Shown here: one piece after another, positions 1 to 64,000 of the stretch | How positions within the stretch are numbered: position 1 is the stretch's first letter | How the letters are laid out: the number at the start of each line of letters is the position of its first letter | IMG/VR virus record: IMGVR_UViG_3300028025_006190 | Location: 1-64,000 of that record | DNA length: 64,000 nucleotides | Source of the DNA: a virus | Reading direction: 5' to 3' (one strand) | The notes under the pieces: model-generated | Databases searched by the model: none | What the model was told of the DNA's origin: nothing | Seen by the model: only the letters and a program-made list of their open reading frames with translations | Translations under genes and position numbers: made by a program

Positions 1-2
1 GA

Positions 3-3000
3 TCTGGAGGAGGCGGAGGAACACCTCCACCGCCCCCACCACCCGGAGGAGGGGGAGGGGAGACCCCTCCCGACGGTGGCGGAGGCACGGGACCGACTGA
101 CTCCGGAACTGGCGAGGCTTCATACCGTACGGGTACCCCTGGGGACGTAAATTTTCCTGAAACCGTAATTGTCAAAGATGAGTTCACTGGTGAAGCAGAG
201 CTTTATGACTACATTGACGGTGTTGGTTACGTTGGTCGTGACTCGGGACTCGTGATTAGTGATGAAGATCTCCGTGCTGAGGCGATCTTTGGTAATGTCA
301 CCGACACAAAGAACAACGATGTCACCGTAGGAGACACAGACACAACGTCTACAGAAGATGAAGAGGCCAAAAAGAGAGCCGCAGCCGATGAAGCTAAGGC
401 CGAGGCTGAGAGACAGGCTGCAGAAGCCGAAAGAGCCGCTGAGTCAGAAAGACAGCTCGAAGAAGACCGCAAAAGGAGAGCAGAAAAACTCGAAGCGGAG
501 CGTCAGCGTAATGCCAAGCAGCTTGACATGCCTGTCGATGAGTCTAAGTACGACGTAGAGGGGTGGGAGCGACCAGACCACGATCCGAACCTTGCTCAGG
601 AGCTTGTAGATAATTCCCAAGCCGAGACAGAAAAAATTATAGAAAAGTACGGCATTACTTCACCCGAATATAGAGACCAAGACGACAGAGCAAAGGCACT
701 ACTTACTGCTGCAGGCACTATTAAGAAACTTGCGGAGGCTGTTAAGTTTGAATATCTAACCTCAAGAATCTATCGACTAGGCAACATCGAAGTTGTTTTT
801 TCGAGGGACTACACCCCCGAGGCAATCAAAAAAGTACTGGCGCAGGTAAAAGAACTTCAAGAAAAGTTCCCCATCAACAAGCCCGACGGATCAGTTACCC
901 GTATCTGGGTCCACGACGGCGATGCCAAAGATCTGGCAGGAGGTCTTACTACTGCAAATGGAGACATCATTCTCCCACTTAAGGCTAGTAACCTAAACAA
1001 CCCCGACTTCATCCCCGCACAAAGTCTCCCCTCACGGCAGAATCTGATGCCAGCATTTGTTGAGCTGGCGGACCGGGGCGAGTGGTTCAAGTACCCGCTC
1101 ACACACGAGTGGGGTCACGCTCTCGCTATGGTGCCTGGTGGTCCGTACATCTACAACAACGTTGTACAAGAATTTTATCAATTCCTCAAAGACAACCCAG
1201 ACTTTGCAGAAACTCTTGAGGGCTACGCCAAGAAAAATATTACTGAAGCAACAGCAGAAGTATTTGCTCAGTGGTACCTCCAAAATAATGGCGTCTCGGC
1301 CAGTATGGATATTCCACAAGAAGCCATTGACATCATTCTTAGCAATAAAAAGAAAGCACCCGAAGGCGCTGGAGACCTATCTACCGTTACGCTACCTGCT
1401 GGCTGGGAAATTGGCGATGAGAAAGATATAGACGTACATATCGGTGGCCTGAAGAATCTTATTAAGCTCCAGGAAGACAGGCTAGAAAACCTATCTGGTG
1501 CAGAGCCAGACGCTGTTGTCGCCATCAGTATGGATGTTGGAGAGAAGATTATCGAGCTTGAGGCAATCATCTCGACAATTGAGGACAATAAAGAGTACCT
1601 AAAACCAATAAGTGTCGTGTCATTCAGTGGCGGTCCGATCGCAAAAATAGCCCCAAGATATGGAAGATGGGAATCCAAAAAAGATGGTGTTTTGTTGCTT
1701 GTCGATTCTCGGATGTCAGTTGATCAAATCAACGAGTTCCTTCAAAATGTAGATAACTTACGTAGTAGATTTGCTTTGACTTTCATCAGACCAGAAGACT
1801 CAACCGTATTCATCACTCTCATAGATGCTAAATCACCTGCAAGTGTGGACGCAAACAAGCTCTCCCCAACAGAGGGGACAATCCCATCTATAGGAAACCC
1901 GCTTACTAGTAATCTAGTAATTTTTGCAGATGGTGCATCTACCCTTAGAGATCAACTACGCCTGTCTGCCAATGTTAGAGAAGAGAATCCCTCACATGGT
2001 GACTCTTTTGCTGCACTAAATGAGCAAGGTAAGTGGTATCTGCACGAACTTGTAACCACCTGGGCCCGGAACCTGCCAAACAATGGCAACAGAAGAACAA
2101 TCTCTTCTGACCTGATCAACTCATACATAGTACAAAACGATCTCCCATATGCAGACAAGATAAATAAGAGCATGTCTACTGCAAATGTTTTTGATGAAAT
2201 TTTTGCTGACGCATTCTTCTCTGGTGTGGTTCCCGAGTGGATGCCTAGGATCTTTAATGAAGCATCTATTGCTGCACTCACAGCAGATCACGAAACTTAT
2301 GTACAAAAATCTGTAAAAATATTGCTAAGACTTTCTAACGGTCGTACTGTCCCGAGCCCAACTTCATCCGTACTCAGTAGCAGAGCTAGAAGACTTGTTG
2401 GTGCACTCCCCGGATTTATAGATGTGAGCGAGATTATCCCACGATCCACCACATGGACTCTAGGTATTGATAGCAATGAAATCGAGAAACTCCAGAAGGC
2501 GGCAGTCGAAAGAGAACTGGAAAGATGGAAAAACTACCCAGGAAACTTTAATAGTGGTATTAACATCAATACCATTCGACGTTGGATGAATGAAGAACAT
2601 GAAAAGTTTCATAGAGAAGTAATAAAAACTAGAAACAGATATTCTAGCCCCGGCGGCTCCGTTGTCTCCTTCCCCCCAGAAACTAATCAGGCAGTCGTTG
2701 ATCGGATGCTTAATCTGATCTCGTTCTTGGAAGAAAAAATGCCTATCTCGACGGGCCAAAAAGTTGTATTTTTGAATAGAGAAAGTAAATCAGAGCTGGC
2801 CCACTCATTCTATGGCCCCACCATCGAGGCATATCAAGATGTACACATGTTTGATTCTCAATTTGTGCTCGGTAATACTCTGCCACTACTTGGAGAAACT
2901 GAAAAAACTCCCTTCCACCCGCCGTCTAACTTTGTCCTGCCACAGGACATAACAACAATAATCCATGAGTGGATACACGCAAAAGACACAGACATGCCGG

Positions 3001-6000
3001 GGTCAGCAGACTATGCCTACAGGCCACCAAGATCTAGAAGAGAAAGAGTACTTAGAGCGCAATCAAATAAGTTGCGCAAACTCCTTAATGATAATAGGGG
3101 GTGGGCGAGTAAGTACCTTCCCTCGCGATATTCAGAAAAAACATACATGGAGTTCCTCGCTGAGCTAGGTCAGCAAGTTTTTGCTGAAGACTTCTTTGGA
3201 GCACCTAGAATTAGTCGTCCGCAGGAGCTTACGGACATAATCCGTGAGATGTACTCTCCAGAGGCTCGTGCCGAGGTTGAGGCTGCTCAGGCGCAAGGCA
3301 ATTTGCCAGACCCCGACTCAGAGATGAACATGCCGGGACTTGACAGCACTGCAACTCACTACGTTGCCACAGACGGTAATTATGGGGACGCTAGGGATAT
3401 TGCAATAGTGGATGCGTCTAAGTTTACTAATGACGACTGGGAGACAGTAGAAGCAGCTGACCCAGAAGAGCGCCCCGGTGTGGCTAGCATGCTTGCTTAC
3501 ATGCTCGGCTCTACCGGTACTCCAACACACTACGTGTCTCGGGATGGGAGTTATGGAGACGCTCGCAATATTGTATTTGTTGATGCTTCCATGTTCACCG
3601 AAGGCGACTGGGAAACAATTAATGAAGTGGATCCCAACCTAAGAGGCGAAAGAGCCACACTGCTCGAACAGATGTACAACAATGGGGGCCTCCCATCACC
3701 CGACGACGAGATGAACATGCTCAACGTTGAAGATGAAGATAGTGCCGACACGAACATCTGGGAACCAGTCTGGGAAGAGGTCGGCAGTTCAGAGATCCCC
3801 ACACTTGACCGCACTAGAGGGCAGATTATAAAAGAGTACGCGTCTAAGGTTCTTGGCGAGTCTCTTGTTGAAAAGGGAATTACTCAGGAGCAGCTTGGTG
3901 AGTTCCTCTACCTCAAAGTTATGCCTACGGATGGACTAGATCTTGAGGATATCTACAGACCCCAGGAGGGTGACACAGTTGATGCTGATCTTTCTGCAGT
4001 TATTAAGGTAGATTCCGAAGGTAACTGGAAAATTGAAAAACTGAGTAGATTCCTAGATCGAAACGGTCTAGACACAGGATACGATTTCGGAGCTGTTCCT
4101 CGTGATTTTGTTGATTCCGTGATTGAGGAAAATGCAAAACCAAATGAGACACTGGCTCTCTCTGGAACACCAGACGGACTTCGAGCTCTCGCTATTGCAG
4201 CAGCATCCATTGAGCTAAAAGATTGGGCACAGATTCTTAGTGGATCTGGTCAGGCACTCAGAAAAGACATTCAGCGTGCTGTCATAGAAATGTTCCCGGG
4301 GACTCTCAATGACCCAGACCTAATTAGAGAGTTCAACAACTTTAATATGTCTGCAAAAGAGATTGACCCAGTGACGATGGCTCTTGCCGAGTCTATGTAT
4401 GACATGACCCAAGAGTTTTTCCGTAGCCGGGGCATCTCGAACGTTACTATTTATCGTGGTGCCGGGAACATCCCAGAAGATATTCTTGACAATCTTGATG
4501 ACGCTAATGGAGTTCTTGCCAACCAGCAGCTTGTCACATTCCCGATCTCTTCTTGGACCACGGATCAGGACATGGCCTGGGACTTTGCACAGAGCTCGAG
4601 CGACTCCGTTGTGATGAGACGTAACGTTCCCGTTTCTGAGATCTTTGCCATTCCACTTAACGGTGTTGGAACATACGGCGAGCAGGAGCTTGTCACACTA
4701 GGTGGCACAATCAACGCTGACATCCAGGATTCTTCTCTATTTAGTGAGAACAACTGGCCAGAAGATGTCCCGGTATCGCCAGATGCCGAGATGAATATGC
4801 CTAGCGTTGATGGCGAAGAGCCCTACACGATGTCCTCTAAGTCATTTGATCGGCTGCTCCCACCAGACAGCCTTAACGAAGATGATGATGTTAATCCATA
4901 TCTTATGGAGGTCCCTGAGGCAGAAGAACTTATTCGCACACTCAAAAGTAACCTAGAAGGAAAAACTTTTGGACGGGATGGTCTCACTGTTGGAGAAATA
5001 ACGGTAGAACCATTTGAGTCTGTTGACCGAGATGTTGATGAGCTGGTACAAGGTATTAGGTACTCTTTTGAGGTGCTACAGAACGGAGCACGTGTCGGCT
5101 ATGTTTCTGAGGAAATTTATAGATATGAAGCATTCCCCGAAAAAATATATGAATCATTTAGTGTATTCCTAGAGGCAAAAAGTACTGGATTCACCACCGA
5201 GTGGCGTAAAGCAGCAGATAAGCTACACCGCCAGCTTGGGGTAGATGTGTCTGAAATATATGCTGTGGATGATGGATCTTGGTATTGGGCAATGAACGGC
5301 TATGGGTGGGTCGGAAGCGAAGAAACTCCTAGTCAGCTAGTAACATCTACAAGCGTTATTGATGCTGTTGAACAAGAAATGGACCTAGCAGAAAAAGCTG
5401 GAAGACTCGAAGACTTTAGAGCATTAAAAGAAATTAATGATCAACTTCTTGAAATGAATGGGACTAAACCATTTAACAAGGGAGAATACGTAACTCCTAG
5501 AGATATTGCTTCTCTAGTGTCAGAGGATGGTTCTAGTCTCGGTAGAACTATTATGCTTAACACGCCCTGGAATGCCGTCCTTAATATCCAAGAGGATCTC
5601 CCAGATCCCGGTGCAGAAATGAACATGCCTGACGTTCAGGGTCAAAGCAGCGAGTCAGTTAGTAAATCAAATGCTCCCGAGCCCGCGAGTGATCGCCAGT
5701 CAAAGGATGTCGCTCCTAGAAATGATGGATCCTCAAAGAGCATCGACAAGATTGATGAAATCTACCCAGCCGATATCAAAGACCCGGCCATTCAGATGAT
5801 CTATAACGACGGTGGAGACCAGGTTTTTGGTGAAGAGTCGTTTAGACAGATCAATGAAGTATTTGGTAATCCGAGACACCCAGTAATTATCTATAAAGCT
5901 GTGTCGGACAATGTGAACTCTATTGTCAGAGGAAACTCAGTTACTCTATCTAAGTCCCTCGCTGAGCAACAAGCTAAAGATATGTTTTTTTCAGATTTAG

Positions 6001-7358
6001 ATGAAGAAGAACGGATGTACCCTTTTGGGACAAAAGTTATATCTCGACAGGTTGAAGCTAGAGATGTGTTCACAGATGGCAACTCAATCCTTAACTGGGG
6101 ATATGACCCGATTGACACGCTAGAGCTCCCCGATCAGGTGCCCGCTGAAACACCGGCTGCCGGTACAGTAGACAATTTCCAGGACGGAATCGAACGTATC
6201 TACGATCCTGCATCTGAGCTAGTCCTTGAGGGCGAGTCAGACGTCATGAATGACAGCGCAATTCTTAAGCAAAGTGTTGCTGATCGAATCAGAGACATCA
6301 TGCGTGAGAAAGGCATCACGTGGACTCAGGCACGTGAACTACTACTAAATATGGTACTTGCAGATAAATTAAATATGAGTCAAGGCTCATTTGACGACAG
6401 CTGGCCAGATTTCGAGGACTTCCTTATGGGTGTCTCCCCAGACTATGACGCACAGAATGCCCAATTTGATGATCTAAATGTAGTCACCGCCCAATGGGGA
6501 GAGCCGCAAGTTTGGTCCGTAGATGAGTACACTAGCTGGGCCAAGCGTGCATACAACCTAGATATAGACGAGCGGACTCTAGATGGTCTTAGAGATCTTA
6601 TAAAAAGAGTAGAAGCTGCCTTTAATAAACAAGAATCAGAAAATGATCAACGTATAGGAAGAACCACCACACCAAACTATCGAGGTGCCGTCTACGGAAC
6701 ACCAGAGGCGGAAGATGTTCTTTTCTCTCTGGCAACCTCTGGCCTACTATCTACCTGGGCCTACACCTCGGTAGATGGGGTGATTGCTCCGGCTATGCAA
6801 AGCATTGTTGCAGATATGTTTGGAGTCGAGAACAAAATAGAAGCAGACAATATTGACCGTGATTTTTATGATGAGTATATGGATTTTAAGAATGCAAATC
6901 TAACAACACTCACCGCAGCAATAGAAGCCATGTATGAGTCCACTCAAGAGTTCTTCCGTAGCCAAGGAATTACGCATGTACGGGCGCATCGAGGGATTCA
7001 ACTCTCCCTAGACTCAATGGAAAATGAAGATTTGACTGATTCGGATAAGAAAATACTTGAAGATATAAAACAAGCACAAGCTAATCCCGAGTCCTTTGAT
7101 TTCACACACTATCCGCTCTCGTCTTGGTCATTTGATCCAGACCAGGCAGTTAGATTTGCCAACATGGATCTGACTAAGTTTCTGAGAAGACGTGGTGTAG
7201 TCATGGTAACTATCGTCCCAATCGAAGACATTTTTTCTCTTCCCTATTTCGGCCTCGGGGCCCTAGATGAGTATGAACTTGTTCTTGTTGGAAACCAACT
7301 CAGGCTTGTCCAGATCGTAGATGTCACCCCAGACGAGTACAGAGACTACGAGAACTAA
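3..7358 (+). CDS. Giant polyvalent effector / minor head-associated protein, 5'-truncated by the window edge (zincin metallopeptidase x2-3, tandem repeat module, ADP-ribosyltransferase x2 plus one degenerate ART-like domain, GNAT-like domain)
   Basis: The frame of the 252..7358 ORF stays open to the left edge (SGGGGGTPPPPPPPGGGG...). HExxH motifs: THEWGH (~1101) and IHEWIH (~2961). ART R-S-E triads: TIYRG/SSWT/EQE (4446-4690) and AHRGI/SSWS/EYE (6984-7280). GNAT-like STGF...LGV...AVDDGSWYWAMNGY (5180-5305). It lies directly upstream of the head genes. Confidence 0.8.
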   Translation, partial: SGGGGGTPPPPPPPGGGGGETPPDGGGGTGPTDSGTGEASYRTGTPGDVNFPETVIVKDEFTGEAELYDYIDGVGYVGRDSGLVISDEDLRAEAIFGNVTDTKNNDVTVGDTDTTSTEDEEAKKRAAADEAKAEAERQAAEAERAAESERQLEEDRKRRAEKLEAERQRNAKQLDMPVDESKYDVEGWERPDHDPNLAQELVDNSQAETEKIIEKYGITSPEYRDQDDRAKALLTAAGTIKKLAEAVKFEYLTSRIYRLGNIEVVFSRDYTPEAIKKVLAQVKELQEKFPINKPDGSVTRIWVHDGDAKDLAGGLTTANGDIILPLKASNLNNPDFIPAQSLPSRQNLMPAFVELADRGEWFKYPLTHEWGHALAMVPGGPYIYNNVVQEFYQFLKDNPDFAETLEGYAKKNITEATAEVFAQWYLQNNGVSASMDIPQEAIDIILSNKKKAPEGAGDLSTVTLPAGWEIGDEKDIDVHIGGLKNLIKLQEDRLENLSGAEPDAVVAISMDVGEKIIELEAIISTIEDNKEYLKPISVVSFSGGPIAKIAPRYGRWESKKDGVLLLVDSRMSVDQINEFLQNVDNLRSRFALTFIRPEDSTVFITLIDAKSPASVDANKLSPTEGTIPSIGNPLTSNLVIFADGASTLRDQLRLSANVREENPSHGDSFAALNEQGKWYLHELVTTWARNLPNNGNRRTISSDLINSYIVQNDLPYADKINKSMSTANVFDEIFADAFFSGVVPEWMPRIFNEASIAALTADHETYVQKSVKILLRLSNGRTVPSPTSSVLSSRARRLVGALPGFIDVSEIIPRSTTWTLGIDSNEIEKLQKAAVERELERWKNYPGNFNSGININTIRRWMNEEHEKFHREVIKTRNRYSSPGGSVVSFPPETNQAVVDRMLNLISFLEEKMPISTGQKVVFLNRESKSELAHSFYGPTIEAYQDVHMFDSQFVLGNTLPLLGETEKTPFHPPSNFVLPQDITTIIHEWIHAKDTDMPGSADYAYRPPRSRRERVLRAQSNKLRKLLNDNRGWASKYLPSRYSEKTYMEFLAELGQQVFAEDFFGAPRISRPQELTDIIREMYSPEARAEVEAAQAQGNLPDPDSEMNMPGLDSTATHYVATDGNYGDARDIAIVDASKFTNDDWETVEAADPEERPGVASMLAYMLGSTGTPTHYVSRDGSYGDARNIVFVDASMFTEGDWETINEVDPNLRGERATLLEQMYNNGGLPSPDDEMNMLNVEDEDSADTNIWEPVWEEVGSSEIPTLDRTRGQIIKEYASKVLGESLVEKGITQEQLGEFLYLKVMPTDGLDLEDIYRPQEGDTVDADLSAVIKVDSEGNWKIEKLSRFLDRNGLDTGYDFGAVPRDFVDSVIEENAKPNETLALSGTPDGLRALAIAAASIELKDWAQILSGSGQALRKDIQRAVIEMFPGTLNDPDLIREFNNFNMSAKEIDPVTMALAESMYDMTQEFFRSRGISNVTIYRGAGNIPEDILDNLDDANGVLANQQLVTFPISSWTTDQDMAWDFAQSSSDSVVMRRNVPVSEIFAIPLNGVGTYGEQELVTLGGTINADIQDSSLFSENNWPEDVPVSPDAEMNMPSVDGEEPYTMSSKSFDRLLPPDSLNEDDDVNPYLMEVPEAEELIRTLKSNLEGKTFGRDGLTVGEITVEPFESVDRDVDELVQGIRYSFEVLQNGARVGYVSEEIYRYEAFPEKIYESFSVFLEAKSTGFTTEWRKAADKLHRQLGVDVSEIYAVDDGSWYWAMNGYGWVGSEETPSQLVTSTSVIDAVEQEMDLAEKAGRLEDFRALKEINDQLLEMNGTKPFNKGEYVTPRDIASLVSEDGSSLGRTIMLNTPWNAVLNIQEDLPDPGAEMNMPDVQGQSSESVSKSNAPEPASDRQSKDVAPRNDGSSKSIDKIDEIYPADIKDPAIQMIYNDGGDQVFGEESFRQINEVFGNPRHPVIIYKAVSDNVNSIVRGNSVTLSKSLAEQQAKDMFFSDLDEEERMYPFGTKVISRQVEARDVFTDGNSILNWGYDPIDTLELPDQVPAETPAAGTVDNFQDGIERIYDPASELVLEGESDVMNDSAILKQSVADRIRDIMREKGITWTQARELLLNMVLADKLNMSQGSFDDSWPDFEDFLMGVSPDYDAQNAQFDDLNVVTAQWGEPQVWSVDEYTSWAKRAYNLDIDERTLDGLRDLIKRVEAAFNKQESENDQRIGRTTTPNYRGAVYGTPEAEDVLFSLATSGLLSTWAYTSVDGVIAPAMQSIVADMFGVENKIEADNIDRDFYDEYMDFKNANLTTLTAAIEAMYESTQEFFRSQGITHVRAHRGIQLSLDSMENEDLTDSDKKILEDIKQAQANPESFDFTHYPLSSWSFDPDQAVRFANMDLTKFLRRRGVVMVTIVPIEDIFSLPYFGLGALDEYELVLVGNQLRLVQIVDVTPDEYRDYEN
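3355..3675 (+). repeat. Two tandem ~55-aa repeats (THYVxxDGxYGDARxIxxVDASxFTxxDWET...) inside the giant ORF
   Basis: THYVATDGNYGDARDIAIVDASKFTNDDWETVE versus THYVSRDGSYGDARNIVFVDASMFTEGDWETIN. Confidence 0.9.
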
Positions 7359-7401
7359 ATATGTTGCTAGACTTATACATAACTGATTTAGGAGAACTTT
7401 A

Positions 7402-7668
7402 GTGGTTTACAATATTGACTCAGATCCAGTCAACGCCAATTGGCTACGGAGAAAGCAGCGCTGGAGTATTCCTGCGGAAAACATCGCTCAGCTTTTTGAG
7501 TATCTAGGTGTCCTCGATCAGCCACGGGAAGTTCAGTACGAAACTCTACAAAAGTTTATGGCTACAGATACATACGGACCATCCCCACTACTCCTCAAGC
7601 AGCAGGCTGACGAGTTTATTAATGGCTTTGAGCTAGAAGACGTATCACAGGAGTTGAAGGAAAAATGA
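7402..7668 (+). CDS. Hypothetical protein
   Basis: AGGAG RBS before a GTG start; 88 aa; overlaps the next ORF (ATGA). Confidence 0.7.
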   Translation: MVYNIDSDPVNANWLRRKQRWSIPAENIAQLFEYLGVLDQPREVQYETLQKFMATDTYGPSPLLLKQQADEFINGFELEDVSQELKEK

Positions 7669-7970
7669 TCCCCGCAGAGTATTTCTATGACCCCGACGAG
7701 AACGAGGCACGGGCAGCCGAGGAGAGCACTCCGCTAAGCGAGCTCTCTGACGGCATCATCTCCATCGGTGCTGCGTATGGCATCCCTTCGCACGTGCGAG
7801 AGTTCATTCGTCGGAACATCCCCGATTCCGGGATGCCTACCGAAGAACAAATTGACCTTCAGTATGAAGGCGCACGAGAGATGTTCAATGAACGATTTAA
7901 TCAAGCAATTGGTGCTGAACTAGACCCAGAAGTTGTCAACAATGGTGAAGAAATTGATCCGGAGCAATAA
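7665..7970 (+). CDS. Hypothetical acidic protein
   Basis: GAAGGA RBS; ATGA coupling to the previous gene. Confidence 0.7.
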   Translation: MIPAEYFYDPDENEARAAEESTPLSELSDGIISIGAAYGIPSHVREFIRRNIPDSGMPTEEQIDLQYEGAREMFNERFNQAIGAELDPEVVNNGEEIDPEQ

Positions 7971-8062
7971 ATACTCAATGTTATATAAAAAGGGTAAGAT
8001 AGAAAGATACAACAACACCTTTGTAGCGCCTGTTCTCATGAGTTTCGGAGACACTAAAGTCA

Positions 8063-11000
8063 ATGGCTAATTTTGTTGGCAGATCTGGATCACTTCTGCT
8101 TTTCGTCCTAGACGACAGAGGTGTAGTTGTCGATTCTGATGTAAACCTTATTGTTGCATCCGGCAAGGCTGAGCCTCTGCAAAGCTCTCGCAGCTGGGCC
8201 CCCGGAGAGTTCTCCGAAGAATCCCATGACCTAGCAGACTCGGGTCTTTCTTTTGTTGACCTATCTATTACAGCAGACGGTAGTCGGATGTACACCATCC
8301 CCAAAGCCGCCCAAGCTGAAGCTAAGAAAGCTCTTGAGTGGAGAAAAGAAGAAGGCCGTGGCGGTACGTCTGTCGGTATCAACACTGCTCGTACGCTTGC
8401 TAAGGGTGGACAGATCGGTATCGAGAAGGTCCGCCACATTTCAAAGTATTTTGCTCGTCACGAAGTTGACAAAAAGGGCAAGGGCTGGAAACCAGCTCAA
8501 GACGGGTTCCCATCCAACGGCCGTATCGCGTGGGCACTCTGGGGTGGTGACGCTGCATGGCGTTGGGCCCGTGCCATCGTTGAGCGTGAAAACAAAAAAT
8601 CCATTACAGCAGACGGATACGGCATTGCCGAGGGTAGATATGACTATGGCTACCCCACAGCTCCATACGAGCTTGATGACTTTAAGGTCGCCCAAGAGGC
8701 CGAAGACATGGTCATACCAGAGTTCCTTGCTCGAGTTCGCCTCGACGGATCTGGTTTTGATCGACTCTACAAAATTGATCTCGACGGCAATGTCTATGTC
8801 TGGGATGACGGTGTTTGGGATAATCTCGGCTACAGCGGAAAAGATATCTGGGTCTATGACAATGAGCTCGACGACCCCGCAGATGCCAGAGTAGAGAAGT
8901 CGCACATTGTTATTGACCCGTCCTCTGCTATTACGATTGCAGCTCGACTCCTCAATAACCCGTATAGATTTGTTACACTGGAACAAATTGACGCAGCGGA
9001 AGCAGATCTTGCTAACGAAGCAATCCCACACATTGACTGGGAGATCGTTGAGCGCGGAATGCTCGCTGCCGGTGAAATAGATCCGGGGGACGGCATCTAC
9101 ACCGAAGAGGAGCGTTCCGCGAACGCCTCGAAACAGGTCCGTGACGCCACGGGCAAGTTTACAACAACCGGTTCTAGAGTTATGATCGGCGGCGACGCAA
9201 GAAGAGGTCTCGGTCAGATCACTAAAATAAATCCCGGACAAAATACCGTTGAGGTCAAACTAGATAACGGCAAGACCGTCACTGTTCCCGGTAACGCTGT
9301 AGAGGACGCTCCTGATGAGCAGTTTGACTCAACGGCTGGCGGACCAGCTGTGTCGTCTAGAATTGATACGAGCGGAATTCTTGGTGAGCCTAGAACACCA
9401 ATTAATAGCGTTAAAGCTCAGCTACCTGGGACTCTCCCAGCTATGACTGACGGTGACCTAAAAGAGATGCTCTCCAATTGGCCAGCATGGGTAAACAAGC
9501 AACGATCTGAGTTCAAGCCGGCATCTTCGAGAGGGCCTGTCCCGGTTCAAGGCAAGAACAGCCTTGATATCGGTAACTGGGGTCGTTCTTTCGAGAAAGA
9601 GACTGGTAAGCAGCTCATCAAGAATGCCTACGACCACCCGCTACTGAACAGATGGCTGAATAGTCAAAATACTGCCGGCGAGTACCCAAACAGAGCTTGG
9701 TACAACCCAATTACGGCAGCTGTTAAGGGAGAGCCCGAAAAGGCTGTATCGCCAGAGACAACAGATGTTCAACCTATTTACATGGCCGTTGTTGACAAGG
9801 ATGACCCTAGAGCAGTTCTCGAGCTCGTAGCTATTGTTCCTGCTAGCGACAAGTCTAGCTCCGCGATGACGTACAAGCGAAATGAAGGTAAGTGGGTCCG
9901 CGACACAAAGACCCTTCAGGATCTTAAGTCGGCTACACCACCACCAGTTGTTCCTCTTGACACAGACACACTCCAGGATGTCCTCAAGCAGGTTGACCAG
10001 ACTCAAGGTGTAACAGCTTCTCTCATTATGTCTGTCCTCTTTGGGCCAACGCTTCTCGCTGCTGGCGGCCTAGACCGCAACCGTGGGAACGCAGAGAAGC
10101 TTAGAAGATATTGGACAGTTGGTAAGGGTGCTGCAAAGATTCGCTGGGGCACACCTGGAGACTGGAAGCGTTGCGTACGTCACCTATCTAAGTACATGGG
10201 TGTTCGCTCGAAGGGCTACTGCCAGCTACGCCACAAGGAAGTTACTGGTGTCTACACGGGCAGCAAACTTAACCCCGGTAACGAGAACTCGATCAACGAA
10301 GCTGGCTCTGGTATTCCCGAAGAAGTACTGTACGGGATGCCCGAGAGCATGATTCAATATGAAATCCCCAAGATCGATCTTGAGATGACTCTGGATGAGA
10401 TTATCCGAGAAGAAGATGATCTATATGACGACAGCTGGGACCCCGAGGAAGAAATTGTAGAACAGCTCAGGGTTCTTGGATCATGCGATGACAGGCAGTA
10501 CGCACTTCTTGCAGCTGGTGGCCTAGATCGTAACCAAGGCAAGGCCGAGGAGCTTCGTCGGTATTGGACTGTCGGCAAGGGTGGAGCAAAAATCCGCTGG
10601 GGAACTCCAGGGGATTGGACTCGTTGTGTTCGGAACCTGTCTAAGTACCTAGGAACACGCTCGAAGGGGTATTGCGCCCTCCGACACAAAGAGGTTAATG
10701 GAGTCTGGCCAGGAGAGCAGAACACGAACGAGTATGTCATCATGGCATCCGGCACACGAGTCTCCGCTGATCAAGTTCTTCGCAGTGAAGAGGAGTTCAT
10801 TGCGCTCTCCGAACTGTCTGTCCGATCTGACGTACTAAAGGCTCGAGTAGCTGGTGCATACGGCTTTGTAAAGAGGGCCGGACAAGATGTAAATATCCCA
10901 ACAAACTCCTTCTTCTTCCACAACAGAGCTGAAGTCCCTAGTGGGATGGAAAACACCCTGAAGAGGGAAGAGCCGTTTGATGAGGGTGAGGTTTACATTG

Positions 11001-11197
11001 AGGACCTTATTCCATCGCAGAAAACAGTAAACATGCGCAGAGTATCGTCCGTCTCCGGAGCAGATAAGCCAGTCATGGTTCTTATTACTGAAAACGGCCC
11101 GGTACTGATTGATGGTCACCACAGGACGGTATCTCGGATGATGTCCGGATCCAACACTATCCCCGCAAAGATATACAAGATGAGTGAGACCTACTGA
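8063..11197 (+). CDS. Multidomain head-associated protein (conserved phage head domain, SH3/KOW-like segment, duplicated Cys/His domain, C-terminal ParB/Srx-like domain)
   Basis: GRIAWALWGGDA domain seen in phage head morphogenesis proteins; duplicated GGLDRNxGxAExLRRYW...KIRWGTPGDWxRC...KGYCxLRH; C-terminal DLIPSQ...LIDGHHR ParB-like motif; coupled to the protease gene (TGATG). Confidence 0.75.
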   Translation: MANFVGRSGSLLLFVLDDRGVVVDSDVNLIVASGKAEPLQSSRSWAPGEFSEESHDLADSGLSFVDLSITADGSRMYTIPKAAQAEAKKALEWRKEEGRGGTSVGINTARTLAKGGQIGIEKVRHISKYFARHEVDKKGKGWKPAQDGFPSNGRIAWALWGGDAAWRWARAIVERENKKSITADGYGIAEGRYDYGYPTAPYELDDFKVAQEAEDMVIPEFLARVRLDGSGFDRLYKIDLDGNVYVWDDGVWDNLGYSGKDIWVYDNELDDPADARVEKSHIVIDPSSAITIAARLLNNPYRFVTLEQIDAAEADLANEAIPHIDWEIVERGMLAAGEIDPGDGIYTEEERSANASKQVRDATGKFTTTGSRVMIGGDARRGLGQITKINPGQNTVEVKLDNGKTVTVPGNAVEDAPDEQFDSTAGGPAVSSRIDTSGILGEPRTPINSVKAQLPGTLPAMTDGDLKEMLSNWPAWVNKQRSEFKPASSRGPVPVQGKNSLDIGNWGRSFEKETGKQLIKNAYDHPLLNRWLNSQNTAGEYPNRAWYNPITAAVKGEPEKAVSPETTDVQPIYMAVVDKDDPRAVLELVAIVPASDKSSSAMTYKRNEGKWVRDTKTLQDLKSATPPPVVPLDTDTLQDVLKQVDQTQGVTASLIMSVLFGPTLLAAGGLDRNRGNAEKLRRYWTVGKGAAKIRWGTPGDWKRCVRHLSKYMGVRSKGYCQLRHKEVTGVYTGSKLNPGNENSINEAGSGIPEEVLYGMPESMIQYEIPKIDLEMTLDEIIREEDDLYDDSWDPEEEIVEQLRVLGSCDDRQYALLAAGGLDRNQGKAEELRRYWTVGKGGAKIRWGTPGDWTRCVRNLSKYLGTRSKGYCALRHKEVNGVWPGEQNTNEYVIMASGTRVSADQVLRSEEEFIALSELSVRSDVLKARVAGAYGFVKRAGQDVNIPTNSFFFHNRAEVPSGMENTLKREEPFDEGEVYIEDLIPSQKTVNMRRVSSVSGADKPVMVLITENGPVLIDGHHRTVSRMMSGSNTIPAKIYKMSETY
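10052..10715 (+). repeat. Two copies of a ~70-aa domain (LLAAGGLDRN...RHKEVxGVxxG)
   Basis: Near-identical protein copies start at ~10052 and ~10506, separated by an acidic spacer. Confidence 0.9.
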
Positions 11198-14196
11198 TGA
11201 CAACAAACTACAACATCTCCCAAAAAGTGCTTGACGCACTAATTGCTTCAGGAAGTATCTCTGGGTCAAAGTTTGTCATTCCCCTTGTTATCCCTGAGGG
11301 AGTTGAGTCTGGTGACGGACGCATGTTCAAGAAGGGCTCGATCTCTATGCGGGATCTTCCTCTTCCACTTTTGTGGCAGGTCAAGACCGGAGCTGGCCAC
11401 GACGGCTCTGTTGTTGTGGGTCGGATCGATCATATGGAAAGAACTGACGAAGGCATTGGTAATGCCTACGGCTACTTTGATTCCGGAGAATATGGTCAAG
11501 AAGCCGAAAGACTAGTCAGAGAAGGATTCATCCGGGGAGTTTCTGCGGACATGGATCAGTTCGAGGCGCAAGAAACAGAAGACGAAATTACTGCCGCTGA
11601 GCTTGCAAAAAACGAAAAACCCAAAAAAATTGAAAAAGAAAAACTTACCATAAATAAGGCCCGCGTAATGGCGGTTACAATAGTACCTAAGCCCGCATTT
11701 CAAGAATGCAGTATTTCGCTTGCAAACGATGACGGGGACGTTTCTCAGGAGGAAACTATGATTCCAGATGGAATTTACATCGAAGATGTAGACCCAAATG
11801 AAGCCGAAGCAGTTGTTGCTAGTGGCATGATTGCTGGTGCAATCCCCACAGAGCCACCTGCTGATTGGTTCAACAACCCCAAGCTCAGTGAGCCGACCCC
11901 TCTTACGGTTGACAACCAGGGCCGTGTGTTTGGTCACATCGCTGCTTGGCACGTTGATCACATTGGCATGGCATTCGGAACCCGCCCACCTCGTAGCCGT
12001 AGCAACTACGGATACTTCCACACAGGCGTCTGCCGTACCGCCGAGGGTGCAGACATCCCTGTTGGCCAGCTAACTCTCGCCGGTGGTCACGCTGATATTA
12101 CAGCATCTGCCGCTGAGGCCGTCAAGCACTACGATGACACAGCATCCGCTGTAGCCGATGTTCACGCTGGTGAAGATCAGTATGGTATCTGGGTTGCCGG
12201 TGCACTTCGACCTGGTGTATCTCCTGAGCAGGTACGCGCACTTCGTGCCTCGGCTCCTTCCGGTGACTGGCGTCCAATTAAGGGTGGCCTCGAGCTTGTT
12301 GCTGTTTGTCAGGTAAACGTTCCTGGGTTCCCGATCGCACGCGCACGTGTTGCTTCTGGTCAGGTTATGGCTCTGGTTGCAGCTGGTGCCCACGCACTTG
12401 CCAAGCTTCGGACTAGCCCACTAGACGAACTCTCTGCCCGCATCCAGAAGCTGGAGACAGACAAGACTCAGGCTCTAGCTACTCAGCAGGATGAGCTCCG
12501 TGCTCGCTTTGCATCGATGACAGCAGAGTTCTCAGCCAAGCCAGAGCCAGTAGTTGCTGGTGGATCTCCCGACATGGCAGCAGCCTTAGAGCAGTTGCTT
12601 GCAGATAGCGTTGCGTACTCGTTCAAGGCTCAGGGCTACCACTGGAACGTCAAGGGTCAGGACTTCGCTCAGTACCACGAACTATTCGGTGAGGTCTACT
12701 CAGACGTTTACGGATCCATCGACTCAATTGCCGAGAGCATGCTCAAGCTAGGGTACGACGCTCCATTTAATATTGGACAGTGGGCCTCGCAAAACAGCAT
12801 CGGTAACGGTGGGGTAACCTCCACATCTTGCCAGGCCATGGCTTATGACCTCTACATAGGTAGCGAGCAGATGGTTGCACTTCTCAAGGGTGTGTTCGAC
12901 ATTGCTAACGCAATGAACGAGCAAGGGGTTGCTAACTTCCTCGCCGAGAGAATTGAATCTCAGCAGAGATGGTCATGGCAGCTTGGTGCTTCTTCTGCAG
13001 AGTACAAGCAAGAAAAAGAAGAGTACATGGAGATGGAAGCCGCCGAGTACGAGCCTGGTGGCTACGAGTATGGCGAAGATATGGATGCCTACGAGTATGC
13101 ATTCTCTAACCTAGAGAAGAATGGTGTGTACGAGGCATCAATCATTGCCAGTGCTTCGGACCCCCAGACCCGTGTAGATGCATTCTTTGCTGTCGCTGAG
13201 TTCGCTAAATTCACTGACGATGAGCGTAAAGAATTGGCAAAGAAAGGTTGGGCTATGCCAGATGGTGCATACCCGATCCGTAACGAGTCTGATCTAAAGA
13301 ATGCAATCAAAGCTTACGGCCGTGCATCGCTCAAGGAGCAGGTCGCCACTAAGAAGCACATCATCAAGCGTGCGCGGGCTCTTGGCCTTGTTGCCATGCT
13401 CCCCGATGTGTGGCACATCAAGAATGCATCCACTTCGGAGTTCAGCATCGACAACATGCGTGAAGCTGCAGCCAAGCGGTCTAAAGACCTTAGTGATCCT
13501 GTCTTCCAGCTCCGTGCTCGCGTTGCTTCTGCCAAGTCAGATCTAGAAGATGCCCTAGAAGTGGCTCGAAAGTCTGGAAATCTAGAAGCTGTTCGTCAGG
13601 CTGAGAAGGACATCAGGGAGATCAACAAAGATCAAACTGAGATACCAACTACGCCAGGTGTAGTTGAGCGTGATGAATTTGGTCGTATCAAGTTCACCGC
13701 AAAGACTCAGCCGAGAGACGCTCGTGGTCGATTCCGCGACGTTCTTGCACGCCTCAAGTCTAATCTCGGTACCTCTGGTAGCCAGAATGTTGTTGCCAAG
13801 ATTAAGGCCGCTGAGAACCTAGACAACACCGGAAACTATGCCGGAGCCGTTGAGGCAGTTGCTGACCTCATTAATACAATTGACCGCCTAGATACTGGTG
13901 CTCTAAACAAGGAATCCCTTGAGAACATCACACGTACCACTACCGATCTCGGTAAGGTCATTGCAAATCTTCCCCTCCCATTCTCTAACCAAGCACAGAA
14001 GGTTCGTTACAGTGACCTACCTCCTGCGCTCCAAGACCTGATGAAAAACATGATCACTAAGGTCGAGGAAAAGATTGGACAGGAAGACGCGGATATTGCA
14101 ACGCAAGAGCTCCGTGGATTTATGTCAGGGTCTGACGTTTATAGTCAGGGCGAGGTTTCGTCCCAGATGAATAAATTGCTCAGATTGCTTACATAA
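11197..14196 (+). CDS. Capsid maturation (prohead) protease polyprotein with internal Dps/ferritin-like and DUF6582-like domains
   Basis: N-terminal EGVESGDGR...LPLPLLWQ...GHDGSVVVGRI...RGVSAD...PAF is typical of actinophage HK97-type proteases. Dps signature HWNVKGxxFxxxHELF...D..AE at 12574-12996. ERKELAKKGWAMPDGAYPIRNESDLKNAI domain at ~13210-13410. Directly upstream of the capsid gene. Confidence 0.8.
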   Translation: MTTNYNISQKVLDALIASGSISGSKFVIPLVIPEGVESGDGRMFKKGSISMRDLPLPLLWQVKTGAGHDGSVVVGRIDHMERTDEGIGNAYGYFDSGEYGQEAERLVREGFIRGVSADMDQFEAQETEDEITAAELAKNEKPKKIEKEKLTINKARVMAVTIVPKPAFQECSISLANDDGDVSQEETMIPDGIYIEDVDPNEAEAVVASGMIAGAIPTEPPADWFNNPKLSEPTPLTVDNQGRVFGHIAAWHVDHIGMAFGTRPPRSRSNYGYFHTGVCRTAEGADIPVGQLTLAGGHADITASAAEAVKHYDDTASAVADVHAGEDQYGIWVAGALRPGVSPEQVRALRASAPSGDWRPIKGGLELVAVCQVNVPGFPIARARVASGQVMALVAAGAHALAKLRTSPLDELSARIQKLETDKTQALATQQDELRARFASMTAEFSAKPEPVVAGGSPDMAAALEQLLADSVAYSFKAQGYHWNVKGQDFAQYHELFGEVYSDVYGSIDSIAESMLKLGYDAPFNIGQWASQNSIGNGGVTSTSCQAMAYDLYIGSEQMVALLKGVFDIANAMNEQGVANFLAERIESQQRWSWQLGASSAEYKQEKEEYMEMEAAEYEPGGYEYGEDMDAYEYAFSNLEKNGVYEASIIASASDPQTRVDAFFAVAEFAKFTDDERKELAKKGWAMPDGAYPIRNESDLKNAIKAYGRASLKEQVATKKHIIKRARALGLVAMLPDVWHIKNASTSEFSIDNMREAAAKRSKDLSDPVFQLRARVASAKSDLEDALEVARKSGNLEAVRQAEKDIREINKDQTEIPTTPGVVERDEFGRIKFTAKTQPRDARGRFRDVLARLKSNLGTSGSQNVVAKIKAAENLDNTGNYAGAVEAVADLINTIDRLDTGALNKESLENITRTTTDLGKVIANLPLPFSNQAQKVRYSDLPPALQDLMKNMITKVEEKIGQEDADIATQELRGFMSGSDVYSQGEVSSQMNKLLRLLT

Positions 14197-14326
14197 AAAT
14201 AATGTAATATTAGTTATTGGGTGTAGTGCCTCCACATAAAAGTGTGCGGAAGTCCCTATATCTCAGACTAACCAAAGATGTGCGGAAAGGTTCCGTGCAT
14301 ACTTACTGGCCCTAAGGAGAGGTACA

Positions 14327-16273
14327 GTGGACCACATCAAATCACAGCTGGACATGCTAGCTGAGCTCGACGACACACAGGTCGAAGATCTTCAGAACAG
14401 TATTGTCACTGAGTTTGAGTCGATGGAACAAAGCGACCCCACTCCAGAGTCAGTAGATGCCATGACAACCCTAGCGGACATGCTTGAAACAGTCCGTGGC
14501 GAGGTGTCACGTCGTGAAGTTGAGGCGCAGGAGCTTGCTGCTCGTGCGTCCGAGGCTGCCGACCGTGTACACAACGCAGAGGGAACAGAACAGGAGGAGG
14601 CTCCTATGGAGGAGACCCCAATGGAGGAAGAGACAGAAGCTCCGATGACCGAAGACATGCCTGAAGAGGACATGATGGAGGAAGACGAGAAGAAGGTTGT
14701 TCCTGCGGAAGCATCGACTGACGTGGAGGAGGCAGCCGAGTTTGCATCGGACTCCGAATCTGCAGAAGTAGAGAGCGTTGAACCAGTGACCGAAACAACA
14801 ACTGAGGTTGTTGTTGAAGACGCTGTAGAGCTTTCTACCGAAACAACAGAGGCTGAGGCTGAGGTAGTAGAGGAGACAATTGTCGCCGCTATCGAGGCCG
14901 AGGTTGACACACCAGCTGAAGCAGAAGCTTCAGTTGTAGAAGAAACAACTATTGAGCCTGAATCGGCTCAGGAAGAGGCACCCGTGACCGCCGCAGCAGA
15001 AGAGGCCTTCGAGGCCCCAGCTGACCGTCGTTTCGTAGCACAGGTTGTCGAGACACCCGTGGCAATCACTGCGGGTGCTGACATTCCAGGCTACACAGCT
15101 GGCAGCACAATTGAATCAATGAGCGACGTTGCAGTTGCGATGGAGAAGCGTCTCCACTCGCTACGCCGCGTCAACGGTGGAGATGGTGAGCAGCACATTG
15201 TTGCTTCTATCGCTACCCAGTACCCTTCGGATCGTATCCTTGGTACTGACCCAGAAGAGAACCGTCAGAAGATTGAGAACGTTGTTGGAGCAGAGGCGCT
15301 TGTCGCTTCGGGTGGTTACGCCACTCCGCTTCAGGTTCGTTACGATGTCTTTGGTCTCGGTACAGCAGCACGTCCCGTTCGTGACGCGCTTCCTCGTTTC
15401 CAGGCAGACCGTGGTGGTATCCGCTACGTAACTCCTCCAGTACTTAGCTCATACGCTAACGCTGTTGGTGTCTGGACAAACGCGACCGATACAACACCTG
15501 AAGCAAACACCAAGACAAGCCTTACTGTTACGGCAGCCCAGGAGCAGACAGCATACACAGACGCTGTTACTCTGCAGATGCAGTTCGGTAACTTGTTTAG
15601 CCGTGCGTACCCAGAGCTTCTGGCCCGCCACAACGAGCTTGGTCTAATCCAGCACGCTCGTGAGGCAGAGCAGAACATCCTGAGCCGCATCGGTACTGCT
15701 TCGACGGCTGTTACAACCACAAGCCTCATCGGCTTTGGTCGTGACTTCCTCGTTCAGATCAAGCGGGCCGCGTCGGCTTACCGTACGCGTCACCGTATCG
15801 ACCCAAACACACAGCTTCGTGCGATCATCCCTTCGTGGGTGTACGACGCTATGTCGGCTGACTTGACCCTGGCTATGCCTGGTGACTCAACAATCAGCGT
15901 GGGTGCTTCGGAGATCAACGGCTACCTCGCTTCGTCGAACGTATCGCTCGTTGCTTCGCTCGATGGTACGCAGTTCGCTTCGCAGTCGGGTTCGGGTGCT
16001 GCTCTCCAGGAGTTCCCAGACTCGTTCGTTTGGTACCTCTTCGCTGAGGGTTCGTTCATCTTCCTCGATGGTGGAACACTTGACCTCGGAATCATCCGTG
16101 ACTCCGGTCTTGTCGGCACCAACGACTACAAGATGTTCGTTGAGACCTTCGAGGGCGTTGCCTTCGTCGGTACCGAGTCGCTTGCTATTACGTCGACCAT
16201 CTCGGTCAACGGTGTAGCTGCAGCTCTCCGCGACACAACTGGTGGCGCTACTGCTGCCGCCGTCGAGTACTAA
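14327..16273 (+). CDS. Major capsid (hexamer) protein with N-terminal acidic scaffold-like region
   Basis: Strong AAGGAGAGG RBS and strongly biased codon use. A Glu/Ala-rich N-terminal part is followed by LVASGG...RGGIRY...GGTLDLGIIRDSxLxxTNDYxxFxETFE, as in actinophage major capsid proteins. Confidence 0.85.
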   Translation: MDHIKSQLDMLAELDDTQVEDLQNSIVTEFESMEQSDPTPESVDAMTTLADMLETVRGEVSRREVEAQELAARASEAADRVHNAEGTEQEEAPMEETPMEEETEAPMTEDMPEEDMMEEDEKKVVPAEASTDVEEAAEFASDSESAEVESVEPVTETTTEVVVEDAVELSTETTEAEAEVVEETIVAAIEAEVDTPAEAEASVVEETTIEPESAQEEAPVTAAAEEAFEAPADRRFVAQVVETPVAITAGADIPGYTAGSTIESMSDVAVAMEKRLHSLRRVNGGDGEQHIVASIATQYPSDRILGTDPEENRQKIENVVGAEALVASGGYATPLQVRYDVFGLGTAARPVRDALPRFQADRGGIRYVTPPVLSSYANAVGVWTNATDTTPEANTKTSLTVTAAQEQTAYTDAVTLQMQFGNLFSRAYPELLARHNELGLIQHAREAEQNILSRIGTASTAVTTTSLIGFGRDFLVQIKRAASAYRTRHRIDPNTQLRAIIPSWVYDAMSADLTLAMPGDSTISVGASEINGYLASSNVSLVASLDGTQFASQSGSGAALQEFPDSFVWYLFAEGSFIFLDGGTLDLGIIRDSGLVGTNDYKMFVETFEGVAFVGTESLAITSTISVNGVAAALRDTTGGATAAAVEY

Positions 16274-16296
16274 ACCTCGACAAATCCCTGTGGAAT

Positions 16297-16337
16297 CCTG
16301 GGGGGCTTCGGCCCCCCAGGTATCCCTCAAATTTTTA
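16297..16337 (+). terminator. Hairpin with C(UUCG)G tetraloop after the capsid gene
   Basis: cctggggggc ttcg gccccccagg, followed at a short distance by a T run. Confidence 0.7.
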
Positions 16338-16352
16338 CCTAAGGAATAACAC

Positions 16353-17228
16353 ATGGCTTTCCCCAAGACTGGCGTTGTACCAGCTCCAAAGATTGTACCT
16401 TCTGCTTTTGGTCTTCTTGTTGTAGCTAAGCCAGAGAACTCGGCTGATGAGGACATGTGGACCCGTGGATTCTCTCAAGAGTGGGAGACCGAGCTGTCTG
16501 CAGGAACAAACTGGGACGATACAGACACCACAGACGACGAAATTTTTTCTGAAGCAACACCAACTCGCCACACATTTATCAAGCCATTCTTTATTGAAGC
16601 AACTGAAGACATCTCCACGCTGGGGTTTCGTGGTCTAGATCGTATTGGTCGCATCTCGCGTCAGCTTGAGGGGATCACTCAAAAGGCTATGGAGCAGGAG
16701 CTCTGGAGCGGTGTTATTCGTCGCACAGAGACCCACGAAAACCTGAGCCTCAACGATGCTTCTGCCACGCTCGTAAATGGAACGACAGCACTTACCGCAA
16801 GGCGTGCACTTGCTACTCTCGAACAGCTCATTGCTGAGACCTCCCCCGCTGGCGAGCAGGGAATCATTCACATGACACGTGACATGGCTGCTCTTCTCTC
16901 GAGCAGCAGTCAAATGTTGTTCCACAACAAAGAAATTGACCACCTACAGACAATGGGCGGAACCCCCGTCATTATTGGTAGTGGCTACTCTGGAGCTGGT
17001 CCAGTAGGTGTCACAGGTGAGACTGCGAGTCTTACCAACAAATGGATGTACGCCACAGGCACTGTCAAGACCTATCTTGGCAAGGTCGATGTCGTCAACG
17101 ACAATCTAGCGCAAGCATATGATGTGTCGGGTAATCAGAATGACATGAAGCTCAAGGCGATCCGCTCCGCTGCGGTTTACTTTGATTCTTCGATACACCT
17201 CGCAGTACGAGTCGACCTAACGACTTAG
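16353..17228 (+). CDS. Second capsid protein (major capsid pentamer-type)
   Basis: Directly after the major capsid gene. The P..FGLL, E.ELW.G, GIIHM, TxxGTPVIxGxGY, WxYATG pattern resembles the pentamer protein of Rosebush-like actinophages. Confidence 0.65.
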   Translation: MAFPKTGVVPAPKIVPSAFGLLVVAKPENSADEDMWTRGFSQEWETELSAGTNWDDTDTTDDEIFSEATPTRHTFIKPFFIEATEDISTLGFRGLDRIGRISRQLEGITQKAMEQELWSGVIRRTETHENLSLNDASATLVNGTTALTARRALATLEQLIAETSPAGEQGIIHMTRDMAALLSSSSQMLFHNKEIDHLQTMGGTPVIIGSGYSGAGPVGVTGETASLTNKWMYATGTVKTYLGKVDVVNDNLAQAYDVSGNQNDMKLKAIRSAAVYFDSSIHLAVRVDLTT

Positions 17229-17273
17229 ACTGTATAATAATAATAACCACCAACCCAAAAGGAGAATAGCTTC

Positions 17274-18566
17274 ATGGCTACTCAAGATTATGCTGCTAGC
17301 ATCCAGGGTGTATCCATTCGTGTTACTCGCCTGGACGCAAACGGCAACCTACTAAACGGAGCCGGTGATTCATACACCACATCCGCATTCATGCGTGTTT
17401 CTTTCACGCCTGAATATGAAGAAGGCGACGAAATTACCGAAAAGTCGGCTAACGGCTCGGTCTGCGTTACCTACAAGTCCCCCGACACTCTCAAGCGTAT
17501 TACCATGGAGCTCGCTATCTGTGAGCCCGATCCAGAGCTCACAAACCTGATCTCCGGTGGTCTTCTTCTTCGTAAGAACCTTGGTACATTCGCATCTCCC
17601 GACAACAAGTCAATCGGTTGGGCTGCCCCCGCCGTTGGTGATGACCCCGCCGGTTACGGTGTGGCCATTGAGACATGGTCGCACGCAGTCAAGGATGGAA
17701 AGCGTGCCAGCACACTTCCCTACTTCCACTGGGTATTCCCATACGTCAAGCTTCGTCAGTCGGGTGACCGCGTCATTGAGAACGGTCTTCTCGCTAACAC
17801 ATTCGAAGGCTATGGACTGGGCAACCTTCTGTTCGGTGATGGCCTCGACGATCGCTGGGAGTTCCCAACGGCTGCCGGACGCCCCTACTCGTACGCACGT
17901 ACAAACTGGGCACCGACCGGTCGCAACGGTTTCTACACCTGGCACGGTGAGCTAAGTTCTTCTGTTTCAAACAAGTTGAGAGAAGATGGCCTGGTTACAC
18001 TTACCACTGCACAAGCTCACAACTATGCTGCAGGAGAGACTGTAACAGTCACTGGTGGAACCAAGACAGTGACTATCACAGGTGCTACTGCAGGGTCCCC
18101 AACAACTGGGTCGGTTACATATGCTGCTGCCAACACCAGCACTAACGCTCTTGTAGTCGGAGACACTGTTGTTGTGACCGGAGTCACGCCAGCTGGCTAC
18201 AGTGGAACATTTGTAGTCACTGGTCGGACAAACTCTGACTTCACTGTAGCTAATGCAACAACTGGTGTGGCAACCGCTACGTCTGCCACTGGTGTGGTTA
18301 ACACGTTGGTCGGTCTGACTGGAACATTTGAGATTGCTGATGTCCCAACAGACACAACCTTTACATATGTATTGGCTGGATCCGCCATTAGTACAACAGC
18401 AGTTAGCCCGGTTGGTACAGCGGTCGTCGCACCGGACAGCCGTGCTGTTAGTGTCCTGCCAAACCCAGATGACCCAGGAACATACAACGTTCCCGGTAAC
18501 ATCAACTACAACGCAGATGACGCTATTGACTACGTCATCCTATCGACTGAGAACCCTTCGTCGTAG
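17274..18566 (+). CDS. Major tail (tube) protein with C-terminal nested beta-rich accessory domains
   Basis: IRVTRLDANG...EYEEGDEITEKSANGSVC motif of actinophage major tail proteins; AAAGGAG RBS; Thr/Val-rich C-terminus with AHNYAAGE. Confidence 0.8.
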   Translation: MATQDYAASIQGVSIRVTRLDANGNLLNGAGDSYTTSAFMRVSFTPEYEEGDEITEKSANGSVCVTYKSPDTLKRITMELAICEPDPELTNLISGGLLLRKNLGTFASPDNKSIGWAAPAVGDDPAGYGVAIETWSHAVKDGKRASTLPYFHWVFPYVKLRQSGDRVIENGLLANTFEGYGLGNLLFGDGLDDRWEFPTAAGRPYSYARTNWAPTGRNGFYTWHGELSSSVSNKLREDGLVTLTTAQAHNYAAGETVTVTGGTKTVTITGATAGSPTTGSVTYAAANTSTNALVVGDTVVVTGVTPAGYSGTFVVTGRTNSDFTVANATTGVATATSATGVVNTLVGLTGTFEIADVPTDTTFTYVLAGSAISTTAVSPVGTAVVAPDSRAVSVLPNPDDPGTYNVPGNINYNADDAIDYVILSTENPSS

Positions 18567-18580
18567 TAGATACATAAGGA

Positions 18581-18616
18581 GGACGGGTGGCGCAACAATA
18601 GGTGTGCCACCCGTTC
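18581..18616 (+). terminator. Stem-loop after the major tail gene
   Basis: ggacgggtggcgca / tgtgccacccgttc inverted repeat. Confidence 0.55.
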
Positions 18617-18639
18617 TTACGTAAGAGAGAGACATACAA

Positions 18640-19695
18640 ATGCCATCATCAGGACTTTGGGTTACCGTAGCTGAGCTAGGCCCCGAATGGGAAAATTCTG
18701 ACTACGCTGAACAAGCAGTTCAGTCGGCTTCTTATGTGATGTGGGCGCTCTCAGGACGGAAGTACTCTGGGGTAACTACAGTCACTGAGCGATATGTTCG
18801 GTTTGCTCCACTCATTAATACTCGACTGATCCAAGAAGCAGCGATCATCAACTCAAGAATTAATAAGGCTCTTCAAATTGTTGAGCCATGGGTTTCAGCT
18901 GAGACACGAATCCGACTCAGAGGCCAGCCCGTACAAGAAGTTGTAACTGTAAGAAATGTTGGCGGAGAGATTGTAAACCCGAGCGCCTACTATTTGGTGG
19001 ATCACTCAACTGTACAGTTCTCTGAGGGAGCTCTTATTGTCCCCGCAGATATCGAGGTCAGCTACACATACGGCACAAACCCGCCTCCCCTGGGCAAGAT
19101 GGCTGCACGCCGTGTGGCCATCGAGTTTGTCAAGCTCTGGGAAGGCGACGAAGACTGTGCTCTTCCTCAGCGAGTAACCTCAGTCACTCGACAGGGTGTC
19201 ACGTACACACTTCTTGATTCTCAAGACTTCCTACAAGAGATGCGTCTTGGTATCTACGAAATTGACCTTTTCCTGAAGGTAATTAACCCTAATAAAGCTC
19301 AGAAGAGATCTAAGGTCTTTTCTCCCGACATTCCTAAGGCTCGTCGTTACACCCCGAAGCCGCCTGTTTTTGCGGCAAGTGCTCGGGACATGGTGGTAGC
19401 TAAATCTGGTGTAACTACAAAAACAATAACCAAGGCTTCCATATCTGCTGAGTTTTTGACTTCCCCTTGGACTCTAGAGCTCGTAATTAGAAACTGGGGC
19501 GAGTCTAAGTCAAAAACAATAGCGGCTGGCGCAACATACGACGCCACAAATATCACCTTGACTGTTTCTTATACTGACGCTCAAGGCGTTCTCGGATTCT
19601 CAGATCCTGGCTCATATGATCTATATGCGATTAATGGGGCCACTACGTCTCATCTAGCGTCTGGTAACCTTACGATAGATATGACTAGTTATTAA
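18640..19695 (+). CDS. Head-to-tail adaptor
   Basis: WALSGRKY and CALPQRVTSVTRQGVT motifs typical of actinophage adaptors; gene position. Confidence 0.7.
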   Translation: MPSSGLWVTVAELGPEWENSDYAEQAVQSASYVMWALSGRKYSGVTTVTERYVRFAPLINTRLIQEAAIINSRINKALQIVEPWVSAETRIRLRGQPVQEVVTVRNVGGEIVNPSAYYLVDHSTVQFSEGALIVPADIEVSYTYGTNPPPLGKMAARRVAIEFVKLWEGDEDCALPQRVTSVTRQGVTYTLLDSQDFLQEMRLGIYEIDLFLKVINPNKAQKRSKVFSPDIPKARRYTPKPPVFAASARDMVVAKSGVTTKTITKASISAEFLTSPWTLELVIRNWGESKSKTIAAGATYDATNITLTVSYTDAQGVLGFSDPGSYDLYAINGATTSHLASGNLTIDMTSY

Positions 19696-19703
19696 GGGAC
19701 ACC

Positions 19704-20213
19704 ATGGTAAACAAAAATATTGACGTATATGACATTGATCCAGATGCATTTAGCCTAAGTAACATGATGCAGGGCGTCCTGGATCGAGTAATTTCTCTCT
19801 ACGAGTCGTACGGTATGCCGCTGCCTACTAGACGCTATTGGACTATGGGTACCCCCGCGGTGGACTGCGAGCAACTAGTTGTGAGTTTTGTTCAGATGTA
19901 CCTCGGTGCTCCGGGGGATGAAGCAGCTACACCACAGAGGTGTCACGTCCCGAGAAGTGCTGTTGTTACTGTTTCTGTTGTACGACAGATCCCCGTAATA
20001 GGGACAAGTGGCCGCACTCCGGCTGGAGAAAAGATTCAAGACTATTCTGTATGGTCTGCCCTAGATGCGTGGATCCTTATGGCTTCCGTAAATCTTCTAG
20101 ATCAGTGGGAAGAAGGTGGCTATGGACCAGGTGTTATTGCCACACTTAACTCCGTCGAGCCTCAGGGTGGATATCAAACTATCAACCTACAAATCACGAT
20201 GGCAGTCCCCTAG
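19704..20213 (+). CDS. Head-tail joining / tail terminator-like protein
   Basis: PAVDCEQLVV...PQGG pattern; position between the adaptor and neck genes. Confidence 0.55.
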   Translation: MVNKNIDVYDIDPDAFSLSNMMQGVLDRVISLYESYGMPLPTRRYWTMGTPAVDCEQLVVSFVQMYLGAPGDEAATPQRCHVPRSAVVTVSVVRQIPVIGTSGRTPAGEKIQDYSVWSALDAWILMASVNLLDQWEEGGYGPGVIATLNSVEPQGGYQTINLQITMAVP

Positions 20214-20221
20214 GAGATCTG

Positions 20222-20623
20222 ATGATAGAAATTGAAAGAACACTATTAGTTCAAAACAAACCAGATCTAGATAATTTTCTAAATAATCCCCAGGGTGAAG
20301 TTGGTCAGTGGCTCAGGAAACGTGGCCACATGATGATGATGGCTGCCAAAGCTCAGGTCCCAACAGGAACTGGAAAACTAAGGGCCTCTATTAAAATGAT
20401 CCACAGCCGAAATGGGTTGGGTCAATATATTGACATAGGGTCAAATCTTAATTACGCCCTGTACGTTCATGAAGGCACCCGGCCCCATGAAATTGTCCCC
20501 GAGAATAATAAAGTTTTAAGGTTTTCTGGCGGAGGTCGGGTTATCTATACGCACAAAGTAGAGCACCCCGGGACACGTCCTAATAAATATTTGTCGGACC
20601 AACTCTGGATGTTGAAAATCTAG
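20222..20623 (+). CDS. HK97 gp10-like neck/tail completion protein
   Basis: TGKLRASI, YALYVHEGTRPH and HPGTRPNKYL motifs. Confidence 0.75.
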   Translation: MIEIERTLLVQNKPDLDNFLNNPQGEVGQWLRKRGHMMMMAAKAQVPTGTGKLRASIKMIHSRNGLGQYIDIGSNLNYALYVHEGTRPHEIVPENNKVLRFSGGGRVIYTHKVEHPGTRPNKYLSDQLWMLKI

Positions 20624-20677
20624 TACAATAAATATGAGGAAACTCCTCAATGACATTACTAGAAAGAAACTAAAAAG

Positions 20678-21016
20678 ATGGCTAGATTTAAAGACTTTGG
20701 ATCTTCTGTTGGTGTAGATCTTGACGCAGAACCAGTAAAGTTTAAGCTTTACGACGAAGAATTCACTTGTGTACCTCAGGTACAGGGGAAGGTTCTTCTC
20801 GAGCTTGTCGCCGAGTCCTCGAGCGAAGACGCTGTTCGTTCTTCTGCTGTTATCGACAAGTTCTTTAAGTATGTCCTAGAAGCGGAAAGCTACACTCGAT
20901 TTGACGCACTTGTGCACGATAAGCACAAAATTGTTTCGGTTGAGACCCTAGCGGAGATCACTGGCTGGCTTGTCGAGGAGTACACGAACCGCCCGGAACA
21001 GCAGCCAGAGGCTTAG
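20678..21016 (+). CDS. Tail assembly chaperone (gpG-like)
   Basis: Small ORF two genes upstream of the tape measure gene; GAAAG RBS. Confidence 0.7.
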   Translation: MARFKDFGSSVGVDLDAEPVKFKLYDEEFTCVPQVQGKVLLELVAESSSEDAVRSSAVIDKFFKYVLEAESYTRFDALVHDKHKIVSVETLAEITGWLVEEYTNRPEQQPEA

Positions 21017-21063
21017 TCACTTGGGCTATTGACCTCTGGCCATACGTAAACGGAAAAGCTCTT

Positions 21064-21429
21064 GTGCACGGACTAAATTTATTACAGATGAATGCATCAA
21101 ATATGGTAGACGTCCTGCACTACTTTTTCGAAGAAGACATGTTTTATTCCAGTGCCGAACAGGCCGAGGCTCGTGATGAGACTCGAAAGAAGATGTACTC
21201 CCAGATGTACGGGATGACATATAAATATGCTGGAACAAAGTCAAACCGTTCCGGTTCTACAACATATGGGGGAGAAGCTTATGACTTCTCTGACGATGTA
21301 CCGGTGACTGAAGACATTAAGCCGTTCAACCCCAAGAAGAACCCCACAAAATCATTTATTCCGCCTACGCAGATGGATCCCGAGTCATCAAGACCATTTG
21401 GCATTGATCTAGACGCCCCCCTGAGATAA
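21064..21429 (+). CDS. Tail assembly chaperone extension (gpT-like), probably reached by -1 frameshift
   Basis: Its frame is open from 20944, overlapping the end of the previous ORF in the -1 frame; there is no clear RBS at 21064. Confidence 0.6.
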   Translation: MHGLNLLQMNASNMVDVLHYFFEEDMFYSSAEQAEARDETRKKMYSQMYGMTYKYAGTKSNRSGSTTYGGEAYDFSDDVPVTEDIKPFNPKKNPTKSFIPPTQMDPESSRPFGIDLDAPLR

Positions 21430-21444
21430 GAGAGAAGGTGAGCC

Positions 21445-24400
21445 ATGGCTGTTGTTGGTAGCGCTAATCTTATAGCGCGAGTACTTACCGACCGAATAGA
21501 TGAAGATCTACGTCGTGGCTTTTCCGACTCTAATCTCAAGGGGACGCACATCCAGGTCCGTCGTGCCGGAGAACGAATAAATAAGTCACTCATGGACACC
21601 TTTAGAAATGCTAGAGGTAGAAATCCATTTGAAAAGATCGCTAATGGACTCAGGGAACTAGCCCCGGGGGCAGAAGCGGCTGCGCTTAAGTTTAGATCTT
21701 TGACAAGAGCAAACCTTACCCTAGGAACTGCCCTAAACGTACTACTTGGTGGTCTATTTAGCGTACTCGGCGGGTTAACGTCTCTAGCAGGTGCGGCAGG
21801 AGGTGCGGCCGCTTCGTTAGGTGTTGTAGCAAATGGGGCATTTGCCTTAGTCGCTGGAATGATAGCAGCCTCGGTGGCCCTCCGAGGGGTTGGTAGGGCT
21901 CTTGGGGCCCTTAATAGGCAGTCTGCAGGGGCAGCTGACAATACTAGACAGGTGCAGCAAGCCGAGCAGGCTCTCGCACAGACTATTGAACGTAACCGAG
22001 AAACATTAATCAATGCAAATAACGAGGTTCGTAGATCTCAGCTTGCCCTGAATGAAGCAATTAAACAGGGCCAAGAAGAAATCCAACAACTTGGGTTCGA
22101 TGCCGAAGAAGCTGCTCTTTCTGAGAGCAGAGCTGCCCTCGAGCTAGACAAGGCTCGAGAGATACTTGCTCGTACCCAGGACCTTCCGCCAAACTCTCGT
22201 GCCCGCAAAGAAGCCGAGCTCGCTTTCCAAGAAGCAGAGCTAAATCTTCGAAGAGCAAAAGACAGATCTTCTGATCTCAATGAAGAGCAGGATCGTCTCG
22301 CTAAGACTGGAGTCTCTGGTACCCAGGTAGTTATTGACGCGACGAACGACTTAGCAGAGGCAGAAGCCAACAAAGCAAGAGTTGTTAGAGATGGAATTAG
22401 GGATCAGATCGCGGCTCTTGATGCACTCACCGCTGCGCAGGAGAGAGCAGCTGGTGGGGGTGGAGCAAACCCACTTGAAGGACTCAATGAGGCTCAAATA
22501 ACTTTTGTTCGGTTCTTGCAGTCAATTCAGCCTAGGCTCAAGGAACTTAAAGCCGCCATTTCTGGTGCGTTTCTCGTTCCTCTGCAAGAGGCAATTACAG
22601 TCTTAGTAGACAAAGCACTTCCCACCATTGAAACAGGAATGGTAAGGGTGGCCGGAGCAACCGGAACTGCAGCGAAGTATTTTGCGAATGCTGTGGCCGA
22701 TGGTACAAACCTAGCTAACTTAGGAAAAGTTTTCGAGAGCTCGGGAAAAATTATTGAGATCTTCGGTAAAGCTGCCGGAAGCCTATACGGGGCTCTTCTC
22801 TCTGTAATGGTAAATCTAATACCTGCTGCAGAACAATTTGCAAACTTCCTAGACTCTACGTTTGGAAAATTTGACGCCTACATGAAGGACGTCAAAAATC
22901 AGCCAGCTATTACAGACTTTTTTGAGCGGTCCAAAAATGCTCTTGCAGACTTCGGTGAGATTTTCGGCAACATCTTTGGTGGCTTTGGGAAGATCATTAA
23001 CGCCAACCTGGGTCCAGGTACTGGCGGTCAACTTCTTCTTGATTGGCTAAAAGAGTCAACTCAAAGGTTCCAGGATATGGACTCCACATTTGATGGAGCC
23101 GGCGGTATGCGCCAGTTTTTCCGAGATGTTGCTCAAAATACTAAGTCCATTATGCAGTCGATCGGTGCCCTGCTTGGGGAACTGATCAAACTCGGGGCTA
23201 ATCCGGCTATCGGCGAGACTTTTGACATTTTAAAGGCCGGGGCACCCTTTATTGGCATAATGGCAAAAGAAGCCGTTGAATCAGGCCCGGCAATGGCAAA
23301 CTTGATTGTTGTTTTGTCCGAAATCGGATCACTTCTTGCTGATTCCTCGGTGGCCGATGCTTTCTTCCAACCAATGATTTTCCTTGCGGAAAAAGTCAGA
23401 GATGTCTTAAAGAACGAGACAGTCCAAGCAATTCTGGATGTGCTAGGGCCCATATTTGGATTTATAGCTGGTGTCGGCGTTATGGCCCAGTTGGCTGGAT
23501 TTCTTGCTTTAGTTGTTGTTGGGAAAGTTATTCCCGCGTTTGCCGCCCTAGGCAAGGTGTTTGCTTTCATAGCTGCAAACCCAATAATTGTTGTTCTTGC
23601 TGCTCTTGCTGCTTTAATGGTTTATTTGTATACCACCAACGAAGAGTTTGCTGCGTCACTCAATCAAGTATTTAGCGAAATCTCTGCAGCATTTAGTGGG
23701 GTAATGTCAGAAATTGGTCCGCAAATAGCAGCGGCTTTCTCTGAGCTAGGCCCAATTCTGGCTGATCTTGCCCTCGCACTTGGAGAGGTAATACTAACTA
23801 TTCTCCCGCTTCTGATCCCGCTTATTCAAATAATTGCCCCGCTAATTGGCTCACTAGTCGAGCTGTTCGGTGGGCTAGTTACTATTTTGGCTGGCGTTCT
23901 TCTCGATACGATCAATGCGCTATTGCCGACCCTTGAGCTTCTCGTCAAGTCATTTGGAGACATAGTAGTTGCCATTATGCCTCTAGTTAAGGATTTACTT
24001 GATGCACTGGTTCCGGCCTTCCTTGAAATCGTTGAGGCTATCCTGCCACTTATCCCAATTCTTCTTGACGCTCTTCTTCCCGTATTTAATCAATTGGTGG
24101 AAGCTATTGTTCCAGTAGTTCTTCAATTGGCTGAGCATCTTATTCCGGTGATCCAACAATTAGCAGAATTTATAGGACCAGTAGCTGCGATAGTTGCTGA
24201 AGCGATTGGACAGCTAGCTCCAATATTCCTCGGTCTTATTCAACAGATGATGCCACTTGTTGGGGTTATTATTGACACACTTATTCCGGCATTTATGGCA
24301 ATAGTAGATGCTGTTATGCCTGTAGCTTTGAGTATCATAGAAGCGTTGCTTCCGGTAATTATTCAGCTTATGGACGCTCTTCTTCCACTAATAACTATGA

Positions 24401-25110
24401 TTATTGAAGCCCTAGTACCTGTATTTTTGATGCTCGCAGAGGCAATTGTTCCACTAATCGAATTGATTCTTCCGCCACTAGTTAGCCTAATTGAGATGCT
24501 TATGCCAGTTATTCAATTGCTTGCTGATCTTCTAATAGGGCCCCTCTCCTTCGCCATCGGAATTCTATCTGGGCTGTTCAAACTCCTGACTGGAGACTTT
24601 GAGGGTGCCGGTAAGGTATTTGGTGACGTATTCCAGGGGATGCTCGACTTTGGTAAAAAAATTGTTAATGACCTCATTGGTATCTTTGAGGGAATGATCA
24701 ACTTCGTCATTGACGGATTCAATAGAATGATCGACTTTATTAATAGTCTAAAAATTGAAGTACCCGACTGGGTCCCCCTTATTGGCGGTCAGACCCTGAG
24801 CCTAAATATCCCTCGTATTGGGAGGGTGTCAATCCCGCGTCTTGCTGAGGGTGGAGTGGTCCCCGCCCGCGCCGGAGGCACCCTTGCTCAGGTTGCCGAA
24901 GCGGGTCGCCCAGAGCGGATCGAGCCCCTCGATGCAAACGGTATGTCTAAGCGTGACCGATTCATTGTCGATCTGATTAAATCTCAACAGGGTGACCAAA
25001 AAGGTATTAATATTACAGTAAACCCATCACCGGGTATGGACGAACAAGCACTGGCACAGGCCGTGTCTCGTCAATTGGCTTTCGAGATGCGTAGAGGTTC
25101 GGTTTACTAA
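21445..25110 (+). CDS. Tape measure protein
   Basis: 1221 aa; Ala/Leu-rich helical sequence with a coiled coil, a hydrophobic core and ~11-aa periodic L/I/P repeats; C-terminal PRLAEGGVV...AEAGRPE. Confidence 0.92.
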   Translation: MAVVGSANLIARVLTDRIDEDLRRGFSDSNLKGTHIQVRRAGERINKSLMDTFRNARGRNPFEKIANGLRELAPGAEAAALKFRSLTRANLTLGTALNVLLGGLFSVLGGLTSLAGAAGGAAASLGVVANGAFALVAGMIAASVALRGVGRALGALNRQSAGAADNTRQVQQAEQALAQTIERNRETLINANNEVRRSQLALNEAIKQGQEEIQQLGFDAEEAALSESRAALELDKAREILARTQDLPPNSRARKEAELAFQEAELNLRRAKDRSSDLNEEQDRLAKTGVSGTQVVIDATNDLAEAEANKARVVRDGIRDQIAALDALTAAQERAAGGGGANPLEGLNEAQITFVRFLQSIQPRLKELKAAISGAFLVPLQEAITVLVDKALPTIETGMVRVAGATGTAAKYFANAVADGTNLANLGKVFESSGKIIEIFGKAAGSLYGALLSVMVNLIPAAEQFANFLDSTFGKFDAYMKDVKNQPAITDFFERSKNALADFGEIFGNIFGGFGKIINANLGPGTGGQLLLDWLKESTQRFQDMDSTFDGAGGMRQFFRDVAQNTKSIMQSIGALLGELIKLGANPAIGETFDILKAGAPFIGIMAKEAVESGPAMANLIVVLSEIGSLLADSSVADAFFQPMIFLAEKVRDVLKNETVQAILDVLGPIFGFIAGVGVMAQLAGFLALVVVGKVIPAFAALGKVFAFIAANPIIVVLAALAALMVYLYTTNEEFAASLNQVFSEISAAFSGVMSEIGPQIAAAFSELGPILADLALALGEVILTILPLLIPLIQIIAPLIGSLVELFGGLVTILAGVLLDTINALLPTLELLVKSFGDIVVAIMPLVKDLLDALVPAFLEIVEAILPLIPILLDALLPVFNQLVEAIVPVVLQLAEHLIPVIQQLAEFIGPVAAIVAEAIGQLAPIFLGLIQQMMPLVGVIIDTLIPAFMAIVDAVMPVALSIIEALLPVIIQLMDALLPLITMIIEALVPVFLMLAEAIVPLIELILPPLVSLIEMLMPVIQLLADLLIGPLSFAIGILSGLFKLLTGDFEGAGKVFGDVFQGMLDFGKKIVNDLIGIFEGMINFVIDGFNRMIDFINSLKIEVPDWVPLIGGQTLSLNIPRIGRVSIPRLAEGGVVPARAGGTLAQVAEAGRPERIEPLDANGMSKRDRFIVDLIKSQQGDQKGINITVNPSPGMDEQALAQAVSRQLAFEMRRGSVY

Positions 25111-28100
25111 TGGCTAGGCAAAATCTACTTACCAACCCCAACTTCTCCCTTAGTACTGGGTGGAGGGGGCGTGAAGGTGCCACAATCCTCTTTACTCACT
25201 TCCTCGGTCGAACCTGCGTAGAGGTGACAAAGAAAGATACCCCCAAATCTGGCGTCGAGACAATTGACTACATTCCTATATTACAAAATCCAGCAAATCT
25301 TCCATATGCATATTCTGCCTATATCTATATTCCAACAGGTCAGCCCTCAGGAGAGTTTGTTGTCTCTATTGAGTGGTACACGTTTAGCTCTGGCACATAC
25401 ACCTCAATCCTAGAGACACAGTCTGATCCAACAGAACTCAGCTCCGGGATTGGTGAGTGGACCAGACTAACTCAGGTGACTGCAGCACCTAACAACGCGA
25501 CCCATGCAAAGTTCCGCATCTACCAAACACAGACGGGGACAAATGAAGCAAAGTTCCTAGCGGACTACGCCCTATTTGAGCAGTCAAGCTTTGTTGGTGG
25601 ATTTATTGATAATCTTACCCAGGCACAAGAGACGCAGATTGTTGACCGAGCACTTTCGATATATGAAGACGACTCTCACATAACTAAATTGCAGCTCAAT
25701 GCTGATGTTCAGATTGGGGATTTTGTCTTCAATACGATTGATGAAGATCAGATTATCTGGATTTGCACAGACATTGAGGGATGGTGGAATACTGCCACAC
25801 CCGAGACACCCAACATTCCTCGAGGTTTCCAAGACGGATCTTACGACGTATCCGGGAGATACGCTGCAAGAGATCTCACTCTAACGGGAGTATTCATTCC
25901 ACAAGGGCCAGGCGATGTGGGAGTTGGACGACAGAAACTGTTGGCGGCAATTGATCTAGTTCGTCAAGGTGCTTGGCTGCGGACAAGTGAGGAGCCAACA
26001 AGAGCATCTTTTGTTCGCCTCACCGGTAGACCGCAAATTCAGACAGTAAATGCTCGAGGCCGAACAGAGTTCTCGATTGCTCTTCGTGCGGGTGACCCAA
26101 TTAAATACAAGTGGGATGACACCAAAATTGATGGAATTAGTTCTCAAGAAATAGATCTTGCGTCGGAAGCTCCAGACGATTTTGGAACTTTGAGCATCAT
26201 CAATGAAGGCGATGCTACGGTAACGGCAAAGCTAATTTTTACCGGCCCGCTAGGTTCTGGGTCTACTGTAGAGGTCTATCACGAAAACAGTGGTACAACT
26301 GAGGTGATGACACTCATCGAGCCTCTCCGCAGTAACGGTGCCGTCGCTACAGTGACTGACGTCGAGATCACAAACAATGTTGCTCTTGTTACTACAGAAG
26401 AAGCTCACGGTCTATCTATTGGTGAGGTTGTGTCTATTGTTTCTACAATAAATGACGATGTTAACGTCAGTTCAGCCACAATTTCTTCAGTTACGGACAC
26501 ACTTCCATACACTCTGAGCTACACAATCACACATCCCGTCGATGACTTCCCCAAAGAAACTTCTGGCGGGACCGTTAATCTAGTATCAAAAGACGTGATG
26601 GTAGTGGACAACTACCACAGAAATGTCACACTAAATGGCGATGAAACAGGCTACAGATCAAAGCTAGATACTTTGACTGATTGGATAACACTCGAGCCTG
26701 GTCTAAATACTTTTACCTTCACTGACAGTATTGATCCGGATTCTGTAAGACTTAAATACTATGACGGAACTACAAATAAAATTACGCTAACAACAACAGA
26801 TTCTCATTTTCTTACTCAAAATAATGTTATATCTATTGAGTTTCCTACATATGCAGAAATTGCATTTAAAGAAGTTACTAGCAATATAGTCACTATTACC
26901 ACAGCTAACTCACACGGATTTTCTGTCGGAGATCAAATAGAGGTGAGTACAACCCTAAGTACCACCGTCACACAAAAAGAGATAACTTCTAATACTGCCA
27001 CCCTTACCGTGGCAGATGGCTCAGCAATTTCTGACAATGATGTTGTCTCTGTGTCGATCCCTGCTACTGCTCAGGTTATAGCAAAGAGTCGTTCGGGGGA
27101 CTTGATAACTCTTACTACCTCAAATGCCGCCACTGGCCACGGATTCTCCAATGGAGACGAGGTGACAGTTGGATTCCCGCTAAGTGCACTAGCGACAAAT
27201 AAGCAACTTATTGACAATGTGGCAACTATTACTACGGCCCAGAACCATAACTTTGTGCTGAATGATGAAATAAATGTAGCATTTCCGGAGACAACCAGTG
27301 TCAACCAGAAAACTGTATCTGACACCCAGGTAACCCTCAGGACCGCCACGGATCATGGGTTTTCTGTGGGGGACAGAATCACTGTTGCACTCCCCACGGG
27401 ATCAGCGGTCACACTAAGTGACTCTAGAAAATATGGTGGTGCAGCATATCTAGGTGTGACGTTTATACAGTCCTCGGGTGTAACTAGAACTCTAACTACA
27501 ACTGATCCCCACAACTTTGCAGCAGGAGATCAAATTTACGTTGCAAGTATAAATACCGACTACAACGGAACACACACCATCATCAATACCCCCACCACCA
27601 CGACACTTACATATGATGTGACTGGTGGAACTTCTATAACTAATGCGTCACCGATCTCCACTGACGGAATAGGTACCGTAACAAACACCACTACGAGCTA
27701 CCGAGTAACACTCAATACCGCAGCAGCACACAACTTTTCAGTTGGAGACTCGATCTTGGTGGGTGTTGGACTCCCGACTACAGCCACTATAACCAACAGA
27801 CTAGCCAGCTCTACTGAGTGCACACTCACATCAGCTGCGCACAAATACAGCGTTGGTGAAGTGATCACTGTGGCCCTGACGGGTTCTGGTGTAGATAGGT
27901 ACAACGGAACATTTGCTATCTCTGCTGTGGCCACCGACACGTTTACTTATGTGTTTGCTGGAGCTAGTGAATCATCTATCGCGGCCACTGGCTCGGTAAC
28001 TAACTTGACGATCCAAAATATCTACAATGGAACAAAAGTTATTGATACGGTCCCGACTAATAGTTCTTTCACCTATTTGGTTTATGGACAAGACTCGTAC

Positions 28101-28226
28101 ACAACGAGTACAAAGGCAGGATCTAGTGCATCTATCTCTAATCTGACGAATACTGCACTTAATGGAACAAATTTAGTTCTTACGGCAGCTTCCGGTACGA
28201 CTCTTCAATACACAAGGACGGTTTAG
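25110..28226 (+). CDS. Distal tail (Dit-like) protein, N-terminal part, with a carbohydrate-binding-like domain and nested beta-domain halves
   Basis: First gene after the tape measure gene. NLLTNPNF N-terminal module; Dit-like IEGWW...DG...GRY.AR.LTL.G...DPIKY and WITLEPGLN; repeated xHGFSVGD units. Confidence 0.75.
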   Translation: MARQNLLTNPNFSLSTGWRGREGATILFTHFLGRTCVEVTKKDTPKSGVETIDYIPILQNPANLPYAYSAYIYIPTGQPSGEFVVSIEWYTFSSGTYTSILETQSDPTELSSGIGEWTRLTQVTAAPNNATHAKFRIYQTQTGTNEAKFLADYALFEQSSFVGGFIDNLTQAQETQIVDRALSIYEDDSHITKLQLNADVQIGDFVFNTIDEDQIIWICTDIEGWWNTATPETPNIPRGFQDGSYDVSGRYAARDLTLTGVFIPQGPGDVGVGRQKLLAAIDLVRQGAWLRTSEEPTRASFVRLTGRPQIQTVNARGRTEFSIALRAGDPIKYKWDDTKIDGISSQEIDLASEAPDDFGTLSIINEGDATVTAKLIFTGPLGSGSTVEVYHENSGTTEVMTLIEPLRSNGAVATVTDVEITNNVALVTTEEAHGLSIGEVVSIVSTINDDVNVSSATISSVTDTLPYTLSYTITHPVDDFPKETSGGTVNLVSKDVMVVDNYHRNVTLNGDETGYRSKLDTLTDWITLEPGLNTFTFTDSIDPDSVRLKYYDGTTNKITLTTTDSHFLTQNNVISIEFPTYAEIAFKEVTSNIVTITTANSHGFSVGDQIEVSTTLSTTVTQKEITSNTATLTVADGSAISDNDVVSVSIPATAQVIAKSRSGDLITLTTSNAATGHGFSNGDEVTVGFPLSALATNKQLIDNVATITTAQNHNFVLNDEINVAFPETTSVNQKTVSDTQVTLRTATDHGFSVGDRITVALPTGSAVTLSDSRKYGGAAYLGVTFIQSSGVTRTLTTTDPHNFAAGDQIYVASINTDYNGTHTIINTPTTTTLTYDVTGGTSITNASPISTDGIGTVTNTTTSYRVTLNTAAAHNFSVGDSILVGVGLPTTATITNRLASSTECTLTSAAHKYSVGEVITVALTGSGVDRYNGTFAISAVATDTFTYVFAGASESSIAATGSVTNLTIQNIYNGTKVIDTVPTNSSFTYLVYGQDSYTTSTKAGSSASISNLTNTALNGTNLVLTAASGTTLQYTRTV

Positions 28227-28229
28227 TAA

Positions 28230-31211
28230 ATGCCTAGTTTTGTTTTTGGTGCTGGCGGCACAAGTAACAATGGTGCTAGCTATACGGGTGATGTCTGGGT
28301 TCGCTCATTTGCTGGATATGCATCTGGGTTCAACAACAACATCTCTGGTGCTGGTGTGGTTGTCTATGACAGCATTACTATTAACGGCACCTACAGTAAT
28401 GCCTACCCCACGTACTCGGATGGCTATGCGTATTTGAACAGGGCCGGCGGCGGCTTTATGTACTTTAGCCGTTTTCAGGGTAACGGCGGGGTGGTTACAG
28501 ACAATACAGGGTATTCGTGGACCAATGGTGGGCTCCAAGGCACCGTCACATGGTCGACAGTCCCCGCTGTAATTAGCGCCCCAACCGCTACAGCAAGCAC
28601 TACGGCTCAAGGTACTGTTGCTCTTTCGTGGACCGCTCCCAACAACGGTGGCGCTACAATCACGAACTACAGAATTTTCTTCGAGACAAGTGCTAATGGT
28701 TCTACTGGCTGGTCTGGTAAAACAGAGGTAACAAAATCAACAAGTACGTCCACAAGCCATACGGTCACCGGTCTAACAGTCGGAACTTACTATCGATTTT
28801 ATGTAAATGCCGTAAACTCGCGCGGCACAGCAAACTACTCGACAGTTTCTGCTGTCCGCCAAGCCCCCGGTAACCCGGGAGCACCGACTGCTCTTACGGC
28901 CACAAAAAGTACTGCCGCTGTTGGGTCAGTGGTTCTCGGCTGGACCGCCCCGTCAGTGGTATCGAGCGGTATCACTGGCTATAACGTCTACGCCAGACTT
29001 TCTACTGGATCTAGAACAAGGATAGCTACTCTCACAGGGCCAACAACCTCTTTTACTGCAACAGGCCTAGTGCAGCGTGGCAGCTATACATTCGATGTGG
29101 CCGCTCGAAGCGCATTCTCAGACACCAATGCAACTGAGAGTACGGCATCGGCCACGGCCACCGCCCAGGCATCTGGTGTTTCGTCCCCGCCACTGAACTT
29201 GGTTGTTACTACTGGTGGTCTGGAAAATCAGCTTGTACTCAACTGGAGTGCCCCCACTGATACGGCAAGTGACCTCCAAGGATATTATGTGTACCGATCT
29301 ACGGGGACCTTGGCTGCAACAATCTCTGGTTCAACAACAACAGCTACTATCACTGGGCTGATTCCCGGGCAAAGCTATGGTTGGGATGTTCGTGCAAGAA
29401 CGACGCTTTCGGAGACACTTTCTACATTTGGTGAAGCATCGACAATCATATATGGTGTCCCCCTAGGAGAGCCAGACGCACCCACAATGACGTCCCTAAC
29501 GGTACTGTCAACTGTTGCCGGAGCAGCCAGACTTGTTTGGATCCCAAGCCCAGCGGCTGTTTACGCCAAAATCTACCGCACCTACCCGGATGGCAGCGCC
29601 TCGGACTCACTAGTTGCATCAGTCAAAGGGACAAGCTACGTCTTCTACGGCCTAAACCCCAATACTACGTACTACTACAAGATGTCGTCTGTCAGCTCTA
29701 CTAGTGAGGGACCGAAAACCTCGTCCTCTTTGTCTGTCACTCCGCTATCTACATCAGTACAAACCATTACCACCGCCTCGACTGTCACTAATACATCAAA
29801 CTCGGCAGTTTTTAATGGGACATATTTTGTTTCAAGTATTTTGGATGCTCAGCGATTTTCATATCTTCGAACAGCTTCAAATTTGTCCTCTACAGCAATT
29901 CCCGAATCATTTGGTGTACTGAGCAACCGAACAGGTGATGATCTTAGTGGAACATTTACAATATCTACGGGATCTCCAACAAGTAATCAATTTACTTACA
30001 CAAGCACACCTTCCTGGGGCACTCAGAACATCCCTACAACCCCCGTGAGTGTGTCGGTCACTAATAACACCAGTGCGAGATTTAATGGTGTATATACCGC
30101 ACAGTCTGACGCAAGCACAATTACGTACTCGGTAGCCGCGGGGTCTAATGTCTCGAGCAGGGCTGCTTCCGGGTCTGTAGTAAATCAAAGTAACAGCACA
30201 TATAACGGTGTATTTACCATTACGGAGGCAACAGAGACCACCTTTACATACCCAGCGGCTGCAAGCGGCTCCGATCAAGAAACTACCGCATCGGCGGGGG
30301 CGGTGGATAATCTCACCAACAGGACCATCTACAATACTGACGAGACTCTTGTTACAAGTGTCCCAGCGTACAACAGGCTGGTATATGACGCAAAACCTTC
30401 ATTTGTAAACAGATCATATGATTTTGCGACTAGCACTGCGGACTCCGATCCTGGAGATGGGAAGATTAGATTTAACAACGCCACTCTTGGGTCCGTGTCT
30501 TCGATCTATATCAGCAACAAGGACACCAGCCTTGCTAGCCAAGTAGCTTGGTATCAAATGTGGAATGATGGGCTATCTGTCACCAATAAGGGTAAGTTGA
30601 TTGTCGCGAACTCTTCTGGGCTGTGGAGCTTTACCGTATCCGGAACAGTAGTTTCAGCTAATGGCTACTACAGAATCCCGGTGTCCTCTCCGGTGGGAAC
30701 TTCTGTCCCCGCTGCTGGGGCCGTAGCCGTGGCTTTTGTTCCATTTGGATTCACGGATGCCCCCTACAAGTTCAGTACCAGCACAACTGTTGGCGACCCA
30801 GGTAGCGGGTACATCAGATATAACCAATCTTCTATACAAAGTGTTACTCAGTTGATCATCGACAGATATTCCAGTGAAACTAGCCCGGTTGATAGATTGA
30901 ACTGGATCAATAGTTGGTATAATCCGCTGTTCTCATCAACACAAACAGGGCGAATCTTTATTAGAAGTCGCAATACTATGGCGGAGTTCGCCCTGACTGG
31001 GGATGCTGTTTATAACTCCGGAGGATCCTACTTTACTGCCCCCGTCACTTGGAAAGCAGGAGATGCGGGAATTTTGGCAGCTGATTTCCCTGTATTGATT
31101 ACTTTTGTTCAAAGTAAAAATGCGGAGCTATATCAGCCGTACGGGGACGTACGAAAAGCTAATAGTATTGCAAACCTGGAGATACAATACCGCTCCGGTT
31201 GGCTTGGCTAG
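28230..31211 (+). CDS. Tail-tip protein with four fibronectin type III domains, five beta-domain C-halves and the Dit terminal strand
   Basis: Four FN3 patterns (LxWxAP...Y.F.V.A) at ~28560-29750; (F/Y)NG.(F/Y)...F.Y units at 29799-30398; two DPGxGxIR(F/Y)N repeats; ends LEIQYRSGWLG. Confidence 0.75.
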   Translation: MPSFVFGAGGTSNNGASYTGDVWVRSFAGYASGFNNNISGAGVVVYDSITINGTYSNAYPTYSDGYAYLNRAGGGFMYFSRFQGNGGVVTDNTGYSWTNGGLQGTVTWSTVPAVISAPTATASTTAQGTVALSWTAPNNGGATITNYRIFFETSANGSTGWSGKTEVTKSTSTSTSHTVTGLTVGTYYRFYVNAVNSRGTANYSTVSAVRQAPGNPGAPTALTATKSTAAVGSVVLGWTAPSVVSSGITGYNVYARLSTGSRTRIATLTGPTTSFTATGLVQRGSYTFDVAARSAFSDTNATESTASATATAQASGVSSPPLNLVVTTGGLENQLVLNWSAPTDTASDLQGYYVYRSTGTLAATISGSTTTATITGLIPGQSYGWDVRARTTLSETLSTFGEASTIIYGVPLGEPDAPTMTSLTVLSTVAGAARLVWIPSPAAVYAKIYRTYPDGSASDSLVASVKGTSYVFYGLNPNTTYYYKMSSVSSTSEGPKTSSSLSVTPLSTSVQTITTASTVTNTSNSAVFNGTYFVSSILDAQRFSYLRTASNLSSTAIPESFGVLSNRTGDDLSGTFTISTGSPTSNQFTYTSTPSWGTQNIPTTPVSVSVTNNTSARFNGVYTAQSDASTITYSVAAGSNVSSRAASGSVVNQSNSTYNGVFTITEATETTFTYPAAASGSDQETTASAGAVDNLTNRTIYNTDETLVTSVPAYNRLVYDAKPSFVNRSYDFATSTADSDPGDGKIRFNNATLGSVSSIYISNKDTSLASQVAWYQMWNDGLSVTNKGKLIVANSSGLWSFTVSGTVVSANGYYRIPVSSPVGTSVPAAGAVAVAFVPFGFTDAPYKFSTSTTVGDPGSGYIRYNQSSIQSVTQLIIDRYSSETSPVDRLNWINSWYNPLFSSTQTGRIFIRSRNTMAEFALTGDAVYNSGGSYFTAPVTWKAGDAGILAADFPVLITFVQSKNAELYQPYGDVRKANSIANLEIQYRSGWLG

Positions 31212-31243
31212 TGTAGAATAGAAATATCCACTAGGAAAGACTT

Positions 31244-41003
<9,760 letters not shown>

Positions 41004-41012
41004 GATATAGAT

Positions 41013-41774
41013 ATGGCACTCGACTTTCCCTCCAGCCCCACCAACGGGCAAGTATTTGGCGACTACACGTATGACTCCACCGCTGGAGGATGGCGTAGCA
41101 GTAAGCTGGAGGCCACAGGAGTACCCGCTGGAGGAACTGCCAACCAGCTGCTGTCTAAAGTAAACAGCACAGACTACAACACTCAGTGGATCACAGCTGT
41201 CCCCATTGCTAACGGCGGGACTGGCGTAGAGACTGGTGCTGGGATTACTCCGATCATCCCAACTAGCGCTACAACAGGCTCTGTTGGAGCAACAGGTACA
41301 GTAACGTTTTCTGCCCAGACAAGCATCAGCGTAAACGGGTGTTTTACATCTGCCTACACCCGTTACCGTGTTTTTGTAGATTTCACAACTACCAACATGA
41401 CTGGTACAAATACGACGTGGGTCTTACGGTCTAGTGGGTCGAATAATACAACTTCAAACTATAGTTACAACGGTTACAGGTTCATTGACTGGGCGGCTGC
41501 CCAGTTAAACGCAGCCGCTGCGGCTAGCTGGCTATTCATCGACTCAAATTCTCAAACAGGGACATCCTATTTGCAGGGGTACACCGATATTATGTACCCG
41601 CAACAGACAAGCCGAACATATATGAACCACGTGGCTAATATGTACGGTGCAGGTGGCTTCGACGGGTCCAACTATTTGGCGGGAATGTTTAACGGAACTA
41701 CGTCCTTTGATGGCTTCTCTATTATTTTTTCCGCTTCCTCAACAGGAACTATCAAGATTTATGGGTATAACTAA
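41013..41774 (+). CDS. Tail fibre-associated protein
   Basis: Begins MALDFPSSPTNGQ; Ser/Thr-rich beta protein ending GTIKIYGYN; follows the fibre gene. Confidence 0.65.
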   Translation: MALDFPSSPTNGQVFGDYTYDSTAGGWRSSKLEATGVPAGGTANQLLSKVNSTDYNTQWITAVPIANGGTGVETGAGITPIIPTSATTGSVGATGTVTFSAQTSISVNGCFTSAYTRYRVFVDFTTTNMTGTNTTWVLRSSGSNNTTSNYSYNGYRFIDWAAAQLNAAAAASWLFIDSNSQTGTSYLQGYTDIMYPQQTSRTYMNHVANMYGAGGFDGSNYLAGMFNGTTSFDGFSIIFSASSTGTIKIYGYN

Positions 41775-41971
41775 TGGATGAACTTACAGACGAAGAAATT
41801 GCGGCAATGCCTTCGGTTACCGAAGAAGACCTACAAGCTATACAAGCGTCTCAAGCAGAGTTAGACGCACAGCTTGAAGTTCAACGAGCAATTAAAGAAT
41901 CTGCTTTGGCTAAACTTGCCTTGTTGGGATTGACTGAAGAAGAAGCCCGCGCTGTAATCGGTATCATCTAA
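41774..41971 (+). CDS. Small fibre chaperone-like protein
   Basis: Coupled by TAATG; KLALLGLTEEEARA C-terminus is common after fibre genes. Confidence 0.6.
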   Translation: MDELTDEEIAAMPSVTEEDLQAIQASQAELDAQLEVQRAIKESALAKLALLGLTEEEARAVIGII

Positions 41972-41984
41972 ATTAAGAGACAAT

Positions 41985-42464
41985 ATGACACAAACATATG
42001 AAGTAAAAGATGGGGCAAGAACGCTCCAATTTGATGGTGTCCTTTTGGGCTCATCAACATCTAGAAAACGTGGATCTATTCGATGGATTGAGTTTGAGAT
42101 CTATAAAACAGAGAGTGGTTCATACATCCTGTCAAGGATTGGTGTATCTCTCGTTTATCACTCTGGGGCCTGTAATTTAGTCGATAAATATAAACTTCGT
42201 GAAGTTGACTCTGAAGATTTAGTCGATGGATCTATGCCTTGCGAGTTGTGTCAGCCCACATTCGAAGCACCTTTTCTTTTCCCGGAAAAACTGCGCTACT
42301 GGGCCCAGGTATCAGACGATCCGCAAGCTGTCTTAGATGCTCTCTATAAATACGATGAAAAGGGTGCCAGGTATTTGACCTGGGTTGCTAGTAGAGTGCT
42401 GGAAGAGGCTGCTGACAATGATCCAGAAATAGATTCCATCTATAGAGTTGAATATATTCCGTGA
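41985..42464 (+). CDS. Hypothetical protein (possible Zn-binding H..C / CxxC)
   Basis: 159-aa ORF with HSGAC and CELC, in operon context. Confidence 0.7.
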   Translation: MTQTYEVKDGARTLQFDGVLLGSSTSRKRGSIRWIEFEIYKTESGSYILSRIGVSLVYHSGACNLVDKYKLREVDSEDLVDGSMPCELCQPTFEAPFLFPEKLRYWAQVSDDPQAVLDALYKYDEKGARYLTWVASRVLEEAADNDPEIDSIYRVEYIP

Positions 42465-42715
42465 GTGACGAAGAAAATAGTGAAGCCCCCGCTCGAGCCG
42501 AGTATCCAAGCCCACTACGTTCTCTGATCACAGAGCTCCACGAGGTATATCAAGAGCTCCGTATCGTGGGGTTTTCTCGTCAGACTGCAGATAGCATTGT
42601 TGCCAACATTCTTTTTGATGCTATGCTTAGTCGTCCCCTAGACGAGAATGACGATGACTATGACGACGATGATGAAGATAATGACAAAGAAGACAATAAT
42701 GACATTGGAGTTTAA
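42461..42715 (+). CDS. Hypothetical protein with acidic tail
   Basis: GTGA overlap; ends 2 nt before polA. Confidence 0.65.
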   Translation: MSDEENSEAPARAEYPSPLRSLITELHEVYQELRIVGFSRQTADSIVANILFDAMLSRPLDENDDDYDDDDEDNDKEDNNDIGV

Positions 42716-42717
42716 TA

Positions 42718-44538
42718 ATGACTAATGGACTAGACGGAGTTAGTGTCCACTTTGTAGATAGCTCTGAAAAAGCCGCACAATTTATGACCTGGCTCAGCGA
42801 GCGTCGCCCCATGAGTGCTGTGGGTGTGGACATTGAGACAGGAGAATATCCGGGCACCGACAAGAAGGGTGCCCTTTCTCCTTGGCACGGTGATATCCGT
42901 CTTGTCCAGATCGGTGACGGTATGGATGGGTGGTCAATTCCCTGGGATGAGTGGAAGGGGGTCTTCTATGAGGCTATGGAACGTTTTGATGGCCCGATCG
43001 TCTGCCACAACATTGCTTTTGAGGCTCGTTGGTTCGCTGTAAAGTCTCACTGGGAGCTTCCGTGGCACCGAGCACATGACACCATGCTTATGGCAAAGAT
43101 TATCGATCCTCTTGGTTCTGGTGCACTTAAAGAATTGGCTCGTCGACACGTAGACACTGACGCCATTGCACTCCAAGACACCTTGGATCTGCAATTTCGA
43201 GACAACGGCTGGACTTGGGGCACTGTCCCAGTCAATTTTCAGCCTTACTGGTCATATGGTGCTCTCGATACCGTCTTGACTATGCGTCTTTTCGAGCAGT
43301 TTTATAGAATGTGTGGCCCCGGGGCTGCCTACAGCATGCCATACGAGATTGAAATGCAGACTCGTAAAATTGCCACTCGCATGGAGATCAACGGGGCTCG
43401 CGTAGACCTTCAATACTCACAAAAAAAGCTTGATGAACTCACTCAATACACCGAGACAGTGAAGAAGTGGGCAAAAGATACATACAACACCTCGATTACG
43501 AGCAATCTCCAGCTTGCTAAGACATTTGAGGATCTTGGTGGCATCATTAATGAGCGTACGAGAACTGGTGCCCCCTCTATGACTAAAGAGCAGCTTGAGA
43601 TTCTCTATATCAATGGGAATAACGAAGTAAAAATCTTGGCCGATGCTGCTTTGAAGCAACGTAAGGCTGACAAACTTGCTAGTTCATACTTCAGCAACTT
43701 CCTCAAGGACAACATTGATGGATTAGTTCATCCATCTATTGGCACGCTGACAGCAAGAACGGGTCGTATGTCAATTACCGAGCCGGCCCTACAAACTCTA
43801 CCTTCCGGGGACTCTACGGTCCGTCGAGCGTTTATCCCACGTAATGAAGACAACGTAATCATCTCCTCTGACCTCGATCAAGTCGAGTTCCGACTCACTG
43901 CTGCTTTTTCTCAGGATGAGAAACTTATCCAGCTATTTCACGACGCAGATGCGACCGGCGGTGATGTGTTTACGTCTATCATGCAACAGGTCTATCAGGA
44001 CAACACACTTCAAAAGTCTGATCCTCGACGCAAACTTATCAAAGGTGTCGTCTACGGAAAGCTCTACGGTGCTGGTGTAGACAAAATGGCTCTCACGGCT
44101 GGTGTTCAGACCCATGTGATGAAAGATGTTGTGGATGCATTTGACAGCAACTACCCCGGAGTAAAGGGACTACAACGCGGTATTGAAGATGCAGGTATGC
44201 GTCGTCTTCGAGAGGAGGGACTGGGGTACGTCCAGACTCGAACGGGTCGTCGTCTCCCCTGTGACTCGGATCGTGTCTACTCATTGACTAACTACCTTAT
44301 TCAGGCAACGGCTGCCGAGGTATTCAAACAAAACCTCATTAAGCTTGATCAGGCTGACCTGACGGAATATTTGATTGTTCCTGTGCACGATGAGATCGTT
44401 CTTGAAGCCCCACGTGATGAGGCTCAGGAAGTTATGAGAGTTGTACAACAATGTATGACTACAACCGAGGGATGGACTGTGCCACTGACTGCTGGTGTGG
44501 ATGGCCCGTTTGATAACTGGGGGGCAAAGTATGACTAA
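42718..44538 (+). CDS. polA: DNA polymerase family A (3'-5' exonuclease plus polymerase, no 5'-3' exonuclease)
   Basis: Exonuclease motifs DIET, HNxxFE, YGALD; TGRMS; motif A DLDQVEFR; motif B RKLIKGVVYGKLYG; motif C VHDE. Confidence 0.95.
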   Translation: MTNGLDGVSVHFVDSSEKAAQFMTWLSERRPMSAVGVDIETGEYPGTDKKGALSPWHGDIRLVQIGDGMDGWSIPWDEWKGVFYEAMERFDGPIVCHNIAFEARWFAVKSHWELPWHRAHDTMLMAKIIDPLGSGALKELARRHVDTDAIALQDTLDLQFRDNGWTWGTVPVNFQPYWSYGALDTVLTMRLFEQFYRMCGPGAAYSMPYEIEMQTRKIATRMEINGARVDLQYSQKKLDELTQYTETVKKWAKDTYNTSITSNLQLAKTFEDLGGIINERTRTGAPSMTKEQLEILYINGNNEVKILADAALKQRKADKLASSYFSNFLKDNIDGLVHPSIGTLTARTGRMSITEPALQTLPSGDSTVRRAFIPRNEDNVIISSDLDQVEFRLTAAFSQDEKLIQLFHDADATGGDVFTSIMQQVYQDNTLQKSDPRRKLIKGVVYGKLYGAGVDKMALTAGVQTHVMKDVVDAFDSNYPGVKGLQRGIEDAGMRRLREEGLGYVQTRTGRRLPCDSDRVYSLTNYLIQATAAEVFKQNLIKLDQADLTEYLIVPVHDEIVLEAPRDEAQEVMRVVQQCMTTTEGWTVPLTAGVDGPFDNWGAKYD

Positions 44539-45001
44539 GCATGTAATTGTTGCAGTAGATCCTGGTAAGGCTACTGGAGTGGCTGTATTTGAATTTGTCA
44601 AGGGTGAAGAGCCAGTGATGATTGAAACAGCAGAAGTTCAGTTTGAGACTTTCGCCCCCTGGGTGCGTAAGTGGCTTAATCACTACGTAATGGAGGACGT
44701 GTCTCTACATATCGTTTGTGAGAGGTTTACCATTAATGCTCAGACGGTGAAAAATTCCCAGGCTCCATTCTCTCTTGAAGAGATTGGTGTGCTCAAGCAG
44801 ACCATGCTTGATTGTGGGTTGGAAGTGGGAGATCTAAAATTTCAATCTCCAGCTGACGCAAAAGCAATGTTTGACAACACTAAGCTCAAGAAACTGGAAT
44901 ACTGGAGCAGAGGCGGAGAAGGCCACGCACTAGATGCTATTAGGCATGGACTGCTGTATATGGTAAAGTTAGGCTGGAATCCGCTGCCAAAACTTCGGTA
45001 G
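44531..45001 (+). CDS. RuvC-like Holliday junction resolvase
   Basis: VAVDPGKATG, VCERF and HALDA RNase H-fold motifs; ATG at 44531 overlaps the polA stop. Confidence 0.75.
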   Translation: MTKHVIVAVDPGKATGVAVFEFVKGEEPVMIETAEVQFETFAPWVRKWLNHYVMEDVSLHIVCERFTINAQTVKNSQAPFSLEEIGVLKQTMLDCGLEVGDLKFQSPADAKAMFDNTKLKKLEYWSRGGEGHALDAIRHGLLYMVKLGWNPLPKLR

Positions 45002-45027
45002 ATTCTAAAAACAAACTAAGGACAAAA

Positions 45028-46854
45028 ATGACAATCATTGCAGAACTCAATGAGTCCGGCGATCAGATTATTATTGACGCCGAGTGGCGTTATAAAGAGC
45101 TGTGTAAGAGCATCCCCGGTGCTACCTGGTCTGCCAAAGACAGTCAGTGGCGTATGCCCGTGTCTTGGTCTGGCTGCTTGGCTCTTCGGTCTACTTTTAA
45201 GACTCAGCTAGAGATTGGTCCAGCACTGTCTGCTTGGGCTATGTCTGAAAAAACTACACGGGTGGATCCGTCAAACGCTCTACGAGAACTTACCGAGATC
45301 GAGGGCGGATATGAAGACCTCTTCCCCCATCAGCGTGCTGGTGTTGAGTTCTTGGCAACTGCGCGTCGTGCTCTTCTCGCTGACGAGCCTGGGCTAGGTA
45401 AGACTGCTCAAGCTATCCGAGCTCTCGCCCATCTAAGCGAGCAGGGTGAGGATGTCTTCCCGGCTCTTATTGTTTGCCCCAACACTCTGAAGAAGAACTG
45501 GGAACGTGAGTTCGCTCAGTGGTGGCCAGGTATTCGTGTTCAGGTTATTGGCGGGACTGCCACAGTTCGACGTAAGCAGTTCGACACCCTCATTGACCCC
45601 GAAGACGGAGATCCGAGGCCTCATGTTTTAGTCATCAACTGGGAATCTCTCCGCAGCCACTCGCGACTTGCCCCCTATGGGTCTGTTGCCTTAGCACGCT
45701 GCCCTGAATGTGGTGGCCACAATGACAGCGTCAGCCCTGCTCGGTGTGAGGTACATGAGCGGGAACTCAACAAGATAGATTTCAAGTCGGTCATTGCTGA
45801 CGAGATTCACCGATCTAAAGATCCCAAGGCTAAGCAAACTCGTGCTCTGTGGTCGGCCACGGGAGATGCAGACATTCGTTTTGCACTCACTGGTACTCCT
45901 ATTGCCAACAATGTTCTTGACATCTGGACTATCCTCCACTGGCTCTCTCCCGAAGAGTGGCCGTCGAAGACTCGTTGGATTGACCGCATGGTAGACACGA
46001 TGCTTAATGCATTCGGAGGTCTCATGGTTATGGGAGTCAAGTCTCACATGAATGATGAGTTCTACGCCTCTATCAACCCTCGTATGCGTCGTATGCTCAA
46101 GCAGGTGGTGCTTCCGTGGCTTCCTGAGGTGATGGTAGATCGCCGTGACGTTGAGATGTCTGCCAAGCAGAAAAAGGCATACAACGACATGCGAGACCTC
46201 ATGATAGCTGAGTTGGAGAATGGAGAGGTTGTCACGGCACCGAGTGTTTTGACTCAGACTCTTCGATTGCTTCAGTTTGCAAGTTCTTACGCAACTATTG
46301 AGATTGATGAAAATACCGGAGAGCCTAAGACTCTATTGTCGGAGCCTTCTTGTAAGATCGATGCTCTAATGAATGATATTCAAGGTGGAGATTTTGGCGA
46401 TGACTCAGTTGCAGTATCCGCCGTGTCACGTCAGTTAATTGAACTACTCAGTGCTCGGCTCACTAAAGCCGGAATTCCTCATGGATTGATTACTGGAAAG
46501 CAGAGTGCTGATGAGCGTCAAGATGCTGTCGATGACTTCCAATCTGGCCGTACAAAGTGGATTCTATTTACAGCCCAGGCTGGTGGTGTCGGTATTACGC
46601 TGACTGCTGCTCGCCGTCTCATTCGCCTTCAGCGTCCTTGGTCACTCGTGGACGACAAGCAGGTCAATGACCGCGTCCACCGCATTGGTTCCGAAATACA
46701 TGACTCGATCATCATCACAGATTATGTGACTGAGGGAACTATCGAGGAGCGTGTACGTCAAGTACTCGAAAGCAAGGCAGATAACTTTGAACAAATAGTT
46801 AAGGACAAGGACCAACTTCTTGCCCTTCTTAAGCAGGAAAAGGAGAAAAAGTAG
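45028..46854 (+). CDS. SNF2-family (SF2) helicase
   Basis: LADEPGLGKT, DEIH, LTGTP, GVGITL and DRVHRIG motifs. Confidence 0.92.
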   Translation: MTIIAELNESGDQIIIDAEWRYKELCKSIPGATWSAKDSQWRMPVSWSGCLALRSTFKTQLEIGPALSAWAMSEKTTRVDPSNALRELTEIEGGYEDLFPHQRAGVEFLATARRALLADEPGLGKTAQAIRALAHLSEQGEDVFPALIVCPNTLKKNWEREFAQWWPGIRVQVIGGTATVRRKQFDTLIDPEDGDPRPHVLVINWESLRSHSRLAPYGSVALARCPECGGHNDSVSPARCEVHERELNKIDFKSVIADEIHRSKDPKAKQTRALWSATGDADIRFALTGTPIANNVLDIWTILHWLSPEEWPSKTRWIDRMVDTMLNAFGGLMVMGVKSHMNDEFYASINPRMRRMLKQVVLPWLPEVMVDRRDVEMSAKQKKAYNDMRDLMIAELENGEVVTAPSVLTQTLRLLQFASSYATIEIDENTGEPKTLLSEPSCKIDALMNDIQGGDFGDDSVAVSAVSRQLIELLSARLTKAGIPHGLITGKQSADERQDAVDDFQSGRTKWILFTAQAGGVGITLTAARRLIRLQRPWSLVDDKQVNDRVHRIGSEIHDSIIITDYVTEGTIEERVRQVLESKADNFEQIVKDKDQLLALLKQEKEKK

Positions 46855-46973
46855 TGGCTGCAAAAAAGACAACTACCACAAATGCGGATCGCAAGGGTGG
46901 TAAAGCGTGGAAGAAGCACCCAAAGGTGTTTGATAAGACCAAACGCCGACTTGTCCCCGATGTACCTAAATAA
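46854..46973 (+). CDS. Small basic protein (39 aa, MAAKKTTTTNADRKGGKAWKKHPKVFDKTKRRLVPDVPK), absent from the ORF track
   Basis: GTG overlaps the helicase stop (TAGTG); AGGAG upstream; fills the intergenic gap exactly. Confidence 0.6.
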   Translation: MAAKKTTTTNADRKGGKAWKKHPKVFDKTKRRLVPDVPK

Positions 46974-46983
46974 GGAATGACAA

Positions 46984-47934
46984 ATGACACTTCACAATAA
47001 TACTGACGAGGTTTATACCCTCTCCAACTCCGAGATTCAGACGTTCAAGGACTGTCGCCGTAAGTGGTGGCTGACGTACTACCGTCGTCTCAAGCCAAAG
47101 CAGCAGAAGTTTACCGGGCCTTTGGCTCTTGGTTCTCGTGTTCATGAGGCCCTCGATCAGTACTACACAACCGGTACTCCTCTCCTGGACGCCCACGCTA
47201 ACTTGGTGGAGCTTGATCGAATCAAGCTTGCTGACGATATGCGTGATCCTAGTGAGATCGACGGAGAGGCTGACCTCGGGCGGATTATGCTCGAAGGCTA
47301 TCTTCAGTGGGTCGAAGAGGAGGGAATCGATGCTGAGCTCGAGATGATCTCTACTGAAGAGATTCTCTCTATGCCTATGTTTGATGGGTCAATCGAGCTT
47401 CAGGGAAAGATCGACATGCGAGTCCGTCGCAAGATTGACGGTGTCCGTATGTTCCGTGACTTCAAGACTGTTGGTGGTTCGTTCTCGGACTTCTCGTCAA
47501 CGGCCCACATGAACGAGCAGATCCTTACCTACATGCTGCTTGAGAATGCCAAGAACGAAGGAACCGATGAGCGTTCTGAGGGCGGAATCTTTACCTTGCT
47601 CAAGAAGGTAAAGCGCACGGCTAACGCCAAGCCTCCCTTCTTCGAGCAGTTCGAAGTTCGCCACAACCTGTTCTCGCTACGATCGTTCTGGCAGCGTCTC
47701 CACGGAACTGTGTCGGACTTGATGCGAGTGAAGAAGTCACTTGATGACGGCGTATCTCACCTGGCCGTTGCGTACCCACGGCCTAGTCGTGACTGCACAT
47801 GGAAGTGCCCGTTCTTTTCTGTATGCCCATTGATCGACGATGGTAGTGCTGCGGAACAGGCAATTCAAGAGATGTTTGTGGAATCCAACCCATATGAGTA
47901 TTATGGGATAGAAGAGAAGAAAGGTACTGAATAG
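46984..47934 (+). CDS. Cas4/RecB-like PD-(D/E)xK exonuclease
   Basis: SNSEIQTFKDCRRKW, LGSRVH, GKIDM...DFKT and C-terminal CxxxCPFxxVC. Confidence 0.85.
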   Translation: MTLHNNTDEVYTLSNSEIQTFKDCRRKWWLTYYRRLKPKQQKFTGPLALGSRVHEALDQYYTTGTPLLDAHANLVELDRIKLADDMRDPSEIDGEADLGRIMLEGYLQWVEEEGIDAELEMISTEEILSMPMFDGSIELQGKIDMRVRRKIDGVRMFRDFKTVGGSFSDFSSTAHMNEQILTYMLLENAKNEGTDERSEGGIFTLLKKVKRTANAKPPFFEQFEVRHNLFSLRSFWQRLHGTVSDLMRVKKSLDDGVSHLAVAYPRPSRDCTWKCPFFSVCPLIDDGSAAEQAIQEMFVESNPYEYYGIEEKKGTE

Positions 47935-48701
47935 TGTCAGAAGTTCAGCGTTCGCTGACGATGCTTGTCTACGGTGAGTCTAAGGTGGGTAAGTCCACCT
48001 TCGCCGTAACAGCACCGTATCCACGTCTGATGCTTGATGTTGAGGGTGGGCACCGCTTCCTCCCTATTAATGTCAAGTATTGGGACCCGCTTCGGGAGGA
48101 ACCCCCTCTTGCAGACGGAACTTGGGATACCTGTGTAGTTGTCGTTCACGACTACGACACGGTCCTCAAGGCTTACCAATGGCTCCAAGCCGGTAAGCAC
48201 CAGTTCAAGTCTTTGATCATTGACTCCATCTCGGAGTTGCAGGTCAAGTGCATGGACAATATCGCAGGTGTCGAAGCCATGAAGATGCAGCAGTGGGGCG
48301 AATTGCTTCGCCACATGGGTGCACTTCTTCGTGATCTTCGTGACCTCACAATGCACCCGACAGCACCACTGGAAGCAGTTGTGTTGACGGCCATGGCTAC
48401 TCCGGATCGGGATGGTCGATACCACCCCTATCTCCAGGGTCAGCTAAAGGTTCAGGCTCCCTACTTTTATGACATCCTTGGTGCCATCTCAGTAGAGACT
48501 GTTCCTAACCCAGATCCAATGCAACCGCCATACAAGGTTCGCCGTATGTATGTCGAGCGCACGGATAAGTACGAAGCTGGTGAACGCGTCCAGGGGCGTC
48601 TTGGTCAGATTGTTGAGCAAGAGAACTTGGGCATTGAGCGTATGCTAGACTTGGTCTTCGGATCAAAACCCAATCCACTACAAAACGAAGGAATGAACTA
48701 G
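47934..48701 (+). CDS. AAA ATPase (Sak4/AAA_24-like recombination protein)
   Basis: YGESKVGKST Walker A, LDVEGG, IIDSISE; lies between the nuclease and SSB. Confidence 0.85.
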   Translation: MSEVQRSLTMLVYGESKVGKSTFAVTAPYPRLMLDVEGGHRFLPINVKYWDPLREEPPLADGTWDTCVVVVHDYDTVLKAYQWLQAGKHQFKSLIIDSISELQVKCMDNIAGVEAMKMQQWGELLRHMGALLRDLRDLTMHPTAPLEAVVLTAMATPDRDGRYHPYLQGQLKVQAPYFYDILGAISVETVPNPDPMQPPYKVRRMYVERTDKYEAGERVQGRLGQIVEQENLGIERMLDLVFGSKPNPLQNEGMN

Positions 48702-49265
48702 ATGAGTACGCTTAACTGGGGCGAACTTATGCGGGAAGCTAAGGCTTCTGGAGGCGTAAGTAGCTACGAGCCACTTCCAGATGGTGACTATGAGTTGAAG
48801 GTGCTTGAGTCTGTTATTAAGACGACCAGCACCGGCAAGCTCATGTTCAGCACCAAGAATGAAATTCAGGGCGGTGCGCATGCTCGCCGTCTTGTTTGGG
48901 ATAACTTGGTTGTCTCAAACGACAACTCAAGCGCAATGGGTATCTTCTTTGGCAAGATGGGTTCTCTTGGTCTTGGACAGCCGTTCTTCGATCAGGAGCC
49001 ATCGACTGAGCAGATCGCTGCTGCGATGGTTGGTCGTACGTTCCGAGGTACTTTGGGCACCAAGGAGTACCAAGGTAAGAAGAGCAACGAGATTCGTCGG
49101 TACATGCCGGCTGGTCTCGCGGTAGGCTCCCCTACACCCGCGGTTGCTTCGGCTCCTGCACCCGCACCTGCACCCGCACCTGCACCCGCACCTGCGTCTG
49201 CTGTAGAGCAGCCAATGGCATTTGCAAGCGCTCCTGCAGCCGTACCTCCGGCTCCTCCGTTCTAA
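48702..49265 (+). CDS. Single-stranded DNA-binding protein (DUF669-like) with Ala-Pro tail
   Basis: YEPLPDGDY...TSTGKLM...VWDNLV...YQG..SNEI; (AP)n tail ending PPF. Confidence 0.75.
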   Translation: MSTLNWGELMREAKASGGVSSYEPLPDGDYELKVLESVIKTTSTGKLMFSTKNEIQGGAHARRLVWDNLVVSNDNSSAMGIFFGKMGSLGLGQPFFDQEPSTEQIAAAMVGRTFRGTLGTKEYQGKKSNEIRRYMPAGLAVGSPTPAVASAPAPAPAPAPAPAPASAVEQPMAFASAPAAVPPAPPF

Positions 49266-49279
49266 ACAATAATCTCGAC

Positions 49280-49315
49280 GGGGGCTAGGATAATACCTAG
49301 CCCCCAATTTTATTT
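49280..49315 (+). terminator. Rho-independent terminator
   Basis: gggggctagg ataata cctagccccc followed by aattttattt. Confidence 0.75.
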
Positions 49316-49326
49316 AGGTAGGAAAA

Positions 49327-49776
49327 ATGGCAGAACACATTGGCAGAAATGTCGACAAAACATGGGTTATCTCTCAGCTTGATGAAGCCGGAATAAAGGA
49401 TCCCCTAGTTAGGAGTGAGGTTGGTAGGATCTTAGACGCCTGGGAGAGTATTGGAACTACGGTAGATCCAGGTGTTGCAGAGAAGGCACTTTCCCTCGTT
49501 TCTCGTCTTGCTCTGGGTCACACGTTGGTGGAGCCTGAAGCAGACGAAGAAGAAGTATGGGTTGACGTTATTCCCGGACAAATTAAAGTTGCAGATACCG
49601 TTCGCATCAAGGCCCAAGCTTTTTCTGGTAAAACAGGTCAGATCCACAATGGTCGAGTAGGAAAAATTGTTGCAATTAGATATGGAGATATCATCTTCAA
49701 ATCTACTGACAACAAGAACCCGGTCCTCGATGGGACTCACTATTCTCCGTATAATTTAGAGAAAAGAGTCAAGTAA
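49327..49776 (+). CDS. Hypothetical protein (C-terminal SH3-like)
   Basis: AGGA RBS; 149 aa. Confidence 0.7.
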   Translation: MAEHIGRNVDKTWVISQLDEAGIKDPLVRSEVGRILDAWESIGTTVDPGVAEKALSLVSRLALGHTLVEPEADEEEVWVDVIPGQIKVADTVRIKAQAFSGKTGQIHNGRVGKIVAIRYGDIIFKSTDNKNPVLDGTHYSPYNLEKRVK

Positions 49777-49791
49777 TACAACTTCTCACAT

Positions 49792-49835
49792 AATTAGGTC
49801 ATCTTTAAAAAAACTAAAGATGACCTAATTTTTTG
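49792..49835 (+). terminator. 16-bp perfect inverted repeat with T tail
   Basis: aattaggtcatcttta aaaaaac taaagatgacctaatt tttt. Confidence 0.7.
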
Positions 49836-49858
49836 TTATTTTTCTATATACTAAATGT

Positions 49859-50209
49859 ATGGATATTAGTAGAAAAGGTGAAAGCCTCTGGTCCGAGTGG
49901 ACTGGAGTGGGTGGATCTGCAAAGTTAACATATGCGTGTGTTTTGTATTACACAGTGGGGCATATAGATCTTGAGAACGAGGTAGTTCGAAGGGCTCTAG
50001 CCTCTGCCATTCAAAGAGATGGCGTAGCTGACGGCCTAGGCCAGGCATATAGAGCCATTAATGACTGGACAATGCTGCAGGGATGGGCCGGAGAAGTTGA
50101 CGGATCCTATGAATTATTTGCATGCGATCAGTCTGGAGAGACTGAGTACGGGGAAGCAGTAGACGAAGTTCAGCCCATCACATGGGTGGAGGTATCAACG
50201 CTTGCTTAG
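49859..50209 (+). CDS. Hypothetical protein
   Basis: 116-aa ORF after an AT-rich promoter-like region (TATACT just upstream, possibly leaderless). Confidence 0.65.
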   Translation: MDISRKGESLWSEWTGVGGSAKLTYACVLYYTVGHIDLENEVVRRALASAIQRDGVADGLGQAYRAINDWTMLQGWAGEVDGSYELFACDQSGETEYGEAVDEVQPITWVEVSTLA

Positions 50210-50684
50210 TGACGACAATAATTCATTAGATTGGCAGAGAGACGGGACCTGCGCTAGCCCAGATTTTATTGAATATAGAGACTACTTTTTCTCTGAGGTT
50301 CCCGAAGAAATAGAGGATGCCAAAGAGGTCTGCACCCACTGCCCTGTTCGCAGCCAGTGTCTCGCTTGGGCCCTCAACAATAAAGAAATCTGGGGAGTGT
50401 GGGGTGGCAAAGATGAAAATGAAATTAGAGAGGCACTATCTATCTCTGAAGAGGGTCAGGAAGTTAGAAGAACTAAAGAAGGCATAGCTCCGACATGTCT
50501 CAACTGTGAGGCAAAGACCGAAGATCTACGGACTAAAGAAGTAGACATCCCTGGTGGTGGGCGATGGACAACAAAGAAGGTTGTCACATGCAGCAGCTGT
50601 GGCTTCTACTGGACAAGTAGAACTAGTGCAAATGCTATTGAGGCTTACATGGCCCTACAGGCCAAAATTAAAGAGCTGGAATAA
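50202..50684 (+). CDS. whiB: WhiB-family Fe-S transcription factor with extra C-terminal Zn ribbon
   Basis: W...C...CxxCPVxxxC...GVWGG, then CLNC...CSSC; GGAGG RBS. Confidence 0.9.
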   Translation: MLSDDNNSLDWQRDGTCASPDFIEYRDYFFSEVPEEIEDAKEVCTHCPVRSQCLAWALNNKEIWGVWGGKDENEIREALSISEEGQEVRRTKEGIAPTCLNCEAKTEDLRTKEVDIPGGGRWTTKKVVTCSSCGFYWTSRTSANAIEAYMALQAKIKELE

Positions 50685-51870
50685 CGCCAATAAATTCTCG
50701 TGGATCATAAGAGCCACCTATAACCAATGTGAGAACTCCCGGCCTTGACTGATCTCCAGCCCGGTCACGGAACCAATCTGAGCCGGGGTCAACTGTAGGA
50801 GCCTGTACCCAGAAACGATGTCCCACGTCGAGACTCTTGAAGTGGTGGTAGTGTCCGGAGATCCAAACATCACAACCTCCAAGAGCAGTCTGACCGAGCA
50901 TCTGACCTGATAGGTATTTCTTCACATCGGTGGTGAATTGGTGCCCGTGGAAAAGACCTAGCATTGTGCCATTAATGTCTACAGCAAGAGTCTGGTGGCC
51001 GGCCGCGGGGTAACGAAACTCCACGTGGGCAAGATCAGAATTTTCCCGGCAAGCATCTTCTACTGCCGAGGCAATCTCTACGTTCCACCCATCTGCGGGA
51101 TCTGCAGCCACCTGACGAGTTACTTCATCGTGATTACCATTCACCACAGGCACAACAATACGCTCAGCGAGTGGAGCAAAAGTTTTAATTTGCTGAAGCA
51201 AAAGACGACGGCCTACGCGGACCTGTTCCGTCTGTCCGAGGTCTGAAGCTGCCTGGCCCTGGAGTCGTCCGTTCTGTGAAACGTTTCCTTCGACGTGGTC
51301 TCCAACTTCTGGAATTACAATGGTTCCCAGAGAGAGCCCGTATCGTCGAAGTCCTTCAAGCCGGAGAACAGACCCTTCTGTGCCCCTGAGGATCCGCTCA
51401 ACAGTTTGCGCAGTTCCTCCAGATCCGGCTCTCTTTCCAAGCTGCTTATCAGCTCCGACATGGAGATAGGCTCCATCTCCTCCGACATTTTTTATTCCCT
51501 TCCCTGGCTTCCACTTTTTAATTTCATCTACAAGCTGCTCGAGATCGAAATCACGCCCGTTGGGGTTGTGAGTTGCTGGAGAGATATTGATACGCGATGA
51601 CTCAAGCCAATCCCCGTTGAATGTTTGCCACTTACCGTGGCGTGCTGAGGTAACTACCCACTCAGCGGGGTCTAGGCCGTGCTCGACGAGAATTTCTTCT
51701 GCCCCCGGGGTATTTCCAAGTGGCCGAGGAGATGAGATGGCAAATCCACCGTCAGACCCAATCTCGGATCGAGGACGCCAATTCTCTGGAGTATTAGACA
51801 TTCGAGTATCTGACCCGGAGGTACCTGGACTGGCCAGTTCTTCCAGTTTCTTTTTGATGTCGTCACTCAT
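50668..51870 (-). CDS. Calcineurin-like metallophosphoesterase
   Basis: DxQxGK, GDHVEG, GNHD, HGH and GHYHH motifs. Confidence 0.85.
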   Translation of the reverse strand: MSDDIKKKLEELASPGTSGSDTRMSNTPENWRPRSEIGSDGGFAISSPRPLGNTPGAEEILVEHGLDPAEWVVTSARHGKWQTFNGDWLESSRINISPATHNPNGRDFDLEQLVDEIKKWKPGKGIKNVGGDGAYLHVGADKQLGKRAGSGGTAQTVERILRGTEGSVLRLEGLRRYGLSLGTIVIPEVGDHVEGNVSQNGRLQGQAASDLGQTEQVRVGRRLLLQQIKTFAPLAERIVVPVVNGNHDEVTRQVAADPADGWNVEIASAVEDACRENSDLAHVEFRYPAAGHQTLAVDINGTMLGLFHGHQFTTDVKKYLSGQMLGQTALGGCDVWISGHYHHFKSLDVGHRFWVQAPTVDPGSDWFRDRAGDQSRPGVLTLVIGGSYDPREFIGVIPAL

Positions 51871-52138
51871 TAGTTTCGTCTTCCCATGCGCAGGTACAGT
51901 GTCTGTTGTAGTGCAGACCTATCGCCGTGGAGCCGATGTTGTGATCTTCGGAGGACAAGACTCGAGATAGCGACGCGTAGCTAAGTTTTCTCGGGTGTCG
52001 CTGAGGTAGATTAATGCACTCAGCAATATATGTTTTTGTCTCTTCGTCTAGCTTGTCTAGGATCAGCTGGTATTTGCATCGATCCGACTTTTTCCGAGCC
52101 GAGACACTCTGCAGCTTTTCTAGTAGTGGTGATGTCAT
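51863..52138 (-). CDS. Hypothetical protein (HTH-like with C-terminal H..xxCxC)
   Basis: GGAG RBS before ATG at 52138; overlaps the phosphoesterase start. Confidence 0.6.
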   Translation of the reverse strand: MTSPLLEKLQSVSARKKSDRCKYQLILDKLDEETKTYIAECINLPQRHPRKLSYASLSRVLSSEDHNIGSTAIGLHYNRHCTCAWEDETNE

Positions 52139-52203
52139 TTCTTCTCCAATCGGCAAGGATGTGCCTCTGAACATACTAACGTATGTTTGGAGAGAAGTCT
52201 CTA

Positions 52204-52635
52204 CTAAGGGATGAGACTATTAATGACTACTGCGGAGATAATACTGACTAAGAGAGATAGGCCGGCACCAACCATAGAGAGAGTAATAGCAAGTGTTCTC
52301 GACCTCTTGTGCTTGTCTAGCTCCAGCTTCGCTGCTTCAATCTCATTAATCCTGGTGTGGAGATCTGCGTGCTCTTCGGTGTTATCTTGCTTGTGGTCTC
52401 TAATGTTATTGAGAAGCTCTTGACGAAGATTACTTTGACTCTTAGATGACTCGAGTTCCCACTTTTTTAGGTCACTCTCGAGACGCCCCATGCGCTCATT
52501 GTACGTGTCAAATTTAGCGTTAACAAACTCTTTTGTGGCCATAGTTTCTTTTACTTCACGTAAACTAGACATGATGGTTTCGAACATAATTCGAAGTTCC
52601 CCGGGCGTGGGGTCGCGATCAACGGGGAAAGTCAT
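52204..52635 (-). CDS. Coiled-coil protein with a C-terminal transmembrane helix
   Basis: AGGA RBS before ATG at 52635; hydrophobic C-terminus LAITLSMVGAGLSLLVSIISAVVI. Confidence 0.65.
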   Translation of the reverse strand: MTFPVDRDPTPGELRIMFETIMSSLREVKETMATKEFVNAKFDTYNERMGRLESDLKKWELESSKSQSNLRQELLNNIRDHKQDNTEEHADLHTRINEIEAAKLELDKHKRSRTLAITLSMVGAGLSLLVSIISAVVINSLIP

Positions 52636-52771
52636 GAACTCGGTCCTATGAGAATGTGGAAAACAGCTAATACAATAATAACTTATTTTGGGCTTGCTCA
52701 CTTGGGGCTGCAGCGTGCTACGATGGTCGAACCAGATTTTTACCCACTCCTACTCACCAACAGGACACTAC

Positions 52772-55435
52772 GTGAATGACGAAAATAAGCTTCTAAAAGG
52801 AGCATCATGGTACGCCTCTCAGGGGTGGAAACTTCTGAAATGCTACGGAATTAGCTCCGATGGGTCGTGTACATGCCACGGGACTCACACCGACCCCAAA
52901 GACATTGGAAAGCATGCAGCACTTAAAGAGTGGCAAAATCTTGCAACTGATGATCAAGTAACTATTGAAAATTGGTGGCGGGCGCAACCAGAAAATAACG
53001 TAGCTGTCAACTGCAGTCTGTCGGGATTTTTTGTTATCGACATTGATCCGCGAAATGGCGGTTTTGAGTCATTCGAAATTATGATGCAGCGCGTCAACGG
53101 AGAGATACCCGAGACAGTCGAAGCAATCACTGGCGCATACTCCGATAAAAAGAAAAAAATTGCCCGTGGTCGTCACCTCTTCTTTAGGTGCCCTCCGGGG
53201 GTTGCCCTCAAGGGAAGATTCACAAAAGAAGACAACCTGCCGGGAATTGACATTAAACATGTGGGGTATGTCCTACTTGCTCCATCTAGACACCAGTCGG
53301 GCGTTGAGTACGAGTGGAAGCCTGGCCACGCTCCGTGGGAAATGGAGATGGCCGAAATCACAGAAGAGATGTTGGAGTTTCTGAGAGATCGAAGAAGAAG
53401 CGGTCGAACATCGTCTGACGGAATTGCCGGCTCGTATAGCACGGAACTTGGTGAAACGGACTGGTCCGCATTTGACGGTCTGTCTTATAAAGGACAGAAG
53501 TTCAACATCCAAGAAATTCTTGAAGAAGGTATTGAAGAAGGTAGCCGTGCAGTAACGGTATACGCTCTTGCCTGCGCTCTTGCAAATAAGTATGGGACTG
53601 ACTCGATGTCTCAGACTTTTATCGAGACGATGATGATTCGCTTCAATCACGAGAAGATCAATCCTCCCATGGAACTGGAGGGATCAAACAGTCTCTTGAT
53701 GCATGTTCGCCGTGCTATTCAGTTTGTTGACGAAAATCCCAAGCATCTGAGAGGGAATCCCGAGCTTGCTGAGTGGCAAAAACGAACCGCAGAAAATATG
53801 GGAAAGGAGTCGTTTCGATCTCCCGGATCTTCAACATCATCGGTAGATACTGCTGATCGTGATGATGACATTGAAATTACATCTGAACCGGGGACCATCG
53901 GTAATGCTGTCGAATACGGAGTAAAAGCCGGATCATCCATCATGGATGCATCATCTTTTCGAAACATGGACATTCCCCTTGACCCGGATGCCATATCTTC
54001 GGACGACGGTGGAAATAAAAAGCAGCGATCGCTCACAGATGTCGGTAACGGACGTCGTCTTGTAGATAGTTTTGTAGCCGGCATTCGATACACGCCGGTG
54101 CTGGGGTGGCATGTGTGGGACGGCACACATTGGCGTCGTGATCCAGAAAATCTCCAAATCCGAGAATTGTCGAAAAAGCTCTCGTCCATGATTGCTAGCG
54201 AGACTATTGAATATGAAGACATCGACAAGAAGAACGAGATTATCTCTTTCTCAAAACAAGCAAAGTCTGCTGCAAGAATGAAATCAGCAATTGATAATGC
54301 CACGTCCGATACTCGTATTCAGGTACCTGTCTCTCAGTGGGACAGTAATGTAGAGCTTTTTGGTGTTGCCAACGGAGTTGTGAATCTCCGTACTGGTGAG
54401 CTGATGCGGGGTGTACCAGAGCTCCACATCACTCGACACTCCCCCGTGGCGTACACCCCAGGATTGACCCACCCTCGGTGGCAGGAGTTCTTGGACTTTG
54501 CTACATATGGCGACAAAGAATATCAAGCGTACTTGCAGCGTGCTGTTGGATACAGCATGACTGGTCTTAATGATCTTGACATTATGTTTTTGATTCACGG
54601 CCGTCCAGGGTCGGGTAAGAACACATTTATTGAGTCATTCTGCAAGGCTCTTGGAATGTCTGAATACGCCTATCCGATGGAGTCCACGGTACTTGCTCAA
54701 GACGATGGTCGCAGCACCAACACAGACTCGTATCACTACGCTGAACTTCGTGGTAAGCGTGTTGTGTGGGTTGACGAATTGCCTGAGACTGAGCGACTCA
54801 AGGAGAACGCGATTAAGCGTCTTACTGGTTCGGCAACGATCTCGGCTCGCTCCCCTGGAGAAAAGCCAATTAACTTTGAGTCACAGGCCAAGTTGTGGAT
54901 TACTACAAACCACCGTCCGATTATTACTGACGATGCCATGTGGCGACGTATGCGTGCTCTCCCATGGGACCGCATCCCCGAGAAGTCTGACCCCACACTC
55001 AAGGCATTTTTGTCAGACCCAGAGATAGGTCTCCGGGTGCTGCTGTCTTGGGCTGTCCAGGGTGCAGTAGATTTTTTTGCATCCAAAGAGCTTGATCCAC
55101 TGGCTCCCGAGACATGCACTGTTGTGCTCAACGCAACAAACTCATACCGAAGCGATGAAGACCGTATGGCAATGTTTATCCGTGAAGAGCTTGTTGAGGC
55201 TCCTGGAAAAATTACAAGTGTTAAAAAAGCGCGTACAATCTATTCTTGGTGGTCTGAAGAACGCGGTGAAAGGCCGATGACTCAGATTTCCTTTACTCGT
55301 AAGCTACGAGACCGAGGAGTCCACATCGAAGGTGTTGGATCTGACGCTCAAATTTATGGGTATGAAATTAAAACTAAGACACCGTCATCTCTTAGTGGAG
55401 ACGACTGGTCCTCGCTTAGTCAGATGGCTAGATAG
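52772..55435 (+). CDS. Bifunctional primase-polymerase / D5-like SF3 helicase
   Basis: VIDIDPRNGG, GRHLFF and GYVLLAPS (Prim-Pol); TDVGNGRRL, GRPGSGKNT, DELPE and TNHRP (D5 helicase). The GTG at 52772 follows an AGGA RBS. Confidence 0.92.
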   Translation: MNDENKLLKGASWYASQGWKLLKCYGISSDGSCTCHGTHTDPKDIGKHAALKEWQNLATDDQVTIENWWRAQPENNVAVNCSLSGFFVIDIDPRNGGFESFEIMMQRVNGEIPETVEAITGAYSDKKKKIARGRHLFFRCPPGVALKGRFTKEDNLPGIDIKHVGYVLLAPSRHQSGVEYEWKPGHAPWEMEMAEITEEMLEFLRDRRRSGRTSSDGIAGSYSTELGETDWSAFDGLSYKGQKFNIQEILEEGIEEGSRAVTVYALACALANKYGTDSMSQTFIETMMIRFNHEKINPPMELEGSNSLLMHVRRAIQFVDENPKHLRGNPELAEWQKRTAENMGKESFRSPGSSTSSVDTADRDDDIEITSEPGTIGNAVEYGVKAGSSIMDASSFRNMDIPLDPDAISSDDGGNKKQRSLTDVGNGRRLVDSFVAGIRYTPVLGWHVWDGTHWRRDPENLQIRELSKKLSSMIASETIEYEDIDKKNEIISFSKQAKSAARMKSAIDNATSDTRIQVPVSQWDSNVELFGVANGVVNLRTGELMRGVPELHITRHSPVAYTPGLTHPRWQEFLDFATYGDKEYQAYLQRAVGYSMTGLNDLDIMFLIHGRPGSGKNTFIESFCKALGMSEYAYPMESTVLAQDDGRSTNTDSYHYAELRGKRVVWVDELPETERLKENAIKRLTGSATISARSPGEKPINFESQAKLWITTNHRPIITDDAMWRRMRALPWDRIPEKSDPTLKAFLSDPEIGLRVLLSWAVQGAVDFFASKELDPLAPETCTVVLNATNSYRSDEDRMAMFIREELVEAPGKITSVKKARTIYSWWSEERGERPMTQISFTRKLRDRGVHIEGVGSDAQIYGYEIKTKTPSSLSGDDWSSLSQMAR

Positions 55436-55444
55436 GAAAATAAA

Positions 55445-55657
55445 GTGAGTGCGATTTTTGATAGTGAAGATCTACCAGAGATTGTCGTTGAAGAAAAATC
55501 AGGCAACTTTACCTACGTAAAAGTAGGCAGCTGGTCTTTCTGTGTAGAAGATGATCTTGATAGAACACCAGAACAACTAATGGAGGATGCACGAGCATTT
55601 ACTGCTTATGCGGTCTACCACGAAAAACTTAGGGCTGTCCAGGAACAAGATCAGTGA
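55445..55657 (+). CDS. Hypothetical protein
   Basis: AGGA RBS; GTGA overlap with the next gene. Confidence 0.6.
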   Translation: MSAIFDSEDLPEIVVEEKSGNFTYVKVGSWSFCVEDDLDRTPEQLMEDARAFTAYAVYHEKLRAVQEQDQ

Positions 55658-56706
55658 AGATCGCGGTATACACAATTGCTCTCAACGAGGAAAACCATGT
55701 GGAGCGATGGTATGAATCTTCTAAAGAGGCCGACTACCATCTAATTTTAGATACCGGATCTACAGACAGCACCGTTGAGATTGCCGAGCGTCTTGGCATA
55801 GCGATCCACAAGGCGCATATCAATCCATGGAGATTTGATGTTGCCCGAAATACTGCTATGGCATTGCTGCCAGCAGATATTGATTTTTGTATCTCTATGG
55901 ACGCTGATGAGATCTTGATGCCGGGATGGAGAGAAGAGCTCGAGAAGATCGAAGGATCGAATATAACTACACCTCGACACACATTTACCTTCTCATTTAA
56001 TCCTGACGGCACTCCGGCCTTTCAATTTGGTGGGAACCGTATCCACGCTCGTAACGGTTTTGTGTGGAAACACCCTATACACGAACTTCTGGTACCGACC
56101 GGGATCGAGGATGTTCAGGGGTGGGTAAATCTAGAAATGCAACACCACCCGGACCGGACTAAGTCTCGTGATCAGTACTTATCTCTCCTGGAGAGGGCGG
56201 TAAAAGACGAACCTACTGATGCGCGTATGTCTTTCTACTACGGTAGAGAGCTTTACTACCGGAGTCGATTTAAAGAAGCAGCCAAGCAACTCAGCGATTT
56301 TCTTGCTCTTCCCGGGGCTACTTGGGCTGGCGATCGTTCTGACGCTTATATTCTTATTTCTAGGTGCGTAGATGATCTAGTAGAGGCCAGGCAGTGGGCT
56401 TCGCTGGCAATTCAAGAGGCCCCGGAGCGAAGAGAGGGGTATGTCAGAATGGCCACCCTTTGTTATCACTCCGAAAGCTTTGAACAAGGTTTAATGTATG
56501 CCGAACAGGCACTTACCATTACCGAGCGTCCTCTGCAATATATGTGTGAAGACTGGGCCTGGGGGTGGGAAATTTTAGATGTGGCCGGTATTTGTGCGTG
56601 GGTGCTTGGTGATGTCGAGAGGGCTCGTAAATATGGGCTTGAAGCTTTAAATTTGAATCCTGAACATGAGAGACTAAAAAAGAACGTTGAGTACTATCTC
56701 GGGTAG
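55654..56706 (+). CDS. Glycosyltransferase family 2 with TPR repeats
   Basis: KIAVYTIALNEE, DTGSTD and DADE (DxD) motifs; helical TPR-like C-terminus. Confidence 0.88.
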   Translation: MKIAVYTIALNEENHVERWYESSKEADYHLILDTGSTDSTVEIAERLGIAIHKAHINPWRFDVARNTAMALLPADIDFCISMDADEILMPGWREELEKIEGSNITTPRHTFTFSFNPDGTPAFQFGGNRIHARNGFVWKHPIHELLVPTGIEDVQGWVNLEMQHHPDRTKSRDQYLSLLERAVKDEPTDARMSFYYGRELYYRSRFKEAAKQLSDFLALPGATWAGDRSDAYILISRCVDDLVEARQWASLAIQEAPERREGYVRMATLCYHSESFEQGLMYAEQALTITERPLQYMCEDWAWGWEILDVAGICAWVLGDVERARKYGLEALNLNPEHERLKKNVEYYLG

Positions 56707-56741
56707 AATAGAACATATAGTTTTCTAATCCTGGAGCTTCC

Positions 56742-57461
56742 ATGCCCGTTATCAACTTGAGCACACTGAAAGATATTCTCGGTGGTACAACTCCGGTCAA
56801 TGCCACCGTATCTGCTTACGTATATCGAGGTACCCAAAGGGCCGTTCGTTATTCTGGCGAAGATGTAATTTTCCCTGCTCCAGTAACAATAGACATTATT
56901 AATGGGACTCCACAGCCTGATCTTCAGCTTGCTGCCATCCCAGCCGATTGTTACTGGAAAATTATTATTTGGTCAGACAGCAGATCCCCTCTTCGTAGAG
57001 ATGTGATTCTTCCGGCTGGGGCGGGTCCATTTGATTTCGATGAACTAGTAGATGTCGACTCGACGACAAATTTGCCTGATGCCGGTACTGCACTTGCAGA
57101 CGCCTACCTTGCTGAAATTGAGGCTGCTGCCGATAGAGCAGAGGCTGCAACAATACGAGAGACTGTTTATGCATTGACGTATGCAGCAACTCTTGCCCCG
57201 AATGCGATTAACGGTCCAATCCAGACCACAACATTGACTGGCAATGTCACCATCAATGGATTTACTTCTCCTCTTAGTGGACAGACAATCAAACTTGTGC
57301 TCACTCAAGATGGGACGGGTGGTCGTCTTTTAACCTCTACTATGAAGTTTGCTGGTGGTGTAAAGACACTGTCTACGGCTGGTGGCGCTACTGACATTCT
57401 TACAATTTCTTACATTGGCACTACTTACTATGCGACCCTCGATAAAGGCTACGCTTCGTAG
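56742..57461 (+). CDS. Putative virion/tail accessory protein
   Basis: C-terminal LTQDGTGGR...TLSTAGGATDIL beta domain seen in fibre proteins; GGAG RBS; late-type promoter upstream. Confidence 0.5.
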   Translation: MPVINLSTLKDILGGTTPVNATVSAYVYRGTQRAVRYSGEDVIFPAPVTIDIINGTPQPDLQLAAIPADCYWKIIIWSDSRSPLRRDVILPAGAGPFDFDELVDVDSTTNLPDAGTALADAYLAEIEAAADRAEAATIRETVYALTYAATLAPNAINGPIQTTTLTGNVTINGFTSPLSGQTIKLVLTQDGTGGRLLTSTMKFAGGVKTLSTAGGATDILTISYIGTTYYATLDKGYAS

Positions 57462-57561
57462 ATTTTACAGTTACTCCAGACAGGTGTGTTTTTACTGGTG
57501 ATACACTGGTATTACACAAGATAAAACATACCTAACTAACACAATAAATAGATTGGAAAAT

Positions 57562-58719
57562 ATGAGCTACATTAATACCCTTTCCGGGTATCGCATGAGC
57601 GATGACTGGGCCGACCATATTGCCCGTGGATCGCGGGGCGGTATTGACTATGCCACTGGAATGAATACCCCAATTCCTGCCCCGATTGCTGGTCGCCTGG
57701 AGAACCGCCCCGATAACGGTAATGGGTTTGGAAACTACATTCGCTTCCACCACGGCAACGGGTTCATTGACGAGTATTTGCACCTCAACAGTTTTGTTGC
57801 CGAAGGAAACTACGCTCAGGGGCAGGTTATTGGGTACACGGGAAATACCGGAAATAGCACCGGACCCCACGTACACTGGCACCTTATTGATCCAAGTGGT
57901 CGTCGGGTAAACCCTCTTGACTATGTTCAGGGTGGTTCAGGTGGAAGCACGACTTCCTCTGGAATCGGTGCGAGTATGGCAGCTGCTCAGCAGATACTTG
58001 CAAATGTTGGACTCTATAGCGGTGTTGTTGATGGTATTTTTGGTCCTAAGTCTTGGAGAGCCACTCAGACGTGGTTGGCCAAGTATGGACTATATGACGG
58101 AGCAATTGATGGAATTCCTGGACCGAAGACCTACCGAGGGGTGCAGCTATACGGTCAAAAGAATGGTAACTACGGCCCTCCCGGGGTAGTTGATGGAGTT
58201 CTTGGTCCCCTGTCGTGGGCTGGATTTGTTCAGTCTTTGAAAGAAGATACGGCGGCACCTGCCCCAACCCCACCACCAGCGCCAGTAAAGCCAGAGCCTG
58301 TAAAGCCTGAGCCTGTTGTGCCTCCTGTAGTGCCAACTCCACCAGTCCCGGAAAAACCAGAGGTTGTTGTCCCAGAAAAACCTGAAAAGCCCGCAAAACC
58401 CACTCGCCCTACACGACCATCTAAGCCCACTAAACCTGTAAAGGATCCAGTAATGCCAGAAGTAAAGCCACTCCCTGATGCCGCAAATACTGCCGCTCAC
58501 GACGCTCTTGGGATCTTGATCCCGAAGGCAAAAAACCGCAAGATTGCATATGCCGTCTACGGTCTGATCTCTCTAGTTGTAAGCAACGCTGCAGTTGGTG
58601 TTGTTGCTTCTGGAACGGAAGCTCCCCTGTGGCTTATCATAGGTCTTGCCGTTGTCGGTAACCTGGGTGCCCCGTTCGCAACACTCGCTATCGCGAATGC
58701 CGGCAACAGCCAGAAGTAA
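57562..58719 (+). CDS. Endolysin (M23 peptidase plus peptidoglycan-binding repeats) fused to a holin-like two-TM domain
   Basis: H...GGIDY, YLHL and GNSTGPHVH (M23); three DGxxGPxT/S repeats; Pro/Lys linker; two hydrophobic helices at the C-terminus. Confidence 0.88.
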   Translation: MSYINTLSGYRMSDDWADHIARGSRGGIDYATGMNTPIPAPIAGRLENRPDNGNGFGNYIRFHHGNGFIDEYLHLNSFVAEGNYAQGQVIGYTGNTGNSTGPHVHWHLIDPSGRRVNPLDYVQGGSGGSTTSSGIGASMAAAQQILANVGLYSGVVDGIFGPKSWRATQTWLAKYGLYDGAIDGIPGPKTYRGVQLYGQKNGNYGPPGVVDGVLGPLSWAGFVQSLKEDTAAPAPTPPPAPVKPEPVKPEPVVPPVVPTPPVPEKPEVVVPEKPEKPAKPTRPTRPSKPTKPVKDPVMPEVKPLPDAANTAAHDALGILIPKAKNRKIAYAVYGLISLVVSNAAVGVVASGTEAPLWLIIGLAVVGNLGAPFATLAIANAGNSQK

Positions 58720-58728
58720 GCTAAAATA

Positions 58729-58776
58729 AAAAAGCAGACCCGACCACATTCGTGACCATCGGGTCTGCTTCTTTTT
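58729..58776 (+). terminator. Terminator after the lysis gene
   Basis: aagcagacccga ... tcgggtctgctt cttttt. Confidence 0.7.
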
Positions 58777-58847
58777 GTCGCTCAAGTGTTACGGTAGCAC
58801 GACGGTCTCCAAAACCGTGAGACTAGGTTCAATTCCTAGGAGCGGCG
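58777..58847 (+). tRNA. tRNA-Trp (CCA)
   Basis: Acceptor gtcgctc/gagcggc; anticodon arm acggt-ctCCAaa-accgt; T arm ctagg-ttcaatt-cctag. Confidence 0.9.
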
Positions 58848-58891
58848 CAATTTGACTACATTGTTTCTAAATTTGTGCTAAAGTATTTATA

Positions 58892-59062
58892 ACGCAAGAT
58901 CGACGGATCAAGCGGAGTGATGGCTGAATGTGTCTTTCCAGTAAGGACCTAAAGCACACCTCGGGTTAGCGCCCTGCCTTAGCGGGTAAAAGAGGTGGTC
59001 GGGTGCGGTACATACTGTATTGCTGGGACCCCGTGGTGGTAAAACGCAATCCACCCACTCAA
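58892..59062 (+). ncRNA. Candidate structured ncRNA (~170 nt, family not recognised)
   Basis: Lies between an extended -10 (TGcTAAAGT, 58876-84) and a strong terminator. Several stems: gagtg/cactc, cacctc/gaggtg, gcggtaca/tgtattgc, ggtgg/ccacc, plus two hairpins with the same UUAGCG loop. Confidence 0.55.
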
Positions 59063-59065
59063 CTA

Positions 59066-59100
59066 AAAACCCCCGGGATCTTTTCCTCCGGGGGTTTTTT
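59066..59100 (+). terminator. Rho-independent terminator
   Basis: aaaacccccgg ... ccgggggtttttt. Confidence 0.85.
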
Positions 59101-59122
59101 ATGTGTGTTACTGTTTACAGAA

Positions 59123-59196
59123 CGGGATGTAGCTCAGCTTGGTAGAGCGCTGCGTTTGGGACGCAGAAGTCGCAGGTTCAAATCCTGTCGTCCCGA
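59123..59196 (+). tRNA. tRNA-Pro (TGG)
   Basis: Acceptor cgggatg/cgtcccg; ctgcg-ttTGGga-cgcag; GGTTCAAATCC. Confidence 0.95.
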
Positions 59197-59197
59197 C

Positions 59198-59273
59198 GGC
59201 GGTGTAGCCCAATGGCAGAGGCACACGGTTTAGGTCCGTGCCAGTGTGAGTTCGAATCTCATCACCGCTACCA
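59198..59273 (+). tRNA. tRNA-Leu (TAG), short variable arm, encoded CCA
   Basis: ggcggtg/caccgct-a-cca; cacgg-ttTAGgt-ccgtg; GTTCGAATC. Confidence 0.92.
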
Positions 59274-59297
59274 AAAGTCTTATGTTAGACTTCTGCC

Positions 59298-59462
59298 ATG
59301 CAGGAGAACGCTATTAAGATCCTTATTCGAGATGAGATGGTTGAGGCCGGGATTGTCGTTGCAGAGGGGACAATGCTCACCTATCTATATGAGGGTCGAG
59401 AATATCTAGTCATGATGAGCGTCGTAGACATTACGGATTGGGACAATCAAGATGACGAATGA
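59298..59462 (+). CDS. Small hypothetical protein (54 aa, MQENAIKILIRDEM...), absent from the ORF track
   Basis: Open frame filling the gap between tRNA-Leu and the DUF3310-like gene, overlapping its start. Confidence 0.5.
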   Translation: MQENAIKILIRDEMVEAGIVVAEGTMLTYLYEGREYLVMMSVVDITDWDNQDDE

Positions 59463-59670
59463 TCCGGTACGCCAACCATCTCATTACTTTCACCCAAGTG
59501 GTATTGAAGTTATTGAGATCACAAAACACGAGTCTTTCCTCCGGGGGAACATCATCAAATACATTCTCCGTGCCCCATTTAAGGGCAGAGAGTTAGAAGA
59601 TTTACGTAAAGCTCAGATGTATCTTGAGTGGGAAATTGCCAGAGTTGAAAAGGAAATAGAAGACAAGTGA
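59452..59670 (+). CDS. DUF3310-family protein (T7 gp1.7-like putative nucleotide kinase domain)
   Basis: DPVxxPSHY...IEVIEI...FxxGNxIKYxxRAxxKG..EDLRKAxxYL. Confidence 0.85.
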   Translation: MTNDPVRQPSHYFHPSGIEVIEITKHESFLRGNIIKYILRAPFKGRELEDLRKAQMYLEWEIARVEKEIEDK

Positions 59671-60365
59671 TTTTTACCAGTGAACTAGAAGTAGAGCTTG
59701 TTCAATACTCCGGAAGCGATAAAATAATTGCAGATGCTGCTCGAGTATCTACTGGCGCTGTGGCCGATGCATACACTGAAGAAGAGAATGCCAAACTACT
59801 TGGGTATCTTGTAAAGAATCGCCACGGCTCACCCTTTGAGCACAACTCGATGACCTTCAAGATCTCTGCTCCTATATTTGTATTCCGTGAGTTCCAACGT
59901 CACCGTATTGGCTGGTCCTATAACGAGGTCTCTGCGCGATACAAAGAGATGGATCCGGTTTTCTATGCGTACCCACCAACGAGGCCTCTAGTCCAGGAAG
60001 GATCCTCTGCCCATCCGAAGCTTGTTGACGGGCACCCGTCTATGACTACGATGGTAAATCACGAAATGATGACTGCATACTCTCACTCCTGGGGGATCTA
60101 CAAAGCTCTTCTGCGTGAGGGTGCTGCTAACGAAGTTGCTCGATCTGTGCTCCCTGTTGGTCTCTACAGTCAGATGTATGCGACATGCAATGCTCGAAGC
60201 TTGATGGCATTCCTGTCATTACGAGTTGATGCTGAGAACGCCCAGTTTGAGACCAAGCCCCAGTGGGAGATCGAACAGGTCGCTCGCAAGATGGAAGAGT
60301 ACTTTTCTCTAATGTTCCCGGACACACACTACTTTTTTAACAAGAATGGTAGAATTGCTCCATAG
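59667..60365 (+). CDS. thyX: Flavin-dependent thymidylate synthase
   Basis: AARVS, HGSPFEH, RHRIGWSYNEVSARY (RHRx7S), EVARSVLP, NARSL and QWEI motifs. Confidence 0.96.
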   Translation: MIFTSELEVELVQYSGSDKIIADAARVSTGAVADAYTEEENAKLLGYLVKNRHGSPFEHNSMTFKISAPIFVFREFQRHRIGWSYNEVSARYKEMDPVFYAYPPTRPLVQEGSSAHPKLVDGHPSMTTMVNHEMMTAYSHSWGIYKALLREGAANEVARSVLPVGLYSQMYATCNARSLMAFLSLRVDAENAQFETKPQWEIEQVARKMEEYFSLMFPDTHYFFNKNGRIAP

Positions 60366-60430
60366 GTAAAATTAGCTAAGTTACCTGCCGACAGTCGGCC
60401 GCCCCCAGGGTAAGCGATATCCCTGGTCCA

Positions 60431-60503
60431 GCCTCCTTAGCTCAGTTGGTAGAGCGCGATACTTGTAATATCGATGTCATCGGTTCGATTCCGGTAGGGG
60501 GCC
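60431..60503 (+). tRNA. tRNA-Thr (TGT)
   Basis: gcctcct/agggggc; cgata-ctTGTaa-tatcg; GGTTCGATTCC. Confidence 0.95.
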
Positions 60504-60507
60504 CAGA

Positions 60508-60579
60508 CCCCTCGTAGCTCAGCGGAAGAGCGTATGGTTTCTACCCATCCGGCCGGGAGTTCGAATCTCTCCGAGGGGA
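60508..60579 (+). tRNA. tRNA-Arg (TCT)
   Basis: cccctcg/cgagggg; atgg-ttTCTac-ccat; GTTCGAATC. Confidence 0.9.
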
Positions 60580-60582
60580 CAC

Positions 60583-60656
60583 CGGGAGTTAGCTCAGCCG
60601 GTTAGAGCAGCGGACTCATAATCCGTCGGTCGCGGGTTCAAGTCCCGCACTCCTGA
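60583..60656 (+). tRNA. tRNA with CAT anticodon (Ile2 or elongator Met)
   Basis: cgggagt/actcctg; gcgga-ctCATaa-tccgt; GGTTCAAGTCC. It lacks the initiator GGG/CCC anticodon stem. Confidence 0.9.
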
Positions 60657-60663
60657 CAACACA

Positions 60664-60696
60664 AAACCCCCTGGCCGATATATGCCGGGGGGTTTG
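60664..60696 (+). terminator. Terminator after the tRNA cluster
   Basis: aaaaccccctggc ... gccggggggtttg. Confidence 0.7.
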
Positions 60697-60889
60697 GTGT
60701 CAGATTCTGGATCACCGCCTATGTAGTTGCCAGTTAACCTTTCGTTGGGTGAGTTTGAACATTGGAATCATTCAGCTCCTAACTGGCCTCGCGGCCATCT
60801 CATACAAGATACTTCTATTTTAGAAGCTATTAAACTGTTCTAGATCTTCTACTGTGACGATGAGATCCCGGTGATTTAGAATAGAAGTA

Positions 60890-60983
60890 GCCAAGGCGCA
60901 GCTCCCCTGCTGCCCGGCATTGTGAATTTCGCTACCTCACAAAAGCTAAGCCCCCTCTTGAAAATATATTGGAGGGGGTTTAG
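60890..60983 (+). ncRNA. Candidate ~95-nt small RNA with a C-rich loop
   Basis: TAGAAT at 60877-82, then three consecutive hairpins: gcc-ggcgcag[ctccc]ctgc-gcc-ggc; ttgtga/tcacaa; ctaagccccctc/gagggggtttag. No ORF. Confidence 0.4.
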
Positions 60984-61140
60984 TGTTACTAAATCTATAT
61001 GAGAAGTTGGCAGTATATAATAACAATTTTTATAATAGCTCGCAAGATTTTACGAGGTGCTACACTAGATAAAACCCAATAAATATCAGCAAAATGGCCA
61101 AGTTTCCTTGGTCAATTTTCATCTCACCTGGAGGTCATAT

Positions 61141-61224
61141 ATGAACGAAAAAATAACAACCCTTGGCGAATACCAGGTCCCAATCGACCCGATGGATGAG
61201 TTCCAGTGCGAGGGGTGCCAATAG
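61141..61224 (+). CDS. 27-aa micropeptide MNEKITTLGEYQVPIDPMDEFQCEGCQ resembling the redox-active C-terminal tail of a class I RNR alpha subunit
   Basis: GGAGG RBS 6 nt before the ATG; extended -10 TGcTACACT at ~61058; terminal acidic-CxxCQ-stop; upstream of nrdB. Confidence 0.75.
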   Translation: MNEKITTLGEYQVPIDPMDEFQCEGCQ

Positions 61225-61228
61225 GCAC

Positions 61229-61288
61229 GACCCCGAAACGGGTCCGGCCCGGTGCTCCTCGATCGTTGCTAGAGTCGAGCGCCGGGCC
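61229..61288 (+). promoter_or_regulatory. Two GC-rich hairpins after the micropeptide gene (mRNA stabiliser or attenuator)
   Basis: gaccc/gggtc and a 12-bp ggcccggtgctc/gagcgccgggcc stem; no U tail. Confidence 0.5.
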
Positions 61289-61311
61289 AACTAATCTTAT
61301 AAAATGACTAT

Positions 61312-62262
61312 ATGACAGGCGTAACTCCGGAGACCTTAGTTCTTACTTCTGAAGGTTATCGGGAGATTTTATCACTAACTGGTTCTCCATTTTTAGTGTG
61401 GAATGGCGGGGAATACACTCCAGCAGTTGCGCAAAAACTAGCTGAACAACAAAAAGTTATTCGGATAGAGCTTGTTTCTGGTACTGAAATTGAGTGTGCA
61501 GCAGACTTTGAATTTCGGATCCAACGTGACTACTACGTCACTGCAGTGCATAACCAGGAAGCGAGATACCTGGCTCCCGGTGATCGACTCATCAAGGGTT
61601 GGTATCCAGTAGTTCCGGGTGGGGCTGAAGAGTTTCCCTACTCATATACACACGGCTACTACTCCGGAGCTGAGAAGTTTCGACTGGGAGACAAAGTTCT
61701 TGCAAGATCTGCAGTCTACGGAGTTAGGCGGCAGTCTCTACAACTTCTACAACTAAATACAGAACTAGATCAAAAAAGAAGTCTTAAGTTTTTAGACAGT
61801 ATGCCTGAAGACTATGAAATCCCCCTCGATTTTAGATACTCACTCGAGACAAAGCTGGAGTGGCTAGCTGGACTTTTTGATTCTGGTCTTATCAAAAGAA
61901 AAGTGGGAATCAGGCCGATCTGGGATATTTACTCAGAAAATTATGACTTCCTAAAAAGACTGAAACTATTCAGTCATACGCTTGGCGGAGACGCTCGAGT
62001 AATAAAAAATAGTGATCTTGGAAGAGCTCACTACACTTTTCGTTTGGCCAATACGTGGGTGCAGAACCTAAGAAAAATGAATATCCCCGTAGTTAACCAC
62101 TCGTTCCCCGAGATCAACTACACCAGAAGAAGCATTGATTATCCGAAGATAGCTCAAGTAATTGATGACTACAGATACTCAGACATATACAACATCACAC
62201 AAGAAAACAAAGACACGGTTGTCCTCAACGGCATCCTTGTTCCAAACAACTCAGAAAGGTAA
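61312..62262 (+). CDS. Free-standing, degenerate intein (Hint plus LAGLIDADG-like) without exteins
   Basis: Block A-like GVTPETLVLTSEGYREI...VWNG; block B-like IECAADFEF; L.PGD.L; WLAGLFDSG; block F/G-like DIYNITQ...VLNGILVPN. Confidence 0.75.
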   Translation: MTGVTPETLVLTSEGYREILSLTGSPFLVWNGGEYTPAVAQKLAEQQKVIRIELVSGTEIECAADFEFRIQRDYYVTAVHNQEARYLAPGDRLIKGWYPVVPGGAEEFPYSYTHGYYSGAEKFRLGDKVLARSAVYGVRRQSLQLLQLNTELDQKRSLKFLDSMPEDYEIPLDFRYSLETKLEWLAGLFDSGLIKRKVGIRPIWDIYSENYDFLKRLKLFSHTLGGDARVIKNSDLGRAHYTFRLANTWVQNLRKMNIPVVNHSFPEINYTRRSIDYPKIAQVIDDYRYSDIYNITQENKDTVVLNGILVPNNSER

Positions 62263-62266
62263 CACC

Positions 62267-63256
62267 ATGGGAATCCTCGGAAAAGGAATCCAGGAGGGCC
62301 TCCTCCTCAAGCCAGTCAAATACCAGTGGGCAATGGATCTGTACGACCAGGCCGTAGCGAACACGTGGTTCCCTAACGAAATTCAGCTCGGAGAAGATAT
62401 TGCCGACTTCAAGAAGATGTCTGAGGAAGAGCAGCACGCCATCACATTCTTGATGTCGTTCTTTAACCCCTCGGAGCTGATTGTAAACAAGGCTCTTGCC
62501 TTTGGCGTGTACCCATATCTGAACGCACCCGAGTGCCACCTGTACCTCGCGAAGCAGATGTGGGAAGAAGCAAACCACTGCATGTCGTTCGAGTACGTTC
62601 TCGAAACCTTCCCCGTTGATCGCGCAGAAATCTACAACCAACACGTCTCGGTTCCCAGCATCAAAGCCAAGGAAGACTTTGAGGTCAAGTTCATCACGCG
62701 CATGACCGAAGAGACTCTTGACATTGAGACCGTAGAAGGCAAGCAGGACTTCGTCCGTAACCTTGTCGCTTACTCGGTCATCATGGAGGGCATCTGGTTC
62801 TACTCGGGCTTCATGGTGGCGCTCAGCTTCCGCCAGCGCAACCTGCTGCGTAACTTTGGTTCGCTCGTTGACTGGATTGTTCGTGACGAGAGTCTGCACC
62901 TCAAGTTTGGTGTCAACCTTGTTGTGACCATCCTGGACGAGAACCCCGACATCGTGACTGAAGAATTTGCTGCTGAGATCAAGCAAATGATTTTGGACGC
63001 TGTCGACATGGAGACGGCGTACAACAAGGATCAGTTCCCCAATGGAATCCTCGGTCTAAATGCTGACTACGCTACGCAGTACACCAAGTACCTTGCAGAC
63101 CGTCGTCTTGAGGAGCTCGGCTTTGGCCCGCACTACAACGTGACAAACCCCGCAAAGTGGATGGCAGCAGCCAACGATACTTTGCAGTTGGTCAACTTCT
63201 TTGAATCAACAAACACTTCTTACGAAGTTAACGCTACATCATCTAGCAAGCACTAG
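62267..63256 (+). CDS. nrdB: Ribonucleotide reductase beta subunit with class Ic-type signature
   Basis: WFPNEI, EEANH, MEGIWFYSGF, RDESLH and NFFE...Y motifs; GAAAGG RBS before ATG 62267. Confidence 0.95.
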   Translation: MGILGKGIQEGLLLKPVKYQWAMDLYDQAVANTWFPNEIQLGEDIADFKKMSEEEQHAITFLMSFFNPSELIVNKALAFGVYPYLNAPECHLYLAKQMWEEANHCMSFEYVLETFPVDRAEIYNQHVSVPSIKAKEDFEVKFITRMTEETLDIETVEGKQDFVRNLVAYSVIMEGIWFYSGFMVALSFRQRNLLRNFGSLVDWIVRDESLHLKFGVNLVVTILDENPDIVTEEFAAEIKQMILDAVDMETAYNKDQFPNGILGLNADYATQYTKYLADRRLEELGFGPHYNVTNPAKWMAAANDTLQLVNFFESTNTSYEVNATSSSKH

Positions 63257-63264
63257 GAGCAGTT

Positions 63265-63306
63265 ATGTGTTGCTGCACAGAATGCAAGTGCGGTCTTAAA
63301 GACTAG
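63265..63306 (+). CDS. 13-aa Cys-rich micropeptide MCCCTECKCGLKD
   Basis: AGGAG RBS overlaps the nrdB stop; the ORF ends just before the terminator. Confidence 0.45.
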   Translation: MCCCTECKCGLKD

Positions 63307-63312
63307 TCCGCA

Positions 63313-63351
63313 AAAAGAAAACCCCCTCTTAGGAGGGGGCTCTCTTTTTTT
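63313..63351. terminator. Bidirectional terminator between convergent genes
   Basis: A-run, ccccctc-ttag-gaggggg, T-run. Confidence 0.75.
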
Positions 63352-63362
63352 ACAAAGCTCTG

Positions 63363-63950
63363 TTAGCGAGTTTCGTATCTACAAAGAATTCTGTGGAGCT
63401 CTTCTTTAACTTCTACTGGTCGATAGGGGAATCCAATAATTTCCCAAATCATGTCACCTTTGTGAAAAGAGATGTCCATGACATAAATTTCCCAGCCGTG
63501 CTCAGAATAGATGGGGATGGAGATGTGATCCCCCCGATGCGAATTATCAGTAATTCCGGGGTTTCCATTGTCGTAGGACCTATAGTGTTGGATTAGCGGG
63601 AAGACGGGATGCCATCCATAAATTTCTGTCTGCCCGATAATAGTGTCTTCATAGTACTCGTCTGTAATTTCAGACTCTGACACATTCCATTTTTTGCTCC
63701 AAGGCTCCCTCACGTTTGGGTTTTCTTTTTCGTAGGTAAGAGTATCTACCTTGTGTCTAATGCTGCTGGACATTAAAAAGAAAAGCCAGGAAATATCTTT
63801 GTCATCGAAACTAGACGAGTCTTTACCTATGGCATTTACTTTTTCTGGCTTGCCCATCATCTTGAAAAGTTCTGTCATTCTCTCAAGATCTGACTCAACT
63901 TCTTCTTTGATAATGTTTTTCATCATTACTGATGTTTCTAAAATAGACAT
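63363..63950 (-). CDS. Hypothetical protein
   Basis: AGGA RBS before ATG at 63950; the frame also stays open to the right edge. Confidence 0.6.
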   Translation of the reverse strand: MSILETSVMMKNIIKEEVESDLERMTELFKMMGKPEKVNAIGKDSSSFDDKDISWLFFLMSSSIRHKVDTLTYEKENPNVREPWSKKWNVSESEITDEYYEDTIIGQTEIYGWHPVFPLIQHYRSYDNGNPGITDNSHRGDHISIPIYSEHGWEIYVMDISFHKGDMIWEIIGFPYRPVEVKEELHRILCRYETR

Positions 63951-64000
63951 AGCTATCCTGCTTTCTGTTGTAGGAAGGGCCGTGCTCGGGCCCACTACGA

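Follow-up and report, generated by a model that had tools for sequence, protein, structure and literature searches.

The giant polyvalent cargo protein of an uncultured actinobacterial-type phage is divided by four copies of a short peptide, each at a border between modules. We suggest that this peptide is the module-junction signal of a polyvalent protein that would be delivered with the virion, and that it is most likely a proteolytic site read by the zincins of the same protein, a reading to which we give a little less than an even chance. The peptide was noticed in a first-pass annotation of the stretch of 64,000 nucleotides (positions 1 to 64,000 of IMG/VR record IMGVR_UViG_3300028025_006190) that we refer to as the window. 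The features of the giant gene are as follows, with ART used for ADP-ribosyltransferase.

3..7358, + strand: giant polyvalent cargo protein, C-terminal 2451 aa, from the open reading frame list; 5' end cut by the contig start
774..1382, + strand: zincin-like domain 1, with HEWGH at aa 368-372 (nt 1104-1118)
2634..3272, + strand: zincin-like domain 3, with HEWIHAKD at aa 988-995 (nt 2964-2987), immediately before motif 1
3303..3335, + strand: junction motif 1, LPDPDSEMNMP, at the border of zincin 3 and the tandem-repeat module
3336..3689, + strand: tandem-repeat module, two copies of about 56 aa, each beta-beta-beta-alpha-alpha
3690..3722, + strand: junction motif 2, LPSPDDEMNML, at the border of the tandem-repeat module and ART 1
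3807..4769, + strand: ART 1 module of the R-S-ExE type, assigned from invariant catalytic residues, the DRAT Pfam family and a model
4770..4802, + strand: junction motif 3, PVSPDAEMNMP, at the border of ART 1 with the next module
4803..5597, + strand: module of unknown fold, the 'GNAT' of the first-pass annotation (atlas cluster only)
5598..5630, + strand: junction motif 4, LPDPGAEMNMP, followed by a Ser/Gln-rich linker and the C-terminal module
5631..7355, + strand: C-terminal module, comprising the linker, a PHROG 'ParB C-terminal domain' (aa 1895-2039) and ART 2 (about aa 2194-2451)

The four peptides are exact translations of the DNA at the positions first reported for them, all in the frame of the open reading frame 3-7358, and all fit P-x-P-(D/G)-x-E-M-N-M. 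EMNM occurs four times against 0.006 expected from composition and is absent elsewhere in the window in all six frames. A loose regular expression also gave four matches, against 0.53 in shuffled sequences (P about 0.0015). A position-specific scoring matrix built from nine instances of the motif has matches at these four places only in the whole 76,977-base contig, and the capsid, scaffold and protease proteins are without the motif. It had also been claimed that synonymous codons vary between the copies, and this variation is seen at P, D, E and N. In the orthologues discussed below the peptide is retained and the underlying DNA is different, and because of these two observations we take selection to act on the peptide. 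A related phage with 23 copies of a motif of its own has every synonymous codon in use. We found no published description of such a junction site, and a literature search on the motif strings seen in other polyvalent proteins gave nothing relevant.

The window begins at base 1 of the IMG/VR record and the giant open reading frame is open at its 5' end. The orthologues, P0005 and P0007, are metagenomic and of about 5,000 aa each. P0005 (5290 aa) aligns to the giant protein from its own residue 2641 onward, and judged by the orthologues, the alignment suggests that about 2,600 aa are missing from the N-terminal side of the protein that we have. The giant protein of the orthologues has a UvrD-type helicase upstream. 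DNA and protein searches of cultured phages gave no relative of the giant protein save for one ART domain, and scans of IMG/VR and the JGI metagenomes, with the giant protein and two alignments as queries, gave none. Word-indexed protein searches gave none near the same length, P0007 being the only match among longer proteins, and zincin 3 used alone as query had no match in such a search. The closest cultured phage is DSL-LC01, whose giant protein is non-homologous and has neither the junction motif nor HExxH.

Loss of the motif at the borders of homologues, which the first-pass annotation had named as the finding that would speak against it, is not what we see: the motif is retained at the same borders in P0005 and P0007, in variant forms that include PNDQLNMM, LLNIS and xLNA. 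The conserved core, based on 10 instances with only two orthologues found, is [LM]-N-[MIA]-x-x-hydrophobic-[DEQ], in which Asn is invariant; the Pro that follows the core shows no conservation. Conserved positions flank the core on both sides, and the full junction is an unstructured segment of about 16 residues, P-x-P-[DNG]-x-x-[ML]-N-[MIA]-x-x-hydrophobic-[DEQ]. The Glu that was part of the motif as first described has to be dropped, as the orthologues have Gln, Leu, Thr or Phe in its place. A Glu-specific cut is thus unlikely, and cleavage of the Glu-specific T4 or phiKZ type was rejected for this reason. Self-cleavage of the Asn-Pro type was also rejected, there being no Pro after the Asn.

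Motif 2 aligns to PVDPNDQLNMM and PVDPNDLLNIS of P0005, and motif 3 to PVNPNDQLNMM of P0005 and IPTDPVFLNAI of P0007. In the case of motif 4 the aligned place in P0005 is degenerate (STGTDISVP), and we thus regard it as the least conserved copy. Some module borders of P0005 have no motif.

The location of the copies at domain borders, as first proposed, is borne out by the blocks of homology to P0005, which break at aa 1090/1103, 1249/1208 and 1603/1590. Motif 1 lies between blocks, as P0005 homology ends at aa 1090 and resumes at 1103, and the model shows coil of low pLDDT around it. Motif 2 has pLDDT 36-39 in the ART model and motif 3 has pLDDT below 50. Motif 3 is 35 residues after the ExE of ART 1, and stand-alone ART homologues mostly end 16-40 residues past ExE. 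The motif is kept at borders despite module swaps, insertions and deletions among the orthologues. The ART and repeat modules are in swapped order in P0005, with the tandem-repeat module after ART 1 there and before it in the window protein; P0007 lacks the repeat module, and has a third motif copy bordering a 900-aa insertion of its own.

The chain combines several disparate activities: two HExxH zincin-like domains, two R-S-ExE ARTs, a repeat domain and the PHROG 'ParB C-terminal' domain, with the UvrD helicase in addition in the orthologues. The domain names given in the first pass stand for the two ARTs, and for the zincins on the basis of HExxH and weak profile evidence. They are weak for two other segments. 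The 'ART-like' segment matches the PHROG ParB C-terminal domain (phrog_2579, E 1.7e-13), and 'GNAT' comes down to a weak lead, an atlas cluster with Acetyltransf_1 in 20% of its members; the 'GNAT' module has no match in Pfam and is homologous to modules of other giant proteins. The tandem-repeat module has a pLDDT of about 78 and a weak DUF5784 match. No domain of the giant protein reaches any polyvalent-protein model in Pfam; the giant proteins of related phages have strong matches to PF18818 (MPTase-PolyVal) and ArdC-N.

In ART 1 the residues R1485, S1517, E1560 and E1562 are shared without exception by 29 homologues, and the DRAT family of Pfam matches 14/29 family members. The AlphaFold model (pLDDT 78, pTM 0.79) is confident over aa 1269-1589, with motifs 2 and 3 in the low-pLDDT flanks, and the top Foldseek matches to it, with weak E values of 0.01-0.3, are nearly all ADP-ribosyltransferase toxins (ExoS, Tre1-type, Certhrax, VIP2, C3). 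A profile of the ART family compared with solved structures found none by sequence. ART 2 is paralogous to ART 1, and HRG, LSSWS and DEYELV are visible in it. Distant ART-bearing giant proteins provide further cases of modules divided by a short peptide.

Judged by their residues, the two putative zincin peptidases in the chain look active, with HExxH and a third ligand (Glu or Asp) in the following helix present in both zincin 1 and zincin 3. In zincin 1, HEWGH and the downstream Glu helix (E415/E419) are invariant in three orthologues, and in hhalign comparisons that cover HExxH and the Glu helices it gave 93% to zincin 3 and 60% to the MPTase-PolyVal domains of related phages. The residues of zincin 3 that are invariant in three orthologues are H988, E989, H992, D995, E1050 and E1054. 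Its model, built on an alignment of three sequences, has pLDDT below 50; the predicted order of a helix, three strands, the HExxH helix and then the Glu helix is that of zincins. The atlas neighbours of zincin 3 carry ATLF or Peptidase_M90, and there is a weak Aspzincin_M35 match at HExxH. Comparison of the zincin domains with Pfam gave no match.

The genes of the head module follow directly on the giant gene, in the arrangement also seen in DSL-LC01, which is portal, giant gene, protease, capsid. Taken by itself, this gene position leads us to infer that the giant protein is packaged in the virion. The head module has a separate motif, and its features are:

8063..16273, + strand: head module with the hydrophobic-hydrophobic-A-[SAG]-[GA] motif, from PHROG and Pfam assignments
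11197-14196, + strand: prohead protease-Dps-scaffold protein, 999 aa, with the protease domain at aa 15-454
14327-16273, + strand: major capsid protein

A 1044-aa protein is a further member. The head motif occurs 16 times in 2,691 aa of head proteins, as against twice in the 2,451-aa giant protein. In the 999-aa protein the Dps module lies between VVAGG and IIASA, and it is missing from the DSL-LC01 homologue. The first-pass annotation proposed that the motif of the giant protein is distinct from that of the head proteins, and that there are thus two codes. The pattern holds in about 20 related phages, across which the head motif is conserved, with a density over the clade of 5.6 per 1000 aa in head proteins and 0.7 in giant open reading frames.

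The motifs of the giant proteins in this group of phages are lineage-specific (EMNM, QLNM, LNA, GFAQxPG, G[FL]DQ and PSQNRE), and they are absent from head and tail DNA in all six frames. The prohead protease domain is 62-68% identical among phages with the cargo motif EMNM, GFAQ, GLDQ, PSQNRE or none. As the prohead protease keeps this level of identity whatever the cargo motif, the variable giant gene is where the reader of the motif would be expected to be encoded. All of the motif-bearing giant proteins carry HExxH zincin domains, and the three independent motif classes (n=3 for the association) each have a different zincin type: HEWxH zincins in the EMNM class, two MPTase-PolyVal domains (PF18818, E 1e-40) in the GFAQ/GLDQ class, and HEIGH/HEVWH zincins in the PSQNRE class. 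Three of the four motif-less giant open reading frames have no HExxH and one has it. A -1 frameshift-like signal precedes the zincin-bearing part in eight related phages; the candidate site in relatives is C_CCA_AAA plus a hairpin. Natural gene splits in relatives coincide exactly with junction motifs, which indicates that continuity of the chain is dispensable there in those phages.

Our preferred reading is that the giant protein would be cut at its junctions by its own zincins, after packaging or after ejection, and that the cuts would release separate anti-host enzymes. That the zincins read the motif is probable, and gains indirect support both from the motif changing while the protease stays similar and from the co-occurrence of motif and zincin. 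The bond cut would probably be that just before the Met/Leu. The usual P1' residue for zincins is a bulky hydrophobic, which the invariant Met/Leu (Phe/Leu in GFAQ/GLDQ) fits. What the sequences show is the motif, its conservation as a peptide, its location at true domain ends, its restriction to the giant protein and its co-occurrence with zincins; packaging, cutting, the cutting enzyme and the bond cut are proposals. Processing by zincin-like MPTases was already predicted for the polyvalent proteins of phages and conjugative elements by Iyer, Burroughs, Anand, de Souza and Aravind (2017, PMC5512222), who also allow that their zincins may instead be effectors against host proteins.

A wider proposal is that the clade runs two proteolytic codes, a conserved head code read by the prohead protease, and a private and fast-changing cargo code read by zincins in the same protein, with the zincin part of some relatives made after a -1 ribosomal frameshift. 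As a whole this is tentative and on balance somewhat unlikely. On this proposal the cargo code would be free to drift because reader and sites are inherited together, and one gene would deliver a set of separately acting anti-host enzymes.

Of the alternatives, the one that survives best, although we think it rather unlikely, is that the peptide is a linker that is not cut. Retained in the chain, it would serve for docking or as a hinge, binding another part of the giant protein or a partner in packaging or ejection, or keeping the junctions extended for threading through the tail. With conserved positions to either side of the core the element spans about 16 residues, more than many protease sites do, and N4 vRNAP and ArdC, known polyvalent proteins, are delivered uncut according to the part of the survey cited (PMC5512222). 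However, phages whose head proteins share 50-68% identity have motifs of different classes, which makes the conserved capsid, portal and protease unlikely places for a partner. The gene splits at relatives' junctions also show that a continuous chain is not needed, and a single targeting signal would do for an uncut chain, but the copy number of the motif follows the number of junctions.

Less probable again, and in our view distinctly unlikely, is that the junctions are sites for the prohead protease (the S78/HK97-like 999-aa protein) or for a host protease. Head cargo is trimmed by the prohead protease in the case of T4 Alt and the internal proteins, and of the phiKZ-like inner-body proteins. 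The giant gene is in the head module and adjoins the protease, and the hydrophobic-N-A variant of P0007 resembles the hydrophobic-x-A of the head motif. Set against this, the capsid, scaffold and protease lack the junction motif and have a well-conserved motif of their own, that motif is nearly absent from the giant open reading frames, and the protease is 62-68% identical in phages with unrelated cargo motifs.

The swaps, insertions and deletions occur exactly at the junctions, and the four window copies have up to 13 identical bases in common, as would be expected if short identical DNA at the borders served as a recombination joint for module exchange with no protein reader. We consider this very improbable, given the codon differences between copies, the changed DNA under a retained peptide in the orthologues, and the codon usage of the 23-copy relative; a repeat at the DNA level was rejected since the codon differences place selection on the peptide. 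A recombination joint can coexist with cleavage as a side benefit.

There are two Met codons in each window copy, D-x-E-x-N-x-P loosely recalls picornaviral 2A and QLNMM loosely recalls the QLxLF type of clamp-binding motif, but internal translation starts, a ribosome-skipping peptide and a sliding-clamp-binding motif have together a negligible probability, and were rejected. The orthologues have Leu, Ile or Ala where the window copies have Met, and there is no Shine-Dalgarno sequence before the ATGs. The orthologues also fail to keep the Pro that follows the core, and Asn, the invariant residue, does not correspond to the conserved position of clamp-binding motifs. 2A skipping is not known to work on bacterial ribosomes.

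Polyvalent proteins are widespread in phages and plasmids, and as to whether and where they are cut the part of the 2017 survey cited goes as far as predicting zincin processing (PMC5512222). A defined junction peptide that differs from the head-protease motif and is paired with zincins in the same chain turns this prediction into a simple experiment. If it is confirmed, the true number of delivered effectors could be read from the junction motifs in the sequence, and these motifs would explain the free exchange of modules between related phages.

With regard to known systems, the cleavage sites of T4 Alt and the internal proteins are L/I-x-E, and those of the phiKZ/SPN3US ejection proteins S/A/G-x-E. 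By analogy the giant protein resembles this head cargo, with enzymes that include an ADP-ribosyltransferase and a short recurring site that bounds the product, packaging being in our case inferred. In T4 and phiKZ, however, a single code serves capsid and cargo and is read by the prohead protease, whereas here capsid module and cargo have codes that exclude each other, Glu varies, and the cargo code changes independently of the prohead protease.

There is a likeness to the Gag-Pro-Pol and picornaviral 3C polyproteins, in that one chain has a short site at each junction and a putative protease domain inside, and the zincin-bearing part that follows a frameshift-like signal in the eight related phages recalls the Gag-Pro-Pol protease. 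The two differ in having no homology to each other, in that the putative proteases here are zincins and cleavage is only proposed, and in the bacterial host. The delimiters of polymorphic toxins (VENN of CdiA, the Rhs core-end motif) occur once per chain, before a single C-terminal toxin, with paired immunity genes. The junction peptide may be compared with them as a short conserved peptide where variable toxin-type modules join and exchange, but it is present in several copies per chain, between unrelated modules. There is also a likeness to the polyvalent proteins (PMC5512222), in a giant multi-domain chain encoded beside head genes, with zincins, ADP-ribosyltransferases, a helicase and domains of unknown function. 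The part of that survey cited names no recognition or cleavage site, and in contrast we have here a defined junction peptide that is private to the cargo and variable between lineages.

The first-pass annotation had read four peptides of the giant protein as PxPDxEMNMP, placed them at domain borders and proposed them as cleavage sites of a polyprotein, and translation bears out both their positions and their readings. All are in a single frame of the ORF for the giant protein (a multi-enzyme candidate polyvalent cargo protein), which runs for 2451 aa from the window's first bases to 7358.

Copies of the junction motif in the giant protein, each containing EMNM
3303-3335, motif 1
3690-3722, motif 2
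4770-4802, motif 3
5598-5630, motif 4

The window opens at base 1 of a 76,977-base IMG/VR record with an estimated completeness of 45%, and the gene therefore lacks its 5' part here. The giant protein contains EMNM four times, with no further copy in any of the six frames of the window (0.006 copies expected from composition), and a position matrix from nine motif instances matches only motifs 1-4 in the whole contig, with a background of 0.06 matches per 10,000 shuffled residues. The Pro, Asp, Glu and Asn codons vary among the four copies.

An exhaustive HMMER search for orthologues gave two, both metagenomic, P0005 (5290 aa) and P0007 (4824 aa), together with many distant giant proteins whose similarity to the window protein is confined to the ART or to another single module. 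In P0005 the blocks of homology are interrupted where the motifs lie, the order of the ART and repeat modules is reversed, and each border has PVDPNDQLNMM, PVNPNDQLNMM or PVDPNDLLNIS. P0007 is without the repeat module. It has PPKDATTLNAP where the junctions are merged, PTDPVFLNAI behind the ART and, as its third copy, DLDFLNAPDFDE, which opens a 900-aa stretch without match in P0005. Together the instances give the pattern P-x-P-[DNG]-x-x-[ML]-N-[MIA]-x-x-hydrophobic-[DEQ], in which Asn and the Met/Leu before it are invariant (10 of 10 instances) and the Glu is not kept across orthologues. In the window protein and P0007 a loose regular expression for the core matches nothing but the motif copies, and in P0005 it has one extra match. 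Loss of the motif from domain borders of homologues, which had been named as evidence against the proposal, is not seen; conservation is imperfect, since motif 4 is degenerate in P0005 and two modules inserted there lack the motif on one side.

With regard to the modules themselves, two are likely to be zincins.

HEWxH motifs of the giant protein, kept in the three orthologues
aa 368, zincin-like domain 1
aa 988, zincin-like domain 3

Both motifs and the Glu residues downstream are invariant in these three proteins, and hhalign (93%) marks domains 1 and 3 as paralogues. Over the HExxH helix and the Glu helix, domain 1 aligns with the MPTase-PolyVal domains of related phages (hhalign 60%), and the atlas neighbours of domain 3 carry ATLF or Peptidase_M90. 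As no Pfam model was reached and the structure model of this part has pLDDT below 50, the assignment is likely rather than proven. For ART 1 there is good support as an ADP-ribosyltransferase: all 29 homologues keep R, S and ExE, 14 of them match DRAT, and nearly all top Foldseek matches of its model (pLDDT 78, pTM 0.79) are ADP-ribosyltransferase toxins, with weak E-values. ART 2 is its paralogue. The module from motif 3 to motif 4, earlier labelled GNAT, has an unconfirmed fold and a single weak atlas lead for that label; the segment after motif 4 has a PHROG match, 'ParB C-terminal domain'.

The confident core of the ART model is aa 1269-1589; motif 2 has pLDDT 36-39 in it and motif 3 is just past the last helix, where pLDDT drops below 50. 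In a second model the repeat module is confident (pLDDT ~78), and the motifs on either side of it fall in coil of low confidence. Most stand-alone ART homologues stop 16-40 residues past ExE, motif 3 is 35 residues past the ExE of ART 1, and the protein ends 26 residues past that of the terminal ART 2.

The window spans the structural and replication region of an actinobacteriophage-type siphovirus, and its major capsid protein has 68% identity to that of Actinomycetia phage DSL-LC01 and also matches large Microbacterium and Arthrobacter phages. The giant gene is followed by two small ORFs, genes for a 1044-aa and a 999-aa protein, and those for the capsid, tail tube and tape measure proteins and further genes. 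The 999-aa protein comprises the prohead protease (PHROG head maturation protease, with a weak Peptidase_S78 match), a Dps-like ferritin domain and a C-terminal part. The order in DSL-LC01 is the same (portal, giant gene, protease genes, capsid), and it is solely from this shared gene position that we infer the giant protein to be head cargo. The giant protein of DSL-LC01, the closest cultured relative (3289 aa, L003:3957-13826), has zero [LMI]-N-[MILA] tripeptides, zero HExxH and zero copies of the junction motif; it is not homologous to that of the window, so the cargo gene is swapped wholesale between related phages.

The head proteins were said to carry a different motif, and a distinct one does recur in them, hydrophobic-hydrophobic-A-[SAG]-[GA], with 16 copies in 2,691 aa as against 2 in the giant protein. 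On sequence comparison it too behaves as a junction: VVAGG and IIASA flank the Dps module (aa 455-648 of the 999-aa protein), which the DSL-LC01 homologue does not have at the equivalent place, and LIASG at the start of the window protease protein aligns with an internal VLTAGG of DSL-LC01. In 20 related IMG/VR loci retrieved via the 1044-aa protein its density is 5.6 per 1000 aa in head ORFs and 0.7 in upstream giant ORFs, and individual sites are invariant among related phages, one of them being ITAGADIPGY, with which the conserved part of the capsid protein begins. These are probably prohead protease sites. The head motif is at module borders of the proteins encoded at 8063-16273, and is conserved in about 20 related phages.

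The 1044-aa protein has a Cys/His-containing domain in two copies (phrog_6439) and a ParB/sulfiredoxin-like DGHHR segment at its C-terminus (10900-11197). In most relatives (L004-L023) it is fused with the protease protein in one ORF of 1500-1750 aa; the split (8063-11197 in the window) is at different points in the window and DSL-LC01, each adjoining a head motif.

The giant ORFs of related loci are mostly non-homologous to that of the window, yet many are similarly punctuated, with motif copies 100-450 aa apart.

Cargo motifs in giant ORFs of related phage loci
GF[AEDS]Q-x-[PA]-G, in L011, L012-L014 and L022, 23 copies in one 4801-aa ORF
G[FL]DQ[AD][AP], in L008, L009, L010, L016 and L023, 2 to 9 copies per ORF
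PSQNRE(G), in L006 and L007, seven copies

None of these is found in any frame of 12.5 kb of downstream head and tail DNA, and a search of the giant ORFs of DSL-LC01, L004, L019 and L021 gave no such motif. In L012 an ORF ends ...DNVGFAP-stop within a junction that has GFAQ in the otherwise collinear L013, and a junction across which L023 has an unbroken frame separates two ORFs in L008, with a motif copy on either side. Chain continuity at these junctions is thus dispensable, as would be expected if they are normally cut.

A related phage (L038:1197-15884, record G001) has a 4896-aa ORF with about eight GNAT-like repeats in which RRKGIATA..LEFAR and PIYHS recur; this ORF has (V/T)EEDLP five times and HEIGH once. 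The distant giants that share the ART (P0006, P0010, P0035, P0015, P0041 and P0034) have their own 10-15-residue motifs every 150-500 aa, with KHGTGDQSPHGNWAR 19 times and KGDVxGHxFHGNQW/Y eight times, and further RLSSG (10 copies), KYSPxQPRD..GRW (six) and KHLPGRHDQKDHG (four). Junction codes seem to be general in this class of protein.

The cargo motif is associated with HExxH zincins: wherever a giant protein bears such a motif, its ORF or the adjoining one encodes HExxH domains. The window protein and both orthologues have HEWxH, the GFAQ and GLDQ group has ArdC-N and two MPTase-PolyVal domains (E 1e-40), and the PSQNRE group has HEIGH and HEVWH. Of the four motif-less giants, three are devoid of HExxH in the part that is available and the other has a single HELQH; about 0.08 HExxH per 3000 aa are expected by chance from typical residue frequencies. 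With no more than three independent motif classes, the association is suggestive, not statistical.

The evidence is best accounted for by junction peptides that a reader from the cargo gene itself would cut, and for this reader the in-chain zincins are the obvious candidate. That the junctions are cut, by any protease, has slightly better than an even chance, and that the giant protein's own zincins do so is a tentative proposal, somewhat short of even. Zincins typically have a hydrophobic S1' pocket, and going by this general knowledge Met/Leu here and Phe/Leu in GFAQ/GLDQ, then a small polar residue, would suit it. That the motif is instead an uncut docking or hinge element is rather unlikely. 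Cutting by the prohead or another protease is improbable: the prohead protease domain has 62-68% identity to the window's in all these phages, whose cargo motifs are very different, and a single conserved protease is thus a poor candidate reader. What likelihood is left is shared by a recombination joint and other readings. The Met and Pro that internal starts, 2A-like skipping and clamp binding need are not conserved in the orthologues, which speaks against all three.

Polyvalent proteins were defined by Iyer et al. 2017 (PMC5512222), who predicted processing by their zincin-like MPTases; the retrieved passages of that paper name no recognition site. Our literature search on motifs of polyvalent proteins found no paper naming such motifs, and a 2026 preprint reports a polyvalent protein detected in phi24B virions by proteomics, with no cuts mapped. 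What is added here is the clean contrast of a conserved head code with a private cargo code, and the link of the latter to in-chain zincins.

The giant ORFs of eight related phages terminate just past a C_CCA_AAA heptamer, after which come a stop codon and a CCCCC-N4-5-GGGGG hairpin.

C_CCA_AAA sites in related phage loci
L009:7470-7510
L008:6989
L010:3785
L012:4568
L013:4441
L014:4441
L016:7467
L023:7464

The -1 frame past the heptamer leads into an ORF with ArdC-N and two MPTase-PolyVal zincins, and a junction motif is about 15-20 codons past the slip site and about 25-35 codons into the stop-to-stop frame. In L011 (record G004) the giant and zincin parts are fused in frame. Heptamer and hairpin look like a programmed -1 frameshift that would dose the zincin part, and in this frameshift-like dosing of a protease part the eight phages would resemble Gag-Pro-Pol.

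Follow-up and report, generated by a model that had tools for sequence, protein, structure and literature searches.

The window analysed here is a stretch of 64,000 nucleotides (positions 1 to 64,000 of IMG/VR virus record IMGVR_UViG_3300028025_006190) from an uncultured, actinophage-like virus. Its head gene module contains a large polyprotein gene, in which a Dps (mini-ferritin) domain lies between a prohead protease and a scaffold-like tail (Table 1). The major capsid gene follows closely downstream, and IMG/VR loci L009, L010 and L029 share this position of the protease gene ahead of the capsid gene.

Table 1. Features of the head gene module, with window coordinates.
Feature	Coordinates	Strand	Basis
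Head-associated multidomain ORF, 1044 aa, 1-nt overlap with polyprotein start	8063..11197	+	in-frame fusions, motif matches
Head polyprotein gene, 999 aa: protease, Dps cassette, conserved helical module, scaffold-like tail	11197..14196	+	ORF and domain matches
S78-like prohead serine protease fold, aa 25-175	11269..11721	+	PF04586, phrog_3244; H68, S116, E170
Highly conserved second domain, aa 220-400, then long helix, aa 408-445	11854..12531	+	phrog_18402
Upstream flanking motif VVAGG, aa 452-456, putative cleavage site	12550..12564	+	homologue conservation
Dps core, aa 458-599 (helices A, B, BC, C, D)	12568..12993	+	profile, PDB and fold matches
Acidic Glu/Tyr/Met-rich cassette tail, aa 600-648	12994..13140	+	pI 4.05, 15 D+E in 52 aa
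Downstream flanking motif IIASA, aa 649-653, putative cleavage site	13141..13155	+	homologue conservation
Conserved helical module, aa 654-760, PDG(A/S)YPIRN...LKNAI.AYGRA	13156..13476	+	homologue conservation
Basic helical scaffold-like tail, aa 761-999	13477..14193	+	43% identity to Pumpernickel gp84 C-terminus
Major capsid protein, acidic N-terminal extension	14327..16273	+	phrog_777, 2.9e-72

The head polyprotein

The protease region matches phrog_3244 (E 1e-7) and, over aa 55-174, Peptidase_S78 (PF04586; 17.9 bits, under the 21-bit gathering threshold), and a PDB sequence search with this N-terminal domain gave only chance caspase matches. All 134 homologues compared keep H68 and S116, and 132 keep E170; by analogy with HK97 gp4, these three are taken to be the catalytic residues. 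In the AF2 model of the full-length polyprotein, which is poor overall (pLDDT 54), the protease fold is beta-rich (pLDDT 60-80 there). The region that follows contains many invariant alignment columns and matches phrog_18402, annotated as 'head maturation protease', over aa 221-446 (E 2e-55); the full-length model gave no confident fold for it. An earlier note made from the sequence of the window had called this gene a prohead protease polyprotein, a reasonable label in view of the two PHROG matches, the conserved H68, S116 and E170 and the adjacent capsid gene, the S78 Pfam match being sub-threshold.

The C-terminal part (aa 652-999, pI 8.8) begins with a helical module found in all homologues of the same architecture and also in relatives that lack the cassette, for which Pfam and PHROG searches gave no family. 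The scaffold-like tail is all-helical in the full-length model, and elsewhere is encoded separately, by an ORF immediately preceding the capsid gene, as in locus L015 and in phage DSL-LC01 (183-aa ORF). The ORF that precedes the polyprotein forms a single reading frame with the protease in many homologues, giving proteins of 1600-1750 aa. Its candidacy as the portal, which would be present in 12 copies and would bring one Dps 12-mer per virion, was rejected for want of a portal match. Also rejected was an internal start at M460, giving a nested Dps-scaffold product in the style of lambda Nu3: it is preceded by a weak GGTGGA 9 nt upstream, and the Met is not conserved, the position being Leu in 64 of 83 homologues.

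A Dps domain with a predicted ferroxidase centre

The peptide encoded by 12550-13155, which begins with VVAGG and ends with IIASA, is in frame within the polyprotein. Its Dps domain matches Pfam PF00210 (Ferritin) at E 9.5e-14 and 52 bits, against a cut-off of 24.5 bits (52.5 bits in a search of the genome), and phrog_3636 at E 5e-22. With an E-value limit of 1, a PDB sequence search returned 70 entries, almost all of which are Dps, the top match being 8ff9 (E 1.7e-15 over 139 residues). The AF2 model of the domain (pLDDT 87.4) shows helices A to D, with a short BC helix between B and C (in order 7-33, 39-66, 75-81, 94-121 and 125-148 in model numbering), and its top Foldseek matches are all Dps dodecamer subunits (rmsd 1.4-1.9 Å, target TM 0.83-0.91). 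The predicted ferroxidase ligands are H482 (nt 12640), H494 (12676), D509 (12721) and E513 (12733), with the spacing H-x11-H-x14-D-x3-E and with W483 directly after the first His. The C-terminal helix is NFLAERIESQQRWSWQL (aa 580-596). The profile search and structure prediction that the earlier note had proposed agree with its identification of a mini-ferritin four-helix bundle; the ligand spacing is exactly as it described, and the C-terminal helix is also present.

By profile and predicted fold, residues 458-599 are a genuine, complete Dps with an intact predicted ferroxidase centre. The four ligands and W483 are invariant in 83 fused homologues, and also in 90 long representatives of related Dps proteins; this invariance suggests selection on metal chemistry, beyond the fold alone.

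The cassette is very acidic. The putative excised fragment (aa 455-651, 197 aa) has a pI of 4.06 and a net charge of about -22, with 9 K+R and 31 D+E, and has no Lys-rich tail. Its C-terminal extension (aa 600-648) has low pLDDT with two short helices, and is variable among homologues apart from a short EPY.MVFSA-like element. A Lys-rich DNA-binding tail is a feature of the E. coli type and is not universal among Dps. Given this composition, DNA binding of the E. coli kind through a basic tail is unlikely, and any protection of DNA by the viral domain would then be chemical, by removal of Fe2+ and H2O2, rather than by coating.

An optional cassette between putative cleavage sites

The Dps domain forms part of an optional cassette of ~200 aa, inserted in the linker between the S78-like protease and the helical scaffold-like tail. 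The distance between the conserved NVPGFPI and DGSYPI elements is 258-328 aa in 40 Dps-bearing homologues. It could be measured in 86 cassette-less homologues, of which 85 have 82-126 aa. The outlier (P0330, 202 aa) contains a duplicated PDGSYPIRN module, and no other cargo was found in the slot among the cassette-less homologues. The cassette is absent from Pumpernickel, DSL-LC01 and most metagenomic homologues, and the survey of its presence and absence that had earlier been suggested gave a patchy distribution, with 3 clades and 5 Fitch changes when mapped onto the protease tree, indicating that it is dispensable.

Both ends of the cassette carry a motif that was searched as [ILVM][ILVTM]A[SAGD][GA]. 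Among 41 homologues of the same architecture, 38 contain a match within 53 aa upstream of Dps (chance ~2%), and 26 contain a strict match within 90 aa downstream (chance ~4%), with relaxed variants in most of the others. The three head ORFs together contain 17 matches, compared with ~1.1 expected (~15-fold), including 7 in the 1044-aa upstream ORF (0.2 expected) and three in the major capsid protein (aa 220, 247 and 325), and 12 other ORFs contain 4, compared with ~5 expected. The Dps core is free of the motif. The resemblance of the flanks to motifs of other head modules, pointed out in the earlier note, is therefore real and non-random, and their enrichment and position make them putative maturation cleavage sites. 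The linker slot contains at least one match in 38 of 40 Dps forms and none in 68 of 86 Dps-less forms. Dps appears to be a mobile cassette, with the two flanking motifs travelling along with it.

Occurrence of head-associated Dps domains

The fusion is widespread, occurring in hundreds of metagenomic proteins and involving at least three prohead-protease families. Most (119) of the 150 nearest Dps representatives exceed 200 aa, and 90 long representatives include matches to Peptidase_S78 (25), Peptidase_S78_2 (3), Mu-like_Pro (1) and Phage_Mu_F (2). Two arrangements occur in IMG/VR loci: a Dps gene immediately following the portal gene, or the order portal, Dps-protease, capsid. The fused form was found in no cultured phage of the phage collection, and a single-protein scan of genome contigs yielded only three ordinary cellular Dps (31-34% identity), giving no prophage or host lead. 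A search of the accessible literature found no description of a Dps-prohead protease fusion, only work on stand-alone phage Dps and on encapsulins.

Proposed role and alternatives

We propose that the C-terminal modules of the polyprotein bring it into the assembling procapsid, and that the protease then cuts VVA/GG and IIA/SA, freeing a Dps fragment of ~22 kDa. The fragment, folded or as a 12-mer, would remain in the head beside the DNA, since it would exceed the capsid pores, and would oxidize Fe2+ with H2O2 or O2 and store the mineral, thereby limiting Fenton damage to the packed genome chemically, without DNA coating. Loading into the procapsid followed by excision is the most economical reading of the fusions to three protease families and MuF, the fixed place in the head module and the cassette-borne motifs, and on this comparative evidence we consider it probable. 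The whole chain, including protection by the Dps cargo within the virion, is held more tentatively, at a little short of an even chance. The proposed loading route would be specific to this architecture, because the tail is a separate gene in many homologues. Packaging itself may not be general, because some head-module Dps genes are free-standing and have almost no extensions suited to capsid targeting.

A packaged Dps might instead act after ejection, entering the host with the DNA and the neighbouring polyvalent effectors, and either buffering iron and peroxide near the newly arrived genome or providing iron to early phage enzymes such as the Mn/Fe RNR. Related phages have the Dps gene between the portal gene and that of a giant polyvalent protein, and the fusion partners of other Dps domains include zeta toxin, AAA_33 kinases, RelA_SpoT, a HAD phosphatase and MuF, arrangements that suit such a role. 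The genome also encodes an RNR small subunit (R2, 62162-63256) with Glu and Phe at the positions that mark class Ic; the fit between Dps and a class Ic enzyme drawn in the earlier note stands as regards these residues, but is circumstantial for the role of Dps. Its further appeal to life in sunlit water is not supported: among sequencing runs sharing at least 0.2 of its words, the run containing the whole stretch is labelled a subsurface metagenome, and those with part of it are lake-water metagenomes. The Dps 12-mer is very stable, with a diameter of ~9 nm, and a siphophage tail tube would not admit a mineral core. Ejection would call for unfolded monomers, and we regard action after ejection as unlikely.

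Equally doubtful is a role in the cytoplasm of the infected cell, with Dps as an auxiliary stress gene and the fusion a means of late co-expression, the domain being released or left attached without useful encapsidation. Free-standing phage Dps genes (Gratiaviridae, Lactobacillus phages) have already been read as cytoplasmic stress or auxiliary genes (PMC8008677), and Synechococcus phage S-SRM01 and others in the phage collection contain genes of this kind. The free-standing Dps genes of head modules encode minimal proteins of 149-157 aa, almost without extensions (6-17-aa tails) and with no obvious targeting signals, as a cytoplasmic function would allow. However, such a function leaves unexplained the repeated fusion to at least three prohead-protease families and MuF, always within head modules, and late expression would be poorly timed for guarding replicating DNA. 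The normal activity of prohead proteases is moreover confined to the procapsid interior, which argues against release elsewhere.

It is very unlikely that Dps serves mainly as an oligomerization hub, its 12-mer gathering twelve protease/scaffold chains for nucleation of the procapsid core or activation of the protease, with iron secondary. The Dps termini face outwards and could display fused partners, PDB entries use Dps as a display scaffold, and the full-length model places the domain between coiled-coil and scaffold-like helices. But a pure scaffold would not need the four metal ligands, which no fused form has lost; close relatives lack the cassette and still assemble; and sites on both flanks point to release of the domain, not to a permanent link.

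Packaging of Dps as a releasable head cargo remains the preferred reading. Outside encapsulins, which are considered descendants of phage capsids, Dps or ferritin cargo in an HK97-fold shell is not known. If confirmed, the viral cassette would represent a natural cargo-loading system in which the protease-scaffold machinery delivers a ferroxidase to true phage heads. Oxidative decay limits the persistence of virus particles in water, and such cargo might offer virions a new route to resist it; it would also bear on the idea of iron-carrying phage particles. Cassette and flanking sites together would, in addition, provide an existing template for bringing foreign proteins into phage capsids. 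More speculatively, and we think improbably in full, many uncultured aquatic tailed phages might possess encapsulin-like capsids that handle iron and peroxide, in which Dps 12-mers, brought in by the maturation machinery, mineralize iron within the DNA-filled head, making the virions self-protecting and a hidden pool of particulate iron; these phages would represent a living intermediate from phage capsids to ferritin-loaded encapsulins.

Comparison with known systems

Cellular Dps proteins (P. aeruginosa PA0962, 8ff9; V. cholerae, 3iq1; B. subtilis MrgA, 2chp; Listeria innocua Dps) share with the viral domain the fold with a BC-loop helix, the His/His/Asp/Glu ligands at the same intervals, and a Trp next to the first His on its C-terminal side. 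They are, however, only 17-27% identical to it, and are free proteins of ~150-160 aa, whereas the viral domain lies within a 999-aa polyprotein and, in contrast to Dps of the E. coli type, is very acidic and lacks the basic DNA-binding tail. Free-standing phage Dps proteins (phrog_3636) are likewise virus-encoded with intact ligands, but are the products of separate genes, whereas the domain described here is inside a protease-scaffold protein, between putative cut sites.

Two related proteins, gp84 of Microbacterium phage Pumpernickel and the capsid maturation protease of DSL-LC01, an Actinomycetia phage assembled from a metagenome, are 60-66% identical in the protease region and 40-43% identical in the C-terminal modules, with the same gene order before the capsid gene, but lack the ~200-aa Dps cassette and its flanking motifs. 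In Pumpernickel gp84, the counterpart of the upstream ORF is fused in frame. In the lambda C/Nu3, Mu I/Z and T4 internal protein systems, passengers enter the procapsid on the protease or scaffold and are trimmed by the prohead protease; no ferritin-family enzyme is known among these passengers. Polyvalent proteins combine several conflict-related enzymatic domains in one polypeptide that is delivered from the head, whereas here a single enzyme cargo accompanies morphogenetic modules; some Dps relatives, with zeta toxin, kinase or MuF domains, come closer to that organization. Dps, ferritin and iron are not mentioned in the description of polyvalent proteins by Iyer et al. 2017 (PMC5512222).

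Encapsulins (M. xanthus EncA/B/C and others) likewise place a ferritin-superfamily enzyme in an HK97-fold shell, an arrangement that is proposed here for the present virus. The encapsulin shell is non-viral, without portal, tail or genome, whereas the locus described here is part of an IMG/VR virus record with tail genes, a DNA polymerase and a primase. Encapsulin cargo (Flp, EncFtn or IMEF) is recruited by a C-terminal cargo-loading peptide, whereas the cargo here would be a Dps, internal to a polyprotein and proposed to be loaded by fusion to the protease and scaffold, followed by proteolysis.

The Dps domain of the head polyprotein

The region described in the earlier note as an intact Dps/mini-ferritin domain is enclosed by the polyprotein ORF (coordinates are collected in the table), and its translated peptide begins with VVAGG and ends with IIASA. 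The description is borne out by the Pfam Ferritin family (E 9.5e-14, 52 bits against a cut-off of 24.5) and phrog_3636 (E 5e-22), both matching polyprotein aa 458-599, and by dozens of solved Dps proteins among PDB sequences that match the same residues and are headed by P. aeruginosa PA0962 (8ff9, E 1.7e-15, 139 residues). The ferroxidase ligands H482, H494, D509 and E513 have the H-x11-H-x14-D-x3-E spacing that had been claimed, and W483 directly follows the first ligand His. An AlphaFold2 model of the domain (47-sequence alignment, pLDDT 87.4) predicts helices A, B, a short BC, C and D, and its top Foldseek matches in the PDB are only Dps dodecamer subunits (rmsd 1.4-1.9 Å, 139-149 columns, target TM 0.83-0.91). 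The four ligands and the Trp do not vary across 90 long Dps representatives, nor across 83 fused proteins found by word-index search. By fold, ligands and score, aa 458-599 are a Dps family member, with fold and ligands intact and strongly conserved.

Features of the window and of one related IMG/VR locus
Feature	Position	Strand	Length	Remark
ORF related to giant polyvalent proteins	252-7358
Upstream head ORF	8063-11197		1044 aa	No recognised portal match
ORF overlap	11195-11199		1 nt	Different frames, shared position 11197
Polyprotein	11197-14196	+	999 aa	Encloses the Dps domain
Dps region with flanks	12550-13155
Possible internal start	12559-12576			GGTGGA 9 nt upstream of ATG for M460
Tail after Dps	12994-13140			aa 600-648
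Major capsid protein	14327-16273			Next ORF after polyprotein; phrog_777, 3e-72
RNR small subunit	62162-63256	+		PF00268, 1e-75
Dps protein of locus L018	7803-8708 (of L018)		302 aa	Helical module ahead of Dps

The N-terminal 450 aa of the polyprotein form a head-maturation protease region by Pfam and PHROG matches (Peptidase_S78 below threshold, 17.9 vs 21 bits; phrog_3244, 1e-7; phrog_18402, 2e-55; phrog_859, 4e-100). Across 134 homologues H68 and S116 never vary, and E170 hardly does. The last 240 aa occur in other phages as a separate gene immediately before the capsid gene, and the upstream ORF is joined in frame to the protease in many homologues, giving single proteins of 1,600-1,750 aa. 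The linkers around Dps in this protease/scaffold polyprotein are predicted to be disordered, with low pLDDT at 437-457 and 602-658 in a full-length AlphaFold2 model that is itself poor. The tail after Dps is unusually Glu/Tyr/Met-rich (EYMEMEAAEYEPGGYEYGEDMDAYEYAF), a composition not kept in homologues except for a short EPY.MVFSA-like element before the downstream motif. The possible in-frame internal start at M460, where the Dps domain begins, is weakened as a candidate by the lack of conservation of this Met among homologues. The virus record, an IMG/VR fragment of 76,977 b estimated to be 45% complete, contains one Dps only.

An optional cassette at a single slot

The closest deposited relatives are DSL-LC01, a metagenome-assembled Actinomycetia phage from Dishui Lake (PMC10611076), and a set of cultured Microbacterium phages that includes Pumpernickel. 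The polyprotein is 60-66% identical to the homologues of DSL-LC01 and Pumpernickel in the protease and about 40-43% in the C-terminal modules. Neither the DSL-LC01 nor the Pumpernickel homologue has a Ferritin match, and their alignments leave out the stretch of the window polyprotein between about aa 455 and about aa 648. The protease belongs to a very large family of more than 4,160 proteins (E <=1e-20), and Dps is missing from most members at about 70% identity. All 40 Dps-bearing proteins have 258-328 aa separating the conserved landmarks NVPGFPI and DGSYPI. Of 86 cassette-less proteins in which this spacing could be measured, 85 have 82-126 aa; the other, the metagenome homologue P0330 (202 aa), has its PDGSYPIRN module duplicated in tandem within the slot. 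In a protease-domain tree, whose sampling is biased towards Dps-bearing forms, these forms fall into three clades with five Fitch changes. The slot lengths and the tree together point to a cassette that was repeatedly acquired, lost or swapped, always at one single slot. One close Dps-less homologue (P0253, 1,357 aa) is an NCBI record labelled as coming from a Cetobacterium sp. MAG, and is likely to derive from a phage contig that was sorted into a bacterial genome bin.

Motifs flanking the cassette

The likeness of VVAGG and IIASA to motifs between other head modules was examined with the pattern [ILVM][ILVTM]A[SAGD][GA] and expectations from shuffles. It holds well beyond chance: the three head ORFs (window 8063-16273) contain 17 occurrences against about 1.1 expected (7, 7 and 3 against 0.2, 0.5 and 0.4), while twelve other ORFs contain 4 against about 5, with tail and replication genes at background. 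Among 41 proteins of the same architecture, 38 have a motif in the 53 aa before Dps (chance about 2%) and 26 have a strict motif in the 90 aa after it (chance about 4%), and the linker sequence around these motifs drifts freely. No motif occurs inside the Dps core. Slots of Dps forms have at least one motif in 38/40 cases and at least two in 29/40, vs none at all in 68/86 cassette-less slots, which argues that the cassette carries its own putative site on either side, as would be expected if Dps were cut free from both neighbours. The motifs may thus be read as cleavage sites, and the pattern is probably a specificity signature of this protease family. In some metagenome homologues (P0030, P0032, P0041) a metallothionein-like Cys-rich stretch (e.g. 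GGGCGCCPACSSMCEGSCCANC) immediately follows the upstream motif and precedes the Dps core, and might give the cassette another metal-binding element.

Distribution of related Dps proteins

An exhaustive HMMER search with the Dps domain retrieved 3,113 representatives (E <=1e-3), and 119 of the closest 150 exceed 200 aa, i.e. are fused. Among 90 long representatives the partners include Peptidase_S78 (25), Peptidase_S78_2 of the XkdF type (3), Mu-like_Pro (1) and Phage_Mu_F (2), as well as DUF5824, Hva1_TUDOR, zeta toxin, AAA_33 or HAD domains. Dps is thus recurrently fused to unrelated head proteases. In 80 IMG/VR loci the Dps ORF takes four forms: within a large polyprotein, as in the window; a 600-aa Dps-S78 protease with the portal gene on one side and the capsid gene on the other; a Dps-DUF5824 fusion immediately after the portal (phrog_776), as in L044-type loci; and a minimal gene of 149-157 aa immediately after the portal and before a giant polyvalent protein. 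In phages of about 125-135 kb (L021, L013, L027, L079 and similar loci) a minimal Dps of 153-157 aa lies between portal (phrog_776) and a polyvalent protein of 1,470-2,655 aa homologous to the first ORF of the table. In L018 a PDGSFPI...GRA helical module precedes Dps, reversing the window order, so the two travel together in either order. Fused Dps is absent from the cultured phages of the INPHARED collection, where Synechococcus phage S-SRM01 supplies the best match with a free-standing Dps (28% identity).

Proposed role and alternatives

The polyprotein would enter the procapsid via its basic, helical C-terminal modules, and the protease would free a 197-aa, 21.8-kDa Dps fragment, which, folded or assembled, would be unable to escape and would stay with the DNA. 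We consider it probable that Dps is loaded and cut free in this manner. The likeliest chemistry of the released protein would be that of its family. Dps proteins oxidise Fe2+ with H2O2 and store the iron as mineral, suppressing Fenton damage. DNA binding in the manner of E. coli Dps is unlikely, since the predicted fragment has a pI of 4.06 and no basic tail. The full chain, including protection inside the virion, is put forward more tentatively, as a possible reading.

A purely cytoplasmic, auxiliary role, which has been suggested for stand-alone phage Dps genes (PMC8008677), would suit the minimal forms, which have no obvious targeting extension, but is unlikely given the repeated fusion to head proteases. 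Ejection into the host alongside neighbouring effector proteins, possibly buffering iron or peroxide for early enzymes, is similarly improbable, since a 12-mer would be large and stable, which speaks against tail passage. An oligomerisation hub in assembly is very doubtful, being at odds with the invariant metal ligands, the dispensability of the cassette and the putative cut sites on both flanks.

The earlier note had linked Dps to a peroxide-tolerant class Ic RNR and to sunlit water. The RNR small subunit has Glu at the first ligand position (NPSE...) and Phe further on (EEANHCMSF), positions occupied in class Ia R2 by Asp and the radical Tyr, respectively; we take Glu and Phe to be class Ic (Mn/Fe) marks, and the protein looks like a class Ic R2. 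The RNR remark is therefore plausible, but circumstantial for a Dps role. For the sunlit habitat there is no support: the sole sequencing run with the whole stretch, which may be its source, is labelled subsurface metagenome, and runs with part of it (0.2-0.64 of words) are labelled 'metagenome' or lake-water metagenomes.

Relation to known systems

Passenger loading by the window polyprotein would be similar to that of fused or nested protease-scaffold genes, and the Dps cassette would resemble T4-type processed internal proteins in this respect; we know of no ferritin-family enzyme on either. The literature searched contained no account of a Dps joined to a prohead protease, and a survey of polyvalent proteins makes no mention of Dps, ferritin or iron (PMC5512222). 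By analogy, the system would work like the ferritin cargo of encapsulins, but is not itself an encapsulin, because it belongs to a tailed phage and has no cargo-loading peptide.

What the first reader, a model, noticed from the sequence alone, without database searches (positions are those of the whole stretch)
26742..31211. Matryoshka tail-tip arm split between two in-frame genes that must interlock
Seen: after the Dit-like WITLEPGLN segment, ORF 25110 runs through seven N-terminal halves of a beta domain (K...TLTT..H.F..GD...V) plus two complete copies, but closes only two of them (YNG/LNG...F.Y) before stopping. ORF 28230, after four FN3 domains, supplies exactly five C-terminal halves (FNGTY, LSGTF, FNGVY, YNGVF, YNTDE; 29799-30398) and ends with the Dit-type terminal strand LEIQYRSGWLG. 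The ORFs share a frame and are separated only by TAG TAA. Inference: one out-and-back polypeptide rod was broken near its tip, so five domains and the Dit ring are each completed by two chains, freeing a new N-terminus to display FN3 and a tip domain.
Basis: partly seen in the sequence, partly recalled or inferred. Interest (0 to 1): 0.8.

Follow-up and report, generated by a model that had tools for sequence, protein, structure and literature searches.

The report
Phage tail arm split across two genes
In this phage the distal tail protein carries a long arm of small barrel domains nested inside one another. The arm and the last strand of the tail protein's own fold are divided between two neighbouring genes, whose products most likely have to fold together.

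Summary
Gene A (25110-28226) is a distal tail protein (Dit). After its penultimate strand come seven N-terminal half-domains and two complete copies of an FCCH-like barrel, and only two halves are closed. Gene B (28230-31211) follows TAG TAA in the same frame. It has four FN3 domains, exactly five C-terminal halves and ends in YRSGWLG.

- **Dit strand:** related simple Dits end in that motif themselves. A profile of their C-termini is tiled by gene A (positions 6-64) and the end of gene B (63-80).
- **Conservation:** the split recurs in 15 gene pairs (27-76% identity in gene B), including cultured Microbacterium phages, always 5 open halves to 5 closing halves. No fused form was found.
- **Structure models:** a complex model pairs the halves in reverse order (N5-C5 to N2-C2 among the lowest-error contacts). 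It scores 0.66, best of 3 controls 0.00; 58 of 80 solved complexes and 2 of 110 mismatched pairs reached the mark. Alone, gene B's half-domain region is not confidently folded (pLDDT 29-51).

I rate obligate interlocking as likely (about 0.78). Trans-completion of the Dit fold rests on homology only. I found no description of this in the literature searched. This scan's first stage flagged the same stretch in another window (e1-6030600).

The parts
21445..25110 (+). Tape measure protein gene, directly upstream of gene A
   Evidence: PHROG tape-measure families, best 1e-59
25110..28226 (+). Gene A: Dit with an N-terminal sugar-binding-type module and the outward half of the arm (1038 aa)
   Evidence: PF22768 33.4 bits against a cut-off of 25; phrog_5577. 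Foldseek hits to the solved Dits 2x8k, 8zdo_m and 9m8o_I.
25110..25601 (+). CBM22/CBM4-like jelly-roll domain (aa 1-164)
   Evidence: VIA-align Z 15.7, rmsd 3.0, 150 residues aligned to 1h6x and 1dyo
26232..26738 (+). Dit C-terminal domain lacking its last strand (aa 375-543). One complete FCCH-like domain is inserted at about aa 410-480.
   Evidence: Simple-Dit C-terminus HMM matches aa 484-543 to positions 6-64 of 80 only; N-half hit at 420-443
26754..27398 (+). Six consecutive N-terminal half-domains N1-N6 (aa 549-763). N1-N5 are left open in gene A.
   Evidence: N-half HMM hits. In the monomer model this part has lower pLDDT and the third strand of each half is not formed. These residues contact gene B's C-halves in the complex model.
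27447..28109 (+). Tip cluster (aa 780-1000): complete domain, N8, complete domain, C8
   Evidence: HMM hits; pLDDT 85-93
28134..28220 (+). C6 (aa 1009-1037), which closes N6. Gene A ends right after it.
   Evidence: C-half HMM hit. Every gene-A homologue that lacks the YRSGW ending stops at this point.
28209..28232 (+). Junction: AAGGA Shine-Dalgarno-like motif inside the last codons of gene A, then TAG TAA ATG
   Evidence: Sequence. An SD-like motif lies 10-16 nt before the gene-B start in all 16 junctions.
28230..31211 (+). Gene B: return half of the arm plus the Dit terminal strand (993 aa)
28230..28559 (+). N-terminal domain of unknown fold (aa 1-110)
   Evidence: No family hit; pLDDT below 50 with a shallow alignment
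28560..29759 (+). Four FN3 domains (aa 111-510)
   Evidence: Pfam fn3 119 bits; pLDDT 77-91 and four seven-strand units
29772..30413 (+). Five C-terminal half-domains C5-C1 (aa 515-728)
   Evidence: C-half HMM. pLDDT is 29-51 alone, 82-84 with gene A and 32 with an unrelated protein.
30420..31109 (+). Two copies of a widespread domain of about 115 aa (aa 731-960), inserted between C1 and the Dit strand
   Evidence: 31% identity to the Pelagibacter phage HTVC010P tail protein. 1458 library hits, mostly to this part.
31155..31208 (+). Dit C-terminal strand ...LEIQYRSGWLG (aa 976-993)
   Evidence: Matches positions 63-80 of the simple-Dit HMM; the same ending is found on simple Dits
31244..35773 (+). 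Tal/hub-like minor tail protein. It follows gene B here and follows the Dit directly in phages with a simple Dit.
   Evidence: phrog_1885. It ends EWEVDKRG like the gene after simple Dits and has nested N...C halves within one chain.

Best explanation
Genes A and B encode the two chains of one structural unit of the tail tip.

Gene A supplies the Dit ring subunit. After the penultimate strand of the Dit C-terminal domain, the chain leaves and runs outward through six N-terminal halves of a small FCCH-like beta-barrel. It builds a tip cluster of complete and nested domains, then starts back by closing domains 8 and 6, and stops.

Gene B is translated separately from its own start codon, 3 nt after gene A's stop and probably coupled to it. 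After a free N-terminal domain and four FN3 domains, it supplies the C-terminal halves of barrels 5, 4, 3, 2 and 1 in that order, then two extra domains, then the last strand of the Dit C-terminal domain.

Five barrels, and probably the Dit domain as well, are therefore each built from two polypeptides. The result would be a very large, intertwined, non-covalent joint. It turns a simple out-and-back arm into a branched one that displays the FN3 array and the N-terminal domain.

Shown: the sequence grammar, its conservation, and the tiling of the Dit profile. Supported by models: reverse-order pairing of the halves, and failure of either part to fold alone. Inferred: the 1:1 stoichiometry on the Dit hexamer, co-folding during assembly, and a role in host adhesion.
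For: - **Grammar:** five open N-halves in gene A and five C-halves in gene B.
- **Conservation:** the same 5:5 count in all 15 gene pairs examined, 27-76% identity to this window's gene B. These include the cultured Microbacterium phages Cece, Pumpernickel and Zooman. Six more gene-B clusters each have five C-halves and a YRSGW ending.
- **Fixed break point:** every gene-A homologue that lacks the YRSGW ending stops just after C6, even the 2021-aa and 2260-aa forms.
- **Dit strand:** about 60 loci with simple Dits have Dits that end Y[RK]S[GA]W[LI]G themselves and are followed directly by the Tal-like gene. Pfam PF22768 covers that ending (41-97 of 97 in L010) but stops at 86 in Cece's gene A. 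The simple-Dit HMM is tiled by gene A (6-64) and gene B (63-80).
- **Complex model:** score 0.66, best of 3 controls 0.00. The mark was reached by 58 of 80 solved complexes and 2 of 110 mismatched pairs. The runs agree in at least 93% of contacts and the partner's pLDDT is at least 82. There are about 900 contacts. The lowest-error pairs are A704-723 with B529-567, A666-668 with B588-590, A630-648 with B619-651 and A596-608 with B664-672, which is the reverse order. The partner's pLDDT falls to 32 when gene A's chain is replaced.
- **Monomer models:** gene B's C-half region has pLDDT 29-51 and its last 32 residues are below 50. Gene A's open halves have lower confidence and lack their third strand, while the closed part scores 85-93.
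- **Positional orthology:** C-halves best match the same position in other phages in 218 of 360 comparisons, against 20% expected by chance.
- **Junctions:** an SD-like motif precedes every gene-B start, and the gaps are -1 to 24 nt.
Against: - There is no experimental structure, and no mass-spectrometry evidence that both chains are in the virion.
- The complex score is a model's own confidence. Halves of a known fold tend to pass by likeness to intact domains, and my own alignments differ from those used in the calibration.
- The contact between gene B's terminal strand and gene A's Dit domain was not scored in the complex job. That part rests on homology alone.
- Pfam aligns gene A up to position 93 of 97, using SVRLKYY. 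The window's gene A may therefore keep a remnant of a final strand, although my HMM and the Microbacterium homologues do not support this.
- One relative (L058) has a 2102-aa gene B with five C-halves but no YRSGW anywhere in the locus.
- The count is always five, so co-variation of the numbers could not be tested.
Confidence: 0.78

Rival explanations
1. The two proteins fold independently. Gene A's N-half repeats form their own beta-hairpin rod. Gene B's C-half repeats form a separate repeat structure. Gene B docks on the Dit only through ordinary surface contacts or its C-terminal peptide.
For: In the monomer model of gene A the open halves still form hairpins with pLDDT 59-83. Model confidence is not a measurement.
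Against: The halves carry the same motifs as the two halves of complete domains in the same proteins. Gene B's region is unfolded alone and with an unrelated partner (pLDDT 32). The counts match 5:5 in every pair.
Confidence: 0.1
2. Genes A and B are made as one polypeptide by read-through or recoding, and the split is only apparent.
For: The two ORFs share a frame in 11 of 16 junctions (binomial p 0.004, not corrected for relatedness). The gaps are very short.
Against: The window has two consecutive stops, TAG TAA. Five of 16 junctions are out of frame, and one has overlapping ORFs. Every gene B has its own start codon and an SD-like motif. No fused ORF was found in three searches.
Confidence: 0.04
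3. The halves interlock as described, but between neighbouring subunits. Gene B closes the arm of one Dit subunit while its terminal strand completes the Dit domain of the adjacent subunit, linking the hexamer.
For: In this window about 250 residues (two extra domains) separate C1 from the terminal strand. That is enough to reach a neighbour. Nothing tested here tells same-subunit from neighbouring-subunit completion.
Against: In the Cece-type relatives only about 35 residues separate C1 from the strand. That favours return to the same subunit, next to N1.
Confidence: 0.08

Closest known systems
Simple Dit of related actinobacterial phages, for example the Actinomycetia phage DSL-LC01 minor tail protein (WJZ48525.1, 385 aa)
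   Same: 41% identity over the Dit core. It has the same inserted complete FCCH-like domain, the same WITL.PGLN strand and the same YRSGWLG ending.
   Different: It is a single chain with no arm: the terminal strand follows the WITL.PGLN strand after about 20 residues. In the window about 500 residues of gene A and all of gene B lie between them.
Microbacterium phages Cece gp81/gp82, Pumpernickel gp95/gp96 and Zooman gp83/gp84, all annotated only as 'minor tail protein'
   Same: The same two-gene architecture, the same break after C6, five open halves to five closing halves, and a gene B ending in RSGW[AS]G.
   Different: About 35% identity. They lack the two extra domains before the terminal strand. 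Some carry large sugar-binding-type inserts in the Dit. They are cultured phages, so they can be tested.
'Evolved' Dits of Gram-positive siphophages, with carbohydrate-binding modules inserted in the C-terminal galectin-like domain (from my own knowledge of the field; not found in the papers searched)
   Same: A Dit whose C-terminal domain hosts inserted adhesion modules that project from the ring.
   Different: Known evolved Dits are single chains with one or two inserted modules. Here the insert is a rod of nested domains six to eight deep, and both it and the host domain are shared with a second gene product.
Donor-strand complementation in chaperone-usher pili (established knowledge)
   Same: It works in a similar way: an incomplete fold in one chain is completed by strands from another chain, giving a very stable non-covalent joint.
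   Different: Pilins donate one strand to one Ig-like fold. Here half of each of five barrels, plus one strand of a sixth domain, come from the partner. There is no homology.
FCCH-type beta-barrel decorations on siphophage tail tube proteins (PMC13576161)
   Same: A small barrel of the E1 FCCH type used as an external decoration on phage tail proteins. There are weak PF16190 matches here (17 bits in gene A, 39 bits in Cece's gene A).
   Different: There it is a single complete domain fused at a terminus. It is neither nested nor split.

Membership tests
Distal tail protein (Dit; Pfam PF22768 SPP1_Dit C-terminal domain) | Gene lies directly downstream of the tape measure gene | tested here: met
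   The tape measure gene is 21445-25110 and gene A starts at 25110
Distal tail protein (Dit; Pfam PF22768 SPP1_Dit C-terminal domain) | Profile match above Pfam's gathering score | tested here: met
   33.4 bits against a cut-off of 25, aa 489-550
Distal tail protein (Dit; Pfam PF22768 SPP1_Dit C-terminal domain) | Fold similar to solved Dits | tested here: met
   Foldseek: 2x8k_C E 1.1e-5, 8zdo_m 9.5e-5, 9m8o_I 1.6e-4, each with probability 1.00
Distal tail protein (Dit; Pfam PF22768 SPP1_Dit C-terminal domain) | Whole C-terminal domain, including the terminal YRSGW strand, in one polypeptide | tested here: not met
   Gene A covers positions 6-64 of the 80-position simple-Dit HMM and the end of gene B covers 63-80. 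Cece's gene A stops at 86 of 97 in PF22768.
E1_FCCH-like beta-barrel (PF16190) | Profile match above the gathering score | tested here: inconclusive
   Gene A scores 17.3 bits against a cut-off of 29.5. The homologue Cece gene A scores 39.0 bits. Many family members carry a precomputed PF16190 hit.
E1_FCCH-like beta-barrel (PF16190) | Six-stranded closed barrel fold of a single (hybrid) domain | not tested
The VIA list was filled by the N-terminal sugar-binding-type domain.
Fibronectin type III | Profile match above the gathering score | tested here: met
   119.2 bits with three stretches. Four units are seen in the model of gene B, aa 111-510.
Evolved Dit (Dit with modules inserted in the C-terminal domain) | Extra modules inserted within the C-terminal domain of the Dit | tested here: met
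   A complete barrel lies at about aa 410-480 inside the domain, and the arm leaves after HMM position 64 of 80
Evolved Dit (Dit with modules inserted in the C-terminal domain) | Single-chain Dit | tested here: not met
   The arm and the last strand are shared with gene B

The most novel reading that the evidence does not exclude
This would be a natural, obligate two-chain 'zipper'. Five consecutive beta-barrel domains and the host Dit domain would each be assembled from parts of two separately translated proteins. It would be built on a rod made by domain insertion nested six to eight deep. The split fixes the array at five shared barrels across a whole phage lineage. It also converts the Dit arm into a branched adhesion organelle present in six copies per virion.
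Probability: 0.7. Interest if true: 0.8.

Novelty: new variant of a known kind. Interest (0 to 1): 0.74.

Why it matters
- **Rod building:** if true, phages can build long rigid arms by recursive domain-in-domain insertion, far deeper than the one or two levels usually seen.
- **Trans-completion:** such a rod can be cut into two genes whose products complete each other's domains. This is donor-strand complementation scaled up to five half-domains plus a strand.
- **Annotation:** a whole class of 'minor tail proteins' in Microbacterium and aquatic actinobacterial phages would become part of the Dit.
- **Conservation:** it would explain why the arm length is frozen at five shared barrels.
- **Design and engineering:** it offers a natural template for very stable designed heterodimers, and for engineering what a phage displays at its tail tip.
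- **Testability:** cultured relatives (Cece, Pumpernickel, Zooman) carry the same architecture, so the idea can be tested directly.

Tried and rejected
- **Fused form:** I searched for a fused (unsplit) homologue three ways. The near-length search gave 109 hits. The longer-protein search gave 4 hits; P0125 and P0126 are long only because of inserts in the Dit and still end after C6. The scan of 1.84 billion representatives with gene B's C-terminal half was largely saturated by the 115-aa repeat domain. None was fused.
- **Tandem-domain Dits:** Dits with tandem complete domains (P0091-P0100) are single chains. Their insert sits before PF22768 position 38, so they are not unsplit versions of this arm.
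- **Co-variation of counts:** this could not be tested, because every pair is 5:5.
- **Read-through:** rejected, as set out under rival explanations.
- **Artefact or pseudogene:** rejected. The junction is identical in an 82%-identical relative from another metagenome, and the split is present in cultured phages.
- **Dit strand in the complex job:** gene B's terminal strand was included as a third chain, but only the partner chain is scored, so nothing can be said about it.
- **PDB sequence searches:** gene A, its arm and a simple Dit gave no match, or only a weak match to SPP1 Dit.
- **VIA-align second look:** the list was filled by the N-terminal sugar-binding-type domain and says nothing about the arm.
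- I used the search for related loci instead.
- **Literature:** six searches found FCCH-type decorations on tail tubes and recent mycobacteriophage baseplate structures. None described a nested or split Dit arm. This is absence from the held library only.
- **Noisy first scan:** a first regex scan for the halves was too noisy and was replaced by HMMs.
Full report
**Context.** The window carries a siphophage tail module on the + strand. In order it has a tape measure gene (21445-25110; PHROG tape-measure families down to 1e-59), gene A (25110-28226, 1038 aa) and gene B (28230-31211, 993 aa). Then come a Tal/hub-like minor tail protein (31244-35773, phrog_1885) and a collagen-like fibre with a tail-collar domain (35766-41003). 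The nearest named relatives are Microbacterium phages of about 190 kb and the freshwater Actinomycetia phage DSL-LC01.

**The observation.** Genes A and B are separated by TAG TAA and share a frame.
- Gene A starts with a CBM22/CBM4-like jelly roll (VIA-align Z 15.7, rmsd 3.0, 150 residues).
- A Dit follows (PF22768 33.4 bits against a cut-off of 25; phrog_5577; Foldseek hits to the solved Dits 2x8k, 8zdo_m and 9m8o_I).
- After WITLEPGLNTFTFTD the chain runs through six N-terminal halves of a small barrel (K.L.SN..TLTT...HGF..GD.V.V.LP), a complete copy, another N-half and a second complete copy. Two C-terminal halves (..NLTN..[YF]NG......T.[FY].Y) then close N8 and N6, and the ORF ends. Five N-halves stay open.
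- Gene B has an unassigned N-terminal domain, four FN3 domains (119 bits) and exactly five C-halves (aa 515-728).
- It then has two copies of a widespread domain of about 115 aa (aa 731-960) and ends LEIQYRSGWLG.

**YRSGWLG is the Dit's own last strand.**
- The simple Dit of DSL-LC01 (385 aa, 41% identical to gene A's Dit core) ends ...WITLAPGLNTIRLIDEGQANSTAIMRLFYRSGWLG.
- About 60 loci fetched from viral contigs have such simple Dits. They end Y[RK]S[GA]W[LI]G and are followed directly by the Tal-like gene ending EWEVDKRG.
- Pfam PF22768 aligns to the W of that motif in simple Dits (41-97 of 97 in L010; 38-97 in P0091). It stops at position 86 in gene A of phage Cece.
- An HMM of 40 non-identical simple-Dit C-termini (80 positions) matches every gene A only over positions about 6-64. 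It matches the last 17-18 residues of most gene Bs over positions 63/64-80. The Microbacterium-type gene Bs match more weakly or over longer spans that still run to position 79-80. In the window, gene A aa 484-543 match positions 6-64 and gene B aa 976-993 match 63-80.
- The two gene products therefore tile one Dit domain.

**Conservation.** I built half-domain HMMs from the repeats. I applied them to homologues from the protein search (109 hits) and to 100 loci.
- I hand-checked weak copies. All 15 complete gene pairs then have five open N-halves in gene A and five C-halves in gene B. Gene B in these pairs is 27-76% identical to the window's.
- The pairs include the cultured phages Cece, Pumpernickel and Zooman.
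- The number of closed inner domains and of extra inserts varies between pairs.
- Every gene-A homologue that lacks the YRSGW ending stops right after C6, including forms of 2021 and 2260 aa that are long only through inserts in the Dit.
- Six further gene-B clusters from the library of 1.84 billion representatives also have five C-halves and a YRSGW ending.
- C-halves are position-specific across phages: 218 of 360 best matches fall on the same position, against 20% expected by chance.
- No fused gene A-gene B form appeared in any search.
- One exception is L058. Its gene B is 2102 aa with five C-halves, but there is no YRSGW anywhere in the locus.

**The junction.** All 16 junctions have an SD-like motif 10-16 nt before gene B's start and a gap of -1 to 24 nt. 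Eleven are in frame (binomial p 0.004, uncorrected for relatedness), five are not, and the window has a double stop. This fits separate, probably coupled, translation and argues against read-through.

**Structure models.** The complex job used gene A aa 375-1038, gene B aa 505-730 as the partner and gene B aa 940-993 as a third chain, each with its own alignment.
- The verdict was that the model supports binding but does not show it. The score was 0.66 and the best of 3 controls was 0.00. The mark was reached by 58 of 80 solved complexes and 2 of 110 mismatched pairs. These counts hold only roughly here, because my own alignments and three chains were used.
- The runs agree in at least 93% of contacts, and the partner's pLDDT is at least 82.
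- The interface has about 900 contacts.
- The lowest-error pairs are A704-723 with B529-567 (N5-C5), A666-668 with B588-590 (N4-C4), A630-648 with B619-651 (N3-C3) and A596-608 with B664-672 (N2-C2). This is the reverse-order pairing that nesting predicts. N1 (549-586) and C1 (700-721) are also in the confident interface.
- With gene A's chain replaced by an unrelated protein, the partner's pLDDT falls to 32.
- Because the intact barrel is a known type of fold, part of this pass may reflect likeness to complete domains.
- AlphaFold2 on gene B alone gives pLDDT 77-91 for the FN3 domains, 29-51 for the C-half region and below 50 for the last 32 residues.
- AlphaFold2 on gene A alone gives pLDDT 85-93 for the closed part (731-1038). 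The open halves score 59-83, and only their first hairpin forms; the GD.V.V strand does not.
- The contact between gene B's terminal strand and the Dit domain was not scored, so that step rests on homology.

**Mechanism.** Each Dit subunit most likely carries an arm made by recursive insertion of one barrel into the loop of the previous one. The outward path and the tip are in gene A. The return path for barrels 5 to 1, and the final Dit strand, are in gene B. The break gives gene B a free N-terminus, from which four FN3 domains and an N-terminal domain branch off at the level of barrels 5 and 6. Gene A also carries an N-terminal CBM22-like module, and gene B carries two copies of a tail-fibre-type domain near the arm base. 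The whole assembly therefore looks like a multivalent adhesion device. That last point, the stoichiometry and the order of assembly are inference.

**Comparison with what is known.**
- Gene A is a Dit by position, profile and fold, but it fails the single-chain criterion.
- It resembles 'evolved' Dits in hosting inserted modules.
- It works like donor-strand complementation in pili, on a much larger scale.
- FCCH-type barrels are known as single decorations on tail tubes (PMC13576161).
- I found no description of nested or split Dit arms in six literature searches. The cultured homologues are annotated only as 'minor tail protein'.

**Earlier notes of this scan.** First-reader notes flag the same stretch and similar nesting in the Tal-like protein. 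They are not independent evidence. My HMM scan does show N...C nesting within the Tal-like chain.

**Verdict.** I class it as a new variant of a known kind and score interest at 0.74.

Noticed in passing
window 31244-35773: The Tal/hub-like protein after gene B shows the same half-domain grammar within one chain (HMM pattern NNCNCNNNNCC). It ends EWEVDKRG like the gene that follows simple Dits. Relatives show NNNNNNNNCCCC-type patterns (P0101, P0112).
   Followed up: partly
window 25110-25601: The Dit starts with a CBM22/CBM4-like jelly roll (Z 15.7 to 1h6x and 1dyo). Relatives carry up to several further copies inserted in the Dit, giving gene-A proteins of 1230-2260 aa (P0005, P0125, P0126).
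   Followed up: partly
window 30420-31109: Two copies of a domain of about 115 aa lie between the last C-half and the Dit strand of gene B. They are 31% identical to the Pelagibacter phage HTVC010P tail protein. The domain is very widespread (1458 hits at E up to 0.001) and its fold and function are unknown.
   Followed up: partly
L058:10063-16371: This relative's gene B is 2102 aa with five C-halves followed by about 990 residues of sugar-binding-like repeats. There is no YRSGW motif anywhere in the 17-kb locus, making it the one exception to the terminal-strand rule.
   Followed up: partly
L029:7001-12691: This pair adds one complete barrel before N1 in gene A and two complete barrels after C1 in gene B. 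Modules can evidently be added at the arm base on both chains while the five shared barrels stay fixed.
   Followed up: no
window 28230-28559: The N-terminal domain of gene B (aa 1-110) has no family match and a low-confidence model. The Microbacterium homologues have a different N-terminal domain, so the displayed head varies.
   Followed up: no
window 35766-41003: A 1745-aa fibre protein has a phage tail collar domain and long collagen triple-helix repeats (Pfam Collagen 163 bits).
   Followed up: no

Follow-up and report, generated by a model that had tools for sequence, protein, structure and literature searches.

In class I ribonucleotide reductases (RNRs) the disulfide left by each turnover is reduced by a pair of cysteines near the C-terminus of the alpha subunit (C754 and C759 in Escherichia coli), and this pair is then re-reduced by thioredoxin or glutaredoxin. 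In yeast Rnr1 the tail of one protomer can regenerate the neighbouring protomer, and there is therefore a precedent for tail action in trans. A C-terminal CXXC is found in most class I RNRs (bioRxiv 10.1101/2022.04.23.489257). The class II enzyme NrdJa/NrdJb of Pseudomonas aeruginosa is the only known case in which re-reduction has been moved to a second polypeptide; it has been described as the sole split RNR of non-viral organisms (PMC4520616), and its second component, NrdJb, has 229 residues arranged in folded IscU-like and zinc-finger domains (bioRxiv 10.1101/2022.04.23.489257). A different arrangement is found in Facklamia ignava, in which a glutaredoxin is fused to NrdB (PMC6187632). 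Phage-borne genes for RNR, thioredoxin, NrdH, glutaredoxin and ThyX, finally, presumably raise the supply of dNTPs.

We analyzed a stretch of viral DNA of 64,000 nucleotides (referred to below as the window), which is the first 64 kb of a 76,977 bp IMG/VR record (IMGVR_UViG_3300028025_006190; approximately 45% complete according to CheckV). The window contains a micro-ORF (Table 1) whose 27-residue product has the C-terminal end VPIDPMDEFQCEGCQ, with a cysteine pair in its last few residues (QCEGCQ-stop), in one of the two spacings (CXXC or CX4C) by which RNR redox tails are recognized. In our judgement this micro-ORF most probably encodes the Cys-pair tail of a class I (class Ic-like) RNR alpha subunit that gene fission has separated from the rest of the chain; as a free peptide of 20-35 residues, it would be fed by the phage to the tail-less NrdA of its host. 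A wider proposal, which we hold with somewhat less assurance but still regard as likely, is that a three-component class I RNR (tail-less alpha, class Ic-like beta and a free tail micro-protein of 20-35 residues) exists in about half of 201 Microbacteriaceae genomes, with no other class I or class II RNR detected in three complete genomes of the family, and that phages carry just the peptide gene, released from NrdR control, as an auxiliary metabolic gene of about 25 residues for the host enzyme.

The peptide shares with the canonical alpha tail its acidic and flexible character, a CxxC near the C-terminus and homology to the NrdA tail of Saccharibacteria, and its presumed role would be the same, namely to deliver to the active-site disulfide the electrons that thioredoxin or glutaredoxin supplies. 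Unlike that tail, it has its own gene, start codon and ribosome-binding site (RBS), and works, in our reading, with an alpha chain that has no cysteine tail; a second copy is preceded by NrdR boxes, and phages carry the peptide gene alone. As in NrdJa/NrdJb, catalytic and thiol-disulfide-exchange polypeptides would come from adjacent genes of one operon (PMC4520616). NrdJa/NrdJb, however, is a B12-dependent class II enzyme, whereas the partner here is an NrdA of the NF005101/TIGR02506 type with nrdB downstream, that is, a class I enzyme with a class Ic-like beta subunit, from which only the unstructured tail has been detached; in place of a folded, Cys-rich protein of about 229 residues the family consists of peptides of 20-35 residues with two cysteines only, and the tail gene is duplicated and phage-borne.

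The Facklamia ignava fusion is likewise a gene-level rearrangement of RNR electron delivery that is linked to nrdB, but there a full redoxin domain reduces a normal alpha tail, whereas here the tail itself is detached. Nor does the peptide look like a redoxin of the thioredoxin fold (thioredoxin, glutaredoxin and NrdH have about 75-110 residues with an active-site CxxC): it has 27 residues and matched no model in Pfam, PHROG or NCBIfam. With the phage genes for nucleotide metabolism it shares its phage-borne state and a presumable effect on dNTP supply; the window also encodes ThyX and nrdB, and in two viral loci a glutaredoxin gene lies just downstream of the micro-ORF. It differs from them in being neither an enzyme nor a redoxin but a peptide of about 25 residues that would complete a host enzyme and whose gene, if this is true, is far smaller than known auxiliary metabolic genes. 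Full-text searches of the literature, with most subscription journals outside their coverage, turned up no account of this peptide family or of a class I tail that is encoded separately. The chemistry is presumably that of the canonical tail, and the novelty lies in the genetic architecture and in the carriage by phages.

Table 1. Features at and around the micro-ORF (positions are those of the window)
Feature	Coordinates	Strand	Remarks
ThyX	59667-60365		upstream of micro-ORF
tRNA-Thr/Arg/Met (three tRNA genes)	60431-60657		upstream of micro-ORF, with terminator-like hairpins
Sigma-70-like promoter candidate TTGGCA-18-TATAAT	61007-61036	+	consensus scan, 11/12 matches; pattern match only
Extended -10-like element TGCTACACT	61058-61068	+	present in the letters; weaker than the 61007-61036 site
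Small leader hairpin and T-run	61095-61124	+	terminator-like match, just 5' of the RBS
Shine-Dalgarno GGAGG	61130-61134	+	6 nt 5' of the micro-ORF ATG, read from the letters
Micro-ORF, putative detached RNR alpha C-terminal redox tail	61141-61224	+	ATG, 27 codons and TAG
C-terminal residues of the 27-aa peptide, ...EYQVPIDPMDEFQCEGCQ-stop			basis: family membership, protein-level selection, homology to fused NrdA tail
Two GC-rich hairpins between micro-ORF and downstream genes	61229-61288	+	folding energy
Free-standing intein-like ORF, 316 aa	61312-62262	+	weak PF14890 and TIGR01445 matches; LAGLIDADG-like motif
nrdB, class Ic-like RNR beta	62267-63256	+	PF00268, E 7e-76

The preliminary description of this locus had claimed a micro-ORF with a perfect GGAGG RBS and a stable 3' hairpin at the head of an nrdB locus, and all of these elements were found, with the intein-like ORF standing between the hairpins and nrdB. 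The two 3' hairpins have a folding energy of -37.7 kcal/mol (z = -4.07, with 1 of 200 shuffles equally good); because they are not followed by a U-tract, they do not constitute a canonical intrinsic terminator. The small leader hairpin could be an attenuator. An in-frame TTG at 61108, which would extend the product to 38 residues, was set aside as a start since the homologues favour the ATG. A box scan found no NrdR box at window positions 60700-61140, and NrdR control of this copy was accordingly dropped. The presence of ThyX, tRNA genes and terminator-like hairpins upstream indicates that the micro-ORF is not the 3' end of an adjacent large gene; together with the promoter-like site, they also rule out a remnant of an nrdA directly upstream. 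A blastn search of window positions 60900-63300 against cultured phages gave no match.

The NrdB encoded in the window is 80-84% identical to chromosomal NrdB proteins of Microbacteriaceae and 91% identical to the NrdB of a viral contig, L075. Its closest solved relative is the class Ic beta subunit of Chlamydia trachomatis (1SYY; 7.8e-77); in that alignment EEANHCMSF of the window protein falls on EEAVHTHTF and FFNPSE on FFSTAE, placing a Phe at the position of the radical Tyr and a Glu as the first metal ligand, as in R2c proteins. We take the roles of this radical-site Phe and first-ligand Glu to be those described for the C. trachomatis R2c.

The 316-residue ORF resembles the intein inside the NrdA of another phage contig, L060, with 36% identity over residues 4-315 (312 residues; E 7e-55). 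In L060 the intein sits in the catalytic NLC|TE site of NrdA (...SSNL|C...Q|CTEI). A canonical intein lies inside a host protein, starts with Cys or Ser and ends with Asn or Gln before a Cys, Ser or Thr of the extein. The window ORF is free-standing, with a Gly at the position of Cys1 and an Asn at that of the +1 Cys, and therefore cannot splice as a canonical intein; it may represent the remnant of an nrdA that has since disappeared or, alternatively, a free-standing endonuclease gene derived from an intein. It has no counterpart in the related contig L075, which is part of G041, a record of 116.7 kb that carries direct terminal repeats; relative to G041 it is an insertion between the hairpin and the start of nrdB, and its 3' end now contains the RBS of the window's nrdB.

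G041 and the window are collinear, with a nucleotide identity of 65-84%, and the gene order in G041 is micro-ORF, hairpin and nrdB, with the hairpin at the place that matches the window's and 72 nt between the two genes. Neither G041 (Pfam and protein searches) nor the 76,977-bp source record of the window (about 45% complete) yielded an nrdA, and the peptide therefore most likely serves an alpha subunit of the host. On these data, the window phage lineage appears to supply the tail and the beta subunit and no alpha. The preliminary description had placed the tail-less alpha elsewhere in the phage or in the host; the second half of this suggestion is the one that stands, as the most likely location, and the first half found no counterpart in either viral record.

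The peptide belongs to a large family. When the viral contigs of IMG/VR were scanned with a degenerate DNA pattern for DPMDxxxCxxCQ-stop, at least 119 of them matched; among bacterial contigs, at least 120 matched the pattern once its stop codon was omitted, mostly of Microbacteriaceae (Leifsonia, Clavibacter, Cryobacterium, Salinibacterium and Pontimonas included), a stop following CQ directly in 117 of the 120 listed. The total of at least 239 independent contigs is far above chance. Nearly all of the viral matches are ORFs of 20-35 residues with the consensus M...(G)GY-x-VP-x-DPMD-x-LQC(D/E)SCQ. Searching cultured phages by tblastn, we found unannotated micro-ORFs of 22-30 residues that end in the same way; they occur in Clavibacter phages CMP1 and CN1A and in Pontimonas phage phiPsal1, all three of which have Microbacteriaceae as hosts, and each time lie just past the lysis genes. 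A profile built from 131 members and searched against 1.84 billion proteins retrieved 463 cluster representatives (E<=1e-3), the best 150 of which are all 24-157 residues long. Sites of the AGGA/GGAG/GAGG type lie close to the start in 113 of 215 members with called starts. Matches in Nanopelagicales and Cellulomonadaceae, along with forms of 46-59 residues in L052, L096 and L139, suggest that the tail was severed at more than a single position. NCBI names the 27-residue peptide of Leifsonia 'ribonucleotide-diphosphate reductase subunit beta'. The annotated coding sequence Pan2_27 of Pseudanabaena phage Pan2 is in a frame different from that of the family member at the same place.

Both cysteines and the terminal Gln are invariant among the 131 aligned members, these residues and P-x-DPMD are common to viral and cellular copies, and the window peptide keeps every invariant residue of the family. 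Codon usage was evaluated on 228 distinct 57-nt segments: the entropy is 1.67 bits at third codon positions, as compared with 0.87 at first and 0.73 at second positions. The Pro at position -2 is kept in 224 of the 228 with all four of its codons in use, a Leu in 211 through six codons, and a Ser in 206 through both AGY and TCN codons. Because residues outside the search pattern stay the same while synonymous codons vary, selection must be acting on the peptide. The preliminary description had argued that the micro-ORF is not debris, a view that is borne out by the number of independent contigs and by this codon usage.

In Saccharibacteria the tail is fused to NrdA: the motif ends a full-length NrdA in frame at three of the four loci matched (L136, with 854 residues; L209, with 891; and L217), the cases having been found by the DNA pattern scan and not by profile search. 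All three proteins end in DPMDxLLCE(S/G)CQ-stop, which makes the peptide homologous to the tail of bona fide NrdA. The layout in L136 and L209 is an ATP-cone, the barrel, ...TTYYLH(M/V)KP..AEQST..VNK, a linker and then this ending, and nrdB adjoins the fused nrdA. The NrdA proteins of Saccharibacteria and Microbacteriaceae are 59-62% identical. Those of Microbacteriaceae terminate soon after VNK in a conserved RRGFGG-type end (...TTYYLHMKPRHTAEQSTVKVNK...PARRGFGGLAPKAGE-stop).

Two checks named in the preliminary description, a search for tail micro-ORFs beside nrdA and nrdB and an inspection of the ends of the cognate NrdA, both turned out as it had anticipated: the C-terminus of the Microbacteriaceae NrdA has no Cys, and the micro-ORF sits directly between nrdA and nrdB in Microbacteriaceae chromosomes, on or beside the nrdA stop. 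The start codon overlaps that stop as TGATG at 15 loci and as ATGA at seven, and at the other loci a gap of 2-9 nt is present; the distance thus runs from -4 to +9 nt, with each of the three relative frames represented, and some copies are in frame with a stop between. The Shine-Dalgarno sequence of the nrdA-coupled micro-ORF lies inside the last codons of nrdA. In the window and in Microbacteriaceae alike the tail is a separate cistron and not a covalent part of the alpha polypeptide. A programmed frameshift or readthrough that would join the tail to NrdA is excluded by the micro-ORF's own ATG, the use of all three frames and the intervening stops, and on this gene layout the nrdA-adjacent micro-ORF is best described as a translationally coupled separate cistron. 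Long open frames that precede some GC-rich copies (for example, L129 and L199) proved to be off-frame overlaps with nrdA, not fusions.

We then consider how closely the two genes keep company in host genomes. Each of three complete Microbacteriaceae genomes has one gene matching PF02867, and it encodes the tail-less NrdA. In four genomes the micro-ORF is present in exactly two copies, one beside nrdA and one elsewhere (a reversed control pattern gave 0). Among 201 Microbacteriaceae genomes drawn evenly across the family, the motif was found in 93 and the tail-less (NF005101-type) NrdA also in 93, with both present in 92 and neither in 107, so that the two agree in 199 genomes; of the two exceptions, one has an NrdA with internal stops and no motif, and the other has the motif without NrdA. 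This is a strong association within a single bacterial family, whose genomes are phylogenetically non-independent.

The second host copy is monocistronic, with a GGAGG-type RBS and a terminator hairpin after it, and it lies upstream of genes for MaoC-type dehydratases and murB. About 100-190 nt upstream of its DPMD stands the sequence ACAC(T/A)ACATGTAGTGG. The conserved positions of an NrdR box are C4, A6, A8, T9, T11 and G13 (PMC13584703), and as a member of the NrdR regulon we counted a gene with two such 16-bp boxes, 15-16 bp apart, in its promoter. The box before the free-standing host copy matches all six conserved positions and is followed by a weaker second box; in genomes with a free-standing copy, canonical box pairs, 32-33 nt apart, also precede nrdA. 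An NrdR box lies within 250 nt upstream in 55 of 107 cellular copies versus two of 104 viral copies, the viral figure being about that expected by chance.

We evaluated the pairing further by predicting the complex of a cognate NrdA (835 residues) with its 32-residue peptide, as the preliminary description had recommended. The score was 0.52 and that of the best of three controls 0.00; the runs share at least 50% of contacts, with a partner pLDDT of 51-54. The pass mark is reached by 58 of 80 solved complexes and by two of 110 mismatched pairs, and it is reached at 0.60 or under by only seven of those 80 solved complexes plus both passing mismatches, counts that hold only roughly because the alignments were author-built. 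The prediction lends the pairing weak support.

Comparative genomics, then, supports the idea of a split RNR, and the following scheme would be consistent with it. In the host, the peptide would be translated from the cistron coupled to the nrdA stop, and from the second, monocistronic copy behind the NrdR boxes. The reduced CxxC of the peptide would enter the active site of NrdA after each turnover and reduce the disulfide there, with the Y-x-V-P-x-D-P-M-D segment providing the docking, and the oxidized peptide would be re-reduced by thioredoxin or by a redoxin of the NrdH/glutaredoxin type. An infecting phage would add shuttle peptide for the host's tail-less NrdA, and in the case of the window phage also the radical subunit, in the form of a host-like nrdB; the supply of dNTPs during infection would in this way be raised, outside the control that dATP and NrdR exert in the host.

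Most phage carriers have no RNR genes, and the presence of the peptide therefore does not depend on an RNR locus in the phage. Among 49 viral records with the micro-ORF, nrdA occurs in one, and nrdB occurs in three of 50 when the window record is added. The one nrdA is that of L060, in which the micro-ORF is followed, after 88 nt, by a tail-less nrdA and then nrdB; its NrdA has an ATP-cone as well as the intein, and ends in ...TTYYLHTKPRHTAEQSTVKVNK...PRKGFGFKSAN-stop with no Cys. Because neither nrdA nor nrdB was found in any of the 21 micro-ORF records that are at least 90% complete, the role of the peptide in phages would depend wholly on an interaction with host NrdA. Clavibacter and Pontimonas are among the known hosts of cultured carriers, and genomes of both genera carry the micro-ORF, Clavibacter beside a tail-less nrdA. 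The gene upstream of the micro-ORF encodes TerL in about 30 of 90 viral loci and the gene downstream a portal protein in 29 of 78, complete phages of about 16 kb with terminal repeats being among these terL-portal carriers, and in about nine viral loci the micro-ORF follows a holin. Such late-gene positions are unexpected for a function in nucleotide metabolism and count against the reading of the peptide as a shuttle.

These observations leave room for other accounts of the phage copies, each of which fits less well than a functional shuttle for host NrdA, because the invariant residues are identical in viruses and hosts and because three phage lineages pair the peptide with RNR subunits. It is unlikely that the phage peptide is a decoy or inhibitor, which would block the NrdA active site or drain thioredoxin or NrdH, and would thereby shut down host dNTP synthesis or alter the redox state. 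The scarcity of RNR genes among carriers and the frequent location among late genes would suit a decoy, as would the lack of NrdR boxes before viral copies, which uncouples expression from the needs of the host. A trap, however, would be expected to lose one of its cysteines, and the viral copies keep both of them, together with the terminal Gln and P-x-DPMD, under the same pattern of selection as the cellular ones; moreover, the window phage and G041 join the peptide to a host-like nrdB and L060 joins it to nrdA and nrdB, arrangements that fit activation, and phages generally benefit from more dNTPs.

We give slightly less credence still to a task unrelated to RNR, for instance in morphogenesis or packaging, as a small factor that works with terminase or portal, or as a metal-binding half-site, the likeness to an RNR tail then reflecting co-option. 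The neighbourhood of TerL and portal genes, complete phages of about 16 kb included, speaks for it, but the context varies (between terL and portal, after a holin, before nrdA, nrdB or glutaredoxin), as is typical of a self-contained accessory gene and not of a part of a structural module. Across its whole conserved core, moreover, the phage peptide has high identity to the peptide of the host nrd operon, and the host genera of the cultured carriers have the micro-ORF themselves. Least probable, and in our view very improbable, is that the window micro-ORF is a non-functional passenger, taken from a host along with nrdB or surviving from an nrdA locus that has decayed. The adjacent ORF, homologous to an NrdA intein whose Cys1 and +1 nucleophile it has lost, and a source record without nrdA are what such a history would leave behind. 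The micro-ORF itself, in contrast, is intact and has a GGAGG and a promoter-like site, no invariant residue has been lost, the module of micro-ORF, hairpin and nrdB persists in G041/L075 in spite of a nucleotide identity of just 65-84%, and purifying selection maintains the gene in more than 100 other phage contigs.

Re-reduction in class I RNRs is the work of a disordered tail, which structures seldom show and which is difficult to manipulate. A tail that occurs naturally as a free peptide opens this step to synthetic peptides, Cys variants, titration and cross-linking. The label 'subunit beta' that NCBI gives to a 27-residue peptide needs correcting, and the findings suggest that some alpha subunits regarded as 'tail-less' may merely have a partner that is not annotated. 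If the proposed function is true, a micro-ORF below gene-calling cut-offs is a widespread metabolic accessory gene of phages, kept even in genomes of 16 kb, and an essential enzyme has a third, overlooked gene in a bacterial family to which the plant pathogens Clavibacter and Leifsonia xyli belong.

In the window, the micro-ORF encoding the detached C-terminal redox tail of the ribonucleotide reductase (RNR) alpha subunit lies among the features collected in the table below. The small hairpin and the T-run that follows it could be a leader attenuator. Farther upstream, tRNA genes lie on either side of the sub-threshold manA RNA match, and thyX sits between the two tRNA clusters.

Features of the window near the micro-ORF
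Feature	Position	Basis or remark
tRNA cluster (Trp, Pro, Leu)	58777-59273	
manA RNA motif match	58897-59065	48.6 bits, under the Rfam gathering score of 55.2; E 1.8e-10
tRNA cluster (Thr, Arg, Met)	60431-60657	
Small hairpin, then T-run	61095-61124	Between promoter-like site and micro-ORF RBS
Free-standing intein-like ORF, 316 aa	61312-62262	Homology to the intein of L060 NrdA
nrdB, class Ic hallmarks	62267-63256	Alignment to 1SYY

Compared with the related 116.7-kb phage (L075), the window has the intein-like ORF inserted between the hairpin downstream of the micro-ORF and the start of nrdB. Sequence comparison gives 36% identity, across the full length of the ORF, to the intein that interrupts the NrdA of another viral contig (L060) at the catalytic NLC|TE site; in this alignment Cys1 is replaced by Gly and the +1 Cys by Asn, and the ORF contains a LAGLIDADG-like motif (WLAGLFDSGL). 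In the window NrdB, Phe occupies the radical Tyr site and the first ligand is Glu. Chromosomal Microbacteriaceae NrdB proteins are 80-84% identical to it, which suggests that nrdB has been exchanged between host and phage.

At the C-terminus of tail-less NrdA proteins, an Ala/Pro/Ser-rich linker is followed by the conserved motif R(R/K)GFG(F)GG (L146, L155, L229 and other nrdA 3' ends), which may be a docking or hinge element. The Saccharibacteria NrdA proteins with a fused tail (L136 and L209) have KKGFAAL or KIGFAAIF at the equivalent position, after which comes a longer linker. Free-standing tails of 46-59 amino acids that retain part of the linker were found at three loci (two viral contigs and one Saccharibacteria MAG, among L139, L052 and L096); the MAG form is flanked by nrdB and by a 539-aa nrdA fragment, truncated by the start of the locus. 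These longer forms hint at separate fissions at differing linker positions or, in the MAG, at an assembly frameshift.

Free-standing host copies (L124-L243) carry an additional conserved inverted repeat, GAATGACA-n5-TGTCATTC, between both NrdR-type boxes. P0001 and P0002, peptides of 27 and 25 amino acids from Leifsonia and Microbacteriaceae MAGs, are listed in public records under the name 'ribonucleotide-diphosphate reductase subunit beta', with 'uncharacterized membrane-anchored protein' in a single instance; these names are mislabels that conceal the micro-ORF family. Pseudanabaena phage Pan2 encodes an unannotated 26-aa relative (L259:3486-3566; MDDFDTIDGFACPNDPADLVSCESCQ), overlapped in another frame by an annotated CDS, in which DPAD takes the place of DPMD. 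This DPAD-bearing relative indicates that the family extends past the strict DPMD pattern and perhaps past actinobacterial phages.
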